DNA of 64,000 nucleotides from Escherichia phage vB_EcoS_MM-2. Each line of letters starts with the position of its first letter. Positions within the stretch are counted from its first letter, which is position 1. The notes below the pieces were generated by a model. The model saw nothing but the letters and a program-made list of their open reading frames with translations, made no database searches and was not told the origin of the DNA. A program made the translations under genes and the position numbers. Positions 1 through 64,000 of this stretch are shown here, piece after piece. The DNA lies in the sequence record PV577658; one strand, written 5' to 3'.

Positions 1-234
1 GGAACAAATCTAGATGTATCACCTTATAATCCATATTGCTTGTTTGATGAAGACAGAGATGAAGTAAAATGTAATCTTGAATTTGTGTATAATAGAGTGC
101 TAAAAGTATACCAACGTAGCCCCCATGGGTACGAAGATATTACTTGGAGTATTAAACAATATCTTAAAGATGTATACTCTAGTTTTTCTGATGAAGACCT
201 AGAAACAGTTGCAGTGGAGTTTAATAATGACTAA
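1..234 (+). CDS. hypothetical protein, probably 5'-truncated by the window edge
   Basis: Frame of track ORF 40..234 stays open back to base 1 with no stop; no recognisable motif. Confidence 0.35.
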   Translation, partial: GTNLDVSPYNPYCLFDEDRDEVKCNLEFVYNRVLKVYQRSPHGYEDITWSIKQYLKDVYSSFSDEDLETVAVEFNND

Positions 235-433
235 GAATGTGAAACACCTTAAATATCGCTTAATTTACAACGGACGTATGGAAACGGAAGACCTGGCCAA
301 ATTAGCTATTAACTCTAATGAGGTTACAGTGCGTGCGCTGGCAATTGAAAAGTTGCGTGCCTCTTATGAAAATCGTGTTATGGAACTAGAGGAGAAACTT
401 TATGGCATTCTCGAAGCCGATGCTACCAGATAA
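209..433 (+). CDS. hypothetical small early protein
   Basis: Track ORF, tightly packed with neighbours on the same strand; no recognisable motif. Confidence 0.4.
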   Translation: MQWSLIMTKNVKHLKYRLIYNGRMETEDLAKLAINSNEVTVRALAIEKLRASYENRVMELEEKLYGILEADATR

Positions 434-623
434 GGGTTTAAACGCCGCTTTGGAAAACGCATTAATGCAGCACTGGGAAACTGGCTATAAGGATGGTGTT
501 GAATCCTGCGCTACTATGCTAGAAGTTATTGCTAATACCTTAATGGAGAAAGGCAATAAAGAATTAGCTGAGCTATTAGACAGTATTGGGCAAAACTTCA
601 GAGAACAGGTGAAAAATGCGTAG
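402..623 (+). CDS. hypothetical small early protein
   Basis: Track ORF; stop overlaps the start of the Sir2-like gene. Confidence 0.4.
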   Translation: MAFSKPMLPDKGLNAALENALMQHWETGYKDGVESCATMLEVIANTLMEKGNKELAELLDSIGQNFREQVKNA

Positions 624-1452
624 ATTAATTATTATTAGCGGTGCAGGTTTGAGTGTTGAAAGTGGTGTACGAGCTTTTCGTACTGATACTGCTAGTGGTA
701 AAGCATTGTGGGATGACTATGATCTAGAAGAAGTATGTAATATTCATGCCTTTCGTGGTAATTTTTATCATAAAACCCACATGTTTTACAACAAGCGTCG
801 TGAAGAGCTAAAAACTGTTGAACCCAATCTTGCGCATTTGCGTATTGGTGAATGGTATAAACAATATCCAGGTCAAGTAGTAAACTTGACTACCAACGTT
901 GATGACCTTATTGAGCGTGCTGGCGTCCCACATAGTGACATTCTGCACATTCACGGATATTTAAAAGAGGTTGTTGTAGCTGATAGCTACAATAGTAGCA
1001 ATAAACGGATTATTGATGTAGGATACAATTCTATTGATCCAGATGATTATAAATGGGTTAAACCTAATGTAATCTTCTTTGGAGAGCATGCTCCTGCATA
1101 CGCAGAAATGTATAATGTTTTTGATGGTATTACCAGTCAAGATATGATCATTGTGGTTGGTTGCTCTAACCAAGTAATTAACTTCTACTGGGAATTATTT
1201 CCTGTTCTTAATTTGACTGCTGCGAAACTTATGGTTGTTAACTACTATGATAGTGCCCTCGCAGCGGAACCGGTCTATCAAGGTATGACTCGTAGTGAGA
1301 TGTACCAGCTGGAGGAACGCGGTATCCCTTACTGGAGTAAAGGTGCGGTAGATGCTTTCAGTGACCCTGATTTTATTGCTCGTGTAGAAGCTCATTTAGA
1401 GGGTAGACCTTATGTGTCGAGAAGCAAGAGAAACAGGTATGTCCATAGTTAA
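616..1452 (+). CDS. Sir2-family (sirtuin-like) NAD-binding protein, apparently lacking the Zn-ribbon module
   Basis: Motifs SGAGLSVESGVRAFR (Sir2 GAGIS..SGIP.FR), TTNVDDLIERAG (TQNID-like), HIHGYL (catalytic His), VIFFGEH, VVGCSNQV. No Cys-x2-Cys pairs between the His motif and the FGE motif. Confidence 0.7.
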   Translation: MRRLIIISGAGLSVESGVRAFRTDTASGKALWDDYDLEEVCNIHAFRGNFYHKTHMFYNKRREELKTVEPNLAHLRIGEWYKQYPGQVVNLTTNVDDLIERAGVPHSDILHIHGYLKEVVVADSYNSSNKRIIDVGYNSIDPDDYKWVKPNVIFFGEHAPAYAEMYNVFDGITSQDMIIVVGCSNQVINFYWELFPVLNLTAAKLMVVNYYDSALAAEPVYQGMTRSEMYQLEERGIPYWSKGAVDAFSDPDFIARVEAHLEGRPYVSRSKRNRYVHS

Positions 1453-1621
1453 ATCTGTATATACACATCCCGACGATATATTTGTATGGGCAGATGGTAG
1501 TTGGTGCTATCGCTGTGAGCTGTGGGAGATGGACTATAAATCCGATGACTATGGTGTTATATATGTTGATACGGTTGAGTATGATACGTTCTTAGAAAGG
1601 AACAAAAATGGAAATAAGTAA
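1412..1621 (+). CDS. hypothetical protein (likely starts at internal Met near 1439)
   Basis: Track ORF overlapping the Sir2-like gene end; no motif. Confidence 0.35.
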   Translation: MCREARETGMSIVKSVYTHPDDIFVWADGSWCYRCELWEMDYKSDDYGVIYVDTVEYDTFLERNKNGNK

Positions 1622-2114
1622 TACTCCAATTATTTTTCTAGATATTGATGGGGTGCTCAATTCGAGCATCTCCCACCATCATGCACCTGATGACGAAAAG
1701 ATTTTCTTTGGAAGTGACTGGGTTTTCAAGCCGCTTCTCAAGGCTTTTCAGGACTTTATTCGTCCTTCTCCAATAATGATTGTTGGAGTATCATCTTGGT
1801 TCTCTGTCAGAAATGAGATGGAGAACGTTCAGATTATGACCGGATTAGGTCTTATCGATCGTTTTCTTGGTACAACGGATTTTACTGGGGGTGGGTTATC
1901 TAGGGGTAATTCTGTCCTTCGCTTCGTTGAAAAGCATAAGCTCAAACATTGGTGTGTTCTGGATGACGCTGGTGCTATGATGTATCAGTATCCAACGGTT
2001 ATAGTCAACGGTAGAACTGGAATAAATCTTCAAGATTTAATGGCTGTTAGCTATATGTTAGAGTTTAGTCCAGATCTTGAAATGTGTAAATCCTTACAAC
2101 AATTTAAGGTGTAA
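1608..2114 (+). CDS. HAD-superfamily phosphatase-like protein
   Basis: N-terminal FLDIDGVLN (HAD motif I, DxDG[TV]); remainder not assignable by eye. Confidence 0.5.
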   Translation: MEISNTPIIFLDIDGVLNSSISHHHAPDDEKIFFGSDWVFKPLLKAFQDFIRPSPIMIVGVSSWFSVRNEMENVQIMTGLGLIDRFLGTTDFTGGGLSRGNSVLRFVEKHKLKHWCVLDDAGAMMYQYPTVIVNGRTGINLQDLMAVSYMLEFSPDLEMCKSLQQFKV

Positions 2115-2116
2115 AT

Positions 2117-2545
2117 ATGTTCAATAATGTATTCTCTAAAGAAGCTAACCCAATTTTGGTTAACTTTTGGCGTACTCTCCCAGCTAGCCTGTATAATGAG
2201 GCTATTAACTCCTTGAAAATATGGTGTGAGAATAACGAAATCTCCTTTGCTTTTAAAGATGATATTGATGAGGCCCCCTGTATTGGTTTAATTGTGCAGG
2301 TAGAGGATGGTCTTGAAGAGATTGTCGGCTGGAAAGAGTTAGATGAAATGGGCTTAATTTTTGCGTTAAACTATAAGCTGTTTATGCCTGCTAAGCATCG
2401 CCTAGTTGTTAACTATAAAACTAGTGAATCTCCTGGTTTTCAGGTTAATGAACGTTATGGTTGGTCTTACTCACCGGAAGAAGTAAATGAGGGGATTCAG
2501 AAACTTCGACGTTTCGGGTATATGATCCCAGGTTTAACTGCTTAA
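2117..2545 (+). CDS. hypothetical protein, paralog 1 of a tandem pair
   Basis: Clear similarity to the downstream ORF: shared PCIG, W.EL..MGLI.ALN..LF.P, and C-terminal G(Y/I)(M/Y)(I/V)PGL. Confidence 0.5.
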   Translation: MFNNVFSKEANPILVNFWRTLPASLYNEAINSLKIWCENNEISFAFKDDIDEAPCIGLIVQVEDGLEEIVGWKELDEMGLIFALNYKLFMPAKHRLVVNYKTSESPGFQVNERYGWSYSPEEVNEGIQKLRRFGYMIPGLTA

Positions 2546-2554
2546 GGAGGCAGA

Positions 2555-2946
2555 ATGGAACAAGTATATTGGCGTCAGATTGACCCTAGTTTGGTGAAAC
2601 GTGCGGAGAAGCTGCTACAACGTTGGTTGTGGGTAAGACAAGCCTCCTTCACTTTTCCGAGCAGCAAACAGATGATCCCTGTATTGGTGTTTTCCTATCC
2701 GGCTACGCCGGGGAATGGGAATTGGATTGGAATGAATTGTCTGCTATGGGTTTAATTGTTGCCCTAAATTTCTCTTTGTTCCATCCACGTGGGTTGGCCA
2801 TACGTCGTGTGCCGGGTGATGGTTGTTCGCCCCATTTTTTACAGGTGGAAGATGATATTTGGGAGTACACTCCAGATATTCTCGCAGAAGCTAAAGAACA
2901 ATTAAATCGTGTTGGGATTTATGTTCCAGGCCTAAATGATGAATGA
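2555..2946 (+). CDS. paralog 2 of the tandem pair, reading frame interrupted (needs a -1 shift near 2653-2656)
   Basis: Track ORF 2555..2755 (frame 2) ends in ASFTF and track ORF 2623..2946 (frame 1) continues SEQQTDDPCIG; joined they align with paralog 1 (ISFAFKDDIDEAPCIG). Confidence 0.4.
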
Positions 2947-3031
2947 TTTTTATTAGCTGAAATTTGTAATCCGGGCTATTAGTGCTCGGATTATTACATA
3001 ATCTTTTCAGTCGATTGACAGTCAAAATAAA

Positions 3032-3538
3032 TTGTCGTTGACAATTTGGATGGATTATGTAATAATATATGTATTGGAGGTGAGGATGTCATTCACACAG
3101 CAAGAACTTTTAGATAACTTCCGATATGAAGATGGTAAGTTATTTAGAACTACAGGAAGAAATGCAGGGAAAGAATGTTGTGTTTCTACAGGTAACGGAT
3201 ATTATCGTATATCTCTAGGGAATAGGACTATGCTTCGGCATAGAGCAATATTTTTAATGCATCATGGATACTTACCTGATTTAGTAGATCATGTGAATAC
3301 TATAAAAGGTGATGATCGTATTGAAAATCTTAGAGAGCAGACAGTATCCGGTAATCTAAGAAATATCAAATATAAGAAAGGAATGCATGTTTACCCTTCT
3401 GGTAGTAAGAACTGGCAAGTGGTATTTACTATTAACCGTAAACGTATAGTTAAAGGAACATATGACAACTATGAGGTTGCATGTTCTATGGCCAAGATGT
3501 TTAGAGGTCAATTATACGGTAGGGAATCAATCCAGTAA
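3032..3538 (+). CDS. HNH homing endonuclease (likely start at Met ~3086)
   Basis: HNH motif LVDHVNTIKGDDRIENLREQT; free-standing between unrelated genes. Confidence 0.7.
   Translation: MSLTIWMDYVIIYVLEVRMSFTQQELLDNFRYEDGKLFRTTGRNAGKECCVSTGNGYYRISLGNRTMLRHRAIFLMHHGYLPDLVDHVNTIKGDDRIENLREQTVSGNLRNIKYKKGMHVYPSGSKNWQVVFTINRKRIVKGTYDNYEVACSMAKMFRGQLYGRESIQ
3038..3066 (+). promoter_or_regulatory. sigma70-like promoter upstream of the HNH gene, inside a TTGACAGTCAA palindrome region
   Basis: Two TTGACA hexamers (~3014 and ~3038), AT-rich -10 (aataat) 17 bp downstream of the second, then GGAGGTGA RBS. Confidence 0.4.
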
Positions 3539-3546
3539 AATTTCAT

Positions 3547-3600
3547 TTGCAAGGGAGTATTATTTTATAGTATAATATTCCCATAAATGAGAGACATTAG
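3547..3600 (+). promoter_or_regulatory. early-type promoter (TTGCAA-18-TATAAT plus conserved downstream box)
   Basis: ttgcaa ... tataat followed by attcccataaatgagag, a variant of the ATTCATAAATTTGAGAG box seen after other promoters in the window. Confidence 0.55.
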
Positions 3601-4073
3601 TAAAAATTGATTTTGCTAATTTTTCTTGTTTACAATCCGCGATACGGAACAGTTAGGCTGCCCCATTAAGGGTTGTTTTAACTGTTACGTGTTAGTTTTT
3701 AAACAAATAGTTAATAGAATACTTAGCGATCTACATCCCGTAGGAACCCTGGTAAGGCCTCGAAGCAACCTAGTGTGAGGTGGTTGTGAAGTGAGACGGG
3801 AAGAGTGAAAAACTCTGAGAAGTGATGACGTAAGGTATACTGCATCTAGTATGAGCTAGTACATGAAGCATTAGGTGAGCAAATCTGGCTTAGCGGCCAT
3901 CCTCAAGGATTTGTGCGGTATAGTGAAGCGGCAGTGTAGCGTGAAAGGGGAAGTTGCCACCCCCCTTCAGTATTTGCGATTAATTTGTTGAGAAATTGAC
4001 AGTAACAGTTGTTCTATTCTTTCTGAATAGTCCTAAAGAAAACTTATTTCATTTCCAACACAGGAGTATTGTT
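3601..4073 (+). other. ~470 bp non-coding, relatively GC-rich region downstream of a promoter; candidate ncRNA or cis-acting replication element
   Basis: No ORF of 60 aa or more on either strand; local stem-loops (e.g. gaaagggg..cccccttc near 3943-3968); sits directly upstream of the large helicase gene. Confidence 0.3.
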
Positions 4074-6860
4074 GTGTTCTCAATCCTACAAGGTCATGCA
4101 GGATTTCATCGCGATTTAGCCACAGGCATTTGGCGAGAAGTTAAAGCAGAAGACTATCTTTTTGCTAAAAGATTTTCCTCAAAGCATCCTGAAGGTAAAC
4201 CAGCTTCAATGCCCTTCAAGTTTGATGTAATTGATGAAGTTGATCCTCAAACCCTAGTAGAAATGCTCCCTCTTATGAGACGTTTAACGTCTGACCCTCA
4301 TATCGTTGCGGTACGAGGTCGATGTCTTGCACCCAAAAATAATGTGCGGCGTAAGAAGGGCAACTTTAATGTATCTAACCCAAGTCATATAATTGCAATG
4401 GACGTGGATGGTATTGTAGATACAGGTGGTTGTAACAAGTTTGATCTTGTTGGCATGGCTCGACATATTATTAGAATGTTAAATAGTATTAGTGAGGATA
4501 TGTTTCCTCTTGATGCAGGGTTTATTGCTCATGCATCGTCTTCGGCTGGGCTAAAACCAGGTATCCGAATGCACTTAATACTAGAATCTAATGTTAAAGT
4601 AACTCAGGGTCAAATCAAATTCTTATTTACATCTATCAATGAAAGTAGTAGACAAAAGTATGGCTTTGATATTGCCGACTTAGCTTATTACTCTTCCGTA
4701 CAGCTCCATTATTTTGCAGATCCGTTATTTACCGATGGTATAGTAGATCCGTTTAAGGCGGAGGGTGCTTCACGTCTGGTATTTGTTAAGGGTTCTAAAG
4801 TAAACTTACCTAATAATCTGGTTGACTATGAAACAACTAGAGGTGAGTTTAAGGAGGAGTTTTACTCTTTACTCGATCAAATTAAAGGTAAAAAAGCTGC
4901 CTCCGATAAAGTAGAGGAAACTATCAGCGAACTAGAAGAAGCTGAGGATGGAGTGTATCTACGTATCATACCTAAACTCTATCACAGAGCTTTAGAGGAT
5001 GGTGTTGATTTTGCATGGCTAGAAAAAGAAATCCGTCCAGCCTTATCAGAATATATTGCAACCAAAGATAATAGTCGTAATATTCAAGATTACTTTAATA
5101 ACGGTCGTAAACAGGCTCTGAAAGCATTTGTTAATAATTCTAAACGCGATATACCTGATGTTTTAAAAGGTATTCCACTTAAAAAGCTAGAAACTAACTC
5201 TCTAGAAACTGATAACTTCTTGAAATTAAATACTGTACCACCAGAAGGTTATATGACTTTTGTAAAAGCAAGTCTAGGTACAGGTAAAACTACGGCGGTT
5301 GTGCGTTGGTTAGATTCAGGAGTTATTAAAGGTAATTTCTTAGCAATTACCAATACTCGAGCACTGGTATCTTCAAATGCTAAGAAATTTAGTGCAGGAC
5401 AATATGATAAGTCTGTAGATATGCTTAATTTTAAGCGTGGTGCTATTGACCGTATGTCCACAACTATTCACTCTTTGCATAAGTTCAAGAGTTTTATTGG
5501 TCAAATCGATGCAATCTTTATAGATGAATGTGATGCTGTAATGAATGACCTATTATTCGCCCCGGTTGTTAAACAACGTCGTGAATGTATTCAGGTTCTT
5601 CGGGATATTCTTGCAACTGCAAAAATCATTATATTATCTGATGGGGATATTAGTGCAGAAACAATTGAAGCATATGGTTCTTTAATTGAGTTTGATAAAC
5701 CGGTTGCATTTTATAATCATCACCGAAAAATGCTATCAAAAGCTCATGCCTACGAGTTCCCTGATGAATCCAGTATTTGGGTTGCACTTCAGACTTCTCT
5801 AGAGATGGGTGAGAAATCTATCCTAGTATCTGACTGTGGGCCGGATGAACTGAATGAGAAGGGCATGGCGTTGCGTCGTAATACGGGTGCGTTAGTTAAG
5901 GAAATCCACTCAAACTCTACGTCTGATGTAGATATTCGACGTATTCTGGATTACACAACTAATGAGTTAATTGACCAACAAATTGATTGCTTATTATGTA
6001 GTCCATCCGTAACGAGTGGTGTTGACTTCAACTATTTTGATAACGTATTCGTTATTACTAGAACCAGTAACCAAGCGCCAAACATGCGTTTTCAAGCAAT
6101 CAGGCGCGACCGTGGTGCTCAGAACATTTATTATTTTATTGATAAATCTACGAGTGGATTCTCCGCAGGCTCTGAACAATATAATATTGATGAAGGTTGG
6201 CTGGAGTTAGCACAGCAATTATACGCACGTCGTAGGGAGCTGGAGTCTAGGAACTATACTAGTACTTTACGTTATTACTTGCTTGATCAGGGTGCAACTA
6301 TTGATATTTTCAGTGAAAGCTGGGGAACTATCGAAGGTGCAGGTAAAGAGTATACAGAAGAGCGAATCAAAGCCATTTTGTATTCAACTCCTGATTATTG
6401 TGCTCCACGCCATGCAGATGCATATGAAGCTAAACTACTTCTTGTTCGCTATTATCATCTTGAGTCTATTAAAGATGTAACAGTTGAGCATGTTGAGCAA
6501 TACATTAAGGATAAACCGAATGATCGAGCGGCATTCTTCCATAAAATGCACGAGATGTTCTGGGAAGATATTAAGAAGTGTTCAAATGTCACTATCAAAC
6601 CATTCATAGAAGCTCTGAAAGGCAAGAAGAAAGATTTCTTCCTTAAAACAGGTCAGAGTGCTAACCCAAAATATGCCAGAATGTATCTTGGTATGATGGG
6701 TATTGGCAAGGATATGAACACGGAGAATATTGTAGACTGGTACAGAACTTATTGTAAAATCGAGTGTATGCCAATTCCTTTCAAATTCATGACAGAGGAA
6801 GAGAAGGCTATGGCAGAAGAAGTACTGTCCGAACTTGGAGCAACTAATGAAGACGCATAA
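3996..6860 (+). CDS. large P-loop NTPase / helicase, putative replication initiation or origin-binding protein (probable start GTG ~4074)
   Basis: Walker A LGTGKTT and Walker B FIDECD; AGGAG RBS 7 nt before an in-frame GTG at ~4074; about 930-954 aa. Confidence 0.6.
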   Translation: MTVTVVLFFLNSPKENLFHFQHRSIVVFSILQGHAGFHRDLATGIWREVKAEDYLFAKRFSSKHPEGKPASMPFKFDVIDEVDPQTLVEMLPLMRRLTSDPHIVAVRGRCLAPKNNVRRKKGNFNVSNPSHIIAMDVDGIVDTGGCNKFDLVGMARHIIRMLNSISEDMFPLDAGFIAHASSSAGLKPGIRMHLILESNVKVTQGQIKFLFTSINESSRQKYGFDIADLAYYSSVQLHYFADPLFTDGIVDPFKAEGASRLVFVKGSKVNLPNNLVDYETTRGEFKEEFYSLLDQIKGKKAASDKVEETISELEEAEDGVYLRIIPKLYHRALEDGVDFAWLEKEIRPALSEYIATKDNSRNIQDYFNNGRKQALKAFVNNSKRDIPDVLKGIPLKKLETNSLETDNFLKLNTVPPEGYMTFVKASLGTGKTTAVVRWLDSGVIKGNFLAITNTRALVSSNAKKFSAGQYDKSVDMLNFKRGAIDRMSTTIHSLHKFKSFIGQIDAIFIDECDAVMNDLLFAPVVKQRRECIQVLRDILATAKIIILSDGDISAETIEAYGSLIEFDKPVAFYNHHRKMLSKAHAYEFPDESSIWVALQTSLEMGEKSILVSDCGPDELNEKGMALRRNTGALVKEIHSNSTSDVDIRRILDYTTNELIDQQIDCLLCSPSVTSGVDFNYFDNVFVITRTSNQAPNMRFQAIRRDRGAQNIYYFIDKSTSGFSAGSEQYNIDEGWLELAQQLYARRRELESRNYTSTLRYYLLDQGATIDIFSESWGTIEGAGKEYTEERIKAILYSTPDYCAPRHADAYEAKLLLVRYYHLESIKDVTVEHVEQYIKDKPNDRAAFFHKMHEMFWEDIKKCSNVTIKPFIEALKGKKKDFFLKTGQSANPKYARMYLGMMGIGKDMNTENIVDWYRTYCKIECMPIPFKFMTEEEKAMAEEVLSELGATNEDA

Positions 6861-7365
6861 ACCAATGCCTCCTATGGCATTTATCCTAGAAAAGCTTAGG
6901 TATGACGAAAGTACTGGGGACTTAATTTGGTTATCTGGCCCAAGGAAGGGAAAGGTAGCGGGCTCCAAAATGAAAACTGGGAGACAGCTAGAGTTTATGA
7001 TAAATGGGGGGCGGACAGCTTACTTAGCCCATAGAATAATCTGGTTTATAAAGACAGGTGAAGATCCTGGAGATAAAACTATTGACCATAAAGACGGTGA
7101 TAGTTTAAACAACTTGTGGGATAATTTACGTAAGGCTACCTATTCCGAAAATGGAAAGAATAAGAAGTGTTCTACTAATTCTACCGGATTCACTGGAGTT
7201 GTAAAACGAGGTAATAGGTATATGGCCTACGCTTACTGCGATGGAAAGCAACATATTTTTGGTAGACGAGATACCCCGGAAGAAGCCCATCAGCTATACC
7301 TTAGGGGAGTTAAAGAGCTGTTTGGTGAATTTAATCCCTCGGAGAGATATGACAGTGAAGAATAA
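6835..7365 (+). CDS. HNH homing endonuclease with AP2-like DNA-binding domain
   Basis: IDHKDGDSLNNLWDNLRKATYSEN (HNH); GFTGVVKRGNRYMAY (AP2-like); start overlaps the 3' end of the upstream gene. Confidence 0.7.
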   Translation: MEQLMKTHKPMPPMAFILEKLRYDESTGDLIWLSGPRKGKVAGSKMKTGRQLEFMINGGRTAYLAHRIIWFIKTGEDPGDKTIDHKDGDSLNNLWDNLRKATYSENGKNKKCSTNSTGFTGVVKRGNRYMAYAYCDGKQHIFGRRDTPEEAHQLYLRGVKELFGEFNPSERYDSEE

Positions 7366-7582
7366 AAAATGGGAAACAAGGAAGTTTCCAGTAAAAGAAC
7401 GTAAAGTTCCTGTTTATGATACTTCGGAGAAGCTATGTAGGGTGGTACCGCACAGATTAGCTGGCATCCCTAACATATCCGAGTGGTTACTTAAACAACG
7501 GAGGACTAGCGTATCCCTTCGCATAGGGTTTGAGTTAGATAAAGTATATGCTGAACTTTCTTCTTTGCTCAAGGAATCGTAA
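7241..7582 (+). CDS. hypothetical protein (likely start at internal Met ~7349)
   Basis: Track ORF; GGAGAG RBS precedes the internal ATG; no motif. Confidence 0.35.
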   Translation: MESNIFLVDEIPRKKPISYTLGELKSCLVNLIPRRDMTVKNKKWETRKFPVKERKVPVYDTSEKLCRVVPHRLAGIPNISEWLLKQRRTSVSLRIGFELDKVYAELSSLLKES

Positions 7583-7590
7583 AAATTTAT

Positions 7591-7650
7591 TTGCATAGTG
7601 CAAAAAATTTCTGTATAATAGATTCATAAATTTGAGAGAGGAGTTTAAAT
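7591..7650 (+). promoter_or_regulatory. strong early promoter of the T5 PN25 type
   Basis: aaaatttatttgcat(-35)..17 bp..tataat(-10) then agattcataaatttgagagaggagttt; matches my recollection of the PN25 promoter used in expression vectors. Confidence 0.65.
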
Positions 7651-8355
7651 ATGGCTGGTTCTCGTAGAAAGAAACATATCCATGAAATCCCGGATGAAGT
7701 CTTTAAAAAGGTTATAGAGCATCTGGAGAACGGTGGTACTAAGAAAGCAGCATGTGAAATGCTCGGCGTATCATCCAATCCAACTATGGAAAGGATGATT
7801 GAAGAATGGCAAGACCGCCAGATTCAAGTTGCCGAAATGAAGAAAAAGAAACGTGGCACACTCATTGAAGGCATTGAGTTAGCTAACGTTATTGAGCAGT
7901 ATTTATCTGGTGATTCTTTTGAAGAAATTGCCGATCGTAATTACCGCTCTGTAGCAATGGTTAAATCTGTTCTGGAACGATATGGTGCTCTACTTCGTTT
8001 GAACGATATTGTAGATCCATTGAATCCTCCAATTATTCCTGATGATGCTGTAGCAGAAGAATTTGCAGTTGGTGAGCTTGTTTGGGTTCCTGGATACCAG
8101 TGTATCGGTGAAATCAAAAAAGCAATGGATAATCCTGTTGGTTGCTACCGTGTATGGCTTCTATCCGAAGGCAAACAACAGAACGTTCATTATATGAATT
8201 ACGAGCTGGCTTCTGTTAAACATCTGGAAAAGTTAGGGGTAGACGTAAAATCTCTAGGGTATAAGTGGACTCGTGAAGAAATTATTACGTTGATTAACGA
8301 AGCTGTTAAGGCTGCTCTGAAACTTGATAAAGAAAAAGGAAAACGCCGTGAGTAA
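7651..8355 (+). CDS. putative helix-turn-helix DNA-binding / regulatory protein
   Basis: N-terminal GGTKKAACEMLGVS HTH-like segment; lysine-rich linker. Confidence 0.45.
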   Translation: MAGSRRKKHIHEIPDEVFKKVIEHLENGGTKKAACEMLGVSSNPTMERMIEEWQDRQIQVAEMKKKKRGTLIEGIELANVIEQYLSGDSFEEIADRNYRSVAMVKSVLERYGALLRLNDIVDPLNPPIIPDDAVAEEFAVGELVWVPGYQCIGEIKKAMDNPVGCYRVWLLSEGKQQNVHYMNYELASVKHLEKLGVDVKSLGYKWTREEIITLINEAVKAALKLDKEKGKRRE

Positions 8356-8599
8356 GCTAACAGATTTGCTTAAGGATGGTGAAACAAAAACCGTGTATCG
8401 TAGAAGCTGGGATAATGACAATAATGGCTTAGTGTTACTAACTTTAGACGCTGACTCAGATGTAGCTACCCAACATACCTGGGTAGCTGGTAATTATCCC
8501 TATAGTGAGGTTGTTACGTTAACAGTATGCGAAGCTATTGCCGACGATTGGGAGATTGCCAGCATTGATGATATGCTTGCTGTTGGCCTGGTGGAGTAA
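8324..8599 (+). CDS. hypothetical protein (likely start GTG ~8348)
   Basis: Track ORF; no motif. Confidence 0.35.
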   Translation: MIKKKENAVSKLTDLLKDGETKTVYRRSWDNDNNGLVLLTLDADSDVATQHTWVAGNYPYSEVVTLTVCEAIADDWEIASIDDMLAVGLVE

Positions 8600-8616
8600 C
8601 TACTGAAAAATTTCAG

Positions 8617-8660
8617 TTGCTTAATCCTATAATTCTTGATATAATATTCTCATAGTTTGA
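8617..8660 (+). promoter_or_regulatory. early promoter (TTGCTT-17-TATAAT)
   Basis: ttgctt..tataat followed by attctcatagtttgaaag, a variant of the downstream box. Confidence 0.5.
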
Positions 8661-8702
8661 AAGAACTATTCTGTTTAATTCTTAATTAAGGAAATATAAA
8701 AT

Positions 8703-9113
8703 ATGACTACTCCAACTCAGTGGACTGATGAACTGTTCGAAAAAATGTCTTCCGAATACGTTGCTCGTATGGAGCAATTCCCAGAGGATGAACGTCCGGG
8801 TGTTAGCATGGAAATTGTTAGCGAAATTGCCCAGGAAAATGGTGTAACTCCGAACGGTTTTCGTATGAAGCTGACTAAAGCAGGTTTGTATATCAAGAAA
8901 GCTGCTGGCTCTGCTTCTAAATCTAGCGCATCTACTGGAGAAAAGGCTTCTGGTGGTTCTCGTACCTCCAAAGCTCAAGCTCATGCCGATCTTCGTTCAG
9001 CATTCTCTGATGCTGGCTTAGCACCGGATTTTCTGGATGATGCAATTATCGATAAACTGACCGGTAAAGCGGCTGCTCATCTGGCAGAAGCAATCCGAGC
9101 TATCACTAAGTAA
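8703..9113 (+). CDS. putative DNA-binding protein with HTH-like module, strongly codon-biased
   Basis: MEIVSEIAQENGVTPNGFRMKLTKAGL resembles the repeated module in ORF 12111..12878; CTG/GCT/CGT-rich codon usage. Confidence 0.4.
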   Translation: MTTPTQWTDELFEKMSSEYVARMEQFPEDERPGVSMEIVSEIAQENGVTPNGFRMKLTKAGLYIKKAAGSASKSSASTGEKASGGSRTSKAQAHADLRSAFSDAGLAPDFLDDAIIDKLTGKAAAHLAEAIRAITK

Positions 9114-9149
9114 TTTTTAGATAAATCCACCAACAAAAGGAACACAGTT

Positions 9150-9446
9150 ATGACCAAAGCTGAAATTATCGCACAATGTGAAAAATTTGGTGAGTTTTAT
9201 CTTCATTACGAGAAACTTCGTCAGAAAGGAACCACGTATCTTCAGGGTACGATGGAATTTGATCCAGCCCAAGATAAATATCTAGCTGAGCGTATTAAAC
9301 GTGAACGTATTCGTAAAGCGAAAGATGATGAGATCCTTGTCTTCTCTCGTACTAATGATAGCTTCCGTTTTATTCCTGTCGAAAAAGTCCGTCGTGTGAC
9401 TAGCCTCCAATCAGAGTTAGATCGTGCTTCTCCAGTAGGCCGATAA
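9150..9446 (+). CDS. hypothetical protein
   Basis: Track ORF followed by a terminator hairpin. Confidence 0.4.
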   Translation: MTKAEIIAQCEKFGEFYLHYEKLRQKGTTYLQGTMEFDPAQDKYLAERIKRERIRKAKDDEILVFSRTNDSFRFIPVEKVRRVTSLQSELDRASPVGR

Positions 9447-9456
9447 GAAACCAATT

Positions 9457-9478
9457 AGCCCCTATATGGGGCTTTTTG
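9457..9478 (+). terminator. rho-independent terminator
   Basis: agcccc-tatat-ggggct hairpin followed by ttttgtg. Confidence 0.6.
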
Positions 9479-9496
9479 TGTATTTGGGATATGTAA

Positions 9497-9805
9497 ATGA
9501 GCGAACAGGTAAATCAAAACTATGAAGGACACGTTGATGACCAGTCCATCATACTTTGGGAGAAGGAGGGAGAACAAGTAAGATTAACAGTATCTGAATT
9601 TCGTGGGAATCTATACATGGGTATTCGTTACTGGCTTCTTGATATTAATGATGAGTGGTTTCCAACGAAATCTGGCTTCTCTTTTCCTTACACCCTAGAA
9701 ACAACATCACAGCTTTTCTATGCGTTTACACAGATTCTTAGCGAATCTGAGGTTTTACATGAAGTACAGAAACGAGCTGAAGAACTCAAAGCCAAGAATG
9801 CCTAG
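9497..9805 (+). CDS. hypothetical protein
   Basis: Track ORF; stop codon lies in the loop of the following terminator hairpin. Confidence 0.4.
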   Translation: MSEQVNQNYEGHVDDQSIILWEKEGEQVRLTVSEFRGNLYMGIRYWLLDINDEWFPTKSGFSFPYTLETTSQLFYAFTQILSESEVLHEVQKRAEELKAKNA

Positions 9806-9818
9806 TTCTTGGCTTTTT
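9791..9818 (+). terminator. rho-independent terminator
   Basis: gccaagaa-tgcctag-ttcttggc (8-bp stem) followed by tttttcttt. Confidence 0.6.
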
Positions 9819-9832
9819 CTTTATAAATGTAC

Positions 9833-9880
9833 TTGCTTTCAACTCAGTTTTGTTATATAATATTTATATAAATTAATGAG
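9833..9880 (+). promoter_or_regulatory. early promoter (TTGCTT-17-TATAAT)
   Basis: ttgctt..tataat then atttatataaattaatgagag downstream box. Confidence 0.55.
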
Positions 9881-9891
9881 AGGGTTGCAAA

Positions 9892-10164
9892 GTGAAAAAG
9901 ATAAGTATAAGTACACTTAAACCTTTCCCGTACATCGGACAGCCTCTTATACTTATGTGGGAGGAGAAGATTAATGGGGAAAAGTATACTAAAACTAGAA
10001 GTGGGTATAAGCTGACTTCACTTCATTACGAAAAAGAAGTATTAGTAGCTGAAATATACTCTCCGTTGTCAGATAGGCTAGTAAAAACTACATATTTGCA
10101 TCGTTGCAAAAATTATACATGGCACGGATCCACTAGACAACCCTCATACTGTGAGGCAGAATAA
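9892..10164 (+). CDS. hypothetical protein (GTG start)
   Basis: Track ORF beginning at gtgaaaaag. Confidence 0.35.
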   Translation: MKKISISTLKPFPYIGQPLILMWEEKINGEKYTKTRSGYKLTSLHYEKEVLVAEIYSPLSDRLVKTTYLHRCKNYTWHGSTRQPSYCEAE

Positions 10165-11136
10165 ATGACCAATGTAAAAGACTTTATTAAACGCTGTCAA
10201 GAAGCATATTATCAAGGTATGTCTTTAATCTCTGACGAAGAATATGATCGTCTGATTAAAAGATTTCCGTTAGAAGAAGAGATCGGGCCTAAGGGCGATA
10301 TTCCACATCTGTATCGTATGTATTCTTTACAGAAAGTTTATTATAATCGTGGAGATAAACCCCCGTTTAACCCATTAGGTCAGGTAGAAACTGATAAGTT
10401 AGATGGTTGTGCAATTTCTCTGTTATATATTAATGGCGAATTTGTTCAAGCACTAACTCGTGGTAACGGTATTCTAGGGAATGATGTCACAAGCAACGTA
10501 AGATTGCTGAACATCCCTAAAAAGATTTCCCAAAAAGTACCTACTCAAATCACTGGTGAAGTTCTAATTACAAAAGAAGTAGAAAATAAACGTAACTTTG
10601 CCTCTGGTGCTATTAACCTCAAAGATAGTGATGATTTTGTACAACGTATCGGAGAAGGTGGTTTAATCTTCGTTGCATATGGTATCCAGTGTTCTGCTGA
10701 ATCTGTAGGTATTACAGAAGCATATTTAAAAGATATGCTTTGGCTGGAGAATGAGAACTTCTTAACAGTTGTTAATGTGCGTTCTTTCTTTAAATGGATT
10801 CCGACGGACGGTAAAGTTGTTCGTATTAATGATAACAACAAATTCTTCCGTGAAGGCTGGACTAATAAATTCCCTCGTGGAGCATTCGCTATTAAAGAGG
10901 ATGAAGAAGGCGAGATTACAACTCTTACTAAAGTTGAATGGCAGGTAGGAGCTTCTGGTAAAGTAACTCCAGTTGGTTATTTCGAACCGGTAATTATTGA
11001 TGATGCTACAATTGTTAAAGCGACTCTTAATAACGTTGATTATATTAACTCTCTTGATCTAGAGATCGGTTGCCAGATTCGAGTGATTCGTGCTGGTGGT
11101 GTAATCCCGTGCATAGTAGAGCGAGTATATGATTAA
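10165..11136 (+). CDS. ligA: NAD-dependent DNA ligase, N-terminal subunit (adenylation domain)
   Basis: KxDG adenylation motif (TDKLDGCAIS), LTRGNG, and LigA-like layout. Confidence 0.75.
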   Translation: MTNVKDFIKRCQEAYYQGMSLISDEEYDRLIKRFPLEEEIGPKGDIPHLYRMYSLQKVYYNRGDKPPFNPLGQVETDKLDGCAISLLYINGEFVQALTRGNGILGNDVTSNVRLLNIPKKISQKVPTQITGEVLITKEVENKRNFASGAINLKDSDDFVQRIGEGGLIFVAYGIQCSAESVGITEAYLKDMLWLENENFLTVVNVRSFFKWIPTDGKVVRINDNNKFFREGWTNKFPRGAFAIKEDEEGEITTLTKVEWQVGASGKVTPVGYFEPVIIDDATIVKATLNNVDYINSLDLEIGCQIRVIRAGGVIPCIVERVYD

Positions 11137-11187
11137 TACATAGCCCTTTGCTACCCATCTACCATATCGGAATTATAAAGTGGTTAT

Positions 11188-11215
11188 TGACATTTTCGCC
11201 GCTTAGGTATATACT
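11188..11215 (+). promoter_or_regulatory. promoter-like element in the ligase inter-ORF spacer (TTGACA ... TATACT)
   Basis: ttgacattttcgccgcttaggtatatact. Confidence 0.4.
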
Positions 11216-11279
11216 ATTATCATTCAGTTGAGGGATAGAAAGTTATGGCGAGGGTAAGCAAAGTTAGTTAAAATTGTAG

Positions 11280-11330
11280 TTGCTAAATGCTTAAATACTT
11301 GTTATAATATTTATATAAATTGATAAGGAA
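11280..11330 (+). promoter_or_regulatory. early promoter (TTGCTA-17-TATAAT) upstream of the ligase C-terminal subunit
   Basis: ttgcta..tataat then atttatataaattgataagg; same family as the 9833 promoter. Confidence 0.55.
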
Positions 11331-11335
11331 GAAAT

Positions 11336-12118
11336 TTGATGAAAATCGAAATTCCAACACAATGTCCCTCTTGTGGTTCTAAGCTAGATCTTGTCAACGG
11401 ACAATTATTTTGTCGGAATAAGTCCAACTGTCCAGCGCAATCAAGTAAGTTAATTGAGAACTTCTGTACAAAAATGAAGTTAAAGGGCTTTGGTCCAAAA
11501 ACTATTGAAAAGCTGGAGCTGACGAAGATCTCAGAACTATTTTACCTAACCGAAGAAGATTTGGTTAGAGCCGTGGGTAGCAAGGTTGCCGCTAAGTTAA
11601 TTAGCGAATTAAATACTAAAGTTCGCGGAGACATTGACTTTGGTTCAGTTCTCGGTTCTTTAGGAATCCCTCTAATTGGAGAGGTTGCAGCAAAGAAATT
11701 ATCCCAAAATTGCACTAGCTTCCACGATGTGAAGGCTGACGGCAAGGCTGGAGAAAACTACAAAGCCTGGCTAAATTCCCCGCAAGGCAAGGATGTTATC
11801 GAACTACCGTGGAAATTCTCAACTGGTATTAAGGGCACTAAAGCTGACGTCATCATTACAGATGAATTAGTTGCCCAGCCAAATGGAATCGCGGTATGTA
11901 TTACCGGATCTTTGCAAGATTTTGCAAATCGAACGGATGCAACAAACTATTTAGAAAGTCTAGGGTATACGGTTAAGAAATCCGTTACCAAAGACGTAAA
12001 ATACCTGATCTGTGAGGATGAATCAAAACGTTCTTCCTCATCTTATAAGAAAGCCGAAACGAATGGGATAGAAATCCTGTCGATTAAAGAACTATTGGAG
12101 AAAAATAATAATGTCTAA
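11336..12118 (+). CDS. ligB: NAD-dependent DNA ligase, C-terminal subunit (Zn finger, HhH, BRCT-like)
   Basis: CPSCGSKLDLVNGQLFCRNKSNCPAQ Cys4 zinc finger typical of LigA; likely ATG at ~11339. Confidence 0.7.
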   Translation: MMKIEIPTQCPSCGSKLDLVNGQLFCRNKSNCPAQSSKLIENFCTKMKLKGFGPKTIEKLELTKISELFYLTEEDLVRAVGSKVAAKLISELNTKVRGDIDFGSVLGSLGIPLIGEVAAKKLSQNCTSFHDVKADGKAGENYKAWLNSPQGKDVIELPWKFSTGIKGTKADVIITDELVAQPNGIAVCITGSLQDFANRTDATNYLESLGYTVKKSVTKDVKYLICEDESKRSSSSYKKAETNGIEILSIKELLEKNNNV

Positions 12119-12878
12119 ACTGAACTGGAACGTAGAAGGTGTAACCGAGTCTCTGAAAGCAAAAGCCACTGCTCTGGGTGTTTCTGTAATCTCTCAAGAA
12201 CAAGTAGCTGCTATCGCTGCTGAACTGGCTGCTGAAACTGGCAAAGATGTTACTGCTCGCTCTGTTGGCTCTAAACTGCGTAAAGAAGGTTTTGAAGTAC
12301 AGAAAGCTAACGAAGTACAGAAATCCCCGTGGACTCCTGAGCAGGAAGCTGAACTGGTTGATTTCCTGAACGCTCATGCTGGTCAGTATACCTATGCTGA
12401 AATCGCTGCTGCTGTAGCTGGTGGTCAGTTCGGTGCTAAACAGGTACAGGGTAAGATCCTGAGTCTGGAAATGACCGCTTCTGTTAAACCAACTGAAAAA
12501 GCTGCTGCTGTTCGTTCCTTTACTCCGGATGAAGAAACTGATTTTGTTAATCAGGTTGTTGCTGGTGCTACTATTGAAGCTATCGCTGCTCACTTCGGTC
12601 GTAATATCAAGCAGATCCGTGGTAAAGCTCTGAGCCTGCTTCGTGAAGGTCGTATCGCTGCTATGCCGGTACAGGAAACTTCCAGTGCTAAAACTCGTGA
12701 AGATCTGTTAGAAGGTCTGGATCTGGTTAACATGACTGTTGCTGAGATCGCTGAGAAAACTGGTAAGTCTGAGCGCGGTGTTAAATCTATGCTGTCTCGT
12801 CGTGGTCTGGTTGCTAAGGACTATGATGGTGCCGCTAAGCGTGCTAAACTGGATGCAAAAGCTGCGGCTGCTGAATAA
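12111..12878 (+). CDS. abundant DNA-binding protein with four tandem HTH-like repeats (possibly D5-like)
   Basis: Four ~30-aa repeats of the form (V/Y/I)..(I/Q)(A/V)A..(A/G)....G.......G(S/K).L...G; strong codon bias suggesting high expression. Confidence 0.45.
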   Translation: MSKLNWNVEGVTESLKAKATALGVSVISQEQVAAIAAELAAETGKDVTARSVGSKLRKEGFEVQKANEVQKSPWTPEQEAELVDFLNAHAGQYTYAEIAAAVAGGQFGAKQVQGKILSLEMTASVKPTEKAAAVRSFTPDEETDFVNQVVAGATIEAIAAHFGRNIKQIRGKALSLLREGRIAAMPVQETSSAKTREDLLEGLDLVNMTVAEIAEKTGKSERGVKSMLSRRGLVAKDYDGAAKRAKLDAKAAAAE

Positions 12879-12885
12879 TCTGGTA

Positions 12886-12930
12886 AATTAAACCTAAGGG
12901 GAGGGGGCTATGCTCCTTCCCCTTTTTGCA
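12886..12930 (+). terminator. possible attenuating terminator hairpin
   Basis: G/C-rich imperfect hairpin aaggggaggggg..tccttcccc followed by tttttgc. Confidence 0.35.
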
Positions 12931-14433
12931 TTTAGAAGGCACGAAAGCGTGCAAAGGAGAATGACCTTGTTTAACGTGCAAGCTGTAGTGTTGAAGATGC
13001 TTCTAGCTTCTGAACAGAAGCAAATAGCATTGGAAACATTCTCAAAACTGCATAAAGATCATTTTAATGACGCTTTCTCCTCAATTTACCAAGCCGTCCA
13101 GAATTATTATAAAAAATATAACACAATGCCGTCCATTGACGCACTGATGCTTGAGGCTAATAGGAACGCCCGCCTTTCTCAAGCTCTAGTCGTTTTAGCT
13201 AACACTCAAATTCCAGAAGTGAGCATGGAACAGGCACTTGAAGTCCTAGAGGCCGAATATACACAGGATTTATTCCTAAAGCTTCTAGAAACAGACGTGC
13301 TTCAAGATTTAACAATGCTGGATCAGGGAGAAATTCTCAACCGAGTTGCCTCCCTTCACTTAAAATTAGAAGAGAAAGTAACGAATACTGGAAAAGTATT
13401 CAACGCAGATAACATGCGTATTTTCCAGAGAGAAGAAGATACCAAACTGAACCTAATCGCTCTTGGTATTTGTAATGAGTTCGACGCTCAAATTGGTTTA
13501 GCTCGCACAGAAACGTTACTGCTTGGTGGTTGGCGTGGTACTGGTAAATCCATTATCTGTTCAAACATACAGGTTCAGCAATATTTGAATGGAGATATTG
13601 CTCCATACTTCTCAATTGAGATGAAAGAACATGAAGTATTTAGACGTAATCTAGCCATGCTAGCTGGTGTATCAGCACTAGCAATGCGTAATAATACTCT
13701 AGAAGGTGCAGCTCTGTTGAGACTAGCCAGAACTAGAGCTAGGATGTTCAACGGTGGTGAAGAGCTTTTCGATAACTTCGTTAAACAGTATACAATGGCT
13801 AAGATGAGTGATTTCTACGATATGGAGAGTAAGCTAATAGAAGGGTATGAGCTACATACTCCTATGATTATTGTTTATGACCCTGAGTTGTCTATTACAA
13901 CAGTTGACGTAGAATTAAATAAATTAGTTGCTAGATATGGTGATAAAGTTACAGTAGCTCTACTTGACTATATTAACCAAACCCGACTTCCAGACTCTAA
14001 AACCATTGATATGTATGACTGGAAAGAACAGATGGTTGTTAGCTCGTCTTTCAAATCTATCTGCCAGAAACATAACGTGGCTGGCGTAGCTCCTTACCAG
14101 ATCGATCAAGACGGTAGAACACGTATGTCAAAGGGGATTCTTGATTCCGCAGACATGGCTGCTAATCTTAATGCTGCAAAAGCTGATAATGGTCAAGGTG
14201 CTATTATGTTTGACTTCGTTAAGACTCGTTCTTCTGATAGCGTGAAGTTTATGCCTAAAATGAACTGGGAAACTCTGCGAATGGATAACACTACCAACCT
14301 AGCAATGGAAGATATATCTCAAATGGAAGCTGAGTTCGTTATCCCTATTGAGAAGGATAAGCCGGCTCAACCTAAACGTGCTAAGAAAGACAAAGCTGAA
14401 AATTCAACAGGTGAACAGGCCAGCGATATATGA
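12910..14433 (+). CDS. DnaB-like replicative helicase (likely start at Met ~12961)
   Basis: Walker A-like GGWRGTGKS; RecA-like C-terminal region; AAGGAG RBS before the internal Met. Confidence 0.65.
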   Translation: MLLPLFAFRRHESVQRRMTLFNVQAVVLKMLLASEQKQIALETFSKLHKDHFNDAFSSIYQAVQNYYKKYNTMPSIDALMLEANRNARLSQALVVLANTQIPEVSMEQALEVLEAEYTQDLFLKLLETDVLQDLTMLDQGEILNRVASLHLKLEEKVTNTGKVFNADNMRIFQREEDTKLNLIALGICNEFDAQIGLARTETLLLGGWRGTGKSIICSNIQVQQYLNGDIAPYFSIEMKEHEVFRRNLAMLAGVSALAMRNNTLEGAALLRLARTRARMFNGGEELFDNFVKQYTMAKMSDFYDMESKLIEGYELHTPMIIVYDPELSITTVDVELNKLVARYGDKVTVALLDYINQTRLPDSKTIDMYDWKEQMVVSSSFKSICQKHNVAGVAPYQIDQDGRTRMSKGILDSADMAANLNAAKADNGQGAIMFDFVKTRSSDSVKFMPKMNWETLRMDNTTNLAMEDISQMEAEFVIPIEKDKPAQPKRAKKDKAENSTGEQASDI

Positions 14434-14963
14434 TAACACAGGAAAGGCTAAAAGAGTTATTTGATTACTCCCCAGGAACTGGGGAGTTTACTAGAAAAGT
14501 ATCTAGAGGTAATCAGAAAGCTGGTAGTATAGCTGGTTCTTTAAGAAAAGATGATTATATATGTATATGGGTAGATGGAAAGCCTTACTATGCGCATCAA
14601 CTAGCTTTTCTCTATATGGAAGGTTATTTACCTGAAGAAGTAGACCATATAAACCGTATACGAAGTGATAATCGTTGGGTTAACCTTAAAGATTCTTCTC
14701 ACCAAGAGAATAGCAGGAATAAAGCAGCTAAAAGTAAATCAGGGTATATAGGAGTTAGTTGGAATAAACAAAGGCAAAAATGGCAAGTTCAACTAAGAGA
14801 TACCAATAAAAAGAAAATATTCGGTGGATATTTTGAGTACCAGAATTTAGAATCAGCAGTAGATAAGATTAATAATCTACGATTACAATTTCATGGGGAA
14901 AATGCTATTCAAGAAATATTCGACCCGTCTAATTATCCTGCATTAGAGGAGATAAATTCATGA
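14430..14963 (+). CDS. HNH homing endonuclease with AP2-like domain
   Basis: EVDHINRIRSDNRWVNLKDSSHQEN (HNH); GYIGVSWNKQRQKWQ (AP2-like); ATGA overlaps with both helicase stop and primase start. Confidence 0.7.
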   Translation: MITQERLKELFDYSPGTGEFTRKVSRGNQKAGSIAGSLRKDDYICIWVDGKPYYAHQLAFLYMEGYLPEEVDHINRIRSDNRWVNLKDSSHQENSRNKAAKSKSGYIGVSWNKQRQKWQVQLRDTNKKKIFGGYFEYQNLESAVDKINNLRLQFHGENAIQEIFDPSNYPALEEINS

Positions 14964-15850
14964 GTAGAATAACAGAATTACTTGATCTTAAGGGAATTGA
15001 GTATAAAGATACTGGTGGAGATATTTTAATCTGTTGCTTAAATCCATATCATGATGATAAACACCCAAGTTTGCGTATTGATCCTGAAACCGGGATTATG
15101 CACTGCTTGAGTTGCGGTTTTGGCAAAGGTATACCTAGTATTTATCATTATTTTAATGAGACTCAATATAGACAATCTCCAAGACTATCCCAAGTACGTA
15201 AAAAGATTTCAGAGATTAGAAATGGATCTACGAATCTTGCAATCCCAGAATCTGCCTGCCTTTTCGAAGGTGATTTCCGAGGTATAAGTTCTAAGACCTT
15301 GAAGAAATATTTTGCTTTCCAACACCAAGAGAACTGGGAAGGCAGAATTGTATTCCCAATCACAGATGCTGTTGGACGCAATATCCTATTTTTGGGTCGT
15401 TCTATAAACAGTTCTGCCCCTCCTAAATACTTAGTAAAACCAAAACAGGTTTCACCACCAATTTTCCCTGTACGATATAATACTCCAGTTCTTATTCTAG
15501 TTGAAGGTATCTTTGATATGCTGAACCTAGAGGATAGTGGTATAGACTATGCTTCTTGCTGCTTTGGTACACATCAGTTTACTTCAGACAACATTGCAGA
15601 TAAGTTCAGTCCGTACATTATTGCTGGTGTTAAAGTTGTTGTTATCTTACTAGATAATGATGCTTCTGGTAATAAAGCTGCACAAGCACTGGCCAAGCTA
15701 ATTCGTACAAAAACGCGTTTAACACCTGTAGTTGCTAACTTTCTTCTGCCTGAAGGTAAAGACCCAGGTGACTTAAATAAAGAAGAAATTGATATGTTAG
15801 CAAAACGTATTGAAATTTTAGTTGCTGAATCGCTTAAAGATTTGGTATAA
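14960..15850 (+). CDS. DnaG-like DNA primase (zinc-binding domain plus TOPRIM)
   Basis: CCLNPYHDDKHPSLRID...HCLSCGFGKG zinc-binding motif; TOPRIM LVEGIFDMLNL and LLDNDASG. Confidence 0.7.
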   Translation: MSRITELLDLKGIEYKDTGGDILICCLNPYHDDKHPSLRIDPETGIMHCLSCGFGKGIPSIYHYFNETQYRQSPRLSQVRKKISEIRNGSTNLAIPESACLFEGDFRGISSKTLKKYFAFQHQENWEGRIVFPITDAVGRNILFLGRSINSSAPPKYLVKPKQVSPPIFPVRYNTPVLILVEGIFDMLNLEDSGIDYASCCFGTHQFTSDNIADKFSPYIIAGVKVVVILLDNDASGNKAAQALAKLIRTKTRLTPVVANFLLPEGKDPGDLNKEEIDMLAKRIEILVAESLKDLV

Positions 15851-15876
15851 TAGTCCTAAATAACTGAGGAGTTACT

Positions 15877-16206
15877 ATGGAATATGTATATATTTATGCG
15901 GATGTTCCAGTGTATGATAGTATAACACACAAAGAGGTTAAACTAGAGCGGTTTACAACACTGGAGTCCCTTAACAAACGAAAGAATTTCCATTTATTTG
16001 GTGATCCTAAATTACCTGCATCTTATATTTACTTTAAAGTAAAAGATACAGGTCAAGAGGTATACCTAACATATGATTGGGCTGTTGTAGAAAATACTGA
16101 GCAATCTATGAAAGCGCTAGATGCTTTTCTGCGCATAGATGAAGAATTTCGGGTACTAGAAAAGCAGCGCAATGAAATGCGTAAATTACTTCACACATAT
16201 AAATAG
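15877..16206 (+). CDS. hypothetical protein
   Basis: Track ORF with RBS GAGGAG. Confidence 0.4.
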   Translation: MEYVYIYADVPVYDSITHKEVKLERFTTLESLNKRKNFHLFGDPKLPASYIYFKVKDTGQEVYLTYDWAVVENTEQSMKALDAFLRIDEEFRVLEKQRNEMRKLLHTYK

Positions 16207-16208
16207 TA

Positions 16209-16240
16209 TTTGCTATTATCCCAATATTTTGATATAATAT
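16209..16240 (+). promoter_or_regulatory. early promoter (TTGCTA-18-TATAAT) upstream of the DNA polymerase gene
   Basis: ttgctattatcccaatattttgatataat. Confidence 0.5.
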
Positions 16241-16299
16241 ATTGGTAAGTTAGAGAAGAAACACTGAAGTTATACTTACTTACCAAGAGGAGATTAAAT

Positions 16300-18867
16300 T
16301 TGAAAATCGCAGTAGTTGATAAAGCTCTAAATAACACTCGTTACGATAAACATTTCCAGCTATATGGCGAGGAAGTTGATGTATTTCATATGTGTAACGA
16401 GAAGTTATCTGGTCGTTTGCTTAAAAAGCACATTACTATTGGAACACCAGAAAACCCATTTGATCCGAATGATTACGATTTTGTTATACTAGTAGGTGCT
16501 GAACCTTTCCTGTATTTCGCAGGTAAGAAAGGCATTGGTGACTATACTGGTAAACGTGTAGAGTATAATGGATATGCTAACTGGATTGCGAGTATCAGCC
16601 CAGCCCAGTTACACTTTAAACCTGAAATGAAACCAGTTTTCGATGCAACAGTAGAAAATATCCACGATATTATCAATGGTCGTGAGAAGGTTGCAAAAGC
16701 TGGTGATTACCGTCCTATTACTGACCCTGACGAGGCGGAAGAATATATCAAGATGGTGTATAATATGGTTATCGGACCTGTCGCATTCGACTCCGAAACC
16801 TCAGCACTATACTGTCGAGATGGTTATCTGCTTGGTGTTTCTATGTCTCACCAAGAGTATCAGGGTGTATATATCGATTCTGATTGTCTCACCGAGGTTG
16901 CAGTATATTATCTCCAGAAAATTCTGGATAGTGAAAACCACACTATTGTTTTTCACAACCTGAAGTTTGATATGCACTTTTATAAGTACCATCTGGGACT
17001 TACTTTTGATAAAGCGCATAAAGAACGCAGGCTCCATGATACTATGTTGCAGCATTATGTTCTAGATGAACGTCGTGGTACTCATGGCTTGAAATCTCTA
17101 GCAATGAAGTATACCGATATGGGTGACTATGACTTCGAACTAGATAAGTTCAAAGAGGATTACTGCAAAGCACATAAAATCAAGAAAGAAGATTTCACCT
17201 ATGATTTAATTCCGTTTGATATTATGTGGCCTTACGCTGCGAAAGATACCGATGCTACCATACGTTTGCACAACTTCTTCTTACCAAAAATTGAGAAGAA
17301 TGAAAAACTTTGTAGTCTGTATTATGATGTCCTAATGCCTGGTTGTGTATTTCTCCAGCGTGTTGAGGATCGTGGTGTACCTATTTCTATTGATCGTTTA
17401 AAAGAAGCTCAGTACCAGTTAACCCATAATCTGAATAAAGCTCGTGAAAAACTGTATACTTATCCAGAAGTCGTTCAGCTAGAGAAAGATCAGAACGAAG
17501 CGTTTAACCCAAACTCTGTTAAACAACTCCGTGTTCTTCTGTTTGATTATGTTGGCTTAACTCCAACAGGTAAATTGACGGATACTGGAGCAGATTCTAC
17601 AGATGCAGAAGCTCTGAACGAATTGTCTACGCAGCATCCAATTGCTAAGACTCTACTAGAGATTCGTAAGCTAACTAAGCTGATCTCTACTTATGTTGAG
17701 AAGATTCTTCTGAGTATTGATGCAGATGGTTGCATTCGTACTGGTTTCCACGAACATATGACTACTTCTGGTCGTCTGAGTTCTTCCGGTAAACTGAACT
17801 TGCAACAGTTACCTCGTGATGAATCTATTATCAAGGGTTGTGTAGTAGCTCCTCCTGGGTATCGTGTAATCGCATGGGACTTAACAACTGCGGAAGTTTA
17901 TTATGCTGCTGTTCTATCTGGTGATAGAAATATGCAACAAGTATTTATCAACATGAGAAATGAACCAGATAAATACCCCGACTTCCACTCTAACATCGCA
18001 CACATGGTATTTAAGCTCCAATGCGAGCCTCGTGATGTTAAAAAGTTATTCCCAGCTCTGCGTCAAGCAGCTAAAGCAATCACCTTTGGTATTCTGTATG
18101 GTTCTGGCCCAGCTAAAGTAGCTCATTCTGTTAACGAAGCTCTTCTGGAACAGGCTGCTAAGACAGGCGAACCGTTTGTAGAGTGTACGGTTGCAGATGC
18201 TAAAGAGTATATAGAAACTTACTTCGGTCAGTTCCCGCAGCTTAAGCGTTGGATTGATAAGTGCCATGATCAGATCAAGAATCATGGATTTATCTATAGT
18301 CACTTTGGTCGTAAACGTCGTCTGCATAATATCCACTCCGAAGACCGTGGTGTTCAAGGTGAAGAAATCCGTTCTGGATTTAACGCAATCATTCAGTCTG
18401 CTTCTTCTGATAGTCTCCTTTTAGGTGCTGTAGATGCAGATAATGAGATCATTTCTCTTGGCCTAGAACAAGAGATGAAGATTGTTATGCTGGTTCACGA
18501 CTCCGTAGTTGCTATTGTTCGTGAGGATTTGATCGACCAATACAATGAAATCCTAATTCGTAATATTCAGAAAGACCGCGGTATTAGTATTCCTGGCTGT
18601 CCGATTGGTATTGATTCAGATTCTGAAGCTGGAGGTTCTCGCGACTACTCTTGTGGTAAGATGAAGAAACAGCACCCATCAATCGCTTGTATTGATGATG
18701 ATGAATATACTCGTTATGTCAAGGGTGTATTACTTGATGCAGAATTCGAGTATAAGAAACTAGCTGCAATGGATAAAGAGCATCCAGATCATAGCAAATA
18801 CAAGGATGATAAGTTTATTGCTGTATGTAAAGATTTGGATAACGTGAGAAGGATTCTCGGTGCTTGA
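16300..18867 (+). CDS. family-A DNA polymerase with 3'-5' exonuclease domain
   Basis: 855 aa; exo motif FDSETS, motif A WDLTTAEVYY, motif B RQAAKAITFGILYG, motif C LVHDSV; TTG start after AGGAG. Confidence 0.9.
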   Translation: MKIAVVDKALNNTRYDKHFQLYGEEVDVFHMCNEKLSGRLLKKHITIGTPENPFDPNDYDFVILVGAEPFLYFAGKKGIGDYTGKRVEYNGYANWIASISPAQLHFKPEMKPVFDATVENIHDIINGREKVAKAGDYRPITDPDEAEEYIKMVYNMVIGPVAFDSETSALYCRDGYLLGVSMSHQEYQGVYIDSDCLTEVAVYYLQKILDSENHTIVFHNLKFDMHFYKYHLGLTFDKAHKERRLHDTMLQHYVLDERRGTHGLKSLAMKYTDMGDYDFELDKFKEDYCKAHKIKKEDFTYDLIPFDIMWPYAAKDTDATIRLHNFFLPKIEKNEKLCSLYYDVLMPGCVFLQRVEDRGVPISIDRLKEAQYQLTHNLNKAREKLYTYPEVVQLEKDQNEAFNPNSVKQLRVLLFDYVGLTPTGKLTDTGADSTDAEALNELSTQHPIAKTLLEIRKLTKLISTYVEKILLSIDADGCIRTGFHEHMTTSGRLSSSGKLNLQQLPRDESIIKGCVVAPPGYRVIAWDLTTAEVYYAAVLSGDRNMQQVFINMRNEPDKYPDFHSNIAHMVFKLQCEPRDVKKLFPALRQAAKAITFGILYGSGPAKVAHSVNEALLEQAAKTGEPFVECTVADAKEYIETYFGQFPQLKRWIDKCHDQIKNHGFIYSHFGRKRRLHNIHSEDRGVQGEEIRSGFNAIIQSASSDSLLLGAVDADNEIISLGLEQEMKIVMLVHDSVVAIVREDLIDQYNEILIRNIQKDRGISIPGCPIGIDSDSEAGGSRDYSCGKMKKQHPSIACIDDDEYTRYVKGVLLDAEFEYKKLAAMDKEHPDHSKYKDDKFIAVCKDLDNVRRILGA

Positions 18868-19357
18868 TTTCAAATTGCCCGTATATGCTTTACGGGCTTT
18901 TGTATCAATTGAGCAAGAAGGTGATTATTCCGTAATTACAACAAGATATAATAAATATGTACTAGATAACAGGAAGTTGCCTGGCACTTTTTCTCAACGT
19001 AGGCTTATTCTATTTGAGAAACGGAAAGAATTACCATATAAGCTCTATCCTATTAGGGGCAGAATATCCATGTTGTCTCAATTAGTTGGGTCAAAGCGTA
19101 GCCAATTTATAGATTCTGATGGAAATCTTATTAACTGGAAGAAAACTACGTTTTATGATGTTGTCACCTCTAAAGTTTTGCATTCAGCTAGAATTTACAA
19201 CGGAAAATACCAATGCTATGTAGCTAAAGTTCCATATCCATTTGTATTATCCTATGTTCCAGCTTATATAAGCTATATTCTGGTAAATAATAGCCCTGTT
19301 ATTTACCAAGTCCATCAAGAGGAGCCTGAAATTCCTAGACTTAGAATAAAATTATGA
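18860..19357 (+). CDS. hypothetical protein
   Basis: Track ORF overlapping polymerase stop and helicase start. Confidence 0.4.
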   Translation: MLDFKLPVYALRAFVSIEQEGDYSVITTRYNKYVLDNRKLPGTFSQRRLILFEKRKELPYKLYPIRGRISMLSQLVGSKRSQFIDSDGNLINWKKTTFYDVVTSKVLHSARIYNGKYQCYVAKVPYPFVLSYVPAYISYILVNNSPVIYQVHQEEPEIPRLRIKL

Positions 19358-20706
19358 AGGTTGTTATATCTAATAAAGCCTATTTCAAGCCCGATGATGA
19401 ACTTTGGGATTATTGTAGTAAACAAACCACTTATCACATTGAGACAATGACTAGTAAATACCCTATTATGTATAAGAATAGTGGTGTTGTTGCCAAAGAG
19501 ATTAAGTGGATTCCTATCACGCGTCTGGATTTACTAGATGCTAAAGGAGTAAAATACGAATTAGTCGATAAACGCACATTAGCTCCAGTAGATATACCAA
19601 GACCTAAGTTCAAGCTGCGTGAAGAAGACCAGCTCCCAATATATGAAGAGTGCGATGATACCTGTATTATTAATGGTAAGCCTGGATTTGGCAAAACTAT
19701 CCTAGCCCTGGCACTTGCGTATAAATTTGGCCAGAAAACTTTGGTAATTTGTACCAACACATCTATTCGTGAAATGTGGGCGGCAGAAGTTCGTAAATGG
19801 TTTGGGTTTGAACCAGGTATCATAGGTTCTGGAAAATACAATATTGATCCACCAATTGTGGTCAGTAATATTCAAACAGTGAATAAACATGCGAATAATC
19901 TTTCTAAAGTATTCGGTACTGTTATAGTTGATGAAGTTCACCATTGTGTGGCTACAACTTTCACTAACTTCCTAGAAATATCATGTGCTCGCTATAAGAT
20001 TGGGCTATCTGGAACATTAAAACGTAAAGATGGTCTACAAGTTATGTTCAAAGATTTCTTTGGATATAAGATCTTTAGCCCACCGGTTAATAATACTGTT
20101 GCACCTACAATCCATAGGTATTCCGTACCTGTTGAGTTATCAGGAAATCAGAATGTGCCATGGGCATTACGTGCTAACGATGTATACAACCATCCTGAGT
20201 ATCGAGAGACTATTATAAATCTAGCACATTTATACGTGAATATGGGACATAAAGTACTCATTGTAAGTGATAGAACAGAGCTAATCCAAACAGTACTAGA
20301 AGCTCTTACACAACGTGGTGTTACAACGTATGAAATTATAGGGGCAACCCACTTGGATGACCGATTAAAAATTCAGGAAGATATAGCAAAAGGTGGACCT
20401 TGTGTACTTGCAGCCGCTCAAAGTATCTTCTCTGAAGGTATTTCTCTTAATGAGTTGTCTTGTTTAATAATGGGAAGTCTTATTAATAATGAGTCTCTCA
20501 TTGAACAGCTTGCAGGTCGTGTTCAACGTATTGTTGATGGTAAACTCGACCCGATTGTTGTAGATCTAATTATGAAAGGTGGCACTGGGCTAAGGCAGGC
20601 TTCTGGACGTATGGCAGTATATCGTAACAACGGGTGGAAAACTATTACTATGACTCCAGAGAAAGCAGTTCAATTAGCTAAAATTGCATTTGGCAACAGC
20701 TCATAA
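19354..20706 (+). CDS. SF2 DEAH-box helicase (T5 D10-like branch-migration helicase)
   Basis: Walker A GKPGFGKT, DEAH box VIVDEVHHC, helicase C-terminal region with QLAGRVQR. Confidence 0.7.
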   Translation: MKVVISNKAYFKPDDELWDYCSKQTTYHIETMTSKYPIMYKNSGVVAKEIKWIPITRLDLLDAKGVKYELVDKRTLAPVDIPRPKFKLREEDQLPIYEECDDTCIINGKPGFGKTILALALAYKFGQKTLVICTNTSIREMWAAEVRKWFGFEPGIIGSGKYNIDPPIVVSNIQTVNKHANNLSKVFGTVIVDEVHHCVATTFTNFLEISCARYKIGLSGTLKRKDGLQVMFKDFFGYKIFSPPVNNTVAPTIHRYSVPVELSGNQNVPWALRANDVYNHPEYRETIINLAHLYVNMGHKVLIVSDRTELIQTVLEALTQRGVTTYEIIGATHLDDRLKIQEDIAKGGPCVLAAAQSIFSEGISLNELSCLIMGSLINNESLIEQLAGRVQRIVDGKLDPIVVDLIMKGGTGLRQASGRMAVYRNNGWKTITMTPEKAVQLAKIAFGNSS

Positions 20707-20720
20707 ATGATGTATAATAT
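20690..20720 (+). promoter_or_regulatory. early promoter (first of a tandem pair)
   Basis: ttggca..17 bp..tataat then atatacataaatttgagagag. Confidence 0.5.
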
Positions 20721-20789
20721 ATACATAAATTTGAGAGAGAAAGTTTCGGATTGATAAGAAAGTCCGAAGCAGAAAAATAAAAATTTTAG

Positions 20790-20825
20790 TTGCTAAATTC
20801 TCTCGAAATCTAGTATAATATATAC
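20790..20825 (+). promoter_or_regulatory. early promoter (second of the tandem pair)
   Basis: ttgcta..18 bp..tataat then atatacataaattcgaggag. Confidence 0.5.
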
Positions 20826-20926
20826 ATAAATTCGAGGAGAAAACAAAAATTAAATTCTTCGATTATGAAAAGCTATACTTACTAGCTAGAGGAAATTCCG
20901 ACCTAATTATTAAGTTATTCAAAAGA

Positions 20927-21211
20927 ATGCTTACAGAGCCTGATGCTCACCAATTGTTGGTCGGTTCCTCATTCATTTTGAATGAATCAACTATTGTTGA
21001 TAATCCAAATAAATTGTCTAATAGACAACTGGCAGAATATCTAGGAATTTTAAGTCTACGAAATTATGCCGAATACAAGTTTACAAACGATCCTAGTTTG
21101 GACATGCAATATGTTCCAGTATGGATACCACGTTTAGTAATCGACACTAACCCATTAATCGCAATTAACAAATCAAAATTAATCTTTAAAGAGGAAATAA
21201 AATATGGCTAA
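20927..21211 (+). CDS. hypothetical protein
   Basis: Track ORF. Confidence 0.35.
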   Translation: MLTEPDAHQLLVGSSFILNESTIVDNPNKLSNRQLAEYLGILSLRNYAEYKFTNDPSLDMQYVPVWIPRLVIDTNPLIAINKSKLIFKEEIKYG

Positions 21212-21977
21212 GTCTTGGGGCGAAACTACTGGCGGTTCTAACGATAAAATCGAATTCCTGAAGTTCAACAACGGTATCACTCGTGTTCGTATCGTTTCTG
21301 GTGTTCTTCCACGTTATGTCTATTGGCTGACTAATAAAGAGGGTAACGTAGCTCCTTTCGAATGTCTCCGTTTTAATCGTGACAAAGAGAGCTTCGTTCG
21401 CGGTAAAGCTGATCCGGTTCATGAGATGGGCTTCTTCGAGAAAGAGCTGGATAAAGATGGTAATCGTGTTCCGCTGAAACCGAAGAAAAACTATATCGCT
21501 TTTGTTATCGATCGCTCTGATAACAAACTGAAAGTAATGGAAGTCAAGGCTACTATTCTGAAAGGCATCCAGTCTATCATGAAGCAGTTGAGTCTGGCAA
21601 CTCCGTTTGATATTGATATTTCTATCGAGAAAAAAGGTAAAGGTTTCGATACTGAGTATGATGTACAGCAGATTGCTGCTATGCAGTTCCAGATTAAGCT
21701 GCAAGATCCTAACAGTGCAGAATCTAAGCAATATGCTGCAGATGTAGATCTGATCGGTGAAGCTATGTGTGATGAAGATGGCGACATCATTAAGTTCGAA
21801 AAAGTTCCTTCTCTGGAACAAACCTATCCGGTTCCTACCTATGAAGAGCAGAAAGAAGCAATTCTAGCCTTCATGGAGGGTCGTGAGAATAAAGATGATG
21901 ATGCCAAATCTGGTAATAGCAATGCAGGCTCCCAGAAAGGTATTGACACAGAAGCTGCAAGCGATCTGGACGACTAA
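21204..21977 (+). CDS. putative single-stranded DNA-binding protein, codon-biased
   Basis: Acidic C-terminal tail (DTEAASDLDD) typical of SSBs; OB fold not verifiable by eye. Confidence 0.35.
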   Translation: MAKSWGETTGGSNDKIEFLKFNNGITRVRIVSGVLPRYVYWLTNKEGNVAPFECLRFNRDKESFVRGKADPVHEMGFFEKELDKDGNRVPLKPKKNYIAFVIDRSDNKLKVMEVKATILKGIQSIMKQLSLATPFDIDISIEKKGKGFDTEYDVQQIAAMQFQIKLQDPNSAESKQYAADVDLIGEAMCDEDGDIIKFEKVPSLEQTYPVPTYEEQKEAILAFMEGRENKDDDAKSGNSNAGSQKGIDTEAASDLDD

Positions 21978-21984
21978 TAAATAG

Positions 21985-22008
21985 AGGGGCTTCGGCCCCT
22001 TTCTTTTT
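21985..22008 (+). terminator. rho-independent terminator
   Basis: aggggc-ttcg-gcccct hairpin followed by ttctttttaa. Confidence 0.65.
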
Positions 22009-22013
22009 AACCA

Positions 22014-22991
22014 ATGAGAATATTATTTAGTGCTGATCATCATATCAAACTAGGACAAGATAAAGTTCCAAAGGAATGGCAGAAGCGTCGCTTCCTGATG
22101 CTAGGAGAACGGTTAAATGATATATTCCATAATCATAACTGTGATCTTCATATTGCTGGTGGTGATATACTTGATGTTGCCGACCCGTCATCAGAAGAAG
22201 TAGAACTGCTTGAACAGTTCATGTCAAGACTTGACCATCCAGGCAAAATCTTTACTGGAAATCATGAAATGTTAACGAAAACCATTTCATGCCTATATCA
22301 TTATGCAGGAGTTATTAATAAAGTAACGAGTGGTAAGTGGGAAGTAATTACCAAACCATATCGTTCCCCTGAATTTGATATTGTTCCGTATGACGAAATC
22401 CATAAATCTAAGTGGAAACCATCTGAATCAAAACTATGTTTCACGCATGTTCGCGGTGAAATCCCTCCGCATGTAAAACCAGAAATTAATCTAACTAAGT
22501 ACAACTGTTATGATACTGTAATTGCTGGTGATTTACATTCTTATACTAATAGCCAGACTATCGGGTCTACTAGACTCCTCTACCCAGGGTCTCCATTAAC
22601 TACATCGTTCCATAGAGAACGCACAAAAGGTACAAATGGTTGCTTTATAGTTGATACCGACACATTAAAAGTAGAATGGATTGAACTCGGTGATTTACCA
22701 CAACTGATTCGTAAAACAATCGGAGCTGGTGAAGAGATGGAACCTAGTGATTATGATCGTGTAGTCTATGAAGTTACTGGTGACGTTGTTCAATTAAAGT
22801 CTATCAAAGACTCTGATTTATTAGATAAGAAGATTAACCATCGAGTTACTAAAGACGCTAAGTTAAATCTTGTTGATCTTGATATGTTAGGCGAACTTGA
22901 ACTTTACTTCCGTGAAGTTGAGAAGCTATCTCAAGGTGACATTGATAGAATCTTGGCTAGAGCTGCGAAATATGTCAAAGATTACAATTAA
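22014..22991 (+). CDS. SbcD/Mre11-family nuclease
   Basis: Calcineurin-like phosphoesterase motifs SADHH, GGDILD, GNHE. Confidence 0.75.
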   Translation: MRILFSADHHIKLGQDKVPKEWQKRRFLMLGERLNDIFHNHNCDLHIAGGDILDVADPSSEEVELLEQFMSRLDHPGKIFTGNHEMLTKTISCLYHYAGVINKVTSGKWEVITKPYRSPEFDIVPYDEIHKSKWKPSESKLCFTHVRGEIPPHVKPEINLTKYNCYDTVIAGDLHSYTNSQTIGSTRLLYPGSPLTTSFHRERTKGTNGCFIVDTDTLKVEWIELGDLPQLIRKTIGAGEEMEPSDYDRVVYEVTGDVVQLKSIKDSDLLDKKINHRVTKDAKLNLVDLDMLGELELYFREVEKLSQGDIDRILARAAKYVKDYN

Positions 22992-24810
22992 GACACTAAA
23001 ATTTAGTAACGTTATGTCTTACGGTAAGGACATCGTAATTCATTTCGACAAGAATCCAGTTACTCAACTAATTGGTGGCAATGGGCTAGGGAAATCCACC
23101 ATCGCTACGGTTATCGAGGAATTGTTTTATAACAAGAACTCACGGGGTATTAAGAAGGATGCTCTGTTCTCTTGGTCTTCTCCGAAAAAAGAGTATGATA
23201 TGCACGCTTACTTCTCAAAAGATGAAGATGAGTATGAATTGCATAAAGTAGTTAAATCAACTGCTAAAGTAACCCTTATTAAGAATGGAGAAGATATTAG
23301 TGGACACACGGCGACCCAAACATACAAGATGATTGAAGAAATTATGGGTGGTGACTTCCAAACATTCACCAAACTTATTTATCAATCAGTGGGTTCTAAT
23401 CTAGACTTTCTAAAAGCAACAGATGCAACACGTAAGGCTTTTCTTGTCAACTTGTTCAATCAAGAACAGTACAAAGAAATGTCAGAAACTATTAAGGCTG
23501 ACCGTAAAGAAATAGCAAATACCTTAAATAATTTGCAGGGCCAAATGGCTGTAATTACGAAAATTCTTAATGGAAAGAATAACTTGGGAACTTTGCAGGA
23601 ACCTGTAGAAGTACCGGAGTTTGATGAAGAGCCGTTAGCACAAGAACTTACTGAATCGAAAATTAAGGCGGCATTAGCCAAGTCTCAAGAGGCTAATATT
23701 ACTAAATTGCGTAATTTGGACAAAGCTGTACAAGTTGCCGAACAATCTTTCGAGCCTTTCAAAAATTTACCCGCGCCCACTGACCAAAATGAAGAGATCT
23801 CGAGTGTTACGCGTGACCTAACGATTGTGACCTCACGTGCGAGCGAAGTTAAGAAACGTTATCAGAAGTTCAAGCAAGAGGCTTCAAATACTGAATGTCC
23901 TACCTGTGGTACTCATCTGGATACAACTGCTGCGCAAAAAGCAATGGATATGGCTAGAACAGAATATGATCCTCTGTTCAAAGAGAAGCAATCTCTTGAA
24001 GCTAAGCTAGAACAGTTGAAGAAGGAACAACTTGAGTACGTTGCGTATACTAGAGCAAAGGATGCTTTGGATAAGGCAGTGGTAGCTAGAGACGAGTTCA
24101 AAAATTCAATGAGTGATGCTTCTTTTGAAGAACTCAATGTGCAAATCCTACAGGTGCAAATCCGACAATTAGAACAGGAAATAGCTGATGGACGTTCTAA
24201 GGTTGCAATTGCTAAAGAACATAATGCAAATATTGAGTTAGCCAATGCAAAATATAAGGCGAAACTAGAACAGATTGAGAAAGCTGAGGCAGAAATGTCT
24301 GAGATTACATCCAAACTGGATGGAGTATCAGAAGCTGTTGCTGATCTCGATATTCTGATTGCTGCATTAAAGAATCTAGTAGGATATAAGCTAGAGCATA
24401 GTGTGAAAGTATTTGAAGAACTTATCAATAAATACCTTTCTATTATGACTGGCGGTAAGTTCGCACTTGGATTTGAACTTGATGAAACGAAATTGCAAGT
24501 AGTAATCTTCAATGATGGAAACCGTACCAGTATGGAGAATTGCTCTACTGGTCAGCAAAGTCGAATCAACCTAGCAACTCTGTTAGCTATTCGAATGCTA
24601 CTAACATCTATTAGTAAAGTTAATATTAATCTTCTATTCCTTGATGAAGTAATTAGCTTTATTGATACTAAAGGACTTGACACCCTTGTTGAATTATTAA
24701 ATGAGGAAGAAAGTCTAAATTCTATCATTGTTTCTCATGGGCATACGCATCCATTAGCCCATAAGATTACTGTCAAAAAAGATGCAGAAGGATTTTCCTA
24801 CTTAGAATAA
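22897..24810 (+). CDS. SbcC/Rad50-family ATPase (likely start at Met ~22972)
   Basis: Walker A GGNGLGKST, long coiled coil with CPTCG zinc-hook, signature STGQQSRINLA, Walker B LLFLDEV. Confidence 0.75.
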   Translation: MNFTSVKLRSYLKVTLIESWLELRNMSKITIKTLKFSNVMSYGKDIVIHFDKNPVTQLIGGNGLGKSTIATVIEELFYNKNSRGIKKDALFSWSSPKKEYDMHAYFSKDEDEYELHKVVKSTAKVTLIKNGEDISGHTATQTYKMIEEIMGGDFQTFTKLIYQSVGSNLDFLKATDATRKAFLVNLFNQEQYKEMSETIKADRKEIANTLNNLQGQMAVITKILNGKNNLGTLQEPVEVPEFDEEPLAQELTESKIKAALAKSQEANITKLRNLDKAVQVAEQSFEPFKNLPAPTDQNEEISSVTRDLTIVTSRASEVKKRYQKFKQEASNTECPTCGTHLDTTAAQKAMDMARTEYDPLFKEKQSLEAKLEQLKKEQLEYVAYTRAKDALDKAVVARDEFKNSMSDASFEELNVQILQVQIRQLEQEIADGRSKVAIAKEHNANIELANAKYKAKLEQIEKAEAEMSEITSKLDGVSEAVADLDILIAALKNLVGYKLEHSVKVFEELINKYLSIMTGGKFALGFELDETKLQVVIFNDGNRTSMENCSTGQQSRINLATLLAIRMLLTSISKVNINLLFLDEVISFIDTKGLDTLVELLNEEESLNSIIVSHGHTHPLAHKITVKKDAEGFSYLE

Positions 24811-24813
24811 AAC

Positions 24814-25296
24814 ATGGCTGTAGATAGTAGAGAGAAAGGTAAACGTGGTGAATATCAGGTAAGAGATATTCTACGTGAGCGTACAGGTCTTGAGTGGGAA
24901 CGTGTTCCTGGCTCTGGTGCTTTTGGCCAGAGCCACGGACTGAAGGGTGACATCTACCTTCCACCACAAAGTGGACACATTAGTAAATACTGCTTCGAAG
25001 TTAAGTGGTATAAAGATGATAATATCTCAAGTAATTTATTTAATGTTGGTGAATCCACTCTAGAGAAGTGGTGGCAGCAGTGCTCACGTGAAGGTGAGCA
25101 GATGAACTCCAAACCTGCATTAATATTCAAAAAAGACAGAGGACAGTGGTTAATAGCTTTGGATAGCTCAGACCCGATGGTTGACAACTTAATGAGTCGT
25201 ACCCATATGGTGTTAAATAAAAAAGACATGGAAATCGTAATTGGTTTATTTGAGCCGTGGCTACATCATGCATCTGTTGAGGACTTAATTAAATAA
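24814..25296 (+). CDS. putative PD-(D/E)xK-family nuclease
   Basis: GDIY ... FEVK arrangement consistent with D-x(n)-E-x-K; weak. Confidence 0.35.
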   Translation: MAVDSREKGKRGEYQVRDILRERTGLEWERVPGSGAFGQSHGLKGDIYLPPQSGHISKYCFEVKWYKDDNISSNLFNVGESTLEKWWQQCSREGEQMNSKPALIFKKDRGQWLIALDSSDPMVDNLMSRTHMVLNKKDMEIVIGLFEPWLHHASVEDLIK

Positions 25297-26171
25297 TGAG
25301 TAAATCCTGGGGAAAATTTATTGAAGAAGAGGAAGCTGAAATGGCTTCCCGTCGTAACCTAATGATTGTCGATGGAACTAACTTAGGCTTTCGCTTCAAA
25401 CATAACAATAGTAAAAAACCATTTGCCTCAAGTTATGTTTCCACTATTCAGTCTCTAGCAAAATCTTATTCTGCTAGAACTACAATAGTTTTAGGAGATA
25501 AGGGGAAGTCTGCATTCCGCTTAGAGCATTTACCTGAGTATAAGGGTAATCGAGATGAGAAATACTCTCAGCGTACGGAAGAGGAGAAAGCGTTAGATGA
25601 GCAGTTCTTCGAGTATTTGAAAGATGCTTTCGAGTTATGTGAAACTACATTCCCAACTTTCACTATTCGGGGTGTAGAAGCAGATGATATGGCAGCTTAT
25701 ATTGTTAAACTGATCGGGCATCTATATGATCACGTTTGGCTGATTTCTACTGACGGTGACTGGGATACTTTATTAACTGATAAAGTATCTCGCTTCTCTT
25801 TCACAACACGTCGTGAATACCATCTTCGTGATATGTATGAGCATCATAATGTTGACGATGTAGAGCAGTTTATCTCCCTGAAAGCAATTATGGGTGATTT
25901 AGGGGATAATATCCGAGGTGTTGAAGGTATTGGGGCAAAGCGCGGGTATAATATTATTCGTGAATTTGGTAACGTTCTGGATATTATTGATCAGCTTCCA
26001 CTGCCTGGAAAACAGAAATATATACAGAATTTAAATGCTTCGGAAGAATTGCTTTATCGAAACCTAATTCTGGTTGATTTACCTACCTACTGTGTGGATG
26101 CTATTGCTGCTGTAGGTCAAGATGTATTAGATAAATTTACAAAAGATATTTTGGAGATTGCAGAACAATGA
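25296..26171 (+). CDS. D15: 5'-3' exonuclease / flap endonuclease (T5 D15-type)
   Basis: 291 aa; N-terminus MSKSWGKFIEEEEAEMASRRNLMIVDGTNLGFRF matches my recollection of T5 exonuclease; FEN acidic clusters and H3TH region. Confidence 0.9.
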   Translation: MSKSWGKFIEEEEAEMASRRNLMIVDGTNLGFRFKHNNSKKPFASSYVSTIQSLAKSYSARTTIVLGDKGKSAFRLEHLPEYKGNRDEKYSQRTEEEKALDEQFFEYLKDAFELCETTFPTFTIRGVEADDMAAYIVKLIGHLYDHVWLISTDGDWDTLLTDKVSRFSFTTRREYHLRDMYEHHNVDDVEQFISLKAIMGDLGDNIRGVEGIGAKRGYNIIREFGNVLDIIDQLPLPGKQKYIQNLNASEELLYRNLILVDLPTYCVDAIAAVGQDVLDKFTKDILEIAEQ

Positions 26172-26614
26172 TTAAAATTAAATTAACTCATCCAGATTGT
26201 ATGCCTAAGATTGGTTCCGAAGATGCCGCAGGTATGGATCTGCGAGCATTCTTTGGTACTAATCCTGCCGCAGACTTACGCGCTATTGCACCAGGCAAAT
26301 CTCTTATGATTGACACCGGTGTCGCGGTAGAAATTCCGCGAGGTTGGTTCGGTTTGGTAGTTCCGCGTAGTTCTTTAGGTAAACGCCATTTGATGATTGC
26401 AAATACCGCAGGAGTGATTGACTCAGACTATCGTGGAACTATTAAGATGAATCTGTTTAACTACGGTTCTGAAATTCAAACTCTGGAGAATTTTGAAAGA
26501 CTTTGTCAGCTAGTAGTAGTACCACACTACTCAACTCATAATTTTGAAATCGTTGACGAACTAGGGGAGACTGATCGTGGGGAAGACGGATTTGGAAGTT
26601 CAGGAAGCAAATAA
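26168..26614 (+). CDS. dut: dUTPase
   Basis: dUTPase motifs AAGMDLRA, PRSS, IDSDYRG, FGSSG. Confidence 0.85.
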   Translation: MIKIKLTHPDCMPKIGSEDAAGMDLRAFFGTNPAADLRAIAPGKSLMIDTGVAVEIPRGWFGLVVPRSSLGKRHLMIANTAGVIDSDYRGTIKMNLFNYGSEIQTLENFERLCQLVVVPHYSTHNFEIVDELGETDRGEDGFGSSGSK

Positions 26615-26840
26615 TTTTACTGATCCTAATATGATAGGTATTGATACTAATATGTCAACTTATCAGATTAAAACTGCTGAACCAGAAACGTTTGTGCTAA
26701 AAACAGATAAAGAAGGTAATGTTACTTTCTGGGACCCTGAAGGTTTTGTAGAGCTTTGTACTAATACGGATAATGAGCATTTAAAACTACTATTAGCTAT
26801 TTATAATCTTGGTATTATAGAAGGTTGTAGAAGCAAGTAA
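26577..26840 (+). CDS. hypothetical protein
   Basis: Track ORF overlapping the dUTPase gene end. Confidence 0.35.
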   Translation: MGKTDLEVQEANNFTDPNMIGIDTNMSTYQIKTAEPETFVLKTDKEGNVTFWDPEGFVELCTNTDNEHLKLLLAIYNLGIIEGCRSK

Positions 26841-26848
26841 TAGAAAAA

Positions 26849-26880
26849 CCCCGGTGGATTTTGTCCACCGGGGTTTCTTT
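26849..26880. terminator. bidirectional rho-independent terminator between convergent early and late units
   Basis: Perfect 10-bp stem ccccggtgga-ttttg-tccaccgggg flanked by an A-run and tttcttt. Confidence 0.75.
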
Positions 26881-26896
26881 GTACTATGTATATGTA

Positions 26897-29665
26897 CTAT
26901 GAGTTATCTGGCTTAATAAGCTCGCTAACAAGTTTCTTCAGTTCGGTTAATTCTTGCTCAAGTTTGTTAACTTTATCAGCTTGATAACGAAATGCGCAAG
27001 CTAGGTCTGCCATAATGACGTTGTTATCAAGCGCTAATGTGTCATCTGCTTTGTCAACAACAATTTGACGATCTACATATTCTTCACCTTCATCGTTAAC
27101 ACCTACAACATCTGCAAAAATATCACCTCCCGGGATTAATTTTACGTATTCGGGATCTATTTTTAGCAGGTCTTGGGCTATTAAGCCGAATCGTTGGATA
27201 TCGCTACCGTTGTATTTAAACATCGTTGGCAACCACTGCATAACTCGGTCATAGCTTTCTTTTCCATCTGTATAAATTATATCGTGCTTTAAATCTCTGT
27301 CAGAGTTAGCGGCCTTTTGAAAAATGAAATTTCCACTTGATGACCATGTGGTTATATCGTTTGAGGCTGGCTGAAACTGGAAGTTACAGAAAAAATTACC
27401 ATCACCACGAAGTCTTAGCGAGCAAAAAGGCCAAGCATTATTTCCCTGTGGGATAAGTCCCCAAGTTGCGCGAATTGGATAACCACCAGTGGATTGTGTA
27501 CCCCATGAAAGGCCAGGTGCCCATCCACCATCATTGTTAGCAATAGTCTCACCCCAAACAAGAGCATTACCCCAATAGTTAGGAGCATCCCATCCCATTT
27601 GTTGGGTTTTGCCAGTGTATTGAGCAGAATGCGTTCTGCCGTCAGGGTAAAACTTGTGCATATAGGACCGTATCCCTGCTTGATACAACTCTATTCCAAA
27701 AGATTCAACGTGTGTGTCGCCTCTTCTGATTAAACCAGCGATAGCGTAATCGTCATACCAGTTGTAACGACTTACACCAGTCCATGTGTTTATTGGTGGA
27801 TTCATGATTGAAAATAGTTGTGACGCATTGCGTTCATTCCCATCTGCATAAATACCAGCCCCAGGAGCTAAGGAAATACTTTTCGCTCCTGAAAAAGTAC
27901 CATTTTCATTAAACTGATAATACTGTGATGCCCCATTATGAAATACGCCTATTGTATGCTTTCCTACGCCTACTTGAGTCTCAAAATAAGACTGAGAAGA
28001 ACCAATATCTTCGCCTTGTGTATTCTTTAATTTTGAATGATATATACCTGCATTTGCAGTAGTTGCATTTTCCGTTTCGTTTTCAACATTAAGACTTAGG
28101 AACTTTGGTGCATGTTTCTCACCAAGCCCTATATTATTTCTGATACCATTCGCATCCTTAGCACCTGTACCACCAAATTGAATACCTAGTGGTAGCCATT
28201 GATTGGTTGTAGCATCATAAACGCCCCAATGATCCCCACCATCTGGAATGGTTAGATACTTGTTTTTATTTGGAGAATATAAAATTGTTTCACCAGAATT
28301 CTGAAACAGCCTATCAACTCCTAAATTATATCTAGCACCTTCAGGAGTATCTGCTCCTGTACCACCAGCCGCAGTTGATAATGGAAGAGTTTCCCATGAT
28401 ATTCCATCACCTTTTGTATCTCTCTGAAGTACAATAAGACCATCATCTCTAATAACAAATCTATATAATCTATTATGTGAATATAGAAAAGTATGAACCC
28501 CATCTTGTACAAGTGAGTCTATAAGGAGTGTCTGACGAGAAGCATTGATATTTGACAGATCTGAGAGATTATTTTCTTTTAGTAACGATTTACTAATGAT
28601 ACCTTCAGCTTTTCCAGCAGCTACTTCCGCACGCCCAGCGTCTGTAGATGCACTTTGTGCGCTACCAGCAGCATTGCTAGCTTGTTGTCCTGCTTCGGTA
28701 GCGCTATTACTTGCTTGTGCAGCCGAGGCTGCAGCAGCATCTTTTAGCACTGTAGTTTCCGTTACCGCACTATCCTTAATACCTTGTGTGTCTGTTTTTA
28801 ATTGCTCAACATCAGATTTTAAAGCCGTTGTTTCACCTATAGTGCTGTCTTTAATTAGTTGAGTATCTGTTTTTAATTGCTCAACATCTGATTTTAAGCC
28901 TTGAATAGTAGTTACTGATTGGTTAGCTGAGGCTGCGGAATGGGCTGCATTAGTCTCACTAGTTTTTGCATTGGTTTCACTAGTTTTTGCATTGGCTTCA
29001 CTAGCTTTTGCATTAGTTTCCGAGGTTTTTGCAGCGGATGCTGATGCGGCGGCTTGTGCAGAGAATATTTCTGCCCCATCTCTATAGCCTTTAGAATCCG
29101 AAGCAGAAGCAGCAGCATTAGTTTCACTAGCCTTTGCCTTATCTTCACTAGTCTTTGCTGCAATAGCAGAAGCAGCAGCATTAGTTTCACTAGCCTTTGC
29201 CTTATCTTCGCTAGCCTTTGCATTAGTCTCACTAGTTTTTGCGTTAGTCTCACTAGTTTTTGCATTAGTTTCACTAGCCTTTGCCTTATCTTCGCTAGTT
29301 TTAGCATTAGTCTCAGATATTTTAGCTGCAGCTGCTGATTCCTCCGATTTAGTAGCTGATGCAGCAGATTGAGTAGCAGATGTAGCGGACTGAGTGGCAG
29401 AGGCTTCAGAAGCTCCAGCAGAAATAGCAGCTTCCTGTTCAGAGTTCTTAGCATTAAGCTCCGAAGTTTTAGCCGCTATCTCAGAATCTTTTGCAGCTGC
29501 AGCAGACTTAGCTGCAGCCTCAATAGAAGATACTAACTCACTTGCAGTAATAGAGCTAATAGAATTACCTAGAGTTACTGTATATCTAGGAAACTTACTA
29601 GCAGTAGCTTTAGTATCATCAATATTTAATATTTGTTGTACAATAATTTTAGTAGTTACTGCCAT
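26897..29665 (-). CDS. ltf: L-shaped tail fibre protein with C-terminal intramolecular chaperone (S74-like) domain
   Basis: C-terminal DLKHDIIYTDGKESYDRVMQWLP...LIAQDLLKIDPEYVKLIP chaperone-like domain; internal TSETNAK heptad repeats. Confidence 0.75.
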   Translation of the reverse strand: MAVTTKIIVQQILNIDDTKATASKFPRYTVTLGNSISSITASELVSSIEAAAKSAAAAKDSEIAAKTSELNAKNSEQEAAISAGASEASATQSATSATQSAASATKSEESAAAAKISETNAKTSEDKAKASETNAKTSETNAKTSETNAKASEDKAKASETNAAASAIAAKTSEDKAKASETNAAASASDSKGYRDGAEIFSAQAAASASAAKTSETNAKASEANAKTSETNAKTSETNAAHSAASANQSVTTIQGLKSDVEQLKTDTQLIKDSTIGETTALKSDVEQLKTDTQGIKDSAVTETTVLKDAAAASAAQASNSATEAGQQASNAAGSAQSASTDAGRAEVAAGKAEGIISKSLLKENNLSDLSNINASRQTLLIDSLVQDGVHTFLYSHNRLYRFVIRDDGLIVLQRDTKGDGISWETLPLSTAAGGTGADTPEGARYNLGVDRLFQNSGETILYSPNKNKYLTIPDGGDHWGVYDATTNQWLPLGIQFGGTGAKDANGIRNNIGLGEKHAPKFLSLNVENETENATTANAGIYHSKLKNTQGEDIGSSQSYFETQVGVGKHTIGVFHNGASQYYQFNENGTFSGAKSISLAPGAGIYADGNERNASQLFSIMNPPINTWTGVSRYNWYDDYAIAGLIRRGDTHVESFGIELYQAGIRSYMHKFYPDGRTHSAQYTGKTQQMGWDAPNYWGNALVWGETIANNDGGWAPGLSWGTQSTGGYPIRATWGLIPQGNNAWPFCSLRLRGDGNFFCNFQFQPASNDITTWSSSGNFIFQKAANSDRDLKHDIIYTDGKESYDRVMQWLPTMFKYNGSDIQRFGLIAQDLLKIDPEYVKLIPGGDIFADVVGVNDEGEEYVDRQIVVDKADDTLALDNNVIMADLACAFRYQADKVNKLEQELTELKKLVSELIKPDNS
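28945..29320. repeat. tandem 21-bp repeats inside the tail-fibre gene
   Basis: About 14 copies of gcattagt(t/c)tcactag(t/c)(t/c)ttt in two blocks, encoding T-S-E-T-N-A-K heptads. Confidence 0.8.
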
Positions 29666-30087
29666 TATTTAGTTACCCCATCACTGATAAATACTTTACC
29701 CTCCATTATACGAAAGGAGCTAATTGCAGATCCTATAACATCTCTAGTCATAATTATATCATAGTATCCTGCGAATCGCTGACGAGGGTTATATTTATCT
29801 CTATCTTTAGATGCTCTAGCCCCTATATTTTCCACAGATTCTACTGGCAAACTTATAGCTACAGCCCCTTGAGCAGCATCAATAATATTAGTAGTAAAGG
29901 ATGCTAATATCTCCGCATTCTCATCTAGGCTATTTTTTATAGTACCCCTTAGAGAATACCCGGTTAAGTTAACGGGGGTATTTGTAGGTGGATAAGTACT
30001 ATCATCAACATCTAAGAACCGCATCATTAAACCATATGGTACTTTCTCATCTATTACTAAATCTATAACTCTATTTTCAGTACTCAT
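29665..30087 (-). CDS. small tail/collar protein (T5 p132-like by size and position)
   Basis: 140 aa, immediately upstream of the fibre gene; synteny only. Confidence 0.45.
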
Positions 30088-30090
30088 TAT

Positions 30091-32163
30091 TTACCTTATA
30101 TGGATGTACCCGTTTTGCAGGTCTATCTTCATTCTGTAATAGGCTTCCGGATTATCAGATAATGCAGCGTTTCTATCATAAATAACGTTAACACCGATCT
30201 GAGATAAGAAGGCATTATTTGCTACAATCTTACTGGCGGTTACCGTACCATTAACTATCATATCGCCATGCAGTACCATTGCTGGGTTAACCCAACCGGA
30301 ACCATTCCATTGACGAGTAAATGCAGATTGCGGAGCATTACTATTAAACTCTGTCAATACATCATATCTAACTGGAGGACTACCAAAGTTATTCTGGAAG
30401 AAGGCATTAGCCTGCCCATCATCCCAACCACCAAGACCAGGAATACCTAAGGAATACATTCCAGGACCACGTTGTCCATCATGTCCTATAGTACCTTCAG
30501 TACCACTCCACTGAACTACATCAGACCAGCTAGTACCTGCAAGTAGCTTATTAGTAACTGGGTCAAGTGTACCCGTAGTCGCATAGATATTTTGTGTCAT
30601 ATCTGTACGATTAGGTGGAGTTTTTGACCAACCAGGAGGCGGATAATCTTGTTCTAGTGGCTTTGCTGGAAGTGCAGTTGATATCTTATAAACAAATACT
30701 GTTTGCTTGCCCTGTATACCTGTTTGGATATCTACATCGCCATTTGGTGTTCCAATTACTACTCCACTAGAAATACGTAGTACATCACCATCATAACGAA
30801 TCCACTGTGTGGCATTACCAATGTCTAACTTAGCTTTGGCAGAGGTATTATCCATGCCCATCCAAATACCGGAGTTATTATCCCCCCAAGATTTACCTTG
30901 AGTGTAAATTGCTGGATTATCCTTACCGGATAAGTTAGTCATGATAAAATTCGCAGCATTAATATCTCTAGTAATTACTTTACCATCAACGTTAACAACA
31001 CGGTTTATAGGATCAAAAGAAATAGGTGCTTTTCCCTCTTCATCTAGCAGACCAATGTTAATAGCACCAGTAGCTGCATCGATTAAGAATGTCTGTCTCC
31101 AGATTTCTCCATCTTTCATGCTGCCCTTAATAAAGGCATAGTTAACATCAATACCAGTCTCATTGACAAAGCTGTTATCTAGAGGAGTATCTTCATTCAA
31201 TATAAATGTTACAGGAGCTGATTCTGTTATATCTTGTTTATTTGGTCCCCAGGCAATTGATGATACCTTAAAGGTATGTTCAACTTTCCATGGGAATGAT
31301 ATAATTGTTGCAGCTCTGGCAGCACCAACGTTTATCTTTTGAGCTTTAGCCCAGCCAGTCTTAGCGTATTCTTCAGAATTTATATATGTAACCAAGAACT
31401 CACGAACATTAGCACCACCACCGCGTTCCCAATCCCACTCAATTCTAACATCATATCGTTCTTTACCATCAGCAATTCGTGCAGCTTTAAAAACAATATT
31501 GATAGGTGCAGTAGGAGGAACAAAATTATAAGCTACTGTTAAAATATTAGGGAATTCATAGTACCCAGAAGAATCAACTGTAACACCATCAGGCATAGTT
31601 ACTTGACCAGATATTCTGATCTTATAATCTCCGATAGGAACTCCACCAAATTTAATAGTAGAACCTAAAGCCCCAATGTAATACTTAGTCCAAGGACTGT
31701 CTTCAGTAGCTGTACTTTTTAACTCAATAGTACAGTAGCTTGCTTCACCAGTTGTTTCTACGACAACTATCGGTGCACCTACCCCAACATCCACAGGTTC
31801 TGATTCAGATCTTGCTGCAACAATTATTGGCTTCTCTTTTGTCCTAAAGTTAGTCTCATTAGAGAGATTGATACCAATCTTAGCCTCTAGCAGTTCAGAA
31901 TCAATAATAGAGTCGTAGAAAGCCCCTTGAATCTCGTAAGAGGTTGAAGGGGTCAGGTTATTAATCATTATGAAGAAAGTATCTATACCAGTATAATCAC
32001 GTCTATCTATACTTTCTCCTGTCTTTAACCAAAAAGATCTACCAATAACGTCATAGTCAGTATATATAGAGTGCTGGACATATGCCATTGTATATCCAGT
32101 CATTATACTATTTAAAACCATTTTGGCTGGTGCATTATTCGAAATCATTAAATGGATGCCCAC
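30091..32163 (-). CDS. tail tip / baseplate protein (T5 pb4-like)
   Basis: 690 aa, beta-rich; position between hub protein and p132-like gene. Confidence 0.5.
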   Translation of the reverse strand: MGIHLMISNNAPAKMVLNSIMTGYTMAYVQHSIYTDYDVIGRSFWLKTGESIDRRDYTGIDTFFIMINNLTPSTSYEIQGAFYDSIIDSELLEAKIGINLSNETNFRTKEKPIIVAARSESEPVDVGVGAPIVVVETTGEASYCTIELKSTATEDSPWTKYYIGALGSTIKFGGVPIGDYKIRISGQVTMPDGVTVDSSGYYEFPNILTVAYNFVPPTAPINIVFKAARIADGKERYDVRIEWDWERGGGANVREFLVTYINSEEYAKTGWAKAQKINVGAARAATIISFPWKVEHTFKVSSIAWGPNKQDITESAPVTFILNEDTPLDNSFVNETGIDVNYAFIKGSMKDGEIWRQTFLIDAATGAINIGLLDEEGKAPISFDPINRVVNVDGKVITRDINAANFIMTNLSGKDNPAIYTQGKSWGDNNSGIWMGMDNTSAKAKLDIGNATQWIRYDGDVLRISSGVVIGTPNGDVDIQTGIQGKQTVFVYKISTALPAKPLEQDYPPPGWSKTPPNRTDMTQNIYATTGTLDPVTNKLLAGTSWSDVVQWSGTEGTIGHDGQRGPGMYSLGIPGLGGWDDGQANAFFQNNFGSPPVRYDVLTEFNSNAPQSAFTRQWNGSGWVNPAMVLHGDMIVNGTVTASKIVANNAFLSQIGVNVIYDRNAALSDNPEAYYRMKIDLQNGYIHIR

Positions 32164-34997
32164 TCCACAGACTGTTCTCCATCATCTCCTTCTGCTCTAA
32201 TACGAAAATATAGTTTTCTATTTATTCCTAGAGCATCACTGTTATGAAGAGCAAAATCTGCCTTATTATACATTAATAAATAGTCATAAGTATACTGATT
32301 TTCAATACGTACACTTCTTAGCATTCTATTCTGGGAGTCATAGATTTCCAGAGTATAGAATATACTTTCTATTATATCTTCTTCTGGTATCCTATCCCAA
32401 GCTAGTTTTACATCTGGGCCTACAAATTCAGTTACATCCCCAGAAGCCGTATTAGTTACCCTAAAATTAGATACTATACTTAGGTTTTTAGCAGAGTTAA
32501 GTTCTATAGATAAGGTTACTGGAGAACTTCTTCTACCATTTATATCCACAGCCCTTATTTCAAATATCGCTAAGCCTGCAGGCTCTCCAATTATCTCTTG
32601 GATCATGCGTTCATTGGGATTTGTTTCTAGTTGCTGCACAATATAAGGCTCAGCATGCCCGGAATGCACGATAGAGTAATAAACTACGTTATTAGTTAAG
32701 CTTGGAAGCCAAGATAACTCACCATTTTTTCCTATAGAACCAACTAAACCACCGGGTGTAGGAGTATATTTAAAATCTCTAGGAGGAAGAACGTTGTTAC
32801 TAATATCTGGTATATCATTACCACTATTATCTACTTGATCAGAGTTGATAAATACATCTTCCCCATACTCCTGTAGAGTAACATTTATCTTTCCTTCTCT
32901 AGAGTTTTCGACTTCATCTACTAAAAAGTACTTCTTATCCCATCCGTAACGGTCGTATGTAAATGCAATAGCATCGTTAGGCTCAATACCAATGAATTGA
33001 TATGGTAAAGAAAATGAGAGGGTTCTAGAATACCTAGATTTCTTAAGTTCTCTGTCTGCAAAACTTCTAGCAGTATAGTAGTTAGTTATATTTGCAAAAG
33101 ATAATTGTAATTTTTTATCTAAATTTTTATCCTGCTCTTTATATTTAGAGTTATAAAAGGTAATAGAGTTAGTTTTCCAGCTAAGAGCTGGGTCTACTAT
33201 GGATGCTTGAACTGAGTTGAATTTATTTCTACCAGTAGTATCTGATAGCTCTAAATCACCATAAGTATCCAGAAAATTAATCTCTAATGGAGTATTAGAA
33301 TATTTTTCTACAGTAATCCTATATTGACCAGATAAGTTGTTAATAGCCCCACCGTAGGATTCTAGTAAACCTTGCACATTTTTAAATACTGATTCAGATG
33401 TATCTAGAATAGTATTCATTTGTACTATTTGTCTATTTTCTGCTAATGGATCAGTCCACCCAACATATCTCCAGTATGGCTGCCAGGATACTTGGTAAGA
33501 TTCATCTATAATATCTAAGATAGCAGCTTCTTGTACCAATTGTTGTAGGGGGAACTGATCAATAGCAATGTTTGCACCATACCTATCTGAAGTTAAGTAG
33601 TCAAGTGTTTGCCAAATACCATTTAAACTAGTACTATTAGCAGTTACTCTACCATCAGGATGATAGATTTTTATCTTCTTACCCTGAATCTCAGCACTAA
33701 CTTCTGGAATCTCAGTTCTATTTTCATTAATAGTAAAGCGTACTACCGCGTATGCAGTATCTAATAGTTTATATCTAGCATCCCAGTACTCAGGCCCATT
33801 ACCGTTCATATTTTGGAGATAGAACCCACGTTCCTTCGCTATATTTACTAATACTTCAGAAGCCGTTTGATCAGCTTTTCCATGATAAGTCCAAATCCTT
33901 ATATCACCATTACCATCATTATATTTATATTCCTGACCGTGCACAGAAGGACTACTAGAAGATATTCCTGATGCTATTCTTTGCATGGTGTCTCCTGCTA
34001 CTTTTTTAACACCGAAACAGGTTCTAGCAGAGCTATCATTAGAGTCCATACAAATCATAGGGTTATCCCCAAAGGAAAAGTCAAGAAAACCGTCTATCTC
34101 TCCTTCAGCAAAAGCGTATACTACGTAAACTATATTAGGATTGTGTAATTCCGTATCCGCAAAAATAGGTATTCCCGGTATTTTCTGTACACCATAAACT
34201 ACTGGTATATACTTAGCAGCAAGGTTAAAATCTATATCTACTTCTTTAGTAACAGTCTCATAATACTTTTTAAGACTATAACTTCTAGATAGTCCAAATA
34301 GCTTTTTCTTAGACTTTAGCTTGTATCTTTCTTCCTGTACCTGATACTTTGCTAGAATAGAGATACTTTTATTGGCATGAAAGAACCCATAATCTTCCTG
34401 GTACTCAAGTCTTTTAGCCCCGTTAGATGGAACTAATTGTCCTGCTACAACCTCAAGCCCTCTATGAGAAGCATCATCAGTAAACCTACCGTTAACCCTA
34501 TCAAAATCATAGAATTGGTTAGAACAATTCCAAGTAATTGTAGAGGTTCCAACCCCAGAAGTACTAATGTTGTCCTTAATACCTCCACCAGTAATTCTCC
34601 CTCTAAAGTATAATAAAGGGCCATTTGTGTCTGGGTCTACAGGTAAAATAGAACCATCCTCTGTAATAATTGCTTGATGAATTGATACTAGTCTATCTAA
34701 AAAGGACACACCATTCTGCACTAATTTCAGTACTTCATCCTGCGCTGTACCTGTAATAGTAAAGGATAGGCTGCCAATAGATAAATCTCTATTTTGTTTA
34801 TGTGTGCTAATAGACTTAACTTTACCGGCCTGGTACAAAATACCATTATATAGTACATCTCTAAAATAGTCAGTTAAGTAAATAAAAGCAGTACTAGTAC
34901 CAGTAGAGCCGGGTAATTCTAGAGAAATTAGACTAGCAGTTTTTATTCTGCTATTATTTTTTAAGTAGTTTCTAGCACTATCTAATATTTTTTTCAT
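32148..34997 (-). CDS. baseplate hub / tail-associated protein (T5 pb3-like)
   Basis: 949 aa, directly downstream of the Dit-like gene; synteny and size. Confidence 0.55.
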   Translation of the reverse strand: MKKILDSARNYLKNNSRIKTASLISLELPGSTGTSTAFIYLTDYFRDVLYNGILYQAGKVKSISTHKQNRDLSIGSLSFTITGTAQDEVLKLVQNGVSFLDRLVSIHQAIITEDGSILPVDPDTNGPLLYFRGRITGGGIKDNISTSGVGTSTITWNCSNQFYDFDRVNGRFTDDASHRGLEVVAGQLVPSNGAKRLEYQEDYGFFHANKSISILAKYQVQEERYKLKSKKKLFGLSRSYSLKKYYETVTKEVDIDFNLAAKYIPVVYGVQKIPGIPIFADTELHNPNIVYVVYAFAEGEIDGFLDFSFGDNPMICMDSNDSSARTCFGVKKVAGDTMQRIASGISSSSPSVHGQEYKYNDGNGDIRIWTYHGKADQTASEVLVNIAKERGFYLQNMNGNGPEYWDARYKLLDTAYAVVRFTINENRTEIPEVSAEIQGKKIKIYHPDGRVTANSTSLNGIWQTLDYLTSDRYGANIAIDQFPLQQLVQEAAILDIIDESYQVSWQPYWRYVGWTDPLAENRQIVQMNTILDTSESVFKNVQGLLESYGGAINNLSGQYRITVEKYSNTPLEINFLDTYGDLELSDTTGRNKFNSVQASIVDPALSWKTNSITFYNSKYKEQDKNLDKKLQLSFANITNYYTARSFADRELKKSRYSRTLSFSLPYQFIGIEPNDAIAFTYDRYGWDKKYFLVDEVENSREGKINVTLQEYGEDVFINSDQVDNSGNDIPDISNNVLPPRDFKYTPTPGGLVGSIGKNGELSWLPSLTNNVVYYSIVHSGHAEPYIVQQLETNPNERMIQEIIGEPAGLAIFEIRAVDINGRRSSPVTLSIELNSAKNLSIVSNFRVTNTASGDVTEFVGPDVKLAWDRIPEEDIIESIFYTLEIYDSQNRMLRSVRIENQYTYDYLLMYNKADFALHNSDALGINRKLYFRIRAEGDDGEQSVEWASI

Positions 34998-35608
34998 AGA
35001 CTTTCCCGTAAATTTAATGAGATGTTGGAGTATGTTCCGTTATTATTTAGTGTAGATCCAAAAGCATCACCATTCATGAGTTTTGTTCTAAATAGTATTC
35101 CATTAAATACTGGCTTCTCCGCTCCAGTAGTAGTTATAAATAAATCAGGGTATAAGTTTATGGACCATGTATTACCTGATTTGTTAAATGATGTTATTTT
35201 ATATACTTTTGGGTGGTTAGACAGCTTAAACAGATCTCCCGGTTTTGGAGTACCTGTAAGAAGTCCTTTTGTATCCATAGTTATATTAGAACCTTTCTGT
35301 CCAGCAGGTATATTTACTAGACTAGTATTACCTCTAACTCTAAAAGCTTCGTATTGGGGTAATATAACATCTATATAACCACCAGTCCTTTTGTATTCTA
35401 GAATAAAAGCATCTAGAACACTATATTCATCTGGAAATAATTCTGGATAAGAAATATTTATACCCCAGTATTGAGCAGATACCTTAACTTCGTTAACTTT
35501 ACCATTTGGTAACTCATCACGAATTACTGGGTCATTATCAATCAGGTTAACACTTTCGAATCCTAAGCCTGAAAGTTCTGGATTCGTGTATGGGTCTGGT
35601 AATCTCAT
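34994..35608 (-). CDS. distal tail protein (T5 pb9-like)
   Basis: 204 aa directly downstream of the tape-measure gene; strong RBS ATTAAAGAGGAGAAATTAACTATG. Confidence 0.55.
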   Translation of the reverse strand: MRLPDPYTNPELSGLGFESVNLIDNDPVIRDELPNGKVNEVKVSAQYWGINISYPELFPDEYSVLDAFILEYKRTGGYIDVILPQYEAFRVRGNTSLVNIPAGQKGSNITMDTKGLLTGTPKPGDLFKLSNHPKVYKITSFNKSGNTWSINLYPDLFITTTGAEKPVFNGILFRTKLMNGDAFGSTLNNNGTYSNISLNLRESL

Positions 35609-35635
35609 AGTTAATTTCTCCTCTTTAATAACAAT

Positions 35636-35664
35636 ATTATAATAGTATTAGAAAATTTTATCAA
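35636..35664 (-). promoter_or_regulatory. sigma70-like promoter (TTGATA-17-TATAAT) upstream of the Dit-like gene
   Basis: Minus-strand reading: ttgataaaattttctaatactattataat. Confidence 0.5.
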
Positions 35665-35680
35665 GAAATTTTTATTTTTC

Positions 35681-35710
35681 CATAAAGAAAAGGAGGACTC
35701 AAAGTCCTCC
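35681..35710 (-). terminator. rho-independent terminator downstream of the tape-measure gene
   Basis: ggaggac-tcaaa-gtcctcc hairpin followed on the minus strand by ttttctttatgg. Confidence 0.6.
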
Positions 35711-35717
35711 TCCAGTT

Positions 35718-38700
35718 TTAAGAGTTTCCTAATGTTTTCAGACTAGCACCGTTCTCATTCAGAGCTAATTCTACTGCGTCTCTTAGAGCACTACTATTAC
35801 TAGAAGCAAACTCTCTGAAACTTGCGGCATCCATAGCACTAATATTCAAGATGATAGGTCTTCCTGAAGTTGAGTTAGATGAGGCTTTTAGCTCATCATT
35901 AGGTGTAGCTTTCATAGGAACCATAGGGGTAACTACTTCTGTACCATGTTCACCCATTTGGTAACTAACCCCTGGGTACATATTACCACCTTCAGCACGA
36001 GGAACGAAAGAGTTGGCACTACCTATACCTTGATCGCCACGAATATAAGATAGTTCACCTGCATTAGCAGACATGGACACATCTATATTCTTTTGACGCT
36101 CTCCTAAGGTTAAGTAACTAGTTGTATCAGCTCCCGAATCAGCAATACTCGACATACTCGATGCAGAGGATGCTTGGGCGAGGGCCAGAGCACCTGCCAA
36201 ACCTGCCGCTACCATCAGAGGGATAGAGAACGGGTATGGAACAGCTGTTGCCGCCTGCATTACAGCTACTGCAGTTTGGATGATAATCTGCTTCTTAGCT
36301 GCGTCTTGTTGAATCTTCAGCTTTTCAGCTTCTAACTTTTTCAGTTTAGCTTTAGATGCCTCAGATTTACCATCTCGTTTCTGCTCTGCTGCAATAGCCT
36401 GATCAATTGCACTAACCTGTTGACTAGTACTATATTGAATCATAGAGGCCACAGTCTGCATACCTGAAGCAATCATAGATGTAGTATCTAAAGATCCCTG
36501 GGAGAATTGAATCATAGCATTGGTTAGGTTACCCATGCTTTGAGCTACAGCGGTTGCTTCAGAGTTTAGCTCAGATAGTTTAGAGATTGCCTGATCATAA
36601 GAAGCCATTCTATTTTGCATATCAGCAAAATCTTTATCTTCTCCAGATAATCCAGTTGTAGGGGTATACACAGCACCTACAGAAGACCCTACCTGTTGCT
36701 GCATCTGGCTATCTCTCTGTTTTCTAAGCTGTTCTAAGGCTGCTGAAGTTTTATAAATCTCATTACGATATTTAATTTCTTCTTCAGTATTACCTTTAGA
36801 CAGCTCCAGCTGCTGCTGCAGAATAGATAACCTTTCAGTGAGAATCTGGGACTGACCAGTGACATTTCTCTGCGTTTGGCTAACCTCTAAGGCATCCATA
36901 AGGGCGGATACATGAGTAGCAGTAGCTTGTTTCTCTGCTTCCCATAACTCTCTACTTATCTGTGCTTGAGCACGTCTAGACTGTTCTGCCTCTTTTTGTT
37001 TATCCGCTTGTTTTAAGTACCACTCATATTTTTCTTCCTCTATAGTTAGTTCTAGCTTTAACTGTGCTAATCTATACTGAGTGCTAGTCATAGTACGGTC
37101 ATTCAGAAGAGCTATCTCACGATCTACACCCAGAATTTTATCTGTGTAATCCTTGACCTTTTTCTGGGCTTCCATACCCTGATTAGTAAGCTTAAGTTTC
37201 TCCAGCTGAATTTTTTCAATTTCTTTCTCAACAGCTTTATTTCCCTGGTTTGTTTGAAGAACACGGCGTAAAGCAGCTTCTTGCTCTTCTAACTGTTGGA
37301 GTTCTAAATGCCTACCAGCTTCCTGTGCTTTTTCTTTATCCTTAGTTTGGTTATATACATCAGCTATCTTCTGTTGAACTGCTAACTGATTTTTAGTTTC
37401 ATTACCAGTTAGTTTAACATACTCAGATAGAGCCTGAGATGCAGTTTTCATTTCAGATAGGGTGTTAAACCCTAAGTTGAGACTTTTAACGTACTCATCA
37501 GCACTCTTACCAGTTCCTGCGGATAGAGACGATACGTTTTTAATTACTTCTTCAAAAGTTGCACTGGTTTTAGCGGCAGTATCTGTGCTAGTAGCTATAT
37601 TTTGAAAGTCATTAGCTAAATCACTAGACGTTTTCTTAGTTTGGTTATATGCTTTTTGTTGCTCTGTCAGACCCTTTAGAGCAGCAGAATTAAAGTCATA
37701 TACAGCATCTGGGTCATATACATCTTTCTGTAGATTAATCTGTTTCTGGAACTCCGGATTAGCCTTTGCAGCAGCAGCTCCTGCAGTTTGGAAGGCCGAT
37801 TTCCAAGCAGTAAGGTTTTCAGTAGAATCTTCTACTTCTTTATCTAACCTACTTACTTGTAGACCCATAGCGGCGGTTTCTGCTACAAATTGCTTATTGG
37901 CCTCCGAAGCACCTGCTGCTGCAAGACCAACAGGAATACCTTCACCAACTTGACGTATAGCTAGTTTTGTATAGAAATCTGCTTGTTCCATTCGTTTATC
38001 GAACTCAGATTTTAGCTTATTACGCTTATCAAGAGATTCCTTATACATATCTAGAGCTTTATTATAGCCTTCTTCAGAAGCAGCTAAACTTAAAGCAACA
38101 GCACCAACGTTGGTAGGGTCTATCTGTCTATTAGTTTTTTCTTGGGCCCTAGCTGCCTCAGCAGATATAGAAGCCTGAGATGTATAAAATACTGTGTTGA
38201 TAGCATCAATTACTGGCCCTAAATACTTAGCAGCAGCTTGTTGTATTTTTCTTAGTGCAGCATCTGCATTAGCAGCAAATTGCTCCCATGGGGTTGCACG
38301 TAGTACTTCATCTAGGTAGCCAAACCGCTTAGTAGATTCAGCAATTACCGCGTTAGCATATGCTTGTTGTTTCTGGAAAGTGGTAAGACTATTAACATTA
38401 TATGTTATACCTGTGTTTGCAGCATTTAACTGTTTAACATAATCAGCGTATGCGTCATTAAGACGGATGGTGACACCAAGTTCATCCAGAAGTTCAATTT
38501 CTTGTTTAGATACGCCCTTAATTACACGGTTAAGTGCATCAGTCATATCAACGCCAAGAACAGCAGCAGCACGACGAGCTACTAAACCAAATTTATTAAG
38601 TTGTTCAGCATCAAATCCATAAGCAGATGCTGAAGATGCCTGTCTCATTGCTTCCTCAAAAGAAATAGCATATCCAGCAGCTTCTTGTAGTGATCTAGCA

Positions 38701-39398
38701 AGGGTCTGAACAGGAGTACCTGTCTGAGTACCTACTATAACACCAAATTTTTCTAGACGATTTAGCTGATCACCTAGTTTAAGTTGTTCAAATGCTGATT
38801 GCAAAACGAAGATGTTGGAAGCAAGAGCTGCGTACATAATAGGTAAACTACCACCTATCTTAGCCATTGCCGCAAAATCACGAGTTGCACCACGTGCTGA
38901 ACCAGAAGTATTACCAATAGCTCTAGAAGCTCTACCAGCGGCACCAGCAGTGTCGTTAAAACCTCTAGCTGTACCACCTAATGCTCTATTAGTATCGTAT
39001 AATCTATCCTGGACTTTTTCTGTTGCAGCTGCAACATCATTACCCATTGTTTTAACAGATCTAGAAACTCCATCAAATCCGACTTCTAATTTATCTGCTA
39101 CTTCAATCATTGTAATAGCGAGGTCGTCTAACTTAGCCCCTATATCATTAATAGATTTAGTAACACTAAGCATACCCCTACTAGCTTGCATTTTAGTAAG
39201 ACTTTTCGCTGCTCTGTCTGCTGCCCTCTCAATGGAATAAAGAGTTCTGGGCATTTTACCTAACTGCTCATTTGTCAGTTCGGAAGCAGCAGCAGCATTT
39301 TCCAACGCATCAGATACGTTTTCAATAGACTTTGCAGTACGAGTTGCCCCCTTCTGTTTAACGTCTATTAGTAATTCTCGTATTAGCTTATCAGTCAT
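35718..39398 (-). CDS. tail tape-measure protein (T5 pb2-like)
   Basis: 1226 aa, long coiled-coil and Ala/Gly-rich segments. Confidence 0.8.
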   Translation of the reverse strand: MTDKLIRELLIDVKQKGATRTAKSIENVSDALENAAAASELTNEQLGKMPRTLYSIERAADRAAKSLTKMQASRGMLSVTKSINDIGAKLDDLAITMIEVADKLEVGFDGVSRSVKTMGNDVAAATEKVQDRLYDTNRALGGTARGFNDTAGAAGRASRAIGNTSGSARGATRDFAAMAKIGGSLPIMYAALASNIFVLQSAFEQLKLGDQLNRLEKFGVIVGTQTGTPVQTLARSLQEAAGYAISFEEAMRQASSASAYGFDAEQLNKFGLVARRAAAVLGVDMTDALNRVIKGVSKQEIELLDELGVTIRLNDAYADYVKQLNAANTGITYNVNSLTTFQKQQAYANAVIAESTKRFGYLDEVLRATPWEQFAANADAALRKIQQAAAKYLGPVIDAINTVFYTSQASISAEAARAQEKTNRQIDPTNVGAVALSLAASEEGYNKALDMYKESLDKRNKLKSEFDKRMEQADFYTKLAIRQVGEGIPVGLAAAGASEANKQFVAETAAMGLQVSRLDKEVEDSTENLTAWKSAFQTAGAAAAKANPEFQKQINLQKDVYDPDAVYDFNSAALKGLTEQQKAYNQTKKTSSDLANDFQNIATSTDTAAKTSATFEEVIKNVSSLSAGTGKSADEYVKSLNLGFNTLSEMKTASQALSEYVKLTGNETKNQLAVQQKIADVYNQTKDKEKAQEAGRHLELQQLEEQEAALRRVLQTNQGNKAVEKEIEKIQLEKLKLTNQGMEAQKKVKDYTDKILGVDREIALLNDRTMTSTQYRLAQLKLELTIEEEKYEWYLKQADKQKEAEQSRRAQAQISRELWEAEKQATATHVSALMDALEVSQTQRNVTGQSQILTERLSILQQQLELSKGNTEEEIKYRNEIYKTSAALEQLRKQRDSQMQQQVGSSVGAVYTPTTGLSGEDKDFADMQNRMASYDQAISKLSELNSEATAVAQSMGNLTNAMIQFSQGSLDTTSMIASGMQTVASMIQYSTSQQVSAIDQAIAAEQKRDGKSEASKAKLKKLEAEKLKIQQDAAKKQIIIQTAVAVMQAATAVPYPFSIPLMVAAGLAGALALAQASSASSMSSIADSGADTTSYLTLGERQKNIDVSMSANAGELSYIRGDQGIGSANSFVPRAEGGNMYPGVSYQMGEHGTEVVTPMVPMKATPNDELKASSNSTSGRPIILNISAMDAASFREFASSNSSALRDAVELALNENGASLKTLGNS

Positions 39399-39404
39399 GT
39401 TTTA

Positions 39405-39446
39405 TTTTTCCCAATAAAAAAGGCTCTGGGCAAATCACCCAGAGCC
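39405..39446 (-). terminator. rho-independent terminator upstream of the tape-measure gene
   Basis: ggctctggg-caaatca-cccagagcc hairpin; minus-strand T-run within the shared TTTTTTATTGGGAAAAATAAA module. Confidence 0.6.
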
Positions 39447-39481
39447 AAGCCTCATCGTGGAACGCCCATTGGAGGAAACTT

Positions 39482-39850
39482 TTACCGTGCACGAGATCTA
39501 GCATGTGGCTTAACGTTAGGAATCCTTCCGTTTTGCGGTTTATGCTTCTCAGCACGTTTACGTGCAGCATCTACAGCTTTAGCATCAAATATATTGATAA
39601 TGTGTAGAACAAATTCTTTTTCTATAGGATCAGTAATCCCATAAATATCAAATAAAACACCTAGTGCAGCCTTATCCTTACCTATAAAAATAGGAAAGTC
39701 ACCCGGTATGAAACAGTCAATCAGACTGTTATAAATATTCATACTAATAGATACAATAGGTGGAAAATCTTCGAGTTCAACGGGCATAGCCTTAGGATCA
39801 GGCTCTATACCCATTGACTCGCAAAGTATTAAATATTGTTGTTTAGTCAT
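39482..39850 (-). CDS. hypothetical tail-assembly protein
   Basis: Position immediately upstream of the tape-measure gene. Confidence 0.35.
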   Translation of the reverse strand: MTKQQYLILCESMGIEPDPKAMPVELEDFPPIVSISMNIYNSLIDCFIPGDFPIFIGKDKAALGVLFDIYGITDPIEKEFVLHIINIFDAKAVDAARKRAEKHKPQNGRIPNVKPHARSRAR

Positions 39851-39911
39851 TTTAGATGCTGAGCTTTTAATACATTTGTCTGCAAAATCAGCAACAGCAT
39901 CTAGAAGTTCT

Positions 39912-40316
39912 TTACGCTTTTGAGCTACGAAAAGTGTCTAAGTGGAACACTGTCTGGTTGATCCAAGAATCAAACGCAGCAGAGTTCTGCATGAGCATTA
40001 CAGCATTATCGCGGCTAAAAGGAACTTCAGTAGCAGGATCAGCATCTGTTTCAATCAGCATCAGTTTTTCAACGTCACCTACAGTCAAACCAGTCCAACC
40101 TTTAATAGCTGCGTCAACAAAGGCTTCAATGAACTTATCATCATCCTGTACCTGAACCAAAGTACCATTAACCCATTCATCGCGTTTAGCAGAAGAAATA
40201 ACACGTTTAGAGGTAGCACGAGACATATAGTTAAGTTCTAGTTTAAAGTTCGGCATACCTGGGTAGGAAAGAGTAATAGTACGAGTATCAAGAGTAATAT
40301 CTTTTAAATTAATCAT
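39912..40316 (-). CDS. hypothetical tail protein
   Basis: Track ORF in the tail module. Confidence 0.4.
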   Translation of the reverse strand: MINLKDITLDTRTITLSYPGMPNFKLELNYMSRATSKRVISSAKRDEWVNGTLVQVQDDDKFIEAFVDAAIKGWTGLTVGDVEKLMLIETDADPATEVPFSRDNAVMLMQNSAAFDSWINQTVFHLDTFRSSKA

Positions 40317-41212
40317 TTTTTAATTTCTCCAAAGAAATCTATTCTCACTGGGTCTGAAGAAGCAGTAGGTATAATGTCCCACTCAACTCTATACACATCT
40401 GAGAACTCTAGGCGTTTTGTAATACGTGCTGAAGGAAAATCTATAGAAATATTATTATTTCTTATCGTTAAAGGTAGATCTGTCTCCGGTTCGATAGTGT
40501 AAACCATATCTCCTGCAAAACGTTTTAAGTAATATAGAGAAATGGTTGCCGAAGCATTCATTTCATTTACATAAGCTCTTTTATTATTATAAATTTTATT
40601 TATATCAAAAACACTCTTATCTTCTCTCCAAGAGCACTGCTGTTGGAAAGATAAAGAGGCAGAAATAAGACCGGGTAAGATGCTGCCATTAGTAGAAGCT
40701 ATTACTGGGCTGTAAGACATTACTTCACCCTGTATAATAGAAGCTGCTTCTCTATACGTAGATACTTCGGAAAATTTTCCCGATTCAATACCAACATTAA
40801 GAATTGGTATGTTCTTATCTAAAGAAAAATCTACCGTAGATACATAACAGTTTTCAAAATATACACAGTTATTATCTTTATTTACTATATAGATATTGAA
40901 CATAATAGGTTCAATATTACTACTATATAGTGGGAGTAAGAAAGTATTACCTTTTCTATCAAAACCTAACCATTCAAAGAAGTTAGCCTCAGTAAGAGTA
41001 TTACTGAAATTTACTGCTAGAGAGATAGAAGAGGGGGTTTGAGCATTTATAATAGAGTCTGCATAGTTAGTTCTACGATGAACAGTCCTACGAAGAGTCT
41101 TGAATTCCTCGTAGGAAGTCTGTATATCATAGTTTGATAGGGCATCAAAATGAAATGCCCTACCATCATACTCAACTATAACTTTTGACTCTCTCATTAG
41201 AGAGTAGTACAT
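40313..41212 (-). CDS. hypothetical tail protein
   Basis: 299 aa between tail-tube and tape-measure genes. Confidence 0.4.
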   Translation of the reverse strand: MYYSLMRESKVIVEYDGRAFHFDALSNYDIQTSYEEFKTLRRTVHRRTNYADSIINAQTPSSISLAVNFSNTLTEANFFEWLGFDRKGNTFLLPLYSSNIEPIMFNIYIVNKDNNCVYFENCYVSTVDFSLDKNIPILNVGIESGKFSEVSTYREAASIIQGEVMSYSPVIASTNGSILPGLISASLSFQQQCSWREDKSVFDINKIYNNKRAYVNEMNASATISLYYLKRFAGDMVYTIEPETDLPLTIRNNNISIDFPSARITKRLEFSDVYRVEWDIIPTASSDPVRIDFFGEIKK

Positions 41213-41216
41213 TTAA

Positions 41217-42611
41217 TTAGCCACCTGCTGTTACAGTAATCTGTTTAGTACCTTTAACTCCAGAACCATCTTTAGCAGTAGCTTCTACAGTAACTGCACC
41301 AGTTTTACTAGCATCTGCTGTTAACAGTCCGGTCGCACTGATAGTAGCTGCATCGCCGGCAGTGATAGCCCAAGTAACTTCCTTATTCTTTGCGGAAGAA
41401 GGAGTAACTTCAACACTCATTTGAAGAGTAGCCGAGTTGTTTACTGTAGTAGCATCACCAGCAGATTTAACAGTAATTGCGGTTACAGCATTAGTAGCAC
41501 CATCACCATTAACAATCAAGTTATTAATAGTTGTTTTGGTATATTTACTAGAGAAGCCTAAGTAACCTTCATCACCAGCATCCAGATCAGATGGAATAGC
41601 TTTAAACTCTACTGAAGTACCAAGTACATCATCAGTTTCAATAGTAGGAATATTAACGTGTGCTTGTTTAGCTACCAAAATAGCCGCAGGACGTTCTTCA
41701 TCGTATTCGCCACCAAGTACTAGAGCAATTTCGAAGCGGTTAACTACCTTCAGAGTTTTGATAAGATCTTTATACAGCTCCATAGAACCAAGAGATTTAT
41801 CATTCAGATAAGCAGTTAATGAACCAGTTAGTTCAAATGCGCCAGTAAATGAACCGATCGGAATATTTACACGGGACATAATATTTGGGGTTAGATACGT
41901 GATATTATTATTAATGGTGAAAGTACCACCAGTAATAGGTATGTCATAAGACTTATTGGTATCCATATCCTTAATTTTCAAGATAGTCAGTTTGTTCTTA
42001 ATATAAGAACCCTGGATAGTCATATAAGTTTCATCATCAATACCTACCTCATCTGGATCAAATGGTTGCTCATCCAGAGGAATAAGCTGATTACCATTAC
42101 CAGACCAAGTTACACGGCCAATATCTTCAATATCAACATTAACTTCTGCCTGATTAATCTGACAGGAATCAATATAACTCCATGCTTTATCAGTCAGAAT
42201 ATAAATATGTAACATTGCTAACTCGTGATAAGAGTTATCTTTGAAGTTAACCATAAAGTTAGCTTCGTTATTGTGTGCCCCTGTATTACCCCCTAAGTTA
42301 ATAGCTTTACCACTAGAAAGTGCATGCCATAACATATAGTCAGGAACGATTTGCTTCTGATCCTCTTTATTGATATAGGGCAGGATGTAAGTGGAGAAAC
42401 TCCACTCAGCTGCGTTTAAAGAGTCATTAAAACGTTTAGAACCACGAGTTGGACGCGGACCAGCTTCATTAACAGTAATATCTGTTGAGTTACTGTCCTG
42501 ACCCCAAGAAATATCATCCTGAACTAGAATCTCTTGCGTGTTGGTCTTATTATGACCAGTCTTAACCGTAGACACGAAGATTCGAGTATTACGTAATAGT
42601 TGTAAAGACAT
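41217..42611 (-). CDS. major tail tube protein with C-terminal Ig-like domain (T5 pb6-like)
   Basis: 464 aa; C-terminal Ig-like segment (TVNNSATLQMSVEVTPSSA...VTVEATAKDGSG). Confidence 0.65.
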   Translation of the reverse strand: MSLQLLRNTRIFVSTVKTGHNKTNTQEILVQDDISWGQDSNSTDITVNEAGPRPTRGSKRFNDSLNAAEWSFSTYILPYINKEDQKQIVPDYMLWHALSSGKAINLGGNTGAHNNEANFMVNFKDNSYHELAMLHIYILTDKAWSYIDSCQINQAEVNVDIEDIGRVTWSGNGNQLIPLDEQPFDPDEVGIDDETYMTIQGSYIKNKLTILKIKDMDTNKSYDIPITGGTFTINNNITYLTPNIMSRVNIPIGSFTGAFELTGSLTAYLNDKSLGSMELYKDLIKTLKVVNRFEIALVLGGEYDEERPAAILVAKQAHVNIPTIETDDVLGTSVEFKAIPSDLDAGDEGYLGFSSKYTKTTINNLIVNGDGATNAVTAITVKSAGDATTVNNSATLQMSVEVTPSSAKNKEVTWAITAGDAATISATGLLTADASKTGAVTVEATAKDGSGVKGTKQITVTAGG

Positions 42612-42637
42612 TTAATTATTTTCTCCTAATCTGTAAC

Positions 42638-43123
42638 TTATCTGCGAAGTGACCTACGTGGAGGCTGATACCTCACTGTTACATTTATTTCTGCTAAACC
42701 ATATGGGGCCAGTAGACCCTCATCTGTACTAACTGATGTAATGATCATATCAGTTGCCTCACATGGGAAGGTCGATCCATTAGGTTTACTAACAGTATAT
42801 TCTAAATTTCCACCTGTGTCAATAACGGTTTTTATATCCGCTACGAGTTTTTCAAGTTGCTCTTGAATGTCTGTTTTCTCTTTATCGTACACCAGGATTG
42901 GAAGTTCTAAAAACATCCACTGTTGGCCCGAAGGAAGATACTGCCCAGTTTCAGTTCCGATATGGACTGCCACATAAGGAAACTCTCGTATTTCCTCAAA
43001 TTTATAAGTTTGACGAGAAACGTTTCCATATAGGTTATTAAAATATTCATCAGGTTGAGAGCCATCCAACTGTTTAGATATACGGTCAACCAGAGCTTGT
43101 GCAATACTTGTTCTATGATCCAT
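42638..43123 (-). CDS. putative tail terminator / neck protein
   Basis: Synteny between capsid and tail-tube genes. Confidence 0.35.
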   Translation of the reverse strand: MDHRTSIAQALVDRISKQLDGSQPDEYFNNLYGNVSRQTYKFEEIREFPYVAVHIGTETGQYLPSGQQWMFLELPILVYDKEKTDIQEQLEKLVADIKTVIDTGGNLEYTVSKPNGSTFPCEATDMIITSVSTDEGLLAPYGLAEINVTVRYQPPRRSLRR

Positions 43124-43126
43124 TTA

Positions 43127-43894
43127 TTAGGTTCCTTGATTAACCTTGATTTTATATCTAGAGTGAATCAGGTCTCTTGCAGCTTTTGCTATAGCCTCAC
43201 CAATAAGTTTTTGGGGGTTTCTAGCGCCTGGGTAAGGTCGTAGAGATAATCTTCGATATGTAGATACTGCTGGATTAAATACAGAATATGGACGTACCAT
43301 ATAATTATACGTCACGTTTAGTTCGGGGGCACCTTTACTAGTCTCTGCATCCCTAAGCATAACATCTTTAATTTTTAGAGAATTTGCAAATCTACCAGTT
43401 CTAAACTTTAATGGCGCTCCTGCCTTTTTCATATCTTTTATCAAATATTCCTTAGCAACTATTTCAAGAATAGTACGCATATTACTATTTGATACAAAAC
43501 GACCGGAAGCACCTGTTACTGCACCAGAATAACCATCTTCCACATCTCTAGGATCACCGAAGTTTACCTGTACTCTACCTGTAGAACGTTTTTTACCTAC
43601 AGCAGATTTTTTACCCGCGGTTGCTTGTATTAAGTTCTCTAGAGCACCTAAATCTCCCGAAAGATCTAAACTAGAGGATACCGCTTTTAGTATAGAGGCT
43701 GTTCTAACATCAAGAAGATCTTGTGATACGGGTTTTGAAAACTTAAAAGATACTTGAGCAACAGTACCATCTCTGGTAGGATCTTTTAACCCTGTCTCAA
43801 CAGAGTACACAACAGTATTCTTATTATTTTCAGATCGTCCTGCAGTATCTAGCTGCTCTTTAATAATTTGTTTAGCTAGATCGGAAAGAGACAT
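43127..43894 (-). CDS. putative head-tail joining protein
   Basis: Synteny. Confidence 0.35.
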   Translation of the reverse strand: MSLSDLAKQIIKEQLDTAGRSENNKNTVVYSVETGLKDPTRDGTVAQVSFKFSKPVSQDLLDVRTASILKAVSSSLDLSGDLGALENLIQATAGKKSAVGKKRSTGRVQVNFGDPRDVEDGYSGAVTGASGRFVSNSNMRTILEIVAKEYLIKDMKKAGAPLKFRTGRFANSLKIKDVMLRDAETSKGAPELNVTYNYMVRPYSVFNPAVSTYRRLSLRPYPGARNPQKLIGEAIAKAARDLIHSRYKIKVNQGT

Positions 43895-44406
43895 TATACT
43901 CTCCTGTATACTTCAATAATAGTACGAATATGCTCTGGAATACCAGACTTAGTGCTATTGAAGGTTACTGTTTCACCACCAATTGTTTTAGCTTGGCGAT
44001 AATCTTGTTTATGCCAATGATCTACTAGCATACACGCTGCTAACTTAAGATCTTCAGGCACTGGGTTAAATCCACCTTGTGTATACGCTACGTCCATATA
44101 ACCTTCTGGAGGATTAAATTTGAGAAGGATAATACCGTCAGAGTATAGTTTATACTGCTCTGGGTCAATCTCATTATCATTAATCGTCACTTTAGTTACG
44201 GAGGTAGCAGATGGTGAACTCAGAAAATATTTCCTACGTGTAGGTTTTGTATTGATTAACTGGTCTACCGCATCAGCATCATCCATGCCTAGAAGGCTCG
44301 TAATCAGCGCATTGGCAGCAGTAATCATCATTTCTACACCGGATTCTAGTTCAGGTCGCTTTAAGCTACCATATAATCTATAGTCTTCGGCTGTAATGAT
44401 TTGCAT
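43894..44406 (-). CDS. putative head completion / adaptor protein
   Basis: Synteny. Confidence 0.35.
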   Translation of the reverse strand: MQIITAEDYRLYGSLKRPELESGVEMMITAANALITSLLGMDDADAVDQLINTKPTRRKYFLSSPSATSVTKVTINDNEIDPEQYKLYSDGIILLKFNPPEGYMDVAYTQGGFNPVPEDLKLAACMLVDHWHKQDYRQAKTIGGETVTFNSTKSGIPEHIRTIIEVYRRV

Positions 44407-44409
44407 TTA

Positions 44410-44446
44410 TTTTTCCCAATAAAAAAGGAGAGCCGAAGCTCTCCTT
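44410..44446 (-). terminator. rho-independent terminator downstream of the major capsid gene
   Basis: ggagagc-cgaa-gctctcc hairpin with the same flanking module as the 39405 terminator. Confidence 0.6.
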
Positions 44447-44465
44447 ATCGGCTGAAAAGCCTGTA

Positions 44466-45842
44466 TTAAGATGCAGCGTAAGCACCAGATACAACGCCGT
44501 TATTAAAGTAACGTTGCAGGTTAACACGCTGAGTAACGTAGTACGCATCACGCTGTTTACCAGCTTGGCGCTCACGTTCAACAGTAACAGCACGCTGACG
44601 CGGCATTACGAAGTTATCTTTATAAACAATAACTGCGAACTCTGCAGAGTTAGCTTTAGCCGGGAAGAACTCAGAAACTACAACCGGCAGACCGTAAATA
44701 CGACCAACCTGACCTTGCAGTTTAACAGCATCATTACCAACTTGGGCAACATCCTGCCATTCTTCATCTTCCAGCAGATCGTAATAAGCATCCATAGATA
44801 CAATCAGTACCAGTTTGCTCAGTTTCAGACCATGACGGCCCAGTTTACGGCGCAGTTTAGAGATAGTTTTAGCAGTTACCAGAACAGAACCATCAGCTTT
44901 AGCTTCAGTAATAACTTTAGCACTATCGCCTTCAGCCAGTTTCAGCAGACCCTTAGGCTTACCAGTACCGTCACCAGTCATGAAAGCTTCTTCGATAGAA
45001 ACAGCGTGTGCTTCAATCAGACGCTTACGCAGCAGCGGTAGCAGGGAGAAGATTGCATCTTCTTCAGTTTCATCAGTAATGAAGGACTTAGCAGCCAGTT
45101 TATAGGTTTTGAACTGAATTTCAGTCAGAGCACCTTTAACTTCGTCACCAGTAGTAGCATCAGTACCATATGCGCTAGCATCTACCCAAGTAGCTTTACC
45201 AGCATCTGGTTCAACCAGCATAGTAAGAATTTTGCTGGACATTGGCAGTTCTTCAAACAGAGCACCAACTACTAGTTCTTTCTGCAGGTCACGAATAATA
45301 CGCTGGGAGAAAATAGTTTCGTAGCTTTCACTAGAAACTTCTACTGAAGAGGACTGGTTTACAGTTTTCAGGTGTCTCTGGCCATGTTCGGTATCAAATA
45401 CACCTTTTTCCATCACGTAAGACAGAAGAACCAGTTTTTCAACTTCATCTTCAAAGTTTTCCTGAGTACCGTACAGTGCTTTAGTTACGCTATCACCAAC
45501 GAAGGAACGACCTTCACGAGCTGCTAGCAGAGATTTGATTTCGTCCTGAAGACCAACAATAGTTTCCTGCTGTTTTTCTACAGTCTGTGCAAACAGTTCT
45601 GCGCTCTTCTTAGATTTCTCATCCAGGGATTTAACCAGTTCCAGAGCTTCTTCTAGCTTCTGACGATCTTCGCCAACTGCTTTAGAAACCAGGTCATTCA
45701 TACGAGCCAGTTCTTTTTCTTCCTGCTCTTTACGCATACGTTCAGCTTCAGCAGCTTTCTGAGCAGCGGTCAGACCTTCCAGAGATTTAGCCAGATCACC
45801 CAGACCAAGTTCTTCTTTCAGCTTATTAATATCAATAGTCAT
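44466..45842 (-). CDS. major capsid protein precursor with fused scaffold-like N-terminal domain (T5 pb8-like)
   Basis: 458 aa; coiled-coil N-terminal ~150 aa; strong codon bias; position between protease and neck genes. Confidence 0.75.
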   Translation of the reverse strand: MTIDINKLKEELGLGDLAKSLEGLTAAQKAAEAERMRKEQEEKELARMNDLVSKAVGEDRQKLEEALELVKSLDEKSKKSAELFAQTVEKQQETIVGLQDEIKSLLAAREGRSFVGDSVTKALYGTQENFEDEVEKLVLLSYVMEKGVFDTEHGQRHLKTVNQSSSVEVSSESYETIFSQRIIRDLQKELVVGALFEELPMSSKILTMLVEPDAGKATWVDASAYGTDATTGDEVKGALTEIQFKTYKLAAKSFITDETEEDAIFSLLPLLRKRLIEAHAVSIEEAFMTGDGTGKPKGLLKLAEGDSAKVITEAKADGSVLVTAKTISKLRRKLGRHGLKLSKLVLIVSMDAYYDLLEDEEWQDVAQVGNDAVKLQGQVGRIYGLPVVVSEFFPAKANSAEFAVIVYKDNFVMPRQRAVTVERERQAGKQRDAYYVTQRVNLQRYFNNGVVSGAYAAS

Positions 45843-45859
45843 TTTTAAATAATTCTCCG

Positions 45860-46492
45860 TTATTCTTTAACGTAGCCTAAAGCTATCGCAAGTTTTTCTA
45901 GTTCAGAAAGATTACGTTCTTGAGCTGGGACAGCTTTAGAACTTATTGCAGTAAAAGATTTACGCCATTCAGTATAATCATGACCATTCATACTCTTAGC
46001 GAGATTGAATGTTGAGTCCTGATTACAAGGTACAGAAACTACCGAAACTTCGTATAGTTCTAAATCTTTAATAATAAATATATCAGTAGCTTCATCCCAC
46101 TCTGCATCTAGGCAGCGGAATCCGATACTAAAAGTTTTCAGTACACCGTTTTTAATTAGCGAAAAGATAGCCGGGTCAGAACTTTCATAGATCTCACATT
46201 CGATTTCGAGACCCATTTCAGTAGGATTAAGATCAATACACTTGCCGATTGGACGACGATGGTCGTGTCCGAAAAGAATAATCGGGTTTTTCATGTAGTT
46301 AGCAAGTGCATTAGATGTTTTCCATGCAGAGGCAGGAATTACATCACCAGCGCGATCTTTACTAATTGTATTAGCGAATCCACGGATTTTTACAACACCC
46401 TCTTTGGATTCGCTATCAATAGATTTAATATAAGCATCTAAATGAACCGGTGCTGATTTTAACTTGTTATAGTCAATAGCAGCTTGTGTCAT
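45860..46492 (-). CDS. prohead maturation protease (T5 pb11-like)
   Basis: 210 aa, immediately upstream of the capsid gene. Confidence 0.6.
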   Translation of the reverse strand: MTQAAIDYNKLKSAPVHLDAYIKSIDSESKEGVVKIRGFANTISKDRAGDVIPASAWKTSNALANYMKNPIILFGHDHRRPIGKCIDLNPTEMGLEIECEIYESSDPAIFSLIKNGVLKTFSIGFRCLDAEWDEATDIFIIKDLELYEVSVVSVPCNQDSTFNLAKSMNGHDYTEWRKSFTAISSKAVPAQERNLSELEKLAIALGYVKE

Positions 46493-46495
46493 TTA

Positions 46496-46978
46496 TTAGC
46501 CTCCAACACCGGGATTAACCGTTACTGTGCATGCAGTAGAAGGTTTACTAACTTTCTTGCTATCTGTAACCGTTACTTTATAGACTCCCGAATCATCAGT
46601 AGCTGCTGCAGGCTTAGTATAGGTAGCTCCTGAAGCATCTGGAATAGGAGAACCATCTTTAGTCCATGCATAAGTATATGGACCAGTACCGCCGGTTGCA
46701 GTAACTGAAAGGGTTAATGCTGCTCCCTCTTCAACGGACATGCTAGCAGTTAAATCTTTAGAAAGAGTTAATGGTGGAGCAGGAGGAACTGCTTTACCAT
46801 ATGCCTCTACAAATTTCTTCCATACTTTACGGTTAGTATGCGCAGATGAAAGTCCTAGTTCTCTACGCAGAAAAGCGTAACTAGGAACATATTTATGCGC
46901 AGCAACCGTAGCAAAGAAGATATGAGATTCTGGCAGTTTTTCACCAAAAATGGTCTTTAGACCATTATAATCAATCAT
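46496..46978 (-). CDS. capsid decoration protein with Ig-like domain (T5 pb10-like)
   Basis: C-terminal Ig-like segment (LTLSVTATGGTGPYTYAWTKDGSPIP...GVYKVTVTD). Confidence 0.55.
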   Translation of the reverse strand: MIDYNGLKTIFGEKLPESHIFFATVAAHKYVPSYAFLRRELGLSSAHTNRKVWKKFVEAYGKAVPPAPPLTLSKDLTASMSVEEGAALTLSVTATGGTGPYTYAWTKDGSPIPDASGATYTKPAAATDDSGVYKVTVTDSKKVSKPSTACTVTVNPGVGG

Positions 46979-48192
46979 TCTTTATCTCCCTCGGTGGAAC
47001 CTTGAGGTCTACCACCTTCTTGACCAGACACACCTGTTGCAGAACCAGCAACGTTAGCAGGAATACGAATCTTATCCATCTGCTCATCATCTAAAGGTTC
47101 AAGGTTCAGCTCTAAACGAGCTTCGTTACCAGTCATAATACCATTATTAACCAATGAGGTTAAATGTTTAGCCTCAGCTTCTTTATCTGGTGTTAATGCA
47201 GCTACTTCCTTAGTATTAGGAGTAATCTTATAACCAAAAAAGAAAGTAAGAGAACTAGTCAGTTTGTTCAGCATAGGAATGATAGTCATGTAATAGAACA
47301 GTTCGATATTTGGTCGAATGTTCGCGTTATTACCACCATCAAGTAACACTTGCGGAACACCAAAGGCTAGACAGATAGATTTATTAAATCCTTCAATGTC
47401 TTCCTTAAAGTCTAGATCTTTAAAAGAGGATATTTGGGAGTACGGTTTAGCTTTCATACCACCATCTAGAATCAGGACAGAGGACTGACCAGTACTAGGA
47501 TTATAATCTAGTTGTAATTCTTCTTGTTTACGCTCACGCAATTTCTTGTTCAGGATTTCATCCGTCTCAAGAATAAGTCCAATCACGGTTCCGTTATCGA
47601 GGAATTTCTCTTTAAAGTTAAGCATCTTAGAACGCTTCTCAAGAGAATCAATAACAGTAGCAACACGAGATTGTCCAGAAATTTGAGAATTTGTGCCACA
47701 CACGTAACTGTTATCCTTTATAAAGATAATCTCATCTACGCGATAGTCTATCTGGTTATTAAATATAAATTTTTTGATAAACTTATTGGCATCTGCCTCT
47801 ACTTGCATTAATGCAGCAGGGACATGGTAAAGTGCTGTGCCATCCCAATAGATGTATGCACAACCTTCAAAAAGTAGGTCAGTGACTACAAGTCTACGGA
47901 ATGTGCTTATATCCATGAATGGATTAGGTCGTACATTTAAGAGAGTGTCTAGAGTCTTTGCCTTGATGCCATTGGCATACGTGACAATATTATATTTATC
48001 TCCGACAGTATAAGAACACTCCGCCGCACTATCTATAACCATATTAGCAGTTCTATTGAGAATCTCAATTTTACTGTAGGCTTGTCCAGTGGTAAAAGGC
48101 TTACGGTTAGTGCGATGACTAACTGGTTCCATGTCTCTTATAATACGTTGACCCGGATTTAGCTTTTCAGTAATCCAGCTTTTAAAACCCAT
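46975..48192 (-). CDS. portal protein
   Basis: 405 aa between terminase/HNH and decoration/protease genes. Confidence 0.65.
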   Translation of the reverse strand: MGFKSWITEKLNPGQRIIRDMEPVSHRTNRKPFTTGQAYSKIEILNRTANMVIDSAAECSYTVGDKYNIVTYANGIKAKTLDTLLNVRPNPFMDISTFRRLVVTDLLFEGCAYIYWDGTALYHVPAALMQVEADANKFIKKFIFNNQIDYRVDEIIFIKDNSYVCGTNSQISGQSRVATVIDSLEKRSKMLNFKEKFLDNGTVIGLILETDEILNKKLRERKQEELQLDYNPSTGQSSVLILDGGMKAKPYSQISSFKDLDFKEDIEGFNKSICLAFGVPQVLLDGGNNANIRPNIELFYYMTIIPMLNKLTSSLTFFFGYKITPNTKEVAALTPDKEAEAKHLTSLVNNGIMTGNEARLELNLEPLDDEQMDKIRIPANVAGSATGVSGQEGGRPQGSTEGDKE

Positions 48193-48716
48193 TATAAGAA
48201 CCTTGCGAATCCTGATTTTGTTTCAGTCTTGACTTGTGTCTTTTCTTGAGGATTCTGTAATTTGTCTTTCTGCTTTTGAACCCACACTTTTTGCTTATTA
48301 GCAGAAAATAAAGGAGGTTCTTTTGTGTAAACCTTATGTAATAATTGGTGATGGTGTACACAAAGGGTAACAGTGTCTTCTACTAGCTCATGCCTATATC
48401 GATCATAGAATGCCGTCCTATTTGAAAGGACTATTTCTTCGTCAGTGAAATCCAATTGGAGTTCTTTAGCAAATTTTTTAACTAGTAGAGACACCGTATG
48501 GTAATGATGAAGCTCTAATTCTTCAGCACAACCGCAGATAGCACATTGAGAGTCTTTTTTATATTGACTTTTTATTCCGTCTCTCATAAGGGATATAGCA
48601 TCGCGTTTATATTTTATATTGCTTGCCATAGTGTTCTCCTCAACTGTATGAATATAGTATACATAATCGTATCGAATTTGTAAAGGGGATTTTAAAATGC
48701 AGGAATGGGATACCAA
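48192..48716 (-). CDS. HNH endonuclease (likely start at internal Met ~48629)
   Basis: CAICGC...HHYH...CVHHHQLLH zinc-binding HNH motif; inserted between terminase and portal genes. Confidence 0.65.
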   Translation of the reverse strand: MVSHSCILKSPLQIRYDYVYYIHTVEENTMASNIKYKRDAISLMRDGIKSQYKKDSQCAICGCAEELELHHYHTVSLLVKKFAKELQLDFTDEEIVLSNRTAFYDRYRHELVEDTVTLCVHHHQLLHKVYTKEPPLFSANKQKVWVQKQKDKLQNPQEKTQVKTETKSGFARFL

Positions 48717-48743
48717 CTGAGTAGTATCCCTTCCTATACTTAT

Positions 48744-50060
48744 TTATTTACCACGGGAAATAGAGTAAATTCCATAGCGCAGAGCATCACAGAGGTGAGA
48801 GTTAGCATCATGACGTGGTTTTTCACGTGATAATTTTTCTTCACCTTCTTGGAAATCCCACTTGTAATTCTGCAATGCGTGAATTAATGAGGAACATGAA
48901 GCATCCACAATAATCTTGCCTTGTTGGAATAGTGCTTGTAAACATGCTAATCCATCTAGGACAGATTTTTTAGCTGGAGCCGATGCAATTTCATGTTCAT
49001 AAGCTAAGTCCTGACGGAACTGAGCTGCGGCAGAGTCAACAAAAACACGATCAACTTTATAACGATCTATACAGTGCTGAATGTAAGCCGCATGCTGAGC
49101 TGTGGTTTTCTCCGCCTGCTGGTACTCTTCTAATACATAGTAGGTATCTGTATCATAGTGGTACTTAATAGTAAGAACTGCTGTAGGATCACGATAACCA
49201 ACGTCAATACCAAGCAACGTTTCGAATGCTTCATCATCTTTAAAGAAGTGACGCATACCTTTAAGGTCTTTAACATGGTCTATAGCATTAAAGGTATCAA
49301 AGATCTGACCTTCGAATACAGAGAAGTCAGCCTCATATTCCTGACGAAAGTAGTTTTTACTAACTGTACGACGTGCTTCTTCGATATCATTCAGATCAGC
49401 ACGTGGGTTATCACGATACGTACCATGAATAGATACCCAGTTAGGTAATGTATCATCAAATCCATAGGCATAAAACTCTTTAAACCAGTTACCACCACGA
49501 GGAGTAGAGATAAATAGAGCCTTAGAGTTTGGTTTATCTAGGGTAGGACGCAACTGAACTCTAAAGGCATCACCACCCACATCGGAAATTGCCGCCTCAT
49601 CAAAGATGATAAAGTCATATGAACGCCCAACTGCGGAGTCAGCCTGCGCCGCAGAAGCTAGTTTAAACAGAGAACCATTAGCTAACTCAATCTCTTTATC
49701 TTTAGCATTCTCACGTTCGGTTTGTAGGCCATATTTTTTAATAAGACCACGAATCTGAGACCATCCGATGTTGGCCAGTGAGTAGTTAGGAGCAACTACT
49801 AGCACCTTTACGTTAGGCTCCAGCAACTTTAGAAACCCAAGTGTGTATGCGATGAAGGATTTACCTACACGGCGTGATACACACGCCGTTACAAAACGAT
49901 GTCTAGGGTCTTCTAGCGCATTGATAATCGCTATTTGAGGACCATTAGGTGTAATACCCTCTTGAGCTAGTATTCCTGAAACAGGTAGACGAAAGAAACG
50001 TTTGTCTATTCCGAAATCAATAACATCAACTGTGTTAACGTAGGGTCTTGATACTTCCAT
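48744..50060 (-). CDS. terL: terminase large subunit
   Basis: Walker A-like VSRRVGKS, Walker B FIIFDEAA, C-terminal nuclease acidic residues. Confidence 0.8.
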   Translation of the reverse strand: MEVSRPYVNTVDVIDFGIDKRFFRLPVSGILAQEGITPNGPQIAIINALEDPRHRFVTACVSRRVGKSFIAYTLGFLKLLEPNVKVLVVAPNYSLANIGWSQIRGLIKKYGLQTERENAKDKEIELANGSLFKLASAAQADSAVGRSYDFIIFDEAAISDVGGDAFRVQLRPTLDKPNSKALFISTPRGGNWFKEFYAYGFDDTLPNWVSIHGTYRDNPRADLNDIEEARRTVSKNYFRQEYEADFSVFEGQIFDTFNAIDHVKDLKGMRHFFKDDEAFETLLGIDVGYRDPTAVLTIKYHYDTDTYYVLEEYQQAEKTTAQHAAYIQHCIDRYKVDRVFVDSAAAQFRQDLAYEHEIASAPAKKSVLDGLACLQALFQQGKIIVDASCSSLIHALQNYKWDFQEGEEKLSREKPRHDANSHLCDALRYGIYSISRGK

Positions 50061-50542
50061 TACTTCTTACCTCCAGTAGCTAGGGAAGTAATTAAGTCCA
50101 TGTAGTTTTGATCCCCAGCTCCAGCAATAATATTATTCTGGATATTGGTCTGATTAGCAGGAGCACGGACGGCAGCTTTAGCTTTTTCTAGCTCCACCAT
50201 CATTTTCATCTCTTCCATCTTCATTTTATGTGCCTTCCAGAGAATATCCATAATATCCTGGTCAGAACCCATGCCAGTTTCTTCCAGTTCCTCCAGCTTA
50301 CGTTTAATAACTTCATCTAGAACACCGAACAAACGATCTCTGTTACGGAATCCACTCTCCATAAAAATATCGTTCAAGTAATTCTTAACTTCACTACGAT
50401 TCATAATATCTCGGAAAGCAATTTCAGACATTCCAAGACTACGTGCGGCAGAAGGCACATCGCTACCGCACTGTAAATAAGCTTCAATCACATCCATCCC
50501 TTCAGGGGACATAAGATCTGGTACTAATATATCATTTGCCAT
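50060..50542 (-). CDS. putative terminase small subunit
   Basis: 160 aa immediately upstream of terL with overlapping stop/start; HTH-like N-terminus. Confidence 0.45.
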
Positions 50543-50552
50543 ATTTCCTCCT

Positions 50553-52310
50553 TTAGGTAAGGCGTTGAACTGTTACTCTTAATCTAGGTAGAAAAACTGC
50601 ACTACCTAAACTTACGTGCATAACTACCCCTAACTCTACATTTCCATTCCCCAGATTTTTAGCAGTATATATAAAACTATTTCTACTTAGGGCATTGTTA
50701 GGTGTGTATCTAAAAGCAGATGTAGTATGAAAAGGTACTAAATACCCTACTGGTAATGTTAAAATCTGGTGGAATATCGCGTCACCATTACTATAACTAT
50801 ATGCTCTTCTTCCTTGCACCTGAAACACACCGTTATTCCATGTATTAGCAGGGACACCTGCACAGTTAAGATTACCTGATATAACTTCAGTGGTAAGAAT
50901 TACTGTAGCATTGCCACCCGGTATACCTAGCCCAATAGTTGATAAACCAACGTATCTATCTCCTGTTCCTGGGTAGCTGGGGGTAATATCATCTCCCATA
51001 TAAGAACTACCTACATTTCCACCAAAAAGTCGTAATGGAACTGCTGATGGTCCCCAAACAACCCCGTGTTCATTACCGATAGTATTATCATTAGAGTTTA
51101 CGTACCATTGCTTACCAGCTCCGAATTTGTAAATACTAATTTGAGACTTAGCCCCTCCATAGTCCACAGGAGACCATAAACTCCCGTTACTAGAACCTAC
51201 AAGTTCACACCTTGCGGTGGTATCCCCAAAGGCCCCAGTATATGCTGCATTATTTCCAATATATTCCATATCTGGTCTATAACCTAAGTTACCGAAAGCG
51301 TTCTGGTTAATAAACTTGTATCCAGTATTGGGAAGACTAACCCCTTTAATTATGAAATTAGAAGGAGATATAAGAATATCTGAACCAGTAAAAGGATTAC
51401 CAGAGATACTCATACCACCATTTGAGTATCTTAAATTCAAAACGTACCAAATAACTTTAGTAGGAGTTATGTTATACCAATCTTGTAGTATTGTAGAATC
51501 ACCAGATTGATTAGCTAAATTAGTTGTAGAACCCCTACAAACAAACCTATTACCCCCATCATGATACATAGTATTTACATTACCAGGAAGACCTTGTCTT
51601 ACCCCACCATACCCACGTATGTTAGAGTTACAAACATAGAACCAATCGTGCCCTCTGTGTGCTGATCCTAAAGGAGACATCCATCCTGGGTCCCAGTAAT
51701 TTTGGTTATTCCCATCTATAGGTACTGTACTACTATTAGTAGGGAATCCTAACTGTGCAAAAGCTTCTGCAACAGTAACCCCTACTGGAGCTCCTGCACC
51801 TGGCCTAACTATACCATGATACGTACTATGTAGGGTAGTTCCACCAGTACCATTCCTAGAAATAGATTCTTCATGCCCTATAGATGGATTATAGTTATAT
51901 GTACCAGATGCCAGGCTATTACCAAATGCAAATCCACTAGTCTGGGAAACACTAGCAAAAGATCTAAAAGGATCTGCTTGAGTGGCAACTATAGTTTGAC
52001 CCACCTTACTCTGAGTACCATTAAGAAAAGCTCTGTGAGTACCATTAATCTCAATAGCAGTTAATATAACTCTACCAGGATCGTTAGATTTAATATTTAT
52101 TATGTCAGAGGGCATCTGACATACAAAAAACCCATTTCCGGCATTTCCTAACCCAGCCTCATAAGTACCATCAACTAGGACAAATGGCATATCACTATGA
52201 AAAATACTATTGGCATTTGGACTATAGTGACGATTAATGTCACCACCAGATTCAGTATTTAAAGATAGTACGGTCTTACCATCGCTATATTTTCCAGCGA
52301 AAAAACCCAT
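50553..52310 (-). CDS. receptor-binding tail protein (T5 pb5-like)
   Basis: 585 aa, Gly/Asn/Ser-rich beta protein, transcribed divergently from the lipoprotein gene as oad/llp are in T5. Confidence 0.6.
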
Positions 52311-52335
52311 ATAATCTCCTATTATAAAAATGTAT

Positions 52336-52364
52336 TTGCTTTCATCCCTCTATTTTGCTATAAT
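52336..52364 (+). promoter_or_regulatory. early promoter (TTGCTT-17-TGcTATAAT) for the lipoprotein gene
   Basis: ttgctttcatccctctattttgctataat then agattcataaatt box. Confidence 0.6.
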
Positions 52365-52395
52365 AGATTCATAAATTAGAAATGGAGAGATAAAT

Positions 52396-52662
52396 ATGAA
52401 AAAGTTTGTGATTGCACTAGTTGCCGCAGTTATGTTATCTGGTTGTGCACCTGCTCCCAAACCATTTTGTACTGGATTTGTAAAATCTTTTGGTGGTGCG
52501 GGAGAAGAACATTACGGCCTCAAGGTTCAAAAAGTTCGTATTAAGGGAGATCGCTTCCCAGTAGTACAGCTCCGTACTAAGTTTGGATGGTGGGATCTCA
52601 GTCAGTTTGACCTTAAATATGGTGATTGTAAATTTAAACTAGAGCAATCTAACTACATGTAA
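52396..52662 (+). CDS. llp: Llp-type outer-membrane lipoprotein (receptor-blocking superinfection exclusion)
   Basis: Signal peptide with lipobox (MKKFVIALVAAVMLSGC); 88 aa precursor; position next to the receptor-binding gene. Confidence 0.75.
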   Translation: MKKFVIALVAAVMLSGCAPAPKPFCTGFVKSFGGAGEEHYGLKVQKVRIKGDRFPVVQLRTKFGWWDLSQFDLKYGDCKFKLEQSNYM

Positions 52663-52839
52663 TTAGTATAAAGCAAAAAGACATCTAAGTAAACTAAATT
52701 TTTTATTTTTTGGATGGTATATTGGCAGAAACCACTATGTAAGAAAATGAGAAGTCCTTCTAGGAAGTCACAAGCATGGTTGGTTATATACAAATTATAA
52801 AATATTTTAAAATACCATACTCATAGGAGCAAGAAAGAT

Positions 52840-52967
52840 ATGTCAAATAAAAGAAAGAACAGACGCGGAGAAGTGTACGAAGCGTGGATTAATATTTACG
52901 GATTTGGTTTTGTATTATTCCTAATCTTCGTAGGTTTTTGGTTAGCAGCTATGGCGGGGTGGATTTA
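52840..52967 (+). CDS. small membrane peptide (~42 aa), first of a coupled array
   Basis: Hand-translated: MSNKRKNRRGEVYEAWINIYGFGFVLFLIFVGFWLAAMAGWI; AGGAG RBS; stop overlaps next start (TAATG). Confidence 0.4.
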
Positions 52968-53123
52968 ATGGAATGGGTAATTATTGGCATATTCGTCTTA
53001 TTGATACTTCTCTTTGTAGGCTTACGTGTAATAGATACCTCTGTAACCCAAACAGAAATTAAATTAATGCAGTTGAGTAATAGATTATCTAGAATTGAAA
53101 CTTTATTAGAGGAGCGTAAATAA
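52938..53123 (+). CDS. small single-pass membrane protein (likely start at MEW, ~52968)
   Basis: MEWVIIGIFVLLILLFVGL hydrophobic helix then RIETLLEERK. Confidence 0.45.
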   Translation: MVSSYGGVDLMEWVIIGIFVLLILLFVGLRVIDTSVTQTEIKLMQLSNRLSRIETLLEERK

Positions 53124-53230
53124 TGGAATGGGTAATTATTGCACTACTGGGGATTGTGATTATTGGGCAATGTATTTTAGATAATTATTTAGCTAGAATT
53201 GAAACCTTACTATCGGAGAAACGTAAATGA
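53123..53230 (+). CDS. small single-pass membrane peptide (~35 aa), paralog of the previous gene
   Basis: Hand-translated: MEWVIIALLGIVIIGQCILDNYLARIETLLSEKRK. Confidence 0.4.
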   Translation: MEWVIIALLGIVIIGQCILDNYLARIETLLSEKRK

Positions 53231-53421
53231 TGGAAGTGGGAATTACACTAATAGTAATATTAGTCTGGGTAATCCTCATTGTCTCTCGTATAGTGTATCT
53301 CCGCCTAAAAACTCTAGAAGCTCAGGTGAAACAACAACAAGTTATTCTAGAAAAGTTAGTACTACTGCAACGTTGTGATAGCACCCGTATTCTGCAAATT
53401 GAGAGGGAATTAGATGTTTAG
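53227..53421 (+). CDS. small single-pass membrane protein
   Basis: MMEVGITLIVILVWVILIVSRIV hydrophobic helix then coiled-coil-like tail; ATGA overlap with upstream gene. Confidence 0.45.
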   Translation: MMEVGITLIVILVWVILIVSRIVYLRLKTLEAQVKQQQVILEKLVLLQRCDSTRILQIERELDV

Positions 53422-53659
53422 TATTGTAATTGCTTTTATTATCGGGATACTTGCGGGAGTTTTCGGGACAACTGCGGCAATCAACAAGCATCGTAAATAT
53501 ATTGCGGAAGTATCGCGGGAGATTGCGGAAAGGGAGCGGAAGTTTGACGAGAAACGTGCGGAGTTTGAGCGGGAGTGGTCGGACGGATCTCGGGCGTCGC
53601 GGAAGAGATTCCGTGAGTTCAGACCAGAACACAGGTTTGATGACCATTCTATGCGCTAA
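53414..53659 (+). CDS. small single-pass membrane protein with highly charged C-terminal tail
   Basis: MFSIVIAFIIGILAGVFGTTAA helix then Arg/Glu-rich tail. Confidence 0.45.
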   Translation: MFSIVIAFIIGILAGVFGTTAAINKHRKYIAEVSREIAERERKFDEKRAEFEREWSDGSRASRKRFREFRPEHRFDDHSMR

Positions 53660-53770
53660 TTTGACTTTTGCCAAATTTCATAAGATTACACATGGAGGTG
53701 TGTCCAGTGGGTCGGGGGAGAATACTTAGTCTGCTAACCGCCACCCCCCGTTACTATTATCATGGTAATT

Positions 53771-53807
53771 GTTTCACCCTGCAATTAAAATGGTTGCAGG
53801 GTGAAAC
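53771..53807. terminator. bidirectional terminator hairpin (perfect 14-bp stem)
   Basis: gtttcaccctgcaa-ttaaaatgg-ttgcagggtgaaac between the plus-strand peptide array and the minus-strand dmp-like gene. Confidence 0.7.
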
Positions 53808-53824
53808 AATTTCAACTTTAATTA

Positions 53825-54601
53825 TTACGCAACTTTTAATTTCTCGATATATTGTTGCGGGCTGCAACTATATTCTGCGCGTTCTTCCTCGGTCATACCT
53901 TCCCAACATAATTTCAAACGATCAGCTAGGAATTGATAATCATTATCATCATCGAGGGATTCATCAATAAAGGTTTCACCTATCAATGCCACGCCGATTG
54001 ATAGAATATCGTTAACGGCTTGCGCGTCCAGCGTTTTAAATCCGTATGATGCCGCCGCTGATAGTACACCCTTATGATCATCAATCATTGTAAAATCAGC
54101 GTTCGGATATAACTGTTTAAATAATTCAAAATAATAAGATTTATAAACTGCGTCTTTGCTGTGGTATATCTCGCTAACTTTATCAGCCTCAAAATATTTA
54201 TGCAGTGTATCGCGAGAAAACACGCGGATATTACTATCACCACGACCGCGCAAGCCTTGTTTGCGCAAATAATAATAGTCCGACTTGCTCATTAGTCGAG
54301 CGGTACAAATAATGTTTAAAGTATTTGCGTCATTCATGCACTGGCGCATATATGTAACAAGGGGCAATAAAGTATCTTGCATTATTAAATCATGTTTGCA
54401 GGCTTCATTTTTATACTTATTTAAATCTAAATTGCCCTCGCTATCAAAGCAAGGCGCTACACGATGGAAAGAATTAATGATAGTGCCGTCCAGATCCCAA
54501 ATCATGACGCGGGAAATATGCGGGAAATTACGGGTAATATTCATTTTAACTTGATTCATTTTGTTACGTTCTCCATTAAAGGGATTTAGTTTATCCAGCA
54601 T
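53825..54601 (-). CDS. dmp: HAD-family 5'-deoxyribonucleotidase-like protein (T5 dmp-like)
   Basis: HAD motif I MIWDLDGTI; first gene of a minus-strand operon with A1/A2-like genes; likely internal start giving ~244 aa. Confidence 0.55.
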   Translation of the reverse strand: MLDKLNPFNGERNKMNQVKMNITRNFPHISRVMIWDLDGTIINSFHRVAPCFDSEGNLDLNKYKNEACKHDLIMQDTLLPLVTYMRQCMNDANTLNIICTARLMSKSDYYYLRKQGLRGRGDSNIRVFSRDTLHKYFEADKVSEIYHSKDAVYKSYYFELFKQLYPNADFTMIDDHKGVLSAAASYGFKTLDAQAVNDILSIGVALIGETFIDESLDDDNDYQFLADRLKLCWEGMTEEERAEYSCSPQQYIEKLKVA

Positions 54602-54639
54602 TACCCGCTATTTATAAGCGGGTAATAATAAATCAACTA

Positions 54640-55032
54640 TTAAAGACCATAAGCCAACGCATCAGCGATAAAACTAACATCCTCACCGGATACGCTAGAA
54701 CGAATCCCCGCGCAGGTGTATACCTTTGCGCTCGCTAGCTGATCATCAAGGCAAGCGGGGCAAGGCGCGACAACTGCAAAGGCTAGACCAGATTTTACCG
54801 CGTCAATAATGATTGTTTCTTGTTTCATCGTGTCAACATAAACGCCTTTTGCTTTAATATGGCTGGTTAGTTTGCCTTGCGTATAGGCAAAGGTAGTAAC
54901 CTGTAAAGCGTCATTGAAATCTAATAATTCATCAATAACGTGCCCCGCCTCGACGTGGTAACGTTCACCATTAGAATAAACCAGAACAATGGAAGACTGA
55001 GCGCGATCGAATGGAATATTTTGCTTTTTCAT
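54640..55032 (-). CDS. small Cys/His-containing protein, possibly deaminase-like zinc-binding
   Basis: HVEAGH ... PCPAC motifs, but spacing (~70 aa) is longer than in canonical cytidine deaminases. Confidence 0.3.
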   Translation of the reverse strand: MKKQNIPFDRAQSSIVLVYSNGERYHVEAGHVIDELLDFNDALQVTTFAYTQGKLTSHIKAKGVYVDTMKQETIIIDAVKSGLAFAVVAPCPACLDDQLASAKVYTCAGIRSSVSGEDVSFIADALAYGL

Positions 55033-55071
55033 ACTTATAAAACTCCAATTAGTTTAATATAGGGATTTAAT

Positions 55072-55362
55072 TTATTTGATAATAATCTGCATCTGGTACG
55101 GCGTTAATTCACCGTTTACGGGTAAATTATTATCGCTTAGCCACTCATAAAAAGCGCCATCATCATCAAAAGGAACAACATCATTATCACGATAATCGAT
55201 GGAAATAATGCCATCCGTATTAGTTTTGGCGGCTAGGATAGGCCCAAAGCTGTAAACTTTATCGGATTCCATTTCATCCGGTGAGATGAATGCTTTTTCG
55301 TCCAATGTTTTGGGTAATGTAACTTTCATTTTTTGACTCCTGTAATAGCGGCTATATTTCAA
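55072..55362 (-). CDS. hypothetical pre-early protein (likely start at Met ~55329)
   Basis: Track ORF with conserved upstream translation-initiation region. Confidence 0.4.
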   Translation of the reverse strand: MKYSRYYRSQKMKVTLPKTLDEKAFISPDEMESDKVYSFGPILAAKTNTDGIISIDYRDNDVVPFDDDGAFYEWLSDNNLPVNGELTPYQMQIIIK

Positions 55363-55382
55363 GCCGCTAGGGGATAATTTAA

Positions 55383-57047
55383 TTACGCGAAAAATTTACC
55401 GTTTTTAAAGTCAATCAAAGTGCGCTGACCGTTTGCATAGGTAATTAAATGCGTTTGCGTCCAGCTTGACGCGCCAACGTTGTAACCCATATCCAGACTA
55501 CCAGCTACGCCAGCGGTATAAACGCCACCGTAAATGCTAGCGGTATGGGTGTGTCCCGTGTTTAGCTTGCCCAATTTCTTAAACTGTTTAGGATTGCCAC
55601 GACTGCCGTTAATGCCGTTGTGACCGTGTACGCCGCACTCAATGCCTGCAATCTTGAAAGATTGATCAGTGGTTAGGAAAATGGCGTTAAACTCACAACC
55701 TGCAACCTTGCGCAGCGCATAATCTAGCACGTTAAAAGTATCATCATGATCACTGATCGCCGCGTAAATTGCAGCATTCAGGCGGTGATATAGTTCGGCG
55801 TTGGCTGGATCGTCTTTGATGTTAGCATTACGATCATCTAACCAGCGGGATAGCGCCAAATCGTGATTAGATTCAACAATGATTGTTTGAGAGAAATCAC
55901 GTTCCATTGATTCCAGCACGCGCCCCGTATCGATAAGATCATCCAGAACTTTATCACGTCCAGCGGCATACTGTTTTGCTAGGAATACACCGGATGCACG
56001 GTTATGATGATTGCGCGATGTAAAATCATGCACGTCATGGATAAACTGATATTTTGGTTTAAGAATATCAAGCAAGCTATTTTCGCCAGCCCATGACGCA
56101 ACGGCACAATCATCATCTAATTTTTCCGCATGAATATCGCCATACTGCAAGCCTAAAACATGCCCCGATGTTTCATAGCATCCGGCAGGAGTAGCGCAAA
56201 CATTCAGATCATAAAACACCCCGCTTTCGTCCATTGTTTCAAGCTGGCGAACAAAAAATTCCCCGTCCTCGTCGAACTCAACAATCAGCGCGCCGAAGTT
56301 ATGCAGAGCTTCCGCTTTTTGTCCTGCTTTCTGCTGAATATAGTTTTTAAGCGTTGCCGTTCCGGTTGAATACATACGGCGCACTACTTCACCTTTTAAA
56401 GCTGGCACGCTTTCAGCGGTGATTTTAGCGTGACCAATTGCCAGCCCCTCAATATTGAGCGCCGTTGCAGTTTCTGCAAATCCTGAAAGCGGGTAATCTG
56501 CGGTTGGCAAAACATTAATTTCAGCCATGAAAGCAAAACGGCGGTTATTTAAAAACACGTTTTTGCTGCAAATATATTTATCAAATGCGGGATCGTATTT
56601 GATACCGTCTGCACCTTCTTCATTCTGGAAGCCATTTTTATTATAAATATACTTAGAAACAAGCAAATCAGCACCGATATATTCAGCGAATTTTTCCAGA
56701 CTTGCTAAAAAGTTTTTATGCGGGAAAGTATTATTTTGAATCGACGTAATAATAAAGCGTTTACCCTGTTTTACTTCCCATTGCTCAACCGTACTAGAAA
56801 CAATTCCCGCCGCTTCTGGGCGCTCATCGTTTTTAATGGCTTTTGCTACTTTTGCCGCTTTCGGTTTAGCTGGTTTATTTGCTTCCAGCCAGTCGCAGAT
56901 AGCGGTTGAATGCTTCGTTGTATCGTAGACCGCTTTTGATATATCGTCGCAGACTTCCAGTTTAGTAGCGCGCAGACGTTTACCATAGAAATTAAAGTCA
57001 GCGGCCATTTTCAGGATAACGGTTTGTTTTTCTGCGGAAATAATCAT
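55383..57047 (-). CDS. A1: A1-like pre-early protein with calcineurin-like metallophosphoesterase motifs
   Basis: 554 aa; GDIHAE and GHTHTAS metallophosphatase-type motifs; size and context match T5 A1 as I recall it. Confidence 0.6.
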   Translation of the reverse strand: MIISAEKQTVILKMAADFNFYGKRLRATKLEVCDDISKAVYDTTKHSTAICDWLEANKPAKPKAAKVAKAIKNDERPEAAGIVSSTVEQWEVKQGKRFIITSIQNNTFPHKNFLASLEKFAEYIGADLLVSKYIYNKNGFQNEEGADGIKYDPAFDKYICSKNVFLNNRRFAFMAEINVLPTADYPLSGFAETATALNIEGLAIGHAKITAESVPALKGEVVRRMYSTGTATLKNYIQQKAGQKAEALHNFGALIVEFDEDGEFFVRQLETMDESGVFYDLNVCATPAGCYETSGHVLGLQYGDIHAEKLDDDCAVASWAGENSLLDILKPKYQFIHDVHDFTSRNHHNRASGVFLAKQYAAGRDKVLDDLIDTGRVLESMERDFSQTIIVESNHDLALSRWLDDRNANIKDDPANAELYHRLNAAIYAAISDHDDTFNVLDYALRKVAGCEFNAIFLTTDQSFKIAGIECGVHGHNGINGSRGNPKQFKKLGKLNTGHTHTASIYGGVYTAGVAGSLDMGYNVGASSWTQTHLITYANGQRTLIDFKNGKFFA

Positions 57048-57137
57048 AGTAATAAAACTCCATTAAAGGGATTAGATTAATAACGGCAATATTGCCAAAT
57101 ATAACGCCTCAAATAATAGGCGTTATAATTTGCAACA

Positions 57138-57335
57138 TTAATTTAAAGGCACTAGGCTAGAACTAACACCACAAGCAACGGCAGCGATAAAACAAAGCAA
57201 GCCCAAACGTTTTGCTAATTTAGATTTACGTTTAAAATAATATGAATCTAAATCATTTTGAAAATAAGCGAACAATAACGAGGGCGCCATAATAAACAAG
57301 CCTAGAATTAATGATTCAGTAGGATAAAAGATCAT
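57138..57335 (-). CDS. small membrane protein (two predicted TM helices)
   Basis: MIFYPTESLILGLFIMAPSLLFAYF ... LGLLCFIAAVACGVSS; AGGAG RBS. Confidence 0.4.
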   Translation of the reverse strand: MIFYPTESLILGLFIMAPSLLFAYFQNDLDSYYFKRKSKLAKRLGLLCFIAAVACGVSSSLVPLN

Positions 57336-57429
57336 TTTAAAAACTCCTGATTTAAGGGAAGAAAATAACTATCGCTAAACAGTTATATTATTGCCCCCTC
57401 ACTAAAAAAAGGGGGGCAAGGTATAACTA

Positions 57430-57837
57430 TTATTCGCCTGCGGCTTGTTTTACTTCCTCGGCAACGCCTAACAATTGCGCTACTGCGTCCAGCGTTTCAA
57501 GTTTTGCACTTTCAAGGCTTGCCAGATCATCGGCATCTTTGATAATGCCGGAATCGATAGCGTGTTTTGCAATAACGCGTACATAATGAGCTTTGCGGAT
57601 TGAACTACCGCCGCCAACTTTGCGGGGCTTACCGCTTTTTTGATATGCTTTTGCGCTGGTCAATTTTGACCGAACGGATACGGGAGAAGCCGCGCCTACT
57701 GCTTTTGCAATCTCTTTCAGGCCGTCGCTATTTGCGAAATCTAAACCGTTTTCATTAATTAACTGTTGATACATGGAAACAGCTTTCTGAGTGTTTTCTT
57801 CATTCCATGCGAATTTTGCGGTTTTAGCGTTAGTCAT
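57430..57837 (-). CDS. A2: A2-like pre-early DNA-binding protein
   Basis: 135 aa (~15 kDa), basic central region; position upstream of the A1-like gene. Confidence 0.5.
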   Translation of the reverse strand: MTNAKTAKFAWNEENTQKAVSMYQQLINENGLDFANSDGLKEIAKAVGAASPVSVRSKLTSAKAYQKSGKPRKVGGGSSIRKAHYVRVIAKHAIDSGIIKDADDLASLESAKLETLDAVAQLLGVAEEVKQAAGE

Positions 57838-57933
57838 GATGTAACTCCTATTAGTTTAATTTAAGGGATTAGATTAACTTAATGTTAATCGTTATATCCC
57901 CCTGAAATAAGGGGATATAAAGTTAACACTAAT

Positions 57934-58185
57934 TTACAATACAGCTTCCCATTTTTCGTTGCGTTGAACAACCTTTACAACATCGCCGGATTTAACGCGA
58001 ACGCTAAAAACGGGCTTGCCGTTGTTACTACGTTCATTTTCAGCGTATACCGCGTCGATTGTATCGAACGGCATAAGCGCCGCACCTTTAATACGTTCGG
58101 CCTTTCCGGTTAATTCATCCGTTTTAGTAACGAAAGGAATGAAGACGAATTGACCAACTTTCGGCGCGGTAATAACGTTTTGCAT
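57934..58185 (-). CDS. hypothetical pre-early protein
   Basis: 83 aa; first gene of the minus-strand block. Confidence 0.4.
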   Translation of the reverse strand: MQNVITAPKVGQFVFIPFVTKTDELTGKAERIKGAALMPFDTIDAVYAENERSNNGKPVFSVRVKSGDVVKVVQRNEKWEAVL

Positions 58186-58415
58186 AATATAAACTCCTAG
58201 TTATTTGGGGATTGTTCCGCATTACCTGCTAGAAAGTAACAGCAGGTAATAAGTAACAATCCGCTCGCCAATATAATCAATTTTAAAGAACTCCACGTAG
58301 GCCGCTATATCCCGTTAGGGGGCGGGATGCATTATGGTAAGCACCGACCGTCAAATTTTATCAAGTTATCGCTCTTATCGAACTGGGTACATCTTAAAAC
58401 CTATCGGCTAGGTTG

Positions 58416-58619
58416 TCAAACAATTTTTTGCAATTTTTTATGATTTTCTTTTAGGTCAATCATAATATTTCGCCAGATCATTTCCAGACCTTGCTGGCGA
58501 CCTTTCTTGTACTGCGTGAATCTATATCTTACTGATCTTTGAGCTACTGTCAACAAATTTTTTGTTTTGCTATCTAGTGCCTTAATAGGCTTGCCAGTGA
58601 TCAAAAGCGTTTGTTTCAT
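58416..58619 (-). CDS. hypothetical small basic protein
   Basis: 67 aa, Lys/Arg-rich; weak RBS. Confidence 0.3.
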   Translation of the reverse strand: MKQTLLITGKPIKALDSKTKNLLTVAQRSVRYRFTQYKKGRQQGLEMIWRNIMIDLKENHKKLQKIV

Positions 58620-59066
58620 ATCGTCGATTCCTTATAATGAATAAGTTTACCGCCGATAGGCTTTAAGATGTACCCAATTTTTAAAGAGCGTGGCGGTAAA
58701 CTTCCCGCCGTGTAGTTCGTCATTGCCGCCCTACGAGATAAATAATAGGGGATTCCCGAAAATGGCGCAACCTTATTTTTGTAAAGAAATGTAAAGGTAA
58801 AACTCACCGGACACCGTGCGGCGACGGCCTAAAATTAAAAGAAACGGGCGCGCGAATACCACAAAATAAAGCAAATAGGCAAGTAATTTTTTCATTTATA
58901 TTTGCTTTGCCCTACTTGACAAAATCTAAAAAGCTCGTGGTAACGATAAACGGCTTATCCCCTTATGATGGGATGGCTAAAAACTTTATTGCGTTCTGGA
59001 GCGTTTTAGGCGCATTCTAGCCTTGTTGATAACTTATCCCCAAAAGCAAAAATGAAATTTTCCTAG

Positions 59067-59099
59067 TTATCCACTTGACTTTTATTTTCCAGTGGATAA
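59067..59099. promoter_or_regulatory. inverted pair of DnaA-box-like 9-mers around a TTGACT hexamer
   Basis: agTTATCCACTtgacttttattttccAGTGGATAAct; 11-bp perfect inverted repeat, each arm one mismatch from TTATCCACA. Confidence 0.5.
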
Positions 59100-59273
59100 C
59101 TACTTATTTTATGAAATAAATTAATTGACTTTTATTTGTTAGTATGCATCGGAAAGATAGCAGACTAATAATTGCTAGAATGATAATCATGCTGGTGGAT
59201 TGTAACGACCTGAATTATTAGCAGACTATTAATCACGGAAAAATCTCATTAGCCAACTAACTATTTCATGATA

Positions 59274-59300
59274 TATAATATACATATAAATTAATGAGAA
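59274..59300 (+). promoter_or_regulatory. promoter-like element of the early family
   Basis: tataat followed by atacatataaattaatgagaaa box; no convincing -35; no gene for ~430 bp downstream. Confidence 0.35.
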
Positions 59301-59351
59301 ATAATAACTATAAGAAATCATCTAGCTAAGTGAGAACCACTATCATTTAAG

Positions 59352-59372
59352 TTATACACAAAGTTATCCACA
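59352..59372 (+). promoter_or_regulatory. two adjacent DnaA-box-like sites
   Basis: gTTATACACAaagTTATCCACAgc: one perfect consensus 9-mer and one with a single mismatch. Confidence 0.5.
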
Positions 59373-59443
59373 GCACTTTTTGACTTGACACGATAGGCGG
59401 CGATATAAGGACTTTTACACAGACTTATCTACAGGTTATTCCA

Positions 59444-59459
59444 CTGTATAAATATACAG
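59444..59459. promoter_or_regulatory. LexA (SOS) box-like palindrome
   Basis: CTGTATAAATATACAG fits CTGT-N8-ACAG with AT-rich spacer. Confidence 0.45.
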
Positions 59460-59726
59460 GGTAAAAAGGTAGTGTTAACAACTGCAATCAATTTTAAGCG
59501 GCTTAAATCGCATTCTAACGAGCTAAACGCTGCGGGGTAATATTAAAGTAAAGCCTTAATGCGTCGCCCTGGTGGCTTCGCCGTGGTTTGCTCTTTATTG
59601 CACCGCTGCGCGGTTAGCATAAAAATAGGCGCTAGGCAAGGAAAATAAAAAGGTAAAATAATATTTGCCTATGCTAGAAATTTACCTTTATCATTCACTC
59701 ACCGATTAACGAGGGAGGCCGAACAA

Positions 59727-60506
59727 ATGAGGCTTTATAAACCTGATAATGCCACCGTTTTAAAAGGTGCATTGCGCAACCTGCTGGATGGTAGCAAGTC
59801 AACCAGCATTAAACATTTTATTAACAAGATTGAAACTATTCATCAAAACTTTTTTGATGATTATGACGCTTATGATATGGATAGTTTTCTACCCTTATAT
59901 AGACAAGGGGCAACGCTAGTTTTATATAATCGGGATTGCCATATCTTTACAGGCAGGGGAGCGGGGCCGGATACCGATTTTATTGTTGCGCAGGGTAATA
60001 ATATTGTTGCGTATCATAGCAATTCAGGCCGTCAATCATTTAATATAAATAGTTTTGAGCTTATTGGACTTGATCTGATAAATGGACTTTCTAGCATTGA
60101 GGGATTTTTAGATGTTATCTGGAAGTATTTACCCGCTGGATGGCATAAGCCGGATAACGACGGATCTCAATATACCGGTATAATGGCTTTTGATGGCGAC
60201 GGTAATTTTTTGTTACCACGGGAGCTATACCCATATATTTATGATGGGGATATAGAAAGCGCTGGTTTTTCTTTCTGGAAAGATGAAGATCAGATTATTG
60301 ACAGCGTAGAAAACCATGCTGTAAATTCTAACACTCAAAGCGTTAACACTCAAACTACTGAAAACAAAGGAAAAAACACTATGACCAAGATTGCTAACAT
60401 CGTTGCCGCTAATAAATCCGCCGTTGTAAATGCTGCAAAACTGGAAGCGGGTAAAATTGCACTGACTCAAATCACGAAAGTAGCGGCTAAAAAGCACCGT
60501 TCATGA
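59727..60506 (+). CDS. hypothetical protein, 259 aa
   Basis: Track ORF with RBS GAGGGAGG; no recognisable motif. Confidence 0.45.
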   Translation: MRLYKPDNATVLKGALRNLLDGSKSTSIKHFINKIETIHQNFFDDYDAYDMDSFLPLYRQGATLVLYNRDCHIFTGRGAGPDTDFIVAQGNNIVAYHSNSGRQSFNINSFELIGLDLINGLSSIEGFLDVIWKYLPAGWHKPDNDGSQYTGIMAFDGDGNFLLPRELYPYIYDGDIESAGFSFWKDEDQIIDSVENHAVNSNTQSVNTQTTENKGKNTMTKIANIVAANKSAVVNAAKLEAGKIALTQITKVAAKKHRS

Positions 60507-60736
60507 TTAAAGGCTATATTGATACGCCGATTGGTCGAGTAGTGATTGCTAACCTGCTAAGTGTAGCGGTTGACCAGTACGCACCGACTAACCAGAAAGC
60601 GAAAGCGGTAGCAGGGGCGGCTATGGAAGCGGCAATGCTGGAAATGGTGCAAAGTTTTAACATCGCTGAAATGATTGATGAAATGGTGAAAGGTATTGAT
60701 ATTTCTACTTTTACCACTAGCACCGAAATCGAGTAA
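60503..60736 (+). CDS. hypothetical protein
   Basis: Track ORF, ATGA overlap with upstream gene. Confidence 0.4.
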   Translation: MIKGYIDTPIGRVVIANLLSVAVDQYAPTNQKAKAVAGAAMEAAMLEMVQSFNIAEMIDEMVKGIDISTFTTSTEIE

Positions 60737-60801
60737 TAATATTTAGTGGGGATTATTTCCCCACTTTACTACTCCCTTGTTAATTAATAGGAGGCTAACT
60801 A

Positions 60802-61296
60802 ATGGCTGAGGAAAAATACGGCTTCTCGCTAGGAGAAGTGAGCACGGCTAAACATGATATGATCATTTTAGTCGATTGTCATACTGGCTATTGCGGAGAA
60901 GGGAACACCGAAGAATACTTTGTTCCTGCTGGTACGGATCTGGACGCTTTCGCTCATGAAATGGCTATTGATAATGCTTCTCGTTTTGGTAGCGATGGCT
61001 ATGAAGACGAAGAAACTGGCGAATGGTATGAAAATGAAAACGTATATGCAAGCCTTTATCATTATCAGCTAAGTAAATCCGGCACATATGTAAACGGCGG
61101 CGATCCTATTAATTCCGTCATGAAATTAATTATTAAATATGGTGGCGTCGAGATAATTGATAACAAAGCGGTAATATACGCAAACCGATTAAAACAGCTT
61201 GTTTATATTCCTGATAGTACCCGATGGGATGAATACGCTGTTTTGCATGACGAATTGAAACGATGTTTCAATATTGAATCCCTGCAAGTAGTCTAA
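60802..61296 (+). CDS. hypothetical acidic protein
   Basis: Track ORF with RBS AGGAGG. Confidence 0.45.
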   Translation: MAEEKYGFSLGEVSTAKHDMIILVDCHTGYCGEGNTEEYFVPAGTDLDAFAHEMAIDNASRFGSDGYEDEETGEWYENENVYASLYHYQLSKSGTYVNGGDPINSVMKLIIKYGGVEIIDNKAVIYANRLKQLVYIPDSTRWDEYAVLHDELKRCFNIESLQVV

Positions 61297-61323
61297 TGTA
61301 AAGTTTTGTAAAGGTCGCCTTTT

Positions 61324-61632
61324 ATGGTGGCCTTTTTTGTTATAATGCTTTTACACCAAAACGGTGGATTGAAAATTTTCCCAAAAATTTGGAGGCTTAA
61401 AATGGTTGCTTATTCTTCTGCTAGTCATCTGTTTACCGCGCAAGGCTGGGTATCTAATCGTGCTGTCATCTATGAAATGGTGCAGGAGTTCGGCATTGCT
61501 AAAACTTATAATACCATTCAGGAACTATATAACGCCGATAAAATCGATCAGCAAACGGCTGGCTTTTTACTGGATACCCTGAAAGCTGAACATTGCACTA
61601 AAAAACAAGCCGCTAAAATTGTTTTAATGTAA
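61324..61632 (+). CDS. hypothetical protein (likely start at Met ~61402)
   Basis: GGAGG RBS precedes the internal Met; followed by hairpin cggggcg..cgccccg. Confidence 0.4.
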   Translation: MVAFFVIMLLHQNGGLKIFPKIWRLKMVAYSSASHLFTAQGWVSNRAVIYEMVQEFGIAKTYNTIQELYNADKIDQQTAGFLLDTLKAEHCTKKQAAKIVLM

Positions 61633-61681
61633 TTAATAACGGGGCGTTACTTTCGCCCCGATAACTAGGAGGCTATCACAA

Positions 61682-61832
61682 ATGGTTATTTTTCGATCTA
61701 TTTTAGCGGGTATCTTGGGCGCTATTTTATCGTTATTTGCGATAGCTTTCGGCGTTCACGCTGTTATTATTGGCGCTGGCATTGCTGCGTTTTCTTATCT
61801 GCTGGGCTGCATGACTAGTAAAGGAGAATAAA
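61682..61832 (+). CDS. small membrane peptide (~50 aa)
   Basis: Hand-translated: MVIFRSILAGILGAILSLFAIAFGVHAVIIGAGIAAFSYLLGCMTSKGE; AGGAGG RBS. Confidence 0.35.
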
Positions 61833-61833
61833 A

Positions 61834-62046
61834 ATGATCCGCAACGTTTCCCTTGCACGTTCGAAAGGCTTTAAGCTGGTGGATGTTAACACGTTCGAGT
61901 GGGAAGATTGTAAAATCGAATATGTAGCACGTAACAAAAATGCCTTTCGTGTTACCGAGAAAAAATTTGATAAGCGCGGCAACGTGATAGCTGAAACAGT
62001 TAAACATTTTGCCACCTTTTACGCTGCTTTCCGTGGGGTATTATGA
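61834..62046 (+). CDS. hypothetical protein
   Basis: Track ORF. Confidence 0.4.
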   Translation: MIRNVSLARSKGFKLVDVNTFEWEDCKIEYVARNKNAFRVTEKKFDKRGNVIAETVKHFATFYAAFRGVL

Positions 62047-62146
62047 TTCAGCAAATTAAAACGGCTTTTCGTTTTTGGGGCGTCCTGCCTTCAATTGGTT
62101 TTATTCTGATAATTATTAGTCAGCTAATGATCATCGGCGGAACTAT

Positions 62147-62506
62147 TTGGGAGCTATGCAAATGATAATTTATGAAGGCAATCGCTTTGTTGCTAATTGC
62201 CGTCCGGCATTATTAGCAAACTATTTAAACCAGCTTTCCCCAGCTTATAAGGGCGTTATTAATATTTATGAGGGAAAGGCGCATTATAAAATTAATGCGG
62301 TCGTTGCCCGTGAACTAGCATTTCAATTTTTGACCTTTGCATCTTGTGACGTTCAGGTTATGGGTGAGGCATTAATCGCGGAAAATGAAGAGGATTTTAT
62401 TAATATTTTCCGTAAGGTATGCACTGAGCGCTTGATAATGAAAGGCGCGTATATTCAATCAACTGCGGAAAGTATTGAAACAGCATTTCGAAAGGTGGCG
62501 CAATGA
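62147..62506 (+). CDS. hypothetical protein
   Basis: Track ORF. Confidence 0.4.
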   Translation: MGAMQMIIYEGNRFVANCRPALLANYLNQLSPAYKGVINIYEGKAHYKINAVVARELAFQFLTFASCDVQVMGEALIAENEEDFINIFRKVCTERLIMKGAYIQSTAESIETAFRKVAQ

Positions 62507-62606
62507 GATTATATATTTTCGTTGGTAATGTTAAGGCAGCTAATGATTCCGCTGGTGGCGACAACGTTCGCCACCATTGGCAAAAATATATTTACTAGGA
62601 GTTATT

Positions 62607-62711
62607 ATGTCTGGTTTAATGTTTACCTTATTAGTAGTTTATAGCATAATTACGGCAGGAATAGTAACTTATGTTACTAGTAAAATTTGGCCGGGAATAT
62701 ATGGTAATTTT
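62607..62711 (+). CDS. small membrane peptide (~34 aa)
   Basis: Hand-translated: MSGLMFTLLVVYSIITAGIVTYVTSKIWPGIYGNF; RBS AGGAG. Confidence 0.3.
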
Positions 62712-62729
62712 TAATAACGGAGCGTTATT

Positions 62730-62933
62730 ATGAGCAATAAAATTATTGTAACCAAAATCAGTACAATGGTTGATGTTTTTTACGTGCCAGATACGCCGGA
62801 GAATCGGCAAGCGGTCGAGCGGGGCGAATATGATAAAGTGATTTATGATCACGATGGTTATTATCAGTATTTGGTGGATTCCTACGGGGAGGAGGAGAAG
62901 ATCACGCATCGACTACCGGAGGAGGGTTTATGA
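62730..62933 (+). CDS. hypothetical acidic protein
   Basis: Track ORF with RBS ACGGAG. Confidence 0.4.
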   Translation: MSNKIIVTKISTMVDVFYVPDTPENRQAVERGEYDKVIYDHDGYYQYLVDSYGEEEKITHRLPEEGL

Positions 62934-63083
62934 AACGATGGTTTAATCACTGGTACAAGCGGTTTTTAGTACGCCGTCGCAAGTCTAGGCATCAAGATGA
63001 GTGGCGGGAGTGGGCAAAGCGTAACGGTTGCCCGCTACTATAATAATCACGGGGCGCAACTATCGGGAAGTGCCCCCAATTCT

Positions 63084-63106
63084 CAAATGAGAATCATTCT
63101 CATTTG
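63084..63106. repeat. perfect 11-bp-arm palindrome caaatgagaat-c-attctcatttg
   Basis: Core aatgagaatcattctcatt recurs at ~63474 (imperfect) and ~63581 (perfect). Confidence 0.7.
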
Positions 63107-63299
63107 ACCGCGCCCGCGATGGTTAGCCTGCTAATGATTAGGGTGTTACGTGTCGCCTTGTGTGATCGTTAGCGAGCTAACTAATTTTCAAGCCTCCTCC
63201 AATTTTGCCCTTGTTTTAGTATCTCCACCAAAATTAAACGCGTTAGAATGCGATCTAGGACGTTTTAACGCTATATTAGAATTATTCACTGCGTAGGAA

Positions 63300-63319
63300 T
63301 ACTGTATATTTATACAGTA
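63300..63319. promoter_or_regulatory. LexA (SOS) box-like palindrome, 19/20 match to consensus
   Basis: TACTGTATATTTATACAGTA versus TACTGTATATATATACAGTA. Confidence 0.5.
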
Positions 63320-63399
63320 GGATAAGCTGTGATAAGTCTGTTAATAACACCCCAAAATGGCTAGGATTCTGTCAAGTCAAATCGTGCTGTTAATAAGTC

Positions 63400-63408
63400 T
63401 GTGGATAA
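63400..63408 (-). promoter_or_regulatory. DnaA-box-like site (perfect 9-mer on minus strand)
   Basis: tgtggataa is the reverse complement of TTATCCACA; flanked by repeated gataagtctgt. Confidence 0.45.
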
Positions 63409-63426
63409 CTTAAATAATAGTGTTTC

Positions 63427-63600
63427 TCACTTCCGTTCTTAAATACGAATCACTATCATTTGCGTTCCACTTTCTAAATGAGAATCATTCTGCTTTTTAA
63501 AGGAGAATCGTTTCACTTCCTGAATAATTCTCACTTCCATTCTTAAATGCGAATTATTATCATTCTCATTCCGCTTTTTAAATGAGAATCATTCTCATTA
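63427..63600. repeat. two ~70-100 bp imperfect direct repeats carrying the aatgagaatcattctcatt palindrome
   Basis: ctcacttccgttcttaaatacgaatcactatcatt... and ctcacttccattcttaaatgcgaattattatcatt..., each ending in the palindrome core. Confidence 0.65.
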
Positions 63601-63639
63601 TCATTCGCATTCAGGCGAGCAGGGCAATTGCCCTGCGCT

Positions 63640-63760
63640 TTTGTGCAAATCCGACATTGCTCCACGGGTGTTACGTGCGGGCGTGTATGTGCGAATCCCT
63701 GTGGGGTATGTGCAAATCCGACACGGTTTTTCTAGGATTAAGATGTGCGAATCCGACAAG
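63640..63760. repeat. four iteron-like copies of ATGTGC(A/G)AATCC(GACA)
   Basis: tgtgcaaatccgaca, tgtgcgaatccctgt, tgtgcaaatccgaca, tgtgcgaatccgaca at ~20-35 bp spacing. Confidence 0.65.
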
Positions 63761-63770
63761 ATTTTTGTGA

Positions 63771-63960
63771 CTTCGATTGGAGGGTGTGTGATTGTGTGAG
63801 TTTGGGGAGAAGTTGAGAGAGCGAGAAAAATTTGAGGGAACTGCGGGAGGGGCGCATGTTTGGTGCGGAGCACCTGATTTGCGGGGATTTTGGGGAAGAG
63901 TTGAGAAGATTTGGGTTAATTTGAGATTAGTGCAGAAAAAGTAAAATTTTATTAGCTAAA
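63771..63960 (+). other. polypurine, C-depleted tract with repeated (t)ttgag(a/g) motifs
   Basis: Almost no C on the plus strand; gttgagagag, tttgaggg, gttgagaag, tttgagattag; no credible ORF. Confidence 0.5.
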
Positions 63961-64000
63961 TGGAGCAAAATAGCTTGACAAGTGAAAATTCTTGTGGCTC

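Follow-up and report, generated by a model that had tools for sequence, protein, structure and literature searches.

The exact inverted 14-mer at positions 59507–59520 and 63241–63254 of the window (the whole 64,000-nucleotide stretch analysed, from Escherichia phage vB_EcoS_MM-2) is the best-preserved piece of a long-known inverted repeat of about 200 bp around a dispensable cassette of small genes, and is largely ordinary. The window belongs to a T5-like phage (Tequintavirus) that shares 99.8% identity with vB_EcoS_MM-1, and it includes one complete terminal repeat (window positions 53702–64000, corresponding to the long terminal repeat of vB_EcoS_MM-1 at 1–10407). This T5-like (Demerecviridae) genome carries the inverted repeat in its long terminal repeat, with the hdi-side genes on one side and the beginning of the early region on the other. 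It is itself already known: Davison cites Heusterspreute (1987) and Wang (2005) for the T5 elements IRC-spacer-IRD / IRD'-spacer-IRC' and IRB/IRB', and because the repeat has been described since the injection-stop region was first sequenced, the finding itself adds little. In the literature, the arms appear as inverted repeats of 131 bp that contain DnaA boxes in pairs, are conserved across 25 T5-like phages, and are considered candidates for iss; a role of the repeats in cis in the injection stop is a literature proposal only, and functional studies were called lacking as of 2023. In the reading that we favour, with a probability of roughly 0.55, the 14-mers are homologous pieces of two old inverted copies of a module, in which a small island is kept as a DNA-level site and inversion of the cassette is a by-product.

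The inverted repeat and its inner 14-mer

The repeat is colinear and imperfect, and the 14-mer lies at its inner tip. The arms, the blocks detected by a repeat search of the window, and the two copies of the 14-mer are as follows.

59328–59527, + strand: left arm, equivalent to T5 Repeat Region 2 (IRC-spacer-IRD at 59328–59459, with an inner extension to 59527)
63234–63432, − strand: right arm, equivalent to T5 IRD'-spacer-IRC' (63302–63432), with an inner extension down to 63234
59328–59429 / 63331–63432: inverted block, 75% complementary
59431–59459 / 63302–63330: inverted block, 90%
59493–59527 / 63234–63268: inverted block of 35 nt containing the 14-mer, 77%
59507–59520, + strand: left 14-mer, ATCGCATTCTAACG, covering two pentamers of the AACGC type phased at 10 bp (ATCGC, followed by AACG)
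63241–63254, − strand: right 14-mer, exact reverse complement of ATCGCATTCTAACG, exact in T5 (AY587007 9271–9284)

The left arm maps to positions 6022–6213 of T5 (AY587007), and the T5 counterparts of the inverted blocks are IRC (6022–6060), IRD (6112–6152), and IRB' (6184–6209), plus IRD' and IRC'. The two inverted units of approximately 131 bp (59328–59459 and 63302–63432) share 82–89% identity with T5 6022–6152 and 9332–9462, and the right arm forms the left edge of the Repeat Region 3 / iss region. The arrangement is the same as that of the T5 first-step-transfer repeats in locus, element order, paired DnaA boxes, and position around genes 011–017. However, the published C/D unit covers 131 bp, whereas the 14-mer lies about 48 bp inward of the IRC-spacer-IRD / IRD'-spacer-IRC' core. 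The left 14-mer has its T5 homologue in AACGCTTTCTAACG, a sequence overlapping the element annotated as 'inverted repeat B''. In the annotation, that element is paired with IRB from Repeat Region 1 and not with the right arm, and the right-arm copy, located between palindromes C and D in T5, is unannotated there.

The preliminary description of this DNA had reported an exact inverted 14-mer with both copies in non-coding DNA flanking a gene cluster, and this was confirmed, the cluster occupying 59727–63043 on the + strand. It was also right that the pair brackets a module, in that the 14-mers belong to conserved inverted-repeat arms flanking the variable right-hand pre-early cassette. In contrast, its statement that chance would hardly produce a perfect 14-mer in 64 kb was mistaken: counting all exact inverted 14-mers of the window gave 34 k-mer pairs (approximately 21 distinct repeats), whereas base composition predicts about 15, so finding one such pair in a stretch of this length is nothing unusual, and a shuffle test shows the rarity of this particular word only. 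The pair exceeds chance on account of its colinearity with two longer inverted blocks and of its homologous copies in relatives. Within the 64-kb window, there was no further copy of the 14-mer with one mismatch or fewer, and a degenerate pattern search did not find the motif elsewhere. An exact 14-mer search of IMG/VR returned 112 matches, mostly on unrelated contigs, with both inverted copies present in only one T5-like contig; because this set is biased, it was left out of the conservation estimates.

Conservation of the phased island and its neighbouring sites

The arms were aligned across 18 and then 35 phages. In the 18-phage alignment, the sequences clustered by arm and not by phage; the arms are two old, independently evolving copies of a non-coding module of about 200 bp. 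From the outside inwards, each arm consists of two DnaA-box pairs, a conserved TTGACA, a palindrome resembling a LexA operator, about 45 arm-specific bases, and phased 10-bp units. These units form an island of three to four repeats of the YCTAAAACGC type, in which the AACGC pentamers lie on one helix face and a spacing of exactly 10 bp dominates; the 14-mer covers the second and third pentamers. Identity between the arms is highest at the 14-mer in the 18 phages (0.77, against 0.35–0.47 in the flanks on both sides). Exact identity between the arms is found in only 3 of the 35 phages, the 14-mer differing in the other 32, typically by two mismatches; it is 14/14 in vB_EcoS_MM-2 and 12/14 in T5. 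The motif was far from being absent in relatives, a possibility that the preliminary description had raised, since every T5-like phage examined had homologous copies at the same place in its two arms, and the island is conserved in both arms across subfamilies. The motif takes the form AWCGCWTTCTAACG in Tequintavirus; in the left arms of Epseptimavirus it ends in TTCTAAGC. It is also kept in both arms of Klebsiella phages, in which the A1 protein is 72% identical. The motif is disrupted in the left arm of SuperGirl and in the right arm of phiR201. DU_PP_V carries extra motif copies beside a half palindrome, and in this phage the motif and the arm are placed differently with respect to each other. 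In the window, a third copy was located outside the two arms.

58991–59022, − strand: additional, diverged copy of the phased motif, located in Repeat Region 1 and homologous to T5 'inverted repeat B'

This copy adjoins DnaA-like boxes at 59024–59042.

Gene conversion between the arms was rejected as the source of the resemblance, there being one shared rare state against 0.53 expected (p = 0.43, permutation test across the 35 phages). STP-SP2 has the same odd G in both arms. Because the flanks are also well conserved within each arm among close relatives, the case for constraint rests on the comparison between arms. As it is conserved without gene conversion, the phased motif is a candidate protein contact. 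Comparison of the 14-mer with the operator consensus sequences of IHF, Fis, PhoP, CpxR, RcsAB, PurR, and lambda CII gave no convincing fit.

The DnaA boxes and palindromes that accompany the island are listed below.

59352–59372, + strand: DnaA-box pair TTATACACA / TTATCCACA, 3 bp apart, in IRC of the left arm (boxes start at 59352 and 59364)
59413–59433, + strand: DnaA-box pair TTTTACACA / TTATCTACA, 3 bp apart, in the spacer/IRD of the left arm (boxes start at 59413 and 59425)
63388–63408, − strand: DnaA-box pair TTATCCACA / TTATTAACA, 3 bp apart, in IRC' of the right arm (boxes start at 63388 and 63400)
63339–63347: further DnaA box in the right arm, the partner of which is spoiled by a 1-bp deletion
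59444–59459, no strand assigned: LexA-box-like palindrome CTGTATAAATATACAG, inside IRD of the left arm, nearly invariant in 36 arms
63300–63319, no strand assigned: LexA-box-like palindrome TACTGTATATTTATACAGTA of the right arm, T5 'palindrome D'

The DnaA-box clusters may be comparable to an oriC-like arrangement or to datA/DARS-type titration sites. With non-origin DnaA-box clusters they share closely spaced consensus or near-consensus boxes in non-coding DNA and possible accessory sites nearby. Each arm has two pairs of DnaA or near-DnaA boxes separated by 3 bp, as in T5; the 3-bp pairing rule was given by Davison (2020, bioRxiv 10.1101/866236), and the T5 origins map elsewhere than these boxes (Davison). 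The palindromes have the form CTGT-N8-ACAG and match the LexA consensus TACTGTATATATATACAGTA at 19 of 20 positions at 63300–63319 and at 16 of 20 at 59442–59461, with most of their variation among the relatives examined concentrated in the four central positions. No part of the arms is better conserved than this element, which, judged by its sequence, is a nearly perfect LexA-type operator. Palindromes located further to the right agree with the Fur box at 13–15 of 19 positions. The likeness to the LexA operators and Fur boxes of enterobacteria lies in the palindromes neighbouring the 14-mer, not in the 14-mer itself; in the literature searched, we found no mention of T5 in connection with LexA, SOS boxes, or Fur boxes. 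A promoter-like site on the − strand (59478–59451) overlaps the left palindrome, and its −35 region is not conserved in T5.

The bracketed cassette and its orientation

The DNA between the arms contains the following features.

59727–63043, + strand: cassette of small pre-early genes between the two arms
59665–59694, + strand: promoter-like site TTGCCT-18-TATCAT upstream of gene 011, corresponding to the promoter annotated in T5 records

The cassette encodes a split 011/DUF7566 gene, a 164-aa ORF, a homologue of the Ung-dependent nickase, and homologues of 015 and 017. It is highly variable (Davison), and the distance between the conserved arms ranged from 1.85 to 4.1 kb in 18 phages. Pfam and PHROGs scans of seven cassette ORFs and of A2 detected no recombinase. 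A 2026 preprint lists the promoter just before gene 011 as experimentally characterised.

The cassette is inverted in Klebsiella relatives (Sugarland, IME260, and Boggle) and Pectobacterium relatives (My1 and DU_PP_V), with the arms at the boundaries of the inverted DNA. Orientation was fixed within each clade, with no polymorphism among 30 Markadamsvirinae loci, indicating that inversion is a rare evolutionary event and not a switch. In the Klebsiella phages, the hdi-side arm carries an inner flank of the T5 right-arm type (40–43 bits, against 12 bits), and this swap of the hdi-proximal inner flank is consistent with a crossover within the arms, while the distal arm of these phages and the arms of DU_PP_V gave an ambiguous picture. 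The proposal that the 14-mers are a relic of recombination or inversion thus held on the evolutionary scale, given the opposite cassette in these five phages, but not for an ongoing process, as there was no sign of continuing gene conversion, no recombinase, and no orientation polymorphism in the 30 loci.

Proposed function and alternative readings

We infer that the island functions as a protein-binding or DNA-bending site on the first-step-transfer DNA. The island would persist because each arm requires it at the DNA level, most probably as an array of phased sites that bind protein or bend DNA beside the DnaA boxes and the palindrome. Candidate binders of the array are host factors or the A2/A1 proteins of the phage, and array, palindrome, and DnaA boxes together may form a nucleoprotein complex on the first-step-transfer DNA that would correspond to the injection-stop/anchoring complex of Davison. 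Inversion of the cassette would be a by-product of approximately 200 bp of inverted homology and not a programmed switch. The paired binding site suggested in the preliminary description is plausible, the motif being an island of between-arm identity in arms that otherwise evolve independently. However, a T5 deletion from hegG to 017 is described as viable with small plaques, the left arm is probably dispensable, and the Providencia T5-like phages have one arm only (Davison); because the left arm is probably dispensable and the Providencia phages are single-armed, a strictly paired function is unlikely.

Several readings of the 14-mer itself compete with this one. An origin by chance, or membership in a small protein-coding gene, is very improbable. 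Although exact inverted 14-mers abound in the window, this one is colinear with the 200-bp repeat and kept in relatives. In most phages, the right-arm motif lies in a stop-free frame of some 53 codons, and the public vB_EcoS_MM-1 annotation places hypothetical CDSs over the region; however, the variable sites are spread over the three codon positions of the overlapping ORF as 25/23/24, with no excess at the third position, there is no Shine-Dalgarno sequence, and starts are missing in many left arms, the ORF start codons being absent in T5 and Epseptimavirus left arms. The small ORFs over the right copy (63150–63296 on the + strand and 63188–63289 on the − strand) were rejected, having no codon-position bias, ribosome binding site, or conserved starts, and the island is, by its pattern of variation, non-coding. 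A transcriptional role is rather unlikely: in this reading, the 3' half of the motif would supply a weak −35 element, CTAACG, followed 17 bp downstream by a −10-like hexamer, making inward promoters in both arms, or else the motif would act as an RNA-level element. The −10-like hexamers are TAATAT on the left and GATACT on the right. The same geometry can be read by eye from the alignment in both arms, and the Epseptimavirus arms likewise have a −10-like element in these columns (TATAAT in the left arm). Nevertheless, a promoter/terminator scan placed no site above its thresholds at the 14-mers, with the proposed promoters falling below the consensus-scan threshold, and the characterised promoter of the cassette lies downstream, directly before gene 011 (2026 preprint and T5 records). 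Furthermore, an inward promoter in the right arm would yield antisense RNA only, and an Rfam search returned nothing meaningful, which also speaks against an RNA element.

The remaining alternatives concern the arms as a whole. The arms are clearly an old duplication, as their clustering by arm attests, and the rarity of exact identity (3 of 35 phages) and the apparent dispensability of the left arm would both suit a functionless 14-mer that is simply the slowest-decaying remnant of that duplication. This neutral reading is unlikely, because the 45 bases from palindrome to motif are near-random between the arms, yet the island retains an identity of 0.77 without gene conversion, is kept in the Klebsiella phages despite their diverged A1, and recurs as a third copy in Repeat Region 1 and as more copies in DU_PP_V. 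A cassette of variable length and content between conserved arms, inverted in two clades, could also mean that the arms serve mainly as homology anchors, allowing co-infecting T5-like phages to exchange or invert the cassette by general recombination. We consider this quite unlikely, since it explains neither why discrete islands (DnaA boxes, palindrome, and phased motif), not the whole arm, are common to both arms, nor why the anchors are inverted. Finally, a cassette bracketed by inverted repeats and found in both orientations in nature resembles the invertible segments Mu G and P1 C and that of Salmonella Hin, in which case the 14-mers would be the crossover sites of a site-specific invertase. 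Unlike in those Gin/Cin/Hin-type systems, there is no serine invertase gene, nor any recombinase in or beside the cassette, and the arms are long and diverged (75–90% alike, with a 14-mer that differs between the arms in most phages) in place of short, identical or near-identical crossover sites; with orientation fixed per clade, including all 30 Markadamsvirinae loci, a programmed inversion is extremely doubtful.

The favoured reading, a DNA-level site kept in two old module copies, can be extended to a more specific and speculative scheme, in which the two arms, with the phased array, would form a composite landing pad for abundant host DNA-binding proteins: the box pairs would be occupied by DnaA, palindrome D by LexA, the palindromes nearby by Fur, and the phased repeats by some further factor or A2/A1. 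This assembly would constitute the T5 injection stop, and A1–A2 would release it at the phased array. Although we hold this scheme to be a long shot, if true it would recast the pausing of T5 DNA entry, a question open since the classical two-step model, as a set of testable protein–DNA contacts. Of possible use for work on the two-step DNA entry of T5 are the inward-extended repeat with a phased motif common to both arms and a third site, the LexA-type operator and the Fur-box-like palindromes, and the cassette inverted in two subfamilies. The last of these implies that the orientation of the cassette is immaterial to the phage and that the arms recombine over evolutionary time.

The 14-mer pair as part of a T5-type inverted repeat

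The sequence ATCGCATTCTAACG was read directly at 59507-59520 (+) and its exact reverse complement at 63241-63254. A search of the whole window detected no copy with one mismatch or fewer beyond these two sites, and a search for other copies found no motif outside the two arms described below. The preliminary description had considered a perfect 14-mer unlikely to arise by chance in 64 kb; this argument fails, because a count of all exact inverted 14-mers in the window gave 34 k-mer pairs (approximately 21 separate repeats), against approximately 15 expected from base composition alone. That the pair is not a coincidence follows from its colinearity with longer inverted blocks, identified with a repeat finder:

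59328-59429 (+) / 63331-63432 (-), inverted block, 102 nt, 75% complementary
59431-59459 (+) / 63302-63330 (-), inverted block, 29 nt, 90% complementary
59493-59527 (+) / 63234-63268 (-), inverted block containing the 14-mer, 35 nt, 77% complementary

When the two arms were aligned directly (left, 59328-59527; right, 63234-63432), they formed a single imperfect inverted repeat of approximately 200 bp, with the identity concentrated in islands.

The same two arms are annotated in T5 (AY587007) as inverted repeats C (6022-6060), D (6112-6152), D' (9332-9372), and C' (9424-9462). A 2020 preprint by Davison (bioRxiv 10.1101/866236) described two 131-bp inverted repeats, IRC-spacer-IRD and IRD'-spacer-IRC', conserved across 25 T5-like phages, each with two DnaA-box pairs whose boxes are 3 bp apart, and proposed that both belong to the injection stop signal through the binding of membrane-associated DnaA. 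Experimental studies of these sites were reported to be lacking in a 2023 paper on BF23. The 14-mer is located approximately 48 bp inside the 131-bp unit. Its left homologue in T5, AACGCTTTCTAACG (6200-6213), has two mismatches, and the first ten bases fall within the annotated inverted repeat B' (6184-6209; partner B at 5285-5310). On the right, T5 has the 14-mer without mismatch (9271-9284), in an unannotated stretch flanked by palindromes C and D. The partner given to the left block in the T5 annotation is therefore IRB, in Repeat Region 1, rather than the right arm. The window also has a diverged third copy of the 10-bp-phased motif, at 58991-59022 in Repeat Region 1; it is homologous to T5 inverted repeat B and is adjoined by DnaA-like boxes at 59024-59042. 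It is close to certain that the 14-mers are part of the known T5-type inverted repeat; the repeat is real, and its essentials have already been described.

Genomic setting and orientation of the enclosed cassette

The final 5 kb of the window matched 456 T5-like phage records and was 99.8% identical to Escherichia phage vB_EcoS_MM-1 (PV577657), whose whole annotated long terminal repeat (1-10407) corresponds to 53702-64000. The window therefore stops at a genome end, and the inverted repeat lies in the inner half of the terminal repeat. The surrounding genes are arranged as follows:

left of the repeat (-), dmp, A1, A2, and hdi
59727-63043 (+), cassette of variable small pre-early genes

The suggestion that the pair brackets this module was borne out, since the arms of a conserved inverted repeat flank the cassette, which encodes a split T5 gene 011 homologue (DUF7566), an Ung-dependent nickase homologue, and several small proteins of unknown function; none of its genes encodes a recombinase. 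The gene 011 homologue consists of two ORFs that overlap (59727-60506, 259 aa; 60503-60736, 77 aa) and is split likewise in the annotations of MM-1 and pork27; NC_005859 has a single 336-aa ORF, and AY587007 annotates two. Compared with MM-1 (10027-10097), approximately 100 bp is missing at 63689-63722 inside the GTGCRAATCCGACA repeat array (T5 direct repeat D), so near-identical phages differ in how many copies of this repeat they carry. Its unit GTGCAAATCCGACA (63643, 63710) has an exact extra copy at 24154-24167, in the distant, unique part of the genome. The public annotation of MM-1 (PV577657, 9449-10950 and 5858-5947) places many short "hypothetical protein" CDSs over non-coding repeat regions, including both 14-mer neighbourhoods.

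Cassette orientation in relatives was determined with a probe from the conserved C-terminal region of gene 011, and A1, A2, dmp, and hdi were located at each locus:

30 Markadamsvirinae loci: T5 arrangement (dmp-, A1-, A2-, hdi-, then 011+ to 017+)
Klebsiella phages Sugarland, IME260, and Boggle, and Pectobacterium phages My1 and DU_PP_V: cassette gene order reversed, on the strand of A1 and A2 (our locus labels: L131, 5579-8662; L162, 7186-11134; L163; L132, DU_PP_V, 8994-13713; L166/L167)
Providencia phages PR1 and PSTCR5: T5 orientation, single arm

The one-armed Providencia phages are consistent with "Type 4" of the Davison preprint, in whose text the word "inversion" is absent. In the inverted genomes, the cassette lies between the arms, and the palindrome-rich region has kept its place after the distal arm. 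The hdi-adjacent arm of the Klebsiella phages has an inner flank of the T5 right-arm type (40-43 bits vs 12), the outcome expected of a crossover inside the arms; the inner-flank type of the Klebsiella distal arm and of the DU_PP_V arms was ambiguous. The cassette segment has thus undergone at least one inversion during the history of the family. The idea of a relic of recombination or inversion holds only over evolutionary time, and we saw no evidence that inversion acts as a switch. DU_PP_V also carries two further direct motif copies (TAGAATGCGTT...; L132, 13925-13980 and 14130-14185) on the hdi side, beyond the arm, each fused to a half palindrome, TGTATAAATATACAG, with a TTGACA farther downstream.

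Conservation of the arms and readings of the 14-mer island

In an alignment of the left and right arms of 18 phages (Tequintavirus and Epseptimavirus), left arms clustered with left and right with right, indicating that the arm duplication is older than these two groups. Within a phage, arm-to-arm identity was high over the outer block AAGTGAGAA..CACT, the DnaA-box pairs and a TTGACA, the stretch CAGACTTAT..ACAG.TTAT, and the palindrome CTGTATAWWTATACAG. Past the palindrome, between-arm identity was 0.35-0.47 over approximately 45 columns, rose to 0.77 at the 14-mer, and then fell again. The island, with the core AWCGCWTTCTA common to both arms, comprises AACGC-type pentamers at exact 10-bp spacing, three in right arms (e.g., AAAACGCTCTCAAACGCATTCTAACGCG), with spacings of 10 and 9 in Tequintavirus left arms; the 14-mer covers pentamers 2 and 3. 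Among 35 distinct phages, the 14-mers of the two arms differed by no mismatches in 3, one in 7, two in 14, and at least three in 11, so the motif is degenerate, and the perfect match in the window is a condition found in a minority of phages.

Concerted evolution of the arms was rejected, as one rare state common to both arms of one phage was observed, vs 0.53 expected (permutation, p=0.43; 35 phages). The arms thus evolve without homogenising one another, so purifying selection acting on each arm separately is the best explanation for the common islands. The 14-mer island is likely kept by selection as a DNA-level site. A gene over the right copy, where a stop-free frame crosses the motif in most phages, was also rejected: variable sites were spread evenly over the codon positions (25/23/24), the ORFs had no ribosome binding site, and the corresponding start codon was absent in T5 and in Epseptimavirus left arms. 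These ORF tests gave no coding signature, in agreement with the non-coding setting first assigned to this copy, and no RNA family was found. A promoter is a minor alternative: CTAACG, a 17-bp spacer, and TAATAT or GATACT are visible by eye in both arms, giving a weak promoter-like geometry, whereas a consensus scan detected no promoter at the 14-mers. The scan did detect a promoter-like site before gene 011 (59665-59694), which matches the promoter annotated in both T5 records and listed in a 2026 preprint as experimentally characterised.

Operator-like palindromes and a possible role in DNA entry

T5 palindrome D, TACTGTATATTTATACAGTA (63300-63319), is an almost perfect match in sequence to the LexA operator (19 of 20 consensus positions), and the left-arm palindrome (59442-59461) matches at 16 of 20. 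In all Demerecviridae clades examined, the arms retain CTGTAT....ATACAG with few exceptions, and most of the changes affect the four central bases. Neither LexA nor SOS is mentioned in the Davison preprint, and our literature search found no link between T5 and LexA. A resemblance to the Fur box GATAATGATAATCATTATC, with 13-15 of 19 positions matching, is seen in the palindromes AATGAGAATCATTCTCATT (direct repeat C and palindromes E-I of T5). Palindromes of this kind also come after the distal arm in the Klebsiella and Pectobacterium phages. Those of the window are at:

63086-63104, Fur-box-like palindrome
63477-63495, Fur-box-like palindrome
63546-63570, Fur-box-like palindrome
63581-63599, Fur-box-like palindrome

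Within the island, three or four motif units would lie on one helix face, adjoining the palindromic operator-like site and DnaA boxes. This arrangement suggests a protein-binding or bending array, which may be part of a nucleoprotein complex on the first-entering DNA. A T5 mutant without hegG to 017 is described in the 2026 preprint as viable with small plaques. In T5, hegG and 011 flank the left arm, which this deletion therefore probably removes. Because one arm seems dispensable, a strictly paired role of the two arms is unlikely. For the signal that stops T5 DNA entry, these sites provide specific candidates.

Follow-up and report, generated by a model that had tools for sequence, protein, structure and literature searches.

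A cluster of small genes in the right terminal repeat of Escherichia phage vB_EcoS_MM-2, very probably the rightward pre-early operon of a T5-like phage

The locus and its terminal repeat

The window analysed here, a stretch of 64,000 nucleotides from Escherichia phage vB_EcoS_MM-2 (PV577658), carries near its right end twelve plus-strand ORFs between positions 59727 and 63043. The original prediction had described at least nine small ORFs in this region, and the cluster is present with two amendments: the ORFs of 259 and 77 aa belong to a single gene, and the end at 62933 was placed too early, the operon going on with a 37-aa ORF (62930–63043). The good ribosome-binding sites attributed to the cluster were found for ten of the twelve ORFs (an AGGAGG-like Shine-Dalgarno 5–10 nt upstream), the exceptions being o40, with a weak GGGG, and the 77-aa ORF, with none. 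Junctions are as tight as claimed, with five ATGA overlaps and two further gaps of 2 and 8 nt, and the enrichment of the terminal block in GC proved marginal (40.2% versus 38.6%, and 39.6% for the segment 59727–62933).

The window matches, at 100% identity, the final 64 kb of Escherichia phage vB_EcoS_MM-1 (Tequintavirus; PV577657.1), and its end is the right genome end. The block sits within a terminal direct repeat of ~10.3 kb (53702–64000) that corresponds to the LTR of PV577657.1, annotated in two places in that record; the identity is gap-free over LTR positions 1–9629 and is followed by indels of 1 nt and 107 nt, position 64000 of the window pairing with LTR 10407, the annotated repeat end. 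A1 (554 aa) and A2 (135 aa) are encoded on the minus strand at 55383–57837, divergent from the block, and the block is syntenic with the opposite-strand genes A1, A2 and dmp. Restriction-site avoidance is confined to the repeat (0 versus 51 sites, counted for ten enzymes of types I and II), where Dcm sites are also nearly all avoided; avoidance limited in this way is a classic mark of first-step-transfer DNA. The results computed here are those on identity, position, orthology, coding constraint and operon anatomy; for timing, toxicity and nickase activity the analysis relies on published work on T5 and its relative Bas33.

Gene 011

The first gene of the block appears as an N-terminal fragment of 259 aa (59727–60506; phrog_4263) and a C-terminal fragment of 77 aa (60503–60736), which match Pfam PF24450 (DUF7566) with 209.8 bits over positions 5–256 and 145.7 bits over positions 260–334 of 336, respectively, both above the gathering threshold of 27 bits. 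They are two parts of one DUF7566 gene (T5.011), which is not read in a single frame owing to the loss of one nucleotide in an A-run at 60489–60493; alignment gives A5 in the window and A6 in ECOP18, T5 and oldekolle. The 77-aa fragment starts at a native internal methionine, overlaps the upstream stop in an ATGA, lacks a Shine-Dalgarno and is 91–99% identical at the amino acid level in 13 phages. According to the AF2 model of an intact relative (P0019), the N fragment comprises a globular domain of alpha/beta type, the disordered linker and the first of the long helices. The name "DNA N-6-adenine methyltransferase" given by UniRef to 011 homologues of Epseptimavirus was rejected, as Pfam returns DUF7566 only and no PDB match was obtained with the N-domain of the gp011 model.

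Programmed frameshifting at the A-run was rejected because the run has only five A's, no in-frame X XXY YYZ heptamer occurs and the relatives encode the protein in one frame. A homopolymer sequencing error, with an intact 336-aa gp011 in the phage itself, is a real possibility, though we lean somewhat away from it: a single-base A5/A6 difference is all that separates the split from the intact gene, ECOP18 (99.8% identical) carries 011 intact and the exact 259-aa and 77-aa products are absent from all other public assemblies, whereas truncated or split forms of 011 recur independently, in P0074 (an independent protein truncated at the same A-run), in T5 records (a 245-aa product), in APCEc03 (248 and 37 aa) and in Seabear (193 aa). 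Wild-type T5 011 also resisted cloning owing to its toxicity, which makes loss or attenuation of the gene plausible. With gene 011 split in this phage, the phenotype of T5 011 may not apply to it.

Genes downstream of 011

The next ORF encodes an acidic accessory protein of 164 aa (60802–61296; phrog_6741, net charge -17, pI 4.4) that is absent from T5 and yields a confident structure model without a PDB match. It is followed by the homologue of gene 012 (61402–61632; 68–100% identity), listed as a 102-aa ORF from a start at 61324 that lies inside a terminator hairpin; the protein is really 76 aa long like T5.012, from the ATG at 61402, which is preceded by GGAGG, and phrog_5145 covers residues 27–102 of the longer ORF. 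The 49-aa homologue of gene 013 (61682–61831; phrog_5607) is a two-span membrane peptide only 65% identical to T5.013. Gene 014 (61834–62046) encodes a basic 70-aa protein (net +6) with 99% identity to T5.014, and gene 015 (62162–62506) a protein with 93% identity to T5.015 over 114 aa. The 114-aa ORF is most likely, judging by sequence, the orthologue of T5.015, an Ung-dependent AP-site nickase (Mahata et al., 2021, PMC8201957), and the UniRef cluster of T5.015 is named "DNA-(apurinic or apyrimidinic site) endonuclease". In the GenBank record of this phage and in PHROGs, the "endonuclease" label is carried by the neighbouring 70-aa 014 ORF, so that this widely propagated label probably marks the wrong ORF. 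PDB sequence searches found no solved structure of a T5.015-type nickase. Gene 017 (62730–62933; phrog_6973, 56–100% identity) encodes an acidic protein of 67 aa (net -7).

Four micro-ORFs complete the block. o40 (40 aa, 62043–62165) encodes a single-span hydrophobic peptide in the interval between 014 and 015 (slot A) and slot B holds o31 (31 aa, non-hydrophobic, 62503–62598) and o35 (35 aa, single-span hydrophobic, 62607–62714), while the last gene of the operon is o37 (62930–63043), whose very basic product (pI 11.6) of 37 aa starts at an ATGA overlap behind the Shine-Dalgarno GGAGGAGGG. The three tiny hydrophobic peptides of the original prediction are borne out: 013, o40 and o35 have peak 19-residue KD values of 2.54, 2.33 and 2.05, and all three have the size of small membrane toxins or holin-like proteins (1–2 hydrophobic spans, <60 aa). 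o40 and o35 are absent from T5, and o31 and o37 are there, unannotated; the HdH2 record names its o31 copy "similar to ORF017" of T5. o35 is 91–100% identical at the amino acid level where it is intact.

Promoters and terminators

A sigma-70 promoter candidate (TTGCCT, 18 nt, TATCAT) was found by consensus scan at 59665–59694 on the plus strand, as are all signals given below. The 170 nt 5' of 011 are ~96% identical to T5 6330–6497, which contains the annotated T5 promoter 6411–6489. A stem-loop 3' of gene 011 lies at 60745–60765 (RNA fold -18.8 kcal/mol, z -3.1); in T5 a terminator is annotated 3' of 011 at 7534–7559. Before 012 (61310–61346; -15.1 kcal/mol, z -4.7), an intrinsic terminator hairpin with T-run (61310–61340) directly adjoins an extended -10 box, TGTTATAAT (61338–61346). 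In each of the 14 relatives with a 012 gene the terminator is kept, its stem changes being compensatory, and the box is invariant in 13 of the 14, being TGCTATAAT in KPP2018; the box is likely an internal promoter for 012 onward. A GC-rich stem-loop without a T-run lies between 012 and 013 (61640–61660; -15.1 kcal/mol, z -2.9), and two stable hairpins (63051–63107; -25.7 kcal/mol, z -5.2) mark the end of the operon and the beginning of the repeat-rich injection-stop region; in T5 a terminator is annotated 3' of 017 at 9275–9296.

Coding constraint and database searches

Substitution patterns (pN/pS) were computed against 14 related phages. In-frame values are 0.30 for 011N, 0.09 for 011C, 0.13 for the 164-aa gene, 0.15 for 012, 0.14 for 013, 0.07 for 014, 0.08 for 015, 0.17 for 017 and 0.11 for o37, and the other two frames exceed 1 for each of these (above 3.8 for o37, which belongs to a 23-member protein cluster). 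The signal is weaker for the remaining micro-ORFs (o40 0.32–0.42, o31 0.28), and the test for o35 is underpowered by too few substitutions. By in-frame purifying selection, the nine ORFs listed first (0.07–0.30) are real.

Profile and structure searches, as proposed with the original prediction, yielded no function: when all ORFs were scanned against Pfam, NCBIfam and PHROGs, only DUF7566 and PHROGs of unknown function came back. The claim that recognisable motifs are lacking stands for function only, as nine ORFs belong to PHROG or Pfam families. NCBIfam, RAP, ASL_C and DUF2809 matches were dropped with scores far under threshold. PDB sequence searches with 014, 015 and the profile of the DUF7566 C-terminal module gave nothing meaningful (the best match, the Mx2 stalk at E 0.013, was dismissed as generic helical similarity), and an Rfam scan of 57000–64000 had no match.

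Comparison with T5 and other early gene sets

The ORFs are orthologous to the T5 pre-early genes T5.011 to T5.017 (tblastn), 011, 012, 013, 014, 015 and 017 being 65–99% identical at the amino acid level to their T5 counterparts (NC_005859), and the block shares with the T5 rightward operon its position in the repeat, its orientation relative to A1, A2 and dmp, its promoter region and its gene order. The two phages differ in that hegG (T5.010) and T5.016 are absent here, and in that this phage has the extra 164-aa gene after 011, the extra micro-ORFs o40 and o35 and a frameshift-split 011. We conclude that the segment is very probably the right-terminal-repeat copy of a T5-like phage's rightward pre-early (first-step-transfer) operon. 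The block is already known, and the window brings no gene class beyond those deposited and partly studied for T5.

In T5, 011, 013 and 015 were found to be toxic in E. coli (PMC8201957; bioRxiv 10.64898/2026.04.02.716235). Expression of gp013 led to lysis-like damage, an effect that was not observed by Mahata et al., and a T5 deletion from hegG to 017 is viable. In Bas33, early transcription was seen and ten pre-early proteins were detected (PMC13250531). The set had been presented as uncharacterised, which does not hold, since its T5 orthologues have been studied experimentally; five of the twelve ORFs (164-aa, o40, o31, o35 and o37) fall outside the set of 17 tested T5 genes. The proposal of takeover factors finds support in the published T5 toxicity of three of them (011, 013 and 015), and toxicity upon over-expression does not establish the natural role of pre-early products. 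The timing, toxicity and nickase properties of T5 and Bas33 are inferred, by analogy, to transfer to this phage.

By that analogy, the identical left-end copy would be carried into the cell in the leading ~8% of the genome and host sigma-70 RNA polymerase would transcribe the block from the promoter just 5' of gene 011, with a second promoter likely overlapping the terminator before 012. The products would be small host-takeover proteins: gp011 (DUF7566), toxic and disturbing the nucleoid in T5 and frameshift-split here; gp013, a two-span membrane peptide that may damage the envelope when over-produced, as in T5; and gp015, which would bind host Ung and nick Ung-made abasic sites as its T5 counterpart does. 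The block would be accessory, as T5 remains able to grow on laboratory E. coli after loss of the hegG–017 stretch. The original prediction placed these ORFs among the first genes expressed, of the class known from T5; the class assignment holds, with T5.011–T5.017 orthologues in the repeat, but the right-end copy enters the cell last, so that "first in" applies to the identical left-end twin alone. The right-end copy would be largely silent because A1 presumably shuts off the pre-early promoters before it arrives.

The class I early genes of T7 (0.3 Ocr, 0.4, 0.7) and the immediate-early small ORFs of T4 resemble the block in being promoter-proximal, small, mostly dispensable and often toxic, and likewise are made by host RNA polymerase from first-entering DNA; no similarity of sequence or fold to the block was found and, unlike in T7 and T4, DNA entry in T5-type phages pauses during expression of these genes. 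The anti-defence islands in the leading region of conjugative plasmids share first-entering DNA, small ORFs and restriction-site avoidance with the block and have no families in common with it, an anti-defence role of the block being a candidate one.

The anti-defence question

At least one product could be an anti-defence factor (anti-restriction or anti-abortive-infection) and not a general takeover toxin, a reading that overlaps with the takeover explanation and that we consider unlikely. Restriction of types I, II and III is ineffective against Tequintaviruses except where sites fall in first-step-transfer DNA, and the pre-early factor behind their resistance was still unidentified in 2023 (PMC10644984). 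None of the ten type I and II sites tested occurs in the repeat, nearly all Dcm sites are avoided there as well, and variable accessory slots such as those of the block are typical of arms-race genes. The 164-aa protein and gp017 are acidic (net -17 and -7) like DNA mimics; however, the former showed no sequence or fold similarity to DNA-mimic anti-restriction proteins of the Ocr or ArdA type, and searches of the block ORFs against Pfam, NCBIfam, PHROGs and the PDB gave no match to a known family of anti-defence proteins. The 164-aa gene, o40 and o35 are moreover missing from T5, itself restriction-insensitive, while 012, 013, 014 and 015 are common to the restriction-sensitive Epseptimaviruses, and no gene of the block cleanly separates resistant Tequintavirus from sensitive Epseptimavirus, except for a divergent type of 011 N-domain. 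ORF094 and ORF103, which are the PARIS triggers of T5 (Ptr1 and Ptr2), lie outside the block.

Variable slots and modularity

It is quite improbable that o40, o31 and o35 are chance ORFs in T-rich spacer DNA: although they are only 31–40 aa long and missing in many relatives, hydrophobic peptides arise by chance from T-rich codons and o35 has too few substitutions for a selection test, clear Shine-Dalgarno sequences precede o31 (AAGGTGG) and o35 (TAGGAG), o40 and o31 each begin at an ATGA in which stop and start codons overlap, o40 (20-member cluster) and o35 (17-member cluster) are intact in 13 and 12 phage records, o31 has eight orthologues, pN/pS of o40 and o31 is 0.28–0.42 in frame versus 0.9–1.6 out of frame (above 1.4 for o40, 0.95–1.11 for o31), and slots A and B host at least six other unrelated micro-ORF families (33–53 aa), all six with hydrophobic spans and the four tested having in-frame pN/pS of 0.10–0.28. 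These micro-ORFs are best read as genes, and the variable slots beside 015 hold unrelated membrane micro-ORFs in other T5-like phages.

The C-terminal helical module of DUF7566 (~123 aa) hardly varies across Tequintavirus and Epseptimavirus. It is C-terminal in 149 of 150 representative matches, stands alone in 21 and has at least 51 unrelated N-terminal regions as fusion partners, a layout similar to that of polymorphic toxins, in which a constant targeting or docking part is combined with a swappable effector part. It is conceivable, though we would not expect it, that DUF7566 is a modular early effector and that the slots flanking 015 are exchange sites for unrelated membrane micro-proteins. 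If so, the slot peptides could act in superinfection exclusion, in control of the DNA-entry pause or in anti-defence. The modular build of DUF7566 suggests a route to dissecting its toxicity.

The practical value of the analysis lies in its corrections (one broken 011 gene and a misplaced "endonuclease" label) and in leads that the T5 experiments do not cover and that would cost little to test, namely the 164-aa acidic protein, o40, o35 and o37. The pre-early genes of T5-like phages are the expected home of the long-sought restriction-insensitivity factor, and the block is a legitimate place to search for it.

Position of the Cluster in the Right Terminal Repeat

A megablast search with 59400-63300 matched 439 phage records, the best being Escherichia phage vB_EcoS_MM-1 (PV577657.1, Tequintavirus), which is matched at 100% over the entire query in two places in its record, with a match inside the annotated left terminal repeat (LTR, 1-10407). 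When LTR positions are converted to window positions by adding 53701, the identity is gap-free through LTR 9629; beyond it there are only indels of 1 and 107 nt in a repeat-rich non-coding part, and window base 64000 aligns with LTR 10407. The window is therefore the final 64 kb of the genome and ends in the right terminal repeat, which spans 53702-64000. The terminal repeats of the deposited genome thus differ, the right copy lacking the 1 nt and the 107-nt block at window 63330 and 63697 (LTR 9630 and 9998-10104 of PV577657.1), which could be an assembly artefact or true repeat-number variation. A1 (554 aa) and A2 (135 aa) lie on the minus strand with dmp further left, an arrangement as in T5, and the cluster forms the half of the pre-early first-step transfer (FST) region that runs rightward. 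The GC-richer terminal block described in the original prediction amounts to a small excess (40.2% versus 38.6%).

Coding Content and T5 Counterparts

Twelve plus-strand ORFs lie within 59727-63043, the last of the operon being o37 (62930-63043), which encodes a very basic protein of 37 aa. ATGA overlaps occur at five junctions, and AGGAGG-like Shine-Dalgarno sequences precede 10 of the 12 ORFs, so that the good ribosome binding sites first reported hold for all except o40 (62043-62165), where a weak GGGG is all that precedes the start, and the ORF of 77 aa at 60503, which lacks one. Nei-Gojobori pN/pS values from the orthologous regions of 14 relatives were low in frame for both pieces of gene 011 (0.30 for the 259-aa ORF at 59727-60506 and 0.09 for the 77-aa ORF at 60503-60736), the gene for an acidic 164-aa protein at 60802-61296 (0.13), 012 (0.15), 013 (0.14), 014 (0.07), 015 (0.08), 017 (0.17) and o37 (0.11), and exceeded 1 out of frame for each of them; these are real genes. 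Constraint is weaker on the micro-ORFs o40 (0.32-0.42) and o31 (62503-62598; 0.28), and o35 (62607-62714) has too few substitutions for the test; even so, all three have been kept intact, in 12-13 phage records or in protein clusters of 17-20 members. The small-gene cluster proposed earlier is accordingly real, except that it ends at 63043, that its 259- and 77-aa ORFs are one gene and that its 102-aa ORF is a gene of 76 aa.

By tblastn, the products share 88% (N part) and 95% (C part) amino acid identity with T5.011, 83% with T5.012, 65% with T5.013, 99% with T5.014, 93% with T5.015 and 88% with T5.017. T5's hegG and T5.016 are absent from the block, and T5 in turn lacks the 164-aa gene, o40 and o35. 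The block is already deposited and has largely been studied in T5: among clones of T5.002 to T5.017, Mahata et al. observed toxicity for 008, 011 and 015 (PMC8201957), and a preprint issued in 2026 by the Boulanger and Rossier laboratory, with NC_005859 numbering, lists dmp, A1, hdi, hegG, 011, 013 and 015 as toxic (10.64898/2026.04.02.716235). In the latter study, expression of 011 led to uneven nucleoid staining and that of 013 to lysis-like ghosts, a hegG-to-017 deletion mutant was viable, and 011 "resists functional predictions" according to the authors. In the relative Bas33, only the pre-early region was transcribed under daunorubicin and ten pre-early proteins were detected (PMC13250531).

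Start of Gene 012 and Transcription Signals

The deposited record annotates 012 as a 102-aa ORF from 61324, with an ATG inside a terminator stem. Because PHROG 5145 matches only residues 27-102 of this ORF and a GGAGG lies upstream of the ATG at 61402, gene 012 encodes 76 aa from 61402, like T5.012. Over the 170 nt that precede 011, identity to the T5 region with a mapped promoter is about 96%, and stable hairpins lie 3' of 011, the 164-aa gene, 012 and o37. The canonical terminator hairpin at 61310-61335, whose stem has changed in a compensatory way across all 14 relatives carrying 012, is directly followed by an extended -10 box, TGTTATAAT (whole element 61310-61346), invariant in 13 of 14 relatives and replaced by TGCTATAAT in KPP2018. 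The box probably serves as a promoter inside the operon for 012 to o37; in T5 only a terminator is annotated in the 011-012 interval.

The Split of Gene 011 and the DUF7566 Module

On the 336-position Pfam profile DUF7566, the 259-aa ORF covers 5-256 and the 77-aa ORF 260-334, and the 99.8% identical phage ECOP18 has one 1011-nt gene in their place. The A-run at 60489-60493 is AAAAA in the window versus AAAAAA in ECOP18, T5 and oldekolle; the start codon of the 77-aa piece is a native internal Met codon, lies in an ATGA overlap with the new stop and is not preceded by a Shine-Dalgarno sequence. The split may be a real mutation or a homopolymer error. The exact MM-1 fragments are absent from all other public assemblies; P0074, an independent protein, is cut at the same A-run and ends in AAKKHRL. 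Truncation is also seen in P0058 (245 aa, from the annotation of T5 records), in APCEc03 (248 + 37 aa) and in Seabear (193 aa).

In a model of full-length gp011 built from a relative (P0019, 28 sequences), a well-predicted alpha/beta domain (residues 1-188) is joined by a disordered linker (189-217) to a helical domain of low confidence (218-336). The last ~125 residues are nearly invariant in Tequintavirus and Epseptimavirus, while N-domain identity falls to 42-44%; synonymous divergence is normal (pS 0.29), and therefore the constraint acts on the protein sequence. With the 77-aa fragment as query, a full HMMER scan of 1.84 billion representatives matched 387 clusters. Of the 150 matches listed, 149 have the module at the C-terminus, 21 consist of it alone, and 117 are extended N-terminally by 80 aa or more; by BLASTP these extensions form at least 51 mutually unrelated groups. 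The module occurs in phage early regions: the gene for an extended module protein of 445 aa likewise opens an operon that diverges from a T5-A2 homologue (locus L019), and others are found among small ORFs on phage contigs of ~26 and ~100 kb. Judged from these comparisons, the C-terminal ~123 aa of DUF7566 (window 60359-60736; loci L017, L019, L020 and L021) are an autonomous module.

Probable Identity of the Abasic-Site Nickase

T5 015 binds Ung and nicks the abasic sites that Ung makes (Mahata et al., PMC8201957). The label "endonuclease nicking abasic sites" (generated by Ung) is placed by the MM-1 GenBank record and PHROG 4227 on the 70-aa ORF at 61834-62046, of the T5.014 family. Exact-sequence look-up identifies this protein as T5 "ORF015" (UniProt Q5DMS9) and the 114-aa protein as "hypothetical protein T5.015" (AAS77062.1), the UniRef cluster of the latter being named "DNA-(apurinic or apyrimidinic site) endonuclease". 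Downstream of 011, UniProt ORF numbers, which include a 245-aa ORF011, run one ahead of the T5.0xx locus tags, as would fit a split of 011 in that T5 annotation. Both experimental papers use the T5.0xx scheme, with gene lists that skip 001, 004, 006 and 010 (dmp, A1, A2 and hegG), and this numbering, like the UniRef name, points to 62162-62506 (114 aa) as most likely the predicted nickase orthologue. The endonuclease label on the 70-aa family is probably a numbering mix-up, whose likely source is the clash of the UniProt name ORF015 with the locus tag T5.015.

Variable Slots Beside 015

The 014/015 slot, which in the window holds o40, and the 015/017 slot, which holds o31 and o35, vary across loci L002-L016: they are empty in some relatives and in others hold differing micro-ORFs, unrelated to one another, that are 31-53 aa long, have one or two hydrophobic spans in nearly all cases and give in-frame pN/pS of 0.10-0.42. 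Product starts include MIQQIK, MKSVIV, MERAIVK and MRSLYIAL in the first slot and MKKFLIAG, MAVYIALLGY, MSGLMF and MNSWWRK in the second. The label "iron ABC transporter permease" that ECOP18 gives one of them is surely spurious.

Proposed Anti-defence and Takeover Functions

Pfam, NCBIfam and PHROG gave no functional assignment for any ORF of the block. The 164-aa protein, strongly acidic (net charge -17), has 18 homologue clusters, exclusively in T5-like phages; its confident AF2 model (pLDDT 87.6, pTM 0.81) retrieved only uncharacterised Demerecviridae-type phage proteins with Foldseek/BFVD, such as those of Shivani, JIPh_Kp127, My1 and AAS21. Some of its homologues (P0013, P0014, P0016 and P0018) carry a zinc-ribbon-like insertion of ~16 residues (CPEC...C.DC) that the window copy lacks. 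These profile and structure searches thus yielded neither a mundane nor an anti-defence function.

Type I, II and III restriction does not affect tequintaviruses unless FST DNA holds sites; as of 2023, the responsible factor had not been identified (PMC10644984). The repeat's coding part (53702-63100, 9.4 kb) is free of sites for EcoRI, EcoRV, HindIII, BamHI, PstI, SacII, EcoKI, EcoB, EcoA and EcoR124I, where ~8.9 would be expected, and has a single Dcm site; the remaining 53.7 kb (1-53701) have 51 of these enzyme sites and 54 Dcm sites; pooled 6-bp palindromes show no depletion there. Such avoidance is the known FST signature of DNA exposed before protection and is silent on which gene protects. 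The injection-stop region contains five copies of a Fur-box-like palindrome, AATGAGAATCATTCTCATT, at 63076-63612 (9 matches at up to 3 mismatches versus 0.06 expected), repeats of TGTGCAAATCCGACA at 63641-63766 and, near 63400, a DnaA-box-like TGTGGATAA.

The proposal that these are early-expressed takeover or anti-defence genes is right as regards T5 homology (65-99% aa), takeover and, for the left copy, early timing, but its anti-defence part is unsupported. The remaining interest lies in the accessory ORFs outside the T5 experiments, the modularity of DUF7566 and the slots for micro-proteins.

Follow-up and report, generated by a model that had tools for sequence, protein, structure and literature searches.

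At the left copy of the T5 terminal repeat, first-step transfer comes to a halt once ~8% of the genome has entered, and A1 and A2 are both required for resumption. How this injection stops and restarts has been a question since the 1960s, and a single repeat block is the sole candidate cis element. The T5 block was reportedly described by Heusterspreute in 1987, Wang in 2005 and Davison in 2015. Known as Repeat Region 3, it is untranslated and contains the injection stop signal (iss) together with a 7.9% nick (Davison 2020). The same study compared the region across 25 T5-like phages, stressed its paired DnaA boxes and proposed DnaA as a binder of the block; it also relates that the whole T5 genome can be ejected in vitro via FhuA without host cytoplasmic proteins, with pauses that correlate with the nicks (Davison 2020). 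Papers from 2023–2026 give the same account of the iss block and call the stop mechanism "poorly understood".

By its sequence, the repeat block at positions 63060–63770 of the window (the whole 64,000-nt stretch of Escherichia phage vB_EcoS_MM-2 analysed here) is a Tequintavirus Repeat Region 3 of T5 type, in its right-hand copy. Alignment and BLAST place it collinear with the T5 region (AY587007.1, 9194–10409), with 85% collinear identity between T5 9238–10139 and the window (BLAST). A database search with 62900–64000 matched 450 phage records, all T5-like; the top match, at 99%, was Escherichia phage vB_EcoS_MM-1, within its annotated terminal repeat. The block sits at the inner (right) end of the right terminal repeat, after an ORF that ends at ~63044, and the unique genome's right end, with receptor-binding protein and terminase, lies left of 53701. 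The T5 iss occupies the same place, at the inner end of a ~10-kb direct repeat and following the last pre-early ORF. The T5 repeats palD, IRD′, DRB, IRC′, DRC, DRE, palJ, DRD and DRA follow collinearly, DRD4 and DRD5 being absent. Every repeat element noticed in the original prediction maps to a named T5 feature, namely the DRC palindromes, DRE1/2, the DnaA-box pairs in IRD′–spacer–IRC′ and the DRD iterons, and its suggestion of an "injection-stop region" is borne out by the collinearity with the T5 iss. The iss role itself belongs to the left copy; the window holds the right copy, the last to enter the cell, and the sequence is common to both.

The same prediction expected a physical genome end close by, and this proved correct. 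T5 10139, the last base of the T5 terminal repeat, aligns to window 64000, and T5, MM-1, Sepoy and Sw2 all have their repeat end at this base, the ends of the last two having been determined with PhageTerm. The right terminal repeat annotated in MM-1 (PV577657.1, 107633–118039) corresponds to window 53702–64000. The junction reads ...TTGACAAGTGAAAATTCYTGTGGMTC/TAAAAACTCAGGC, with the window stopping exactly at the break (slash), so that 63060–63770 lies 230–940 bp from the right terminus. The block is already known: it is genuine and conserved, and it is not new. The finding is another copy of a described region, to which the LexA, Fur and DRD-spacing leads described below add modest value. 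Coordinates are collected in Table 1.

Table 1. Features of the right terminal repeat and of the repeat block near its inner end (window coordinates; a dot in the strand column marks a feature listed without orientation).
Feature	Position	Strand	Basis
Right terminal repeat, 10.3 kb	53701–64000	+	T5 base 1 to 53701, T5 10139 to 64000 (BLAST)
Inverted partner IRC–spacer–IRD, Repeat Region 2	59328–59459 (with LexA-type box to 59461)	+	BLAST, T5 mapping
Perfect palindrome TCAAATGAGAAT-C-ATTCTCATTTGA, 12-bp arms; extra DRC-type unit	63083–63107	.	Repeat finder
palD, TACTGTATATTTATACAGTA	63300–63319	.	LexA SOS-box consensus 19/20 (putative); T5 mapping
IRD′–spacer–IRC′	63302–63431	-	T5 mapping; BLAST arm 63302–63432
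IRD′	63302–63341		Mapped from T5 annotation
DRB1 / DRB2	63327–63348 / 63387–63409		Mapped from T5 annotation
First DnaA-type pair: TTATC-ACA + TTATTAACA, GTC between	63328–63347	-	Motif search, MM-1 comparison
Second DnaA-type pair: TTATTAACA + consensus TTATCCACA, GTC between	63388–63408	-	Motif search
IRC′	63393–63431		Mapped from T5 annotation
DRE1 (63424–63491) and DRE2 (63528–63595)	63424–63595	+	Repeat finder, BLAST
DRC array, ~35-nt units, core AAATGAGAATCATTCTCATT; includes T5 palE–palI	63437–63612	.	Repeat finder, alignment, T5 mapping
DRC1–4	63437–63606		Mapped from T5 annotation
palJ, GC-rich terminator-like hairpin GCAGGGCA-ATTG-CCCTGC, then GCTTTTG	63619–63636	+	Terminator scan, T5 mapping
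Homologue of T5 major nick 1 site, CCCTGCGC	63631–63638	+	T5 annotation mapping
DRD iterons TGTGCRAATCC(GACA) at 63642, 63688, 63709, 63744	63642–63758	+	Motif search, T5 mapping
DRA2 / DRA3	63887–63925		Mapped from T5 annotation

No other 711-nt stretch of the 64-kb window has as high a density of inverted 10-mers as 63060–63770, which ranks second for direct 10-mers; its folding as single-stranded DNA surpasses that of 100 of 100 shuffles (z = −3.86). The four predicted classes of repeat are all present there above chance, as judged by sequence reading and a repeat finder across 62400–64000, with some corrections of detail. A palindrome with perfect 11-bp arms had been expected three times. 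The 15-mer AATGAGAATCATTCT does occur exactly three times (63086, 63477 and 63581; at ≤2 mismatches, 6 matches vs 0.44 expected), but the arms are 12 and 9 bp and only two copies are perfect: the one at 63083–63107, in a ~115-bp stretch that is absent from T5 (alignment gap), and the one with 9-bp arms at 63581–63599. The middle copy (63477–63495) is imperfect. The anticipated pair of imperfect direct repeats of ~70–100 bp corresponds to DRE1 and DRE2, which are 68 nt long and 87% identical with a period of 104 nt. The DnaA-box-like site said to be flanked by gataagtctgt holds a consensus box and two copies of ATAAGTCTGT, though the second copy overlaps the box; and the four iteron-like repeats are four same-strand copies of TGTGCRAATCC, the second of them truncated. 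The repeat finder further returned a 30-nt family with core AAATGAGAATCATTCTCATT at 63076, 63432, 63467, 63536 and 63571. An Rfam scan of 62500–64000 at E ≤ 1 found no known RNA, its only match being to a Brucella sRNA model at 17.8 bits (gathering score 627). The IHF consensus WATCAANNNNTTR has no site in the region and is not enriched across the window.

IRD′–spacer–IRC′ has a spacer of 51 nt, equal to that in the T5 annotation, and matches its inverted partner 3.9 kb upstream at 77% over 132 nt (BLAST); palD and the DnaA pairs together make up this 131-bp inverted repeat. The ATAAGTCTGT repeats, at 63332–63341 and 63393–63402, are parts of two DnaA-type box pairs with a fixed 3-bp (GTC) gap, and the minus strand carries the consensus box TTATCCACA at 63400–63408. 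Four further DnaA-type boxes occupy the partner at 59352, 59364, 59413 and 59425 (partner taken as 59328–59461). The T5 iss arrangement, in which IRD′–spacer–IRC′ carries box pairs with a 3-bp gap and has an inverted partner upstream, is accordingly found here with 7 of 8 boxes intact. Across the 64-kb window, DnaA boxes are not enriched (9 vs 7.1 expected).

The damaged box marks one of two differences from MM-1. Apart from two deletions, both inside 63060–63770 and without mention in the searched literature, the window reproduces the terminal 64,108 nt of that phage (PV577657.1). One removes a single G at 63330/63331 and turns the consensus DnaA box TTATCCACA into TTATC-ACA. The other removes 108 nt after 63698, between CGAATCC microhomologies, and with them two DRD copies that are present in MM-1 and T5, truncating a third. 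The 108-nt deletion is absent from the top 30 database matches, which all cover 1175 nt or more against a query of 1101 nt. The two terminal repeats of MM-1 do not differ from one another here. Provided that the source phage is viable, the lost DnaA box and the two lost DRD copies are therefore individually dispensable.

A 371-nt core (63290–63660) matches 534 phage records, from Escherichia, Salmonella, Klebsiella (Sugarlandvirus), Erwinia and Pectobacterium phages, Epseptimavirus included; in the most distant matches only palD and the first DnaA pair remain (94%). A pattern scan of IMG/VR returned mostly chance 17-mer matches, with 11 loci that are true homologues. In an alignment of 20 phages, palD, both DnaA pairs, CTTAAATAACAGTGTTTCTCACTTCC and CCCTGCGCTTTTGTGCAAATCCGACA show little or no variation, the palJ stem persists with a variable loop, and the DRC array differs in copy number, growing and shrinking by entire units. 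Indels among these relatives do not preserve a reading frame. Three ORFs tested inside 63060–63770, which in MM-1 are annotated as hypothetical proteins, belong to no PHROG family, and we treat these annotations as over-calls. The block is non-coding and holds no conserved gene.

One of the conserved elements, palD, resembles an SOS box. Scored against the 20-mer LexA consensus TACTGTATATATATACAGTA (TACTGT-(AT)4-ACAGTA), this 20-bp palindrome reaches 19/20 and would thereby class as a putative LexA SOS box. The score is 19/20 in 18 of 20 relatives and 18/20 in the other two, and in 18 of the 20 variation is confined to the central two bases. On the same scale the SOS boxes of K-12 recA (16), lexA (15 and 14), sulA (17) and umuD (18) all rank below palD. 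Besides palD, the 64-kb window holds no LexA-consensus site within 3 mismatches; a second LexA-type box (CTGT-N8-ACAG, 16/20) lies at 59442–59461 in the upstream partner. No strong promoter overlaps palD, the best promoter matches in the region being 9/12. It is plausible that palD is a LexA-type box and LexA a candidate binder. The searched literature, which took in Davison 2020 and the papers from 2023–2026 but not the accounts of 1987, 2005 and 2015, links neither LexA nor Fur with the T5 injection stop.

DH5α is a recA1 strain. A T5-like phage was isolated on DH5α, so RecA-driven LexA cleavage cannot be needed for second-step transfer if that genotype applies. We consider LexA cleavage unlikely as a timer that releases the stop.

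The DRC array is Fur-box-like. Scoring counted matches to the 19-bp consensus GATAATGATAATCATTATC. At ≥14/19 there are 12 matches in the 10.3-kb repeat, vs 0.8 in shuffles and one in the 53.7-kb unique part, and 4 of the 12 fall inside 63060–63770; at ≥13/19 those 711 bp hold 8, the best at 16/19. The matches in the DRC units overlap with a 6-bp phase and score 13–16/19, in the range of the Fur-controlled K-12 promoters fepA, fhuA, fecI, cirA, entC and entS (13–16 on the same scoring), and scores of 14–17/19 are reached in 20 of 20 relatives. By consensus match at the level of known operators, and by its overlapping hexamer arrays, the array would qualify as a set of putative Fur boxes. A DRC unit reads TGAGAAT-C-ATTCTCA, compared with TGATAAT-N-ATTATCA for Fur, and most units have GAGAAT or GCGAAT at the symmetrical positions where Fur boxes have GATAAT (T-to-G). 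The units share 13–15-nt identities, with a common core AATGAGAATCATT(AT), with the aerobactin iucA operator GATAATGAGAATCATTATT, which was confirmed to lie just 5′ of iucA on ColV-type plasmids. A weaker Fur-like box occurs at 59176 in the upstream repeat region, ~150 bp left of the inverted partner. These likenesses suggest Fur as a candidate binder.

The right flank of the block combines palJ, a nick site and the DRD iterons. TGTGCRAATCC occurs 5 times in the window vs 0.05 expected. The four DRD copies are irregularly spaced (46, 21 and 35 nt), and the copy at 63688 is truncated, without the GACA tail. In MM-1, T5, Sepoy and Sw2 the DRD cores lie at −466, −420, −394, −363, −282/−290, −257, +86 and +121 relative to the repeat end; the distances are nearly identical in the four phages, on both sides of the end, an arrangement that the searched literature does not mention. 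This fixed spacing is a candidate for how the 10-kb terminal-repeat boundary is set. The T5 annotation gives nick 1 at 7.9% and, in the right repeat, at 99.5%. A role of DRD in nick recognition was rejected, T5 nick 4 (AATTTGCCCGCGC) having no neighbouring DRD. Two records place the repeat end elsewhere than T5, MM-1, Sepoy and Sw2 do, Seafire being one of them. Its PhageTerm boundary falls at GCCCTGCG/CTTTTGTGC, breaking before C, at the position of T5 nick 1 (window 63637/63638); a nick was probably read as a terminus in that call. PhageTerm-style calls in T5-like genomes may thus fall on an internal nick rather than on the genuine repeat end.

From left to right the modules are palD, two DnaA pairs, the DRC/DRE array, the GC hairpin beside the nick site and the same-strand DRD copies. 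We propose that the modules in 63300–63612 form a cis-acting landing pad to which dimeric or oligomeric DNA-binding proteins attach, the candidates being DnaA (as proposed by Davison), LexA and Fur (from sequence likeness), or instead the phage protein A2. The bound proteins, together with the upstream partner and the nick and hairpin, would fold the incoming DNA or anchor it at the envelope, and transfer would remain stalled pending release by the pre-early proteins A1 and A2. The nick and hairpin with the DRD iterons may belong to the biology of the repeat end, that is nicking, terminus formation or packaging; for the DRD iterons, a separate function at the repeat boundary, for example in terminus formation or packaging initiation, is the more likely one. 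Taken as a whole, identity with Repeat Region 3, a cis-acting landing pad and a separate role for DRD form an explanation that we hold with good confidence.

The reading also has a more specific form. Upstream, a Fur-like box, two DnaA pairs and a LexA box follow one another across 59176–59461; in the block the order is mirrored, with a LexA box, two DnaA pairs and the Fur-like array across 63300–63612. Consensus-grade LexA, DnaA and Fur-type sites in such a layout point to specific host proteins. In this form the iss would be a mirrored pair of composite operator clusters for the abundant host proteins LexA, DnaA and Fur, which would load on the DNA that enters first and bridge the clusters into a nucleoprotein knot that arrests transfer until A1 and A2 dismantle it. 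We regard that form as quite unlikely; if true, the knot would be the long-sought host component of the T5 stop. Running against a host-factor mechanism, the Fur-like DRC units deviate from consensus, and a DnaA box and two DRD copies have been lost.

The block could instead be a packaging or terminus signal, in which DRD, perhaps with the G-rich DRA, binds the terminase small subunit or a late protein that positions the right-end cut. The conserved cut position, the conserved distances of DRD from it in four phages, the placement of all copies on one strand and the ~340-bp DRD-free gap that holds the cut fit this reading. So does the expectation that, if the left end is first into the cell, the right end is packaged first and a start site should lie here. 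Against it, no DRD copies are found near the left terminus at 53701, two copies are deleted in the window relative to MM-1, DRD1, at 466 bp from the repeat end, adjoins the nick site, and the terminase genes are ~13 kb distant; the palindromes, DnaA boxes and DRC array would also be left uncovered. As an account of the block we consider it possible but on balance doubtful. Since T5 ejection in vitro proceeds in the absence of cytoplasmic proteins and its pauses correlate with nicks, a purely DNA-structural stop is also conceivable: the nick CCCTGCG/C by palJ and the DRC palindromes would extrude hairpins or cruciforms that jam in the tail or portal channel, no host protein being required. The conserved palJ stem with its variable loop directly beside the nick site, and single-strand folding above all shuffles, are consistent with such a stop, as is the coincidence of the pauses with nick positions. 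A large share of particles, however, eject in vitro without a halt, nick-deficient T5 mutants are viable, and host-operator consensus (LexA 19/20, DnaA pairs) is kept across genera beyond what self-complementarity needs, which makes a structural stop unlikely.

The location would suit a transcription stop or insulator that separates the rightward pre-early operon from converging early genes, since the region starts directly after the last pre-early ORF and in MM-1 and T5 the genes that follow downstream lie on the opposite strand. The T5 annotation lists palC as a terminator, and palJ is the only terminator-like site found. Such sites are not enriched (1 vs 1.2 expected), and ~1 kb of conserved repeats, the DnaA pairs and a long-range partner are unnecessary for a single terminator; we judge this reading very unlikely. 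Least probable is a replication origin, which the original prediction had also raised and which the analysis does not uphold. DnaA boxes (one consensus and two near-consensus in the block, four more in the upstream partner) and four same-strand iterons are what invited it. An oriC-like DnaA cluster with AT-rich 13-mers is not what the block holds: there is one consensus box with two variants, the window shows no DnaA-box enrichment, and a search allowing 2 mismatches finds no oriC-type 13-mer within 2 kb. Nor does it resemble an iteron origin, given the irregular spacing and the absence of an adjacent initiator gene or of any conserved genes in or beside the block. The "replication origin binding protein" gene is ~56 kb upstream (about window 4074–6860, by coordinate offset), and by electron microscopy the origins of T5 map close to the middle of its genome (Davison 2020). 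An origin here is extremely improbable.

Among known systems, P1 pac has repeated hexamers that flank the terminase cut. DRD likewise consists of same-strand short repeats clustered on either side of a fixed cut, but its units are 15 nt long, lie hundreds of bp from the cut and follow no Dam-site logic. The DRC array shares with Fur operators such as that of iucA the overlapping, 6-bp-phased consensus matches and the 13–15-nt core, and differs from them in its deviating units (GAGAAT/GCGAAT) and in having no associated iron-regulated promoter. With the LexA operators of umuDC, sulA and recA, palD has in common the CTGT-N8-ACAG architecture and the AT spacer, whereas it lies, as a putative site, in the non-coding terminal repeat of a virulent phage. 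With MM-1, the window is identical across 64 kb outside 63060–63770. Compared with T5 Repeat Region 3, the window has, in place of T5 palC, ~115 bp that include an additional perfect DRC palindrome, it has four DRD copies vs six inside the T5 repeat, and one IRD′ DnaA box is destroyed, whereas Davison reports losses in IRC only. What it shares with the T5 region is the inner-end position in the terminal repeat, the IRC–spacer–IRD partner upstream and, in the same order, palD, IRD′–spacer–IRC′, DRB, DRE1/2, DRC1–4, palJ, the nick-1 site, DRD and DRA.

The DRD iterons (DRD, like palD, DRA, nick 1 and nick 4, is a name taken from the T5 annotation, AY587007) flank the end of the terminal repeat at near-identical distances in four phages of two genera (MM-1, T5, Sepoy and Sw2). 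They occupy −466 to −257 relative to the repeat end, then +86 and +121, and the ~340-bp gap between these groups holds the cut. The repeat ends of Seafire and Kenya-K20 both lie away from this conserved end. In Seafire (L123, 1826), the PhageTerm-derived end falls exactly at the T5 nick-1 site, between GCCCTGCG and the following C, and is probably a nick misread as a terminus; the annotated end of Kenya-K20 (L126, 1905) is located ~50 nt downstream of the nick-1 site, inside the DRD array. A −35-like hexamer was also observed 22 nt before the repeat end. A −10 to match it, if any, would fall across the junction with unique DNA, so that the left repeat and concatemers would be the sole places where the putative promoter is whole. 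Elsewhere, the gene for an SbcC-like exonuclease contains two tandem DRD-like 15-mers (T5 "DRD copy 11/12"); ~370 nt upstream of them lies TTTACCCGCGCC, homologous to the site of major nick 4 in T5.

Alignment with phage vB_EcoS_MM-1 (PV577657.1) disclosed two deletions as the sole differences over the whole 64 kb, both within the iss block, the T5-type Repeat Region 3. The 1-nt deletion abolishes a consensus DnaA box; the 108-nt deletion, bounded by CGAATCC microhomologies, removes two DRD iterons. The block could be a hot spot for mutation or under selection, or the deletions could stem from a difference between the assemblies.

Positions of the features discussed, in window coordinates
Feature	Position	Remark
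DRD iterons	63642-63758	
Seafire repeat end	63637/63638	
1-nt deletion	63330/63331	
108-nt deletion	after 63698	
−35-like hexamer	hexamer and junction together: 63973-64000 plus first bases beyond repeat (L001 4210-)	TTGACA
DRD-like 15-mers	24138-24167	
Nick 4 homologue	~23769-23776	
palD	63300-63319	19/20
Second candidate LexA box	59442-59461	16/20
Fur-consensus matches	53929-53953, 57878, 59176, 60964, 62847, 63083, 63549, 63578	at least 14/19
50-aa ORF	63792-63944 (+)	
10-mer repeat maximum	28500-29300	
G-rich stretch	52960-53600	
DRA repeats	63798-63926	

Judged by its sequence, palD is a candidate LexA SOS box that outscores the K-12 recA, lexA, sulA and umuD boxes against the consensus, and the score is 18-19/20 in all 20 T5-like phages examined. 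A second candidate lies in the upstream inverted partner (IRC-spacer-IRD). We found no mention of palD as a LexA box in the searchable literature. Putative Fur sites are nearly all repeat-bound, with 12 consensus matches in the terminal repeat versus 1 in the 53.7-kb unique part; the 17/19 match at 53935 is placed in the dmp gene by T5 alignment.

Within the G-rich part of the block, the 50-aa ORF has a match (E = 5.6e-32) to phrog_32079, a family of unknown function that may be made of over-called ORFs; T5 has no gene annotated at this place. The highest density of direct 10-mer repeats in the window falls, by coordinate offset, within an MM-1 gene annotated as tail fibre protein. Another repeat-filled stretch, non-coding and G-rich, is found a short way to the left of the terminal-repeat start (53701). 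It contains GCGGGAG/GCGGAAG units and 37-nt repeats with a 104-nt period, and recalls the DRA repeats, likewise G-rich, on the left side of the repeat end.

Follow-up and report, generated by a model that had tools for sequence, protein, structure and literature searches.

By sequence and homology, the G-rich and C-poor tract at 63771-63960 is the conserved non-coding end module of a T5-type terminal repeat, in the region annotated as iss or Repeat Region 3. It carries motif arrays phased at about one helical turn, a palindrome whose arms are kept in the relatives and a nearly invariant distance to the repeat end. The window, that is the whole 64-kb stretch of DNA analysed here, closes exactly at that end. 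We tentatively favour the tract as a protein-binding architectural element tied to the formation of the repeat terminus, either in the terminase recognition or in the cut positioning, and possibly also to an injection pause.

This region of the T5-like phages has been described before. What is added is descriptive and modest, namely the phased arrays, the terminus-spacing constraint, a palindrome that covaries and a deeply conserved base composition. The original prediction for this tract, made from the letters of the window, is confirmed in part as an observation and supported in part as an interpretation.

Composition and anatomy of the tract

The 190 nt of the tract comprise 52 A, 14 C, 70 G and 54 T, which makes the plus strand 7.4% C and 36.8% G. 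A scan of all 190-nt segments finds the lowest C content of the whole 64 kb here, with 12 C against a mean of 36 (sd 7), and limits the low-C feature to about 63755-63978. The GC skew also peaks here at 0.714, compared with a mean of 0.02 (sd 0.15) and a runner-up of 0.52. The binomial probabilities are 5e-6 for at most 14 C and 5e-8 for at least 70 G. The original prediction had noticed the near absence of C from the plus strand and proposed a plot of the compositional skew, and both the scan and the skew bear it out.

The ttgag-like repeats that it named are real as well. A 21-nt repeat family, GAKTTTGGGGARRAGTTGAGA, has copies at 63798, 63886 and 63906, and TTG[ACG]G, for which about 0.5 copies would be expected in 190 nt, has eight in the tract, its highest count in the window. 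Its term polypurine is wrong. Purines make up 64% of the tract and T 28%, with purine runs of at most 9 nt against 17 nt elsewhere in the window, so the asymmetry is of the G-rich and C-poor kind and not of purine against pyrimidine.

This strand asymmetry arises because one asymmetric motif (TTTGGGG / TTGAGR) is repeated in one orientation at steps of about one helical turn. Cytosine deamination of an exposed strand was considered as its source and fits poorly, as G is raised to 37% and T, at 28%, is not above the window average of 31%. All the TTG(V)G spacings across the tract are 11, 19, 47, 11, 11, 10 and 10. With a spacing of about 10.5 bp, the motifs of array B share one helical face. 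In the TT-minus-GG Fourier signal at the 10-11 bp period, the tract ranks second of 3192 scanned segments.

The features are collected in the table. As single-stranded DNA, the palindrome between the arrays folds with -7.6 kcal/mol on the plus strand (z -2.1) and -7.2 kcal/mol on the minus strand (z -3.3). The terminal block has TTGACA at 63975-63980, and its final letters, GTGGCTC at 64000, are at once the repeat end and the right genome end.

Features of the repeat end and its upstream neighbours (positions in the 64-kb window)
Feature	Position	Strand	Basis or detail
Consensus DnaA box TTATCCACA of the upstream iss repeats	63400-63408	-	Consensus match; Davison 2020
Palindrome GCAGGGCAATTGCCCTGC and nick consensus GCGCAGGG (63631-63638, minus)	63620-63639	-	Homologue of the T5 major interruption, 63638^63639
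Direct repeats GTGCRAATCCGACA (DRD)	63643-63758	+	Copies at 63643, 63710 and 63745, and a deletion-truncated copy at 63689; single orientation
Conserved left block ATTTTTGTGACTTCGATTGGAGGGTGTGTGATTGTGTGAG	63761-63800	+	94-95% column identity, 32 relatives
G-rich, C-poor tract, non-coding	63771-63960	+	Composition scans; homology to T5 9958-10219
Array A, TTG(V)G starts 63802, 63813, 63832	63802-63836	+	Spacings 11, 19
Two-tier palindrome between the arrays	63853-63883	.	Outer CGCA (63853-56)/TGCG (63880-83); inner GGTGC (63862-66)/GCACC (63870-74); loop GGA
Array B, TTG(V)G starts 63879, 63890, 63901, 63911, 63921	63879-63925	+	Spacings 11, 11, 10, 10
Near-invariant A/T-rich terminal block ending GCTTGACAAGTGAAAATTCTTGTGGCTC	63934-64000	+	95-98% column identity; T5, MM-1 and seven IMG/VR ends

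A promoter at the repeat end was considered and rejected, because the sequence across the boundary offers the TTGACA at 63975 no acceptable -10. As a separate observation, the 18-mer GCTTGACAAGTGAAAATT of the terminal block is also present in three unrelated IMG/VR viral contigs (L024, L028 and L035), and there it is followed by a -10-like A/T-rich sequence. In the T5-like phages, the repeat boundary cuts where a -10 would sit.

Position at the repeat end and conservation in relatives

The window comes from a Tequintavirus genome, of which it makes up the right half. Its 52000-56000 is 100% identical to 105931-109931 of Escherichia phage vB_EcoS_MM-1. Its last CDS ends at 63043, and the final 960 bp are a large untranslated region closing the terminal repeat. 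In T5 (121750) and MM-1 (118039), base 64000 aligns with the base on which both the record and its right terminal repeat finish, and it is the annotated left-repeat end in Spc35 and EscoHU1, with the caveat that several public repeat ends may be set by homology to T5 and not measured. Seven IMG/VR contigs end at the same base, exactly 10 nt past GCTTGACAAGTGAAAATT. Thus, the tract lies 40-230 bp from the physical right end, and the original prediction was right to call it terminus-proximal.

Some records place the repeat end elsewhere, 28 bp short in Kenya-K38 and 207 bp short in chee24. In Klebsiella phage Sugarland (PhageTerm-predicted, L056 3139) and in the T5 st0 record AY692264 (1..9749), it is put exactly at the nick, CCTGCGC^T, and not at GTGGCTC. 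The nick-derived read ends can pass for repeat ends, and some public records stop the repeat at the nick and not at the true end.

In the T5 record NC_005859, iss is annotated at 9140-10149, the major single-chain interruption at 9748^9749 of the minus strand and the repeat end at 10219. The same nick recurs in the right copy at 121279^121280. The tract is homologous to T5 9958-10219 with 87.8% identity over 260 nt, and therefore most of it falls within the annotated iss. In the window, the homologue of the T5 nick directly follows the palindrome GCAGGGCAATTGCCCTGC, 133 bp left of the tract.

Between the nick and the tract is the array of DRD repeats, a name from the T5 literature (Davison 2020). 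Compared with T5 and with both repeat copies of MM-1, 108 bp of the array are missing from the window, with the junction at 63699/63700 in a GAATCC microhomology. The deletion indicates that the DRD copy number is flexible and the tract length is not. Accordingly, the spacing from the tract to the nick and the upstream repeats is not fixed, and MM-1, although near-identical, differs in it from the window by 108 bp. In the left-repeat context, DRD repeats of one orientation stand on both sides of the tract and the boundary. There, the conserved core runs about 55 bp beyond the boundary (TAAAAACTCAGGCAATCATGGGCCTTCGGCCC...) and is followed by further DRD copies.

Several other features of the surroundings were noticed. 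The nick palindrome at 63620-63647 is followed by TTTT and scores as intrinsic-terminator-like on the plus strand, the nick lying between the stem and the T-run. The consensus DnaA boxes occur in both of Davison's inverted-repeat regions, one by iss (63400-63408, minus) and three about 4 kb upstream in the opposite orientation (59352-59421, plus).

A near-consensus sigma-70 promoter with an extended -10 is predicted 555-890 bp right of the left-repeat boundary and points leftward into non-coding DNA. Its minus-strand coordinates are L001 4692->4664, L002 ~3376->3347, L013 1795->1767 and L051 2161->2133. It is found in MM-1, T5, IrmaTschudi and Sealy, and so is kept in Tequintavirus, Epseptimavirus and a Klebsiella phage; in Sealy, it comes right after a terminator.

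Elsewhere, the segments ranking second and third in GC skew, and the one ranking second in TTG(V)G density within the window, fall at 53054-53586, immediately left of the point where the right repeat starts (~53702). This stretch is coding, for small charged or membrane proteins with a 21-nt periodicity, and its likeness to the tract may be coincidental. A motif common to both repeat boundaries was also sought. The GGAGGTGTGT...GGGGAGAA at 53685 resembles the tract motif and was dropped, not being conserved in T5.

The original prediction had named absence from the relatives as the outcome that would speak against it. That outcome is not seen, the 260-bp end being present in about 440 phage records with 76-100% identity and hardly any length change. 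From TTTTTGTGA to the end it is 239-241 bp in 31 of the 32 distinct Tequintavirus and Epseptimavirus sequences. With the tract stopping 40 bp before the end, this is the constrained distance to a terminus-forming cut that is looked for in pac- and cos-type sites. Conservation is strongest not in the tract but over the 67-bp block at the cut and some 55 bp past it, so the tract may be accessory.

The composition is conserved more deeply than the sequence. All the 12 aligned phages of both genera keep 5.8-9.9% C and 35-39% G though the identity of the tract falls to 68%, and C makes up only 9% at the variable alignment columns. The palindrome arms are kept in 32 of 32 relatives, while the loop varies among GGA, GAG, TGG, GGG, GGGG, GAA, TTCA and TTTA. 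Two compensatory pairs are seen in the inner stem in EscoHU1, and one pair of the outer stem changes from C-G to A-T between the genera. The remaining changes are G.T wobbles, except for one C.C mismatch in the relative L018. These pairs were counted by an anchored pair count, because the 3-nt and 4-nt loops were misaligned by MAFFT and RNAalifold on that alignment was uninformative.

The arrangement extends to more distant phages. Klebsiella phage Sealy, probably a Sugarlandvirus although its record gives no lineage, has in the same order DnaA boxes, the nick consensus, DRDs and a G-skewed tract, and then CCTGTGGCTC^TAAAAAAC. Its tract has a skew of 0.61 with GGGG every 10 nt, and its sequence gives no blastn alignment to the 63771-63960 tract. 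DnaA boxes and GTGCAAAACCGA repeats also occur in Vibrio phage phi 3, of another subfamily and with an A1 protein of 34% identity, together with tandem TAGTTTGGGGACGC units whose GC skew reaches 0.75. In this phage, the TTTGGGG-type arrays adjoin DRD-like repeats, and the annotated repeat end is left of the G-rich arrays.

Possible roles of the tract

In the reading we tentatively favour, the tract would be the G-rich core of the module closing the T5-like long terminal repeat, and the window would carry the right-hand copy. An oligomeric sequence-specific protein, most plausibly a small-terminase-like component of the terminus recognition, would load on the palindrome and on the motifs phased along one helix face, and would bend or wrap the ~190 bp. 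The wrapping would position the cut 40 bp further right, GTGGCTC^TAAAAAC, in the concatemers with one repeat per junction. The left copy, located just past the first-step-transfer stop, may add to the injection pause.

The geometry argues for this reading. As the spacing is fixed to the terminus and variable to the upstream iss repeats, the tract appears coupled to the repeat-end cut. Moreover, the T5 concatemers have been proposed to hold one repeat per junction, which is duplicated at packaging (PMC8108384), and this favours a role in terminus recognition and cut positioning. That the binder may be a small-terminase protein is suggested by analogy with the cosB and pac arrays.

Against the terminase part, the annotation of T5 counts the region as injection stop signal. 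Our literature search found no T5 pac or cos site and no small terminase site described, and nothing linking the tract DNA to terminase. The left end is stated to be packed first (PMC3517423), which leaves the packaging direction uncertain for the terminase reading.

The tract could also, though this is doubtful, belong to the injection stop signal proper. Its left-repeat copy, or a protein or structure on that copy, would then stall the DNA in the portal, tail or envelope after about 8% entry until the A1/A2 release. The iss annotated at 9140-10149 in the T5 records covers most of the tract, the region is described as conserved, rich in repeats and palindromes, and cis-acting (Davison 2020), and the tract is kept in all the A1/A2-bearing relatives examined. 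However, iss has never been mapped to base pairs, and the T5 tract is 240-560 bp to the right of the first-step shear point (7.9%, ~9618) and of the nick (9748). Davison 2020 places iss at the DnaA-box inverted repeats, 9332-9462. The spacings also oppose this alternative, since it is the distance to the upstream elements that shifts by 108 bp and the distance to the terminus that stays.

Another version would merge both functions, and we consider it unlikely. The phased TTTGGGG arrays and the palindrome would make up a conserved stop-and-cut signal, wrapped by protein, on DNA that passes through the portal. Its task in the concatemers would be to fix the terminase cut 40 bp away. As part of the left repeat, this element would be what really determines the injection stop, and would do so at the head-tail connector and not at the cell membrane, some one tail length behind the first-step shear point. 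Such logic may be general to the direct-terminal-repeat phages, because the repeat ends of T7, SP6 and phiKMV have similar G/T-rich TTGRG arrays.

Improbable to the same degree is that the tract is a Rho-utilisation site. Read leftward in the left-repeat or concatemer context, about 200 nt of untranslated, C-rich, G-poor and weakly structured RNA would end the early-region transcripts before an antisense run into the pre-early genes. Such minus-strand RNA, with 37% C and 7% G, is predicted to fold weakly, at -30.6 kcal/mol against -53 kcal/mol for the plus strand. The strong leftward sigma-70-type promoter is predicted in all four phages named above. Between it and the tract, a minus-strand intrinsic terminator was looked for in MM-1 and not found, whereas terminator-like hairpins intervene in Sealy and IrmaTschudi. 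A rut site needs the composition only, so the fixed length, the helical phasing, the 40-nt left block and the palindrome are left unexplained.

The tract might serve as a G/T-rich 3' single-strand tail, which seems quite improbable. The 5' resection of the right end would expose the plus strand for invading the other repeat copy, seeding concatemers or recombination-dependent replication, by analogy with other phage ends. The strand ending 3' at the terminus is 65% G+T, and the short terminal repeats of T7, SP6 and phiKMV also have right ends G/T-rich on the 3'-ending strand. These three phages are mutually related, though, and count as one observation. A reading of the final 1 kb brought no Chi sequence to notice, and neither the 10-11 bp phasing nor the palindrome is explained.

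An action by non-B structure alone, as H-DNA triplex or G-quadruplex, is very improbable and largely refuted by the sequence. The triplex-prone nature suggested earlier for the tract has no support, as H-DNA needs a long homopurine-homopyrimidine mirror run, typically of at least 15 nt, and the longest purine run here is 9 nt. G-runs are present, and a relaxed G4 pattern with one long loop spans 63836-63895. The canonical motif (four G-runs of at least 3, loops of 1-7 nt) is nonetheless absent from the tract, the whole window, T5 and 9 other relatives. It is found only in EscoHU1 and Sealy and is thus not conserved.

Hardly any weight is left for the tract as a site-specific nick or a nickase recognition site, the first role that the original prediction had offered. 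T5-like DNA does carry nicks, with the T5 consensus R/GCGCRGG (PMC3517423). Scanning both strands of 63771-63960 found no such match, and the nearest is at 63631-63638 on the minus strand, by the T5 nick homologue mapped 133 bp upstream. On the nicked strand, the window has the consensus only at 505, 23770, 34739, 49643 and 63632. T5 (L002 ~2571-2578) and about half of the Tequintaviruses do have a perfect GGCGCAGG inside the tract, some 150 nt short of the right end, but there it is on the plus strand, the one that is un-nicked. At that position, however, the window carries GGCGCATG (7/8 match) and the Epseptimaviruses have nothing similar.

As a side observation, the consensus occurs on the plus strand of the window once, at 25939, so it is biased 5:1 to the strand nicked in T5, and its positions are candidate interruption sites in phage MM-2.

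Lastly, a small protein, from the 50-aa plus-strand ORF 63792-63944 or from the open minus frames annotated in some records, is ruled out by frameshifts and truncations, in spite of a match of the ORF to phrog_32079 (E 5.6e-32) and the CDSs annotated at the tract in MM-1, chee24 and OSY-STA. Indels of 1 nt occur within the tract, the homologous ORF length modulo 3 is 0, 1 or 2 among the relatives, the frame is open for at most 28 aa in 15 of 32 relatives and the peptides are frameshifted in others. Pfam has no match for ORF 63792-63944, and the minus frames are open because that strand is G-poor and hence has few stop codons. The family phrog_32079 (function unknown) appears to be one of spurious ORF calls on conserved non-coding DNA, and flagging it is of practical use. 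A search with the Rfam 15 covariance models found no RNA family match, the lone sub-threshold hit being a chance one outside the tract.

Comparison with known systems

The stop of the T5 DNA entry after 8% of the genome and the cutting and duplication of the 10-kb repeats are old unsolved questions and are not solved here. The region now resolves into discrete parts that can each be tested, namely nick site, DRD array, phased G-rich arrays, palindrome and invariant terminal block. Among them, the G-rich part is geometrically coupled to the terminus and not to the upstream iss repeats.

The direct homologue is the T5 iss or Repeat Region 3 (NC_005859 9140-10149; Davison 2020). The order of elements is the same in T5 and the window, namely DnaA boxes, AATGAGAATCATT repeats, the palindrome and nick, DRD repeats, the G-rich tract and the repeat end, and the window differs from T5 in lacking the 108 bp of the DRD array. 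The T5 literature examined names the repeats and palindromes but not the G/C asymmetry or the phased TTTGGGG arrays, and the term G-rich has 0 matches in Davison 2020. The T5 major interruption sites (R/GCGCRGG) share the neighbourhood, at 63631-63638 of the minus strand, and the tract differs from them in having no consensus on the nicked strand.

The rut sites are similar in that the minus-sense RNA has a C:G ratio of about 5 over ~200 nt with low predicted structure. They differ from the tract in having no fixed length, helical phasing or conserved palindromes. As for the T5 region itself, it has reportedly also been treated by Heusterspreute in 1987, Wang in 2005 and Davison in 2015.

The terminase recognition sites of other phages lie near the cut, such as the cosB beside cosN in lambda, the hexamer arrays of the P1 pac and the pacL and pacR of SPP1. 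The tract has no known sequence similarity to the cosB and pac sites, and its cut makes the end of a 10-kb direct repeat instead of a cohesive or headful end. It is like them in its arrays of short direct repeats, which lie on the packaged side, no further than about 200 bp from the cut and at a fixed spacing to it.

T7 belongs to another phage family, with a 160-bp repeat instead of the 10-kb one and no alignment to the tract, so its likeness is resemblance and not homology. The right half of its terminal repeat has five TTG(V)G at 84, 102, 115, 127 and 139, i.e. 12-18 nt apart and directly before the repeat end, and none elsewhere in the first 520 nt. The repeat ends of SP6 and phiKMV are likewise G/T-rich on the top strand (T7 L052 84-143; SP6 L053 ~90-174; phiKMV L054 ~365-414).
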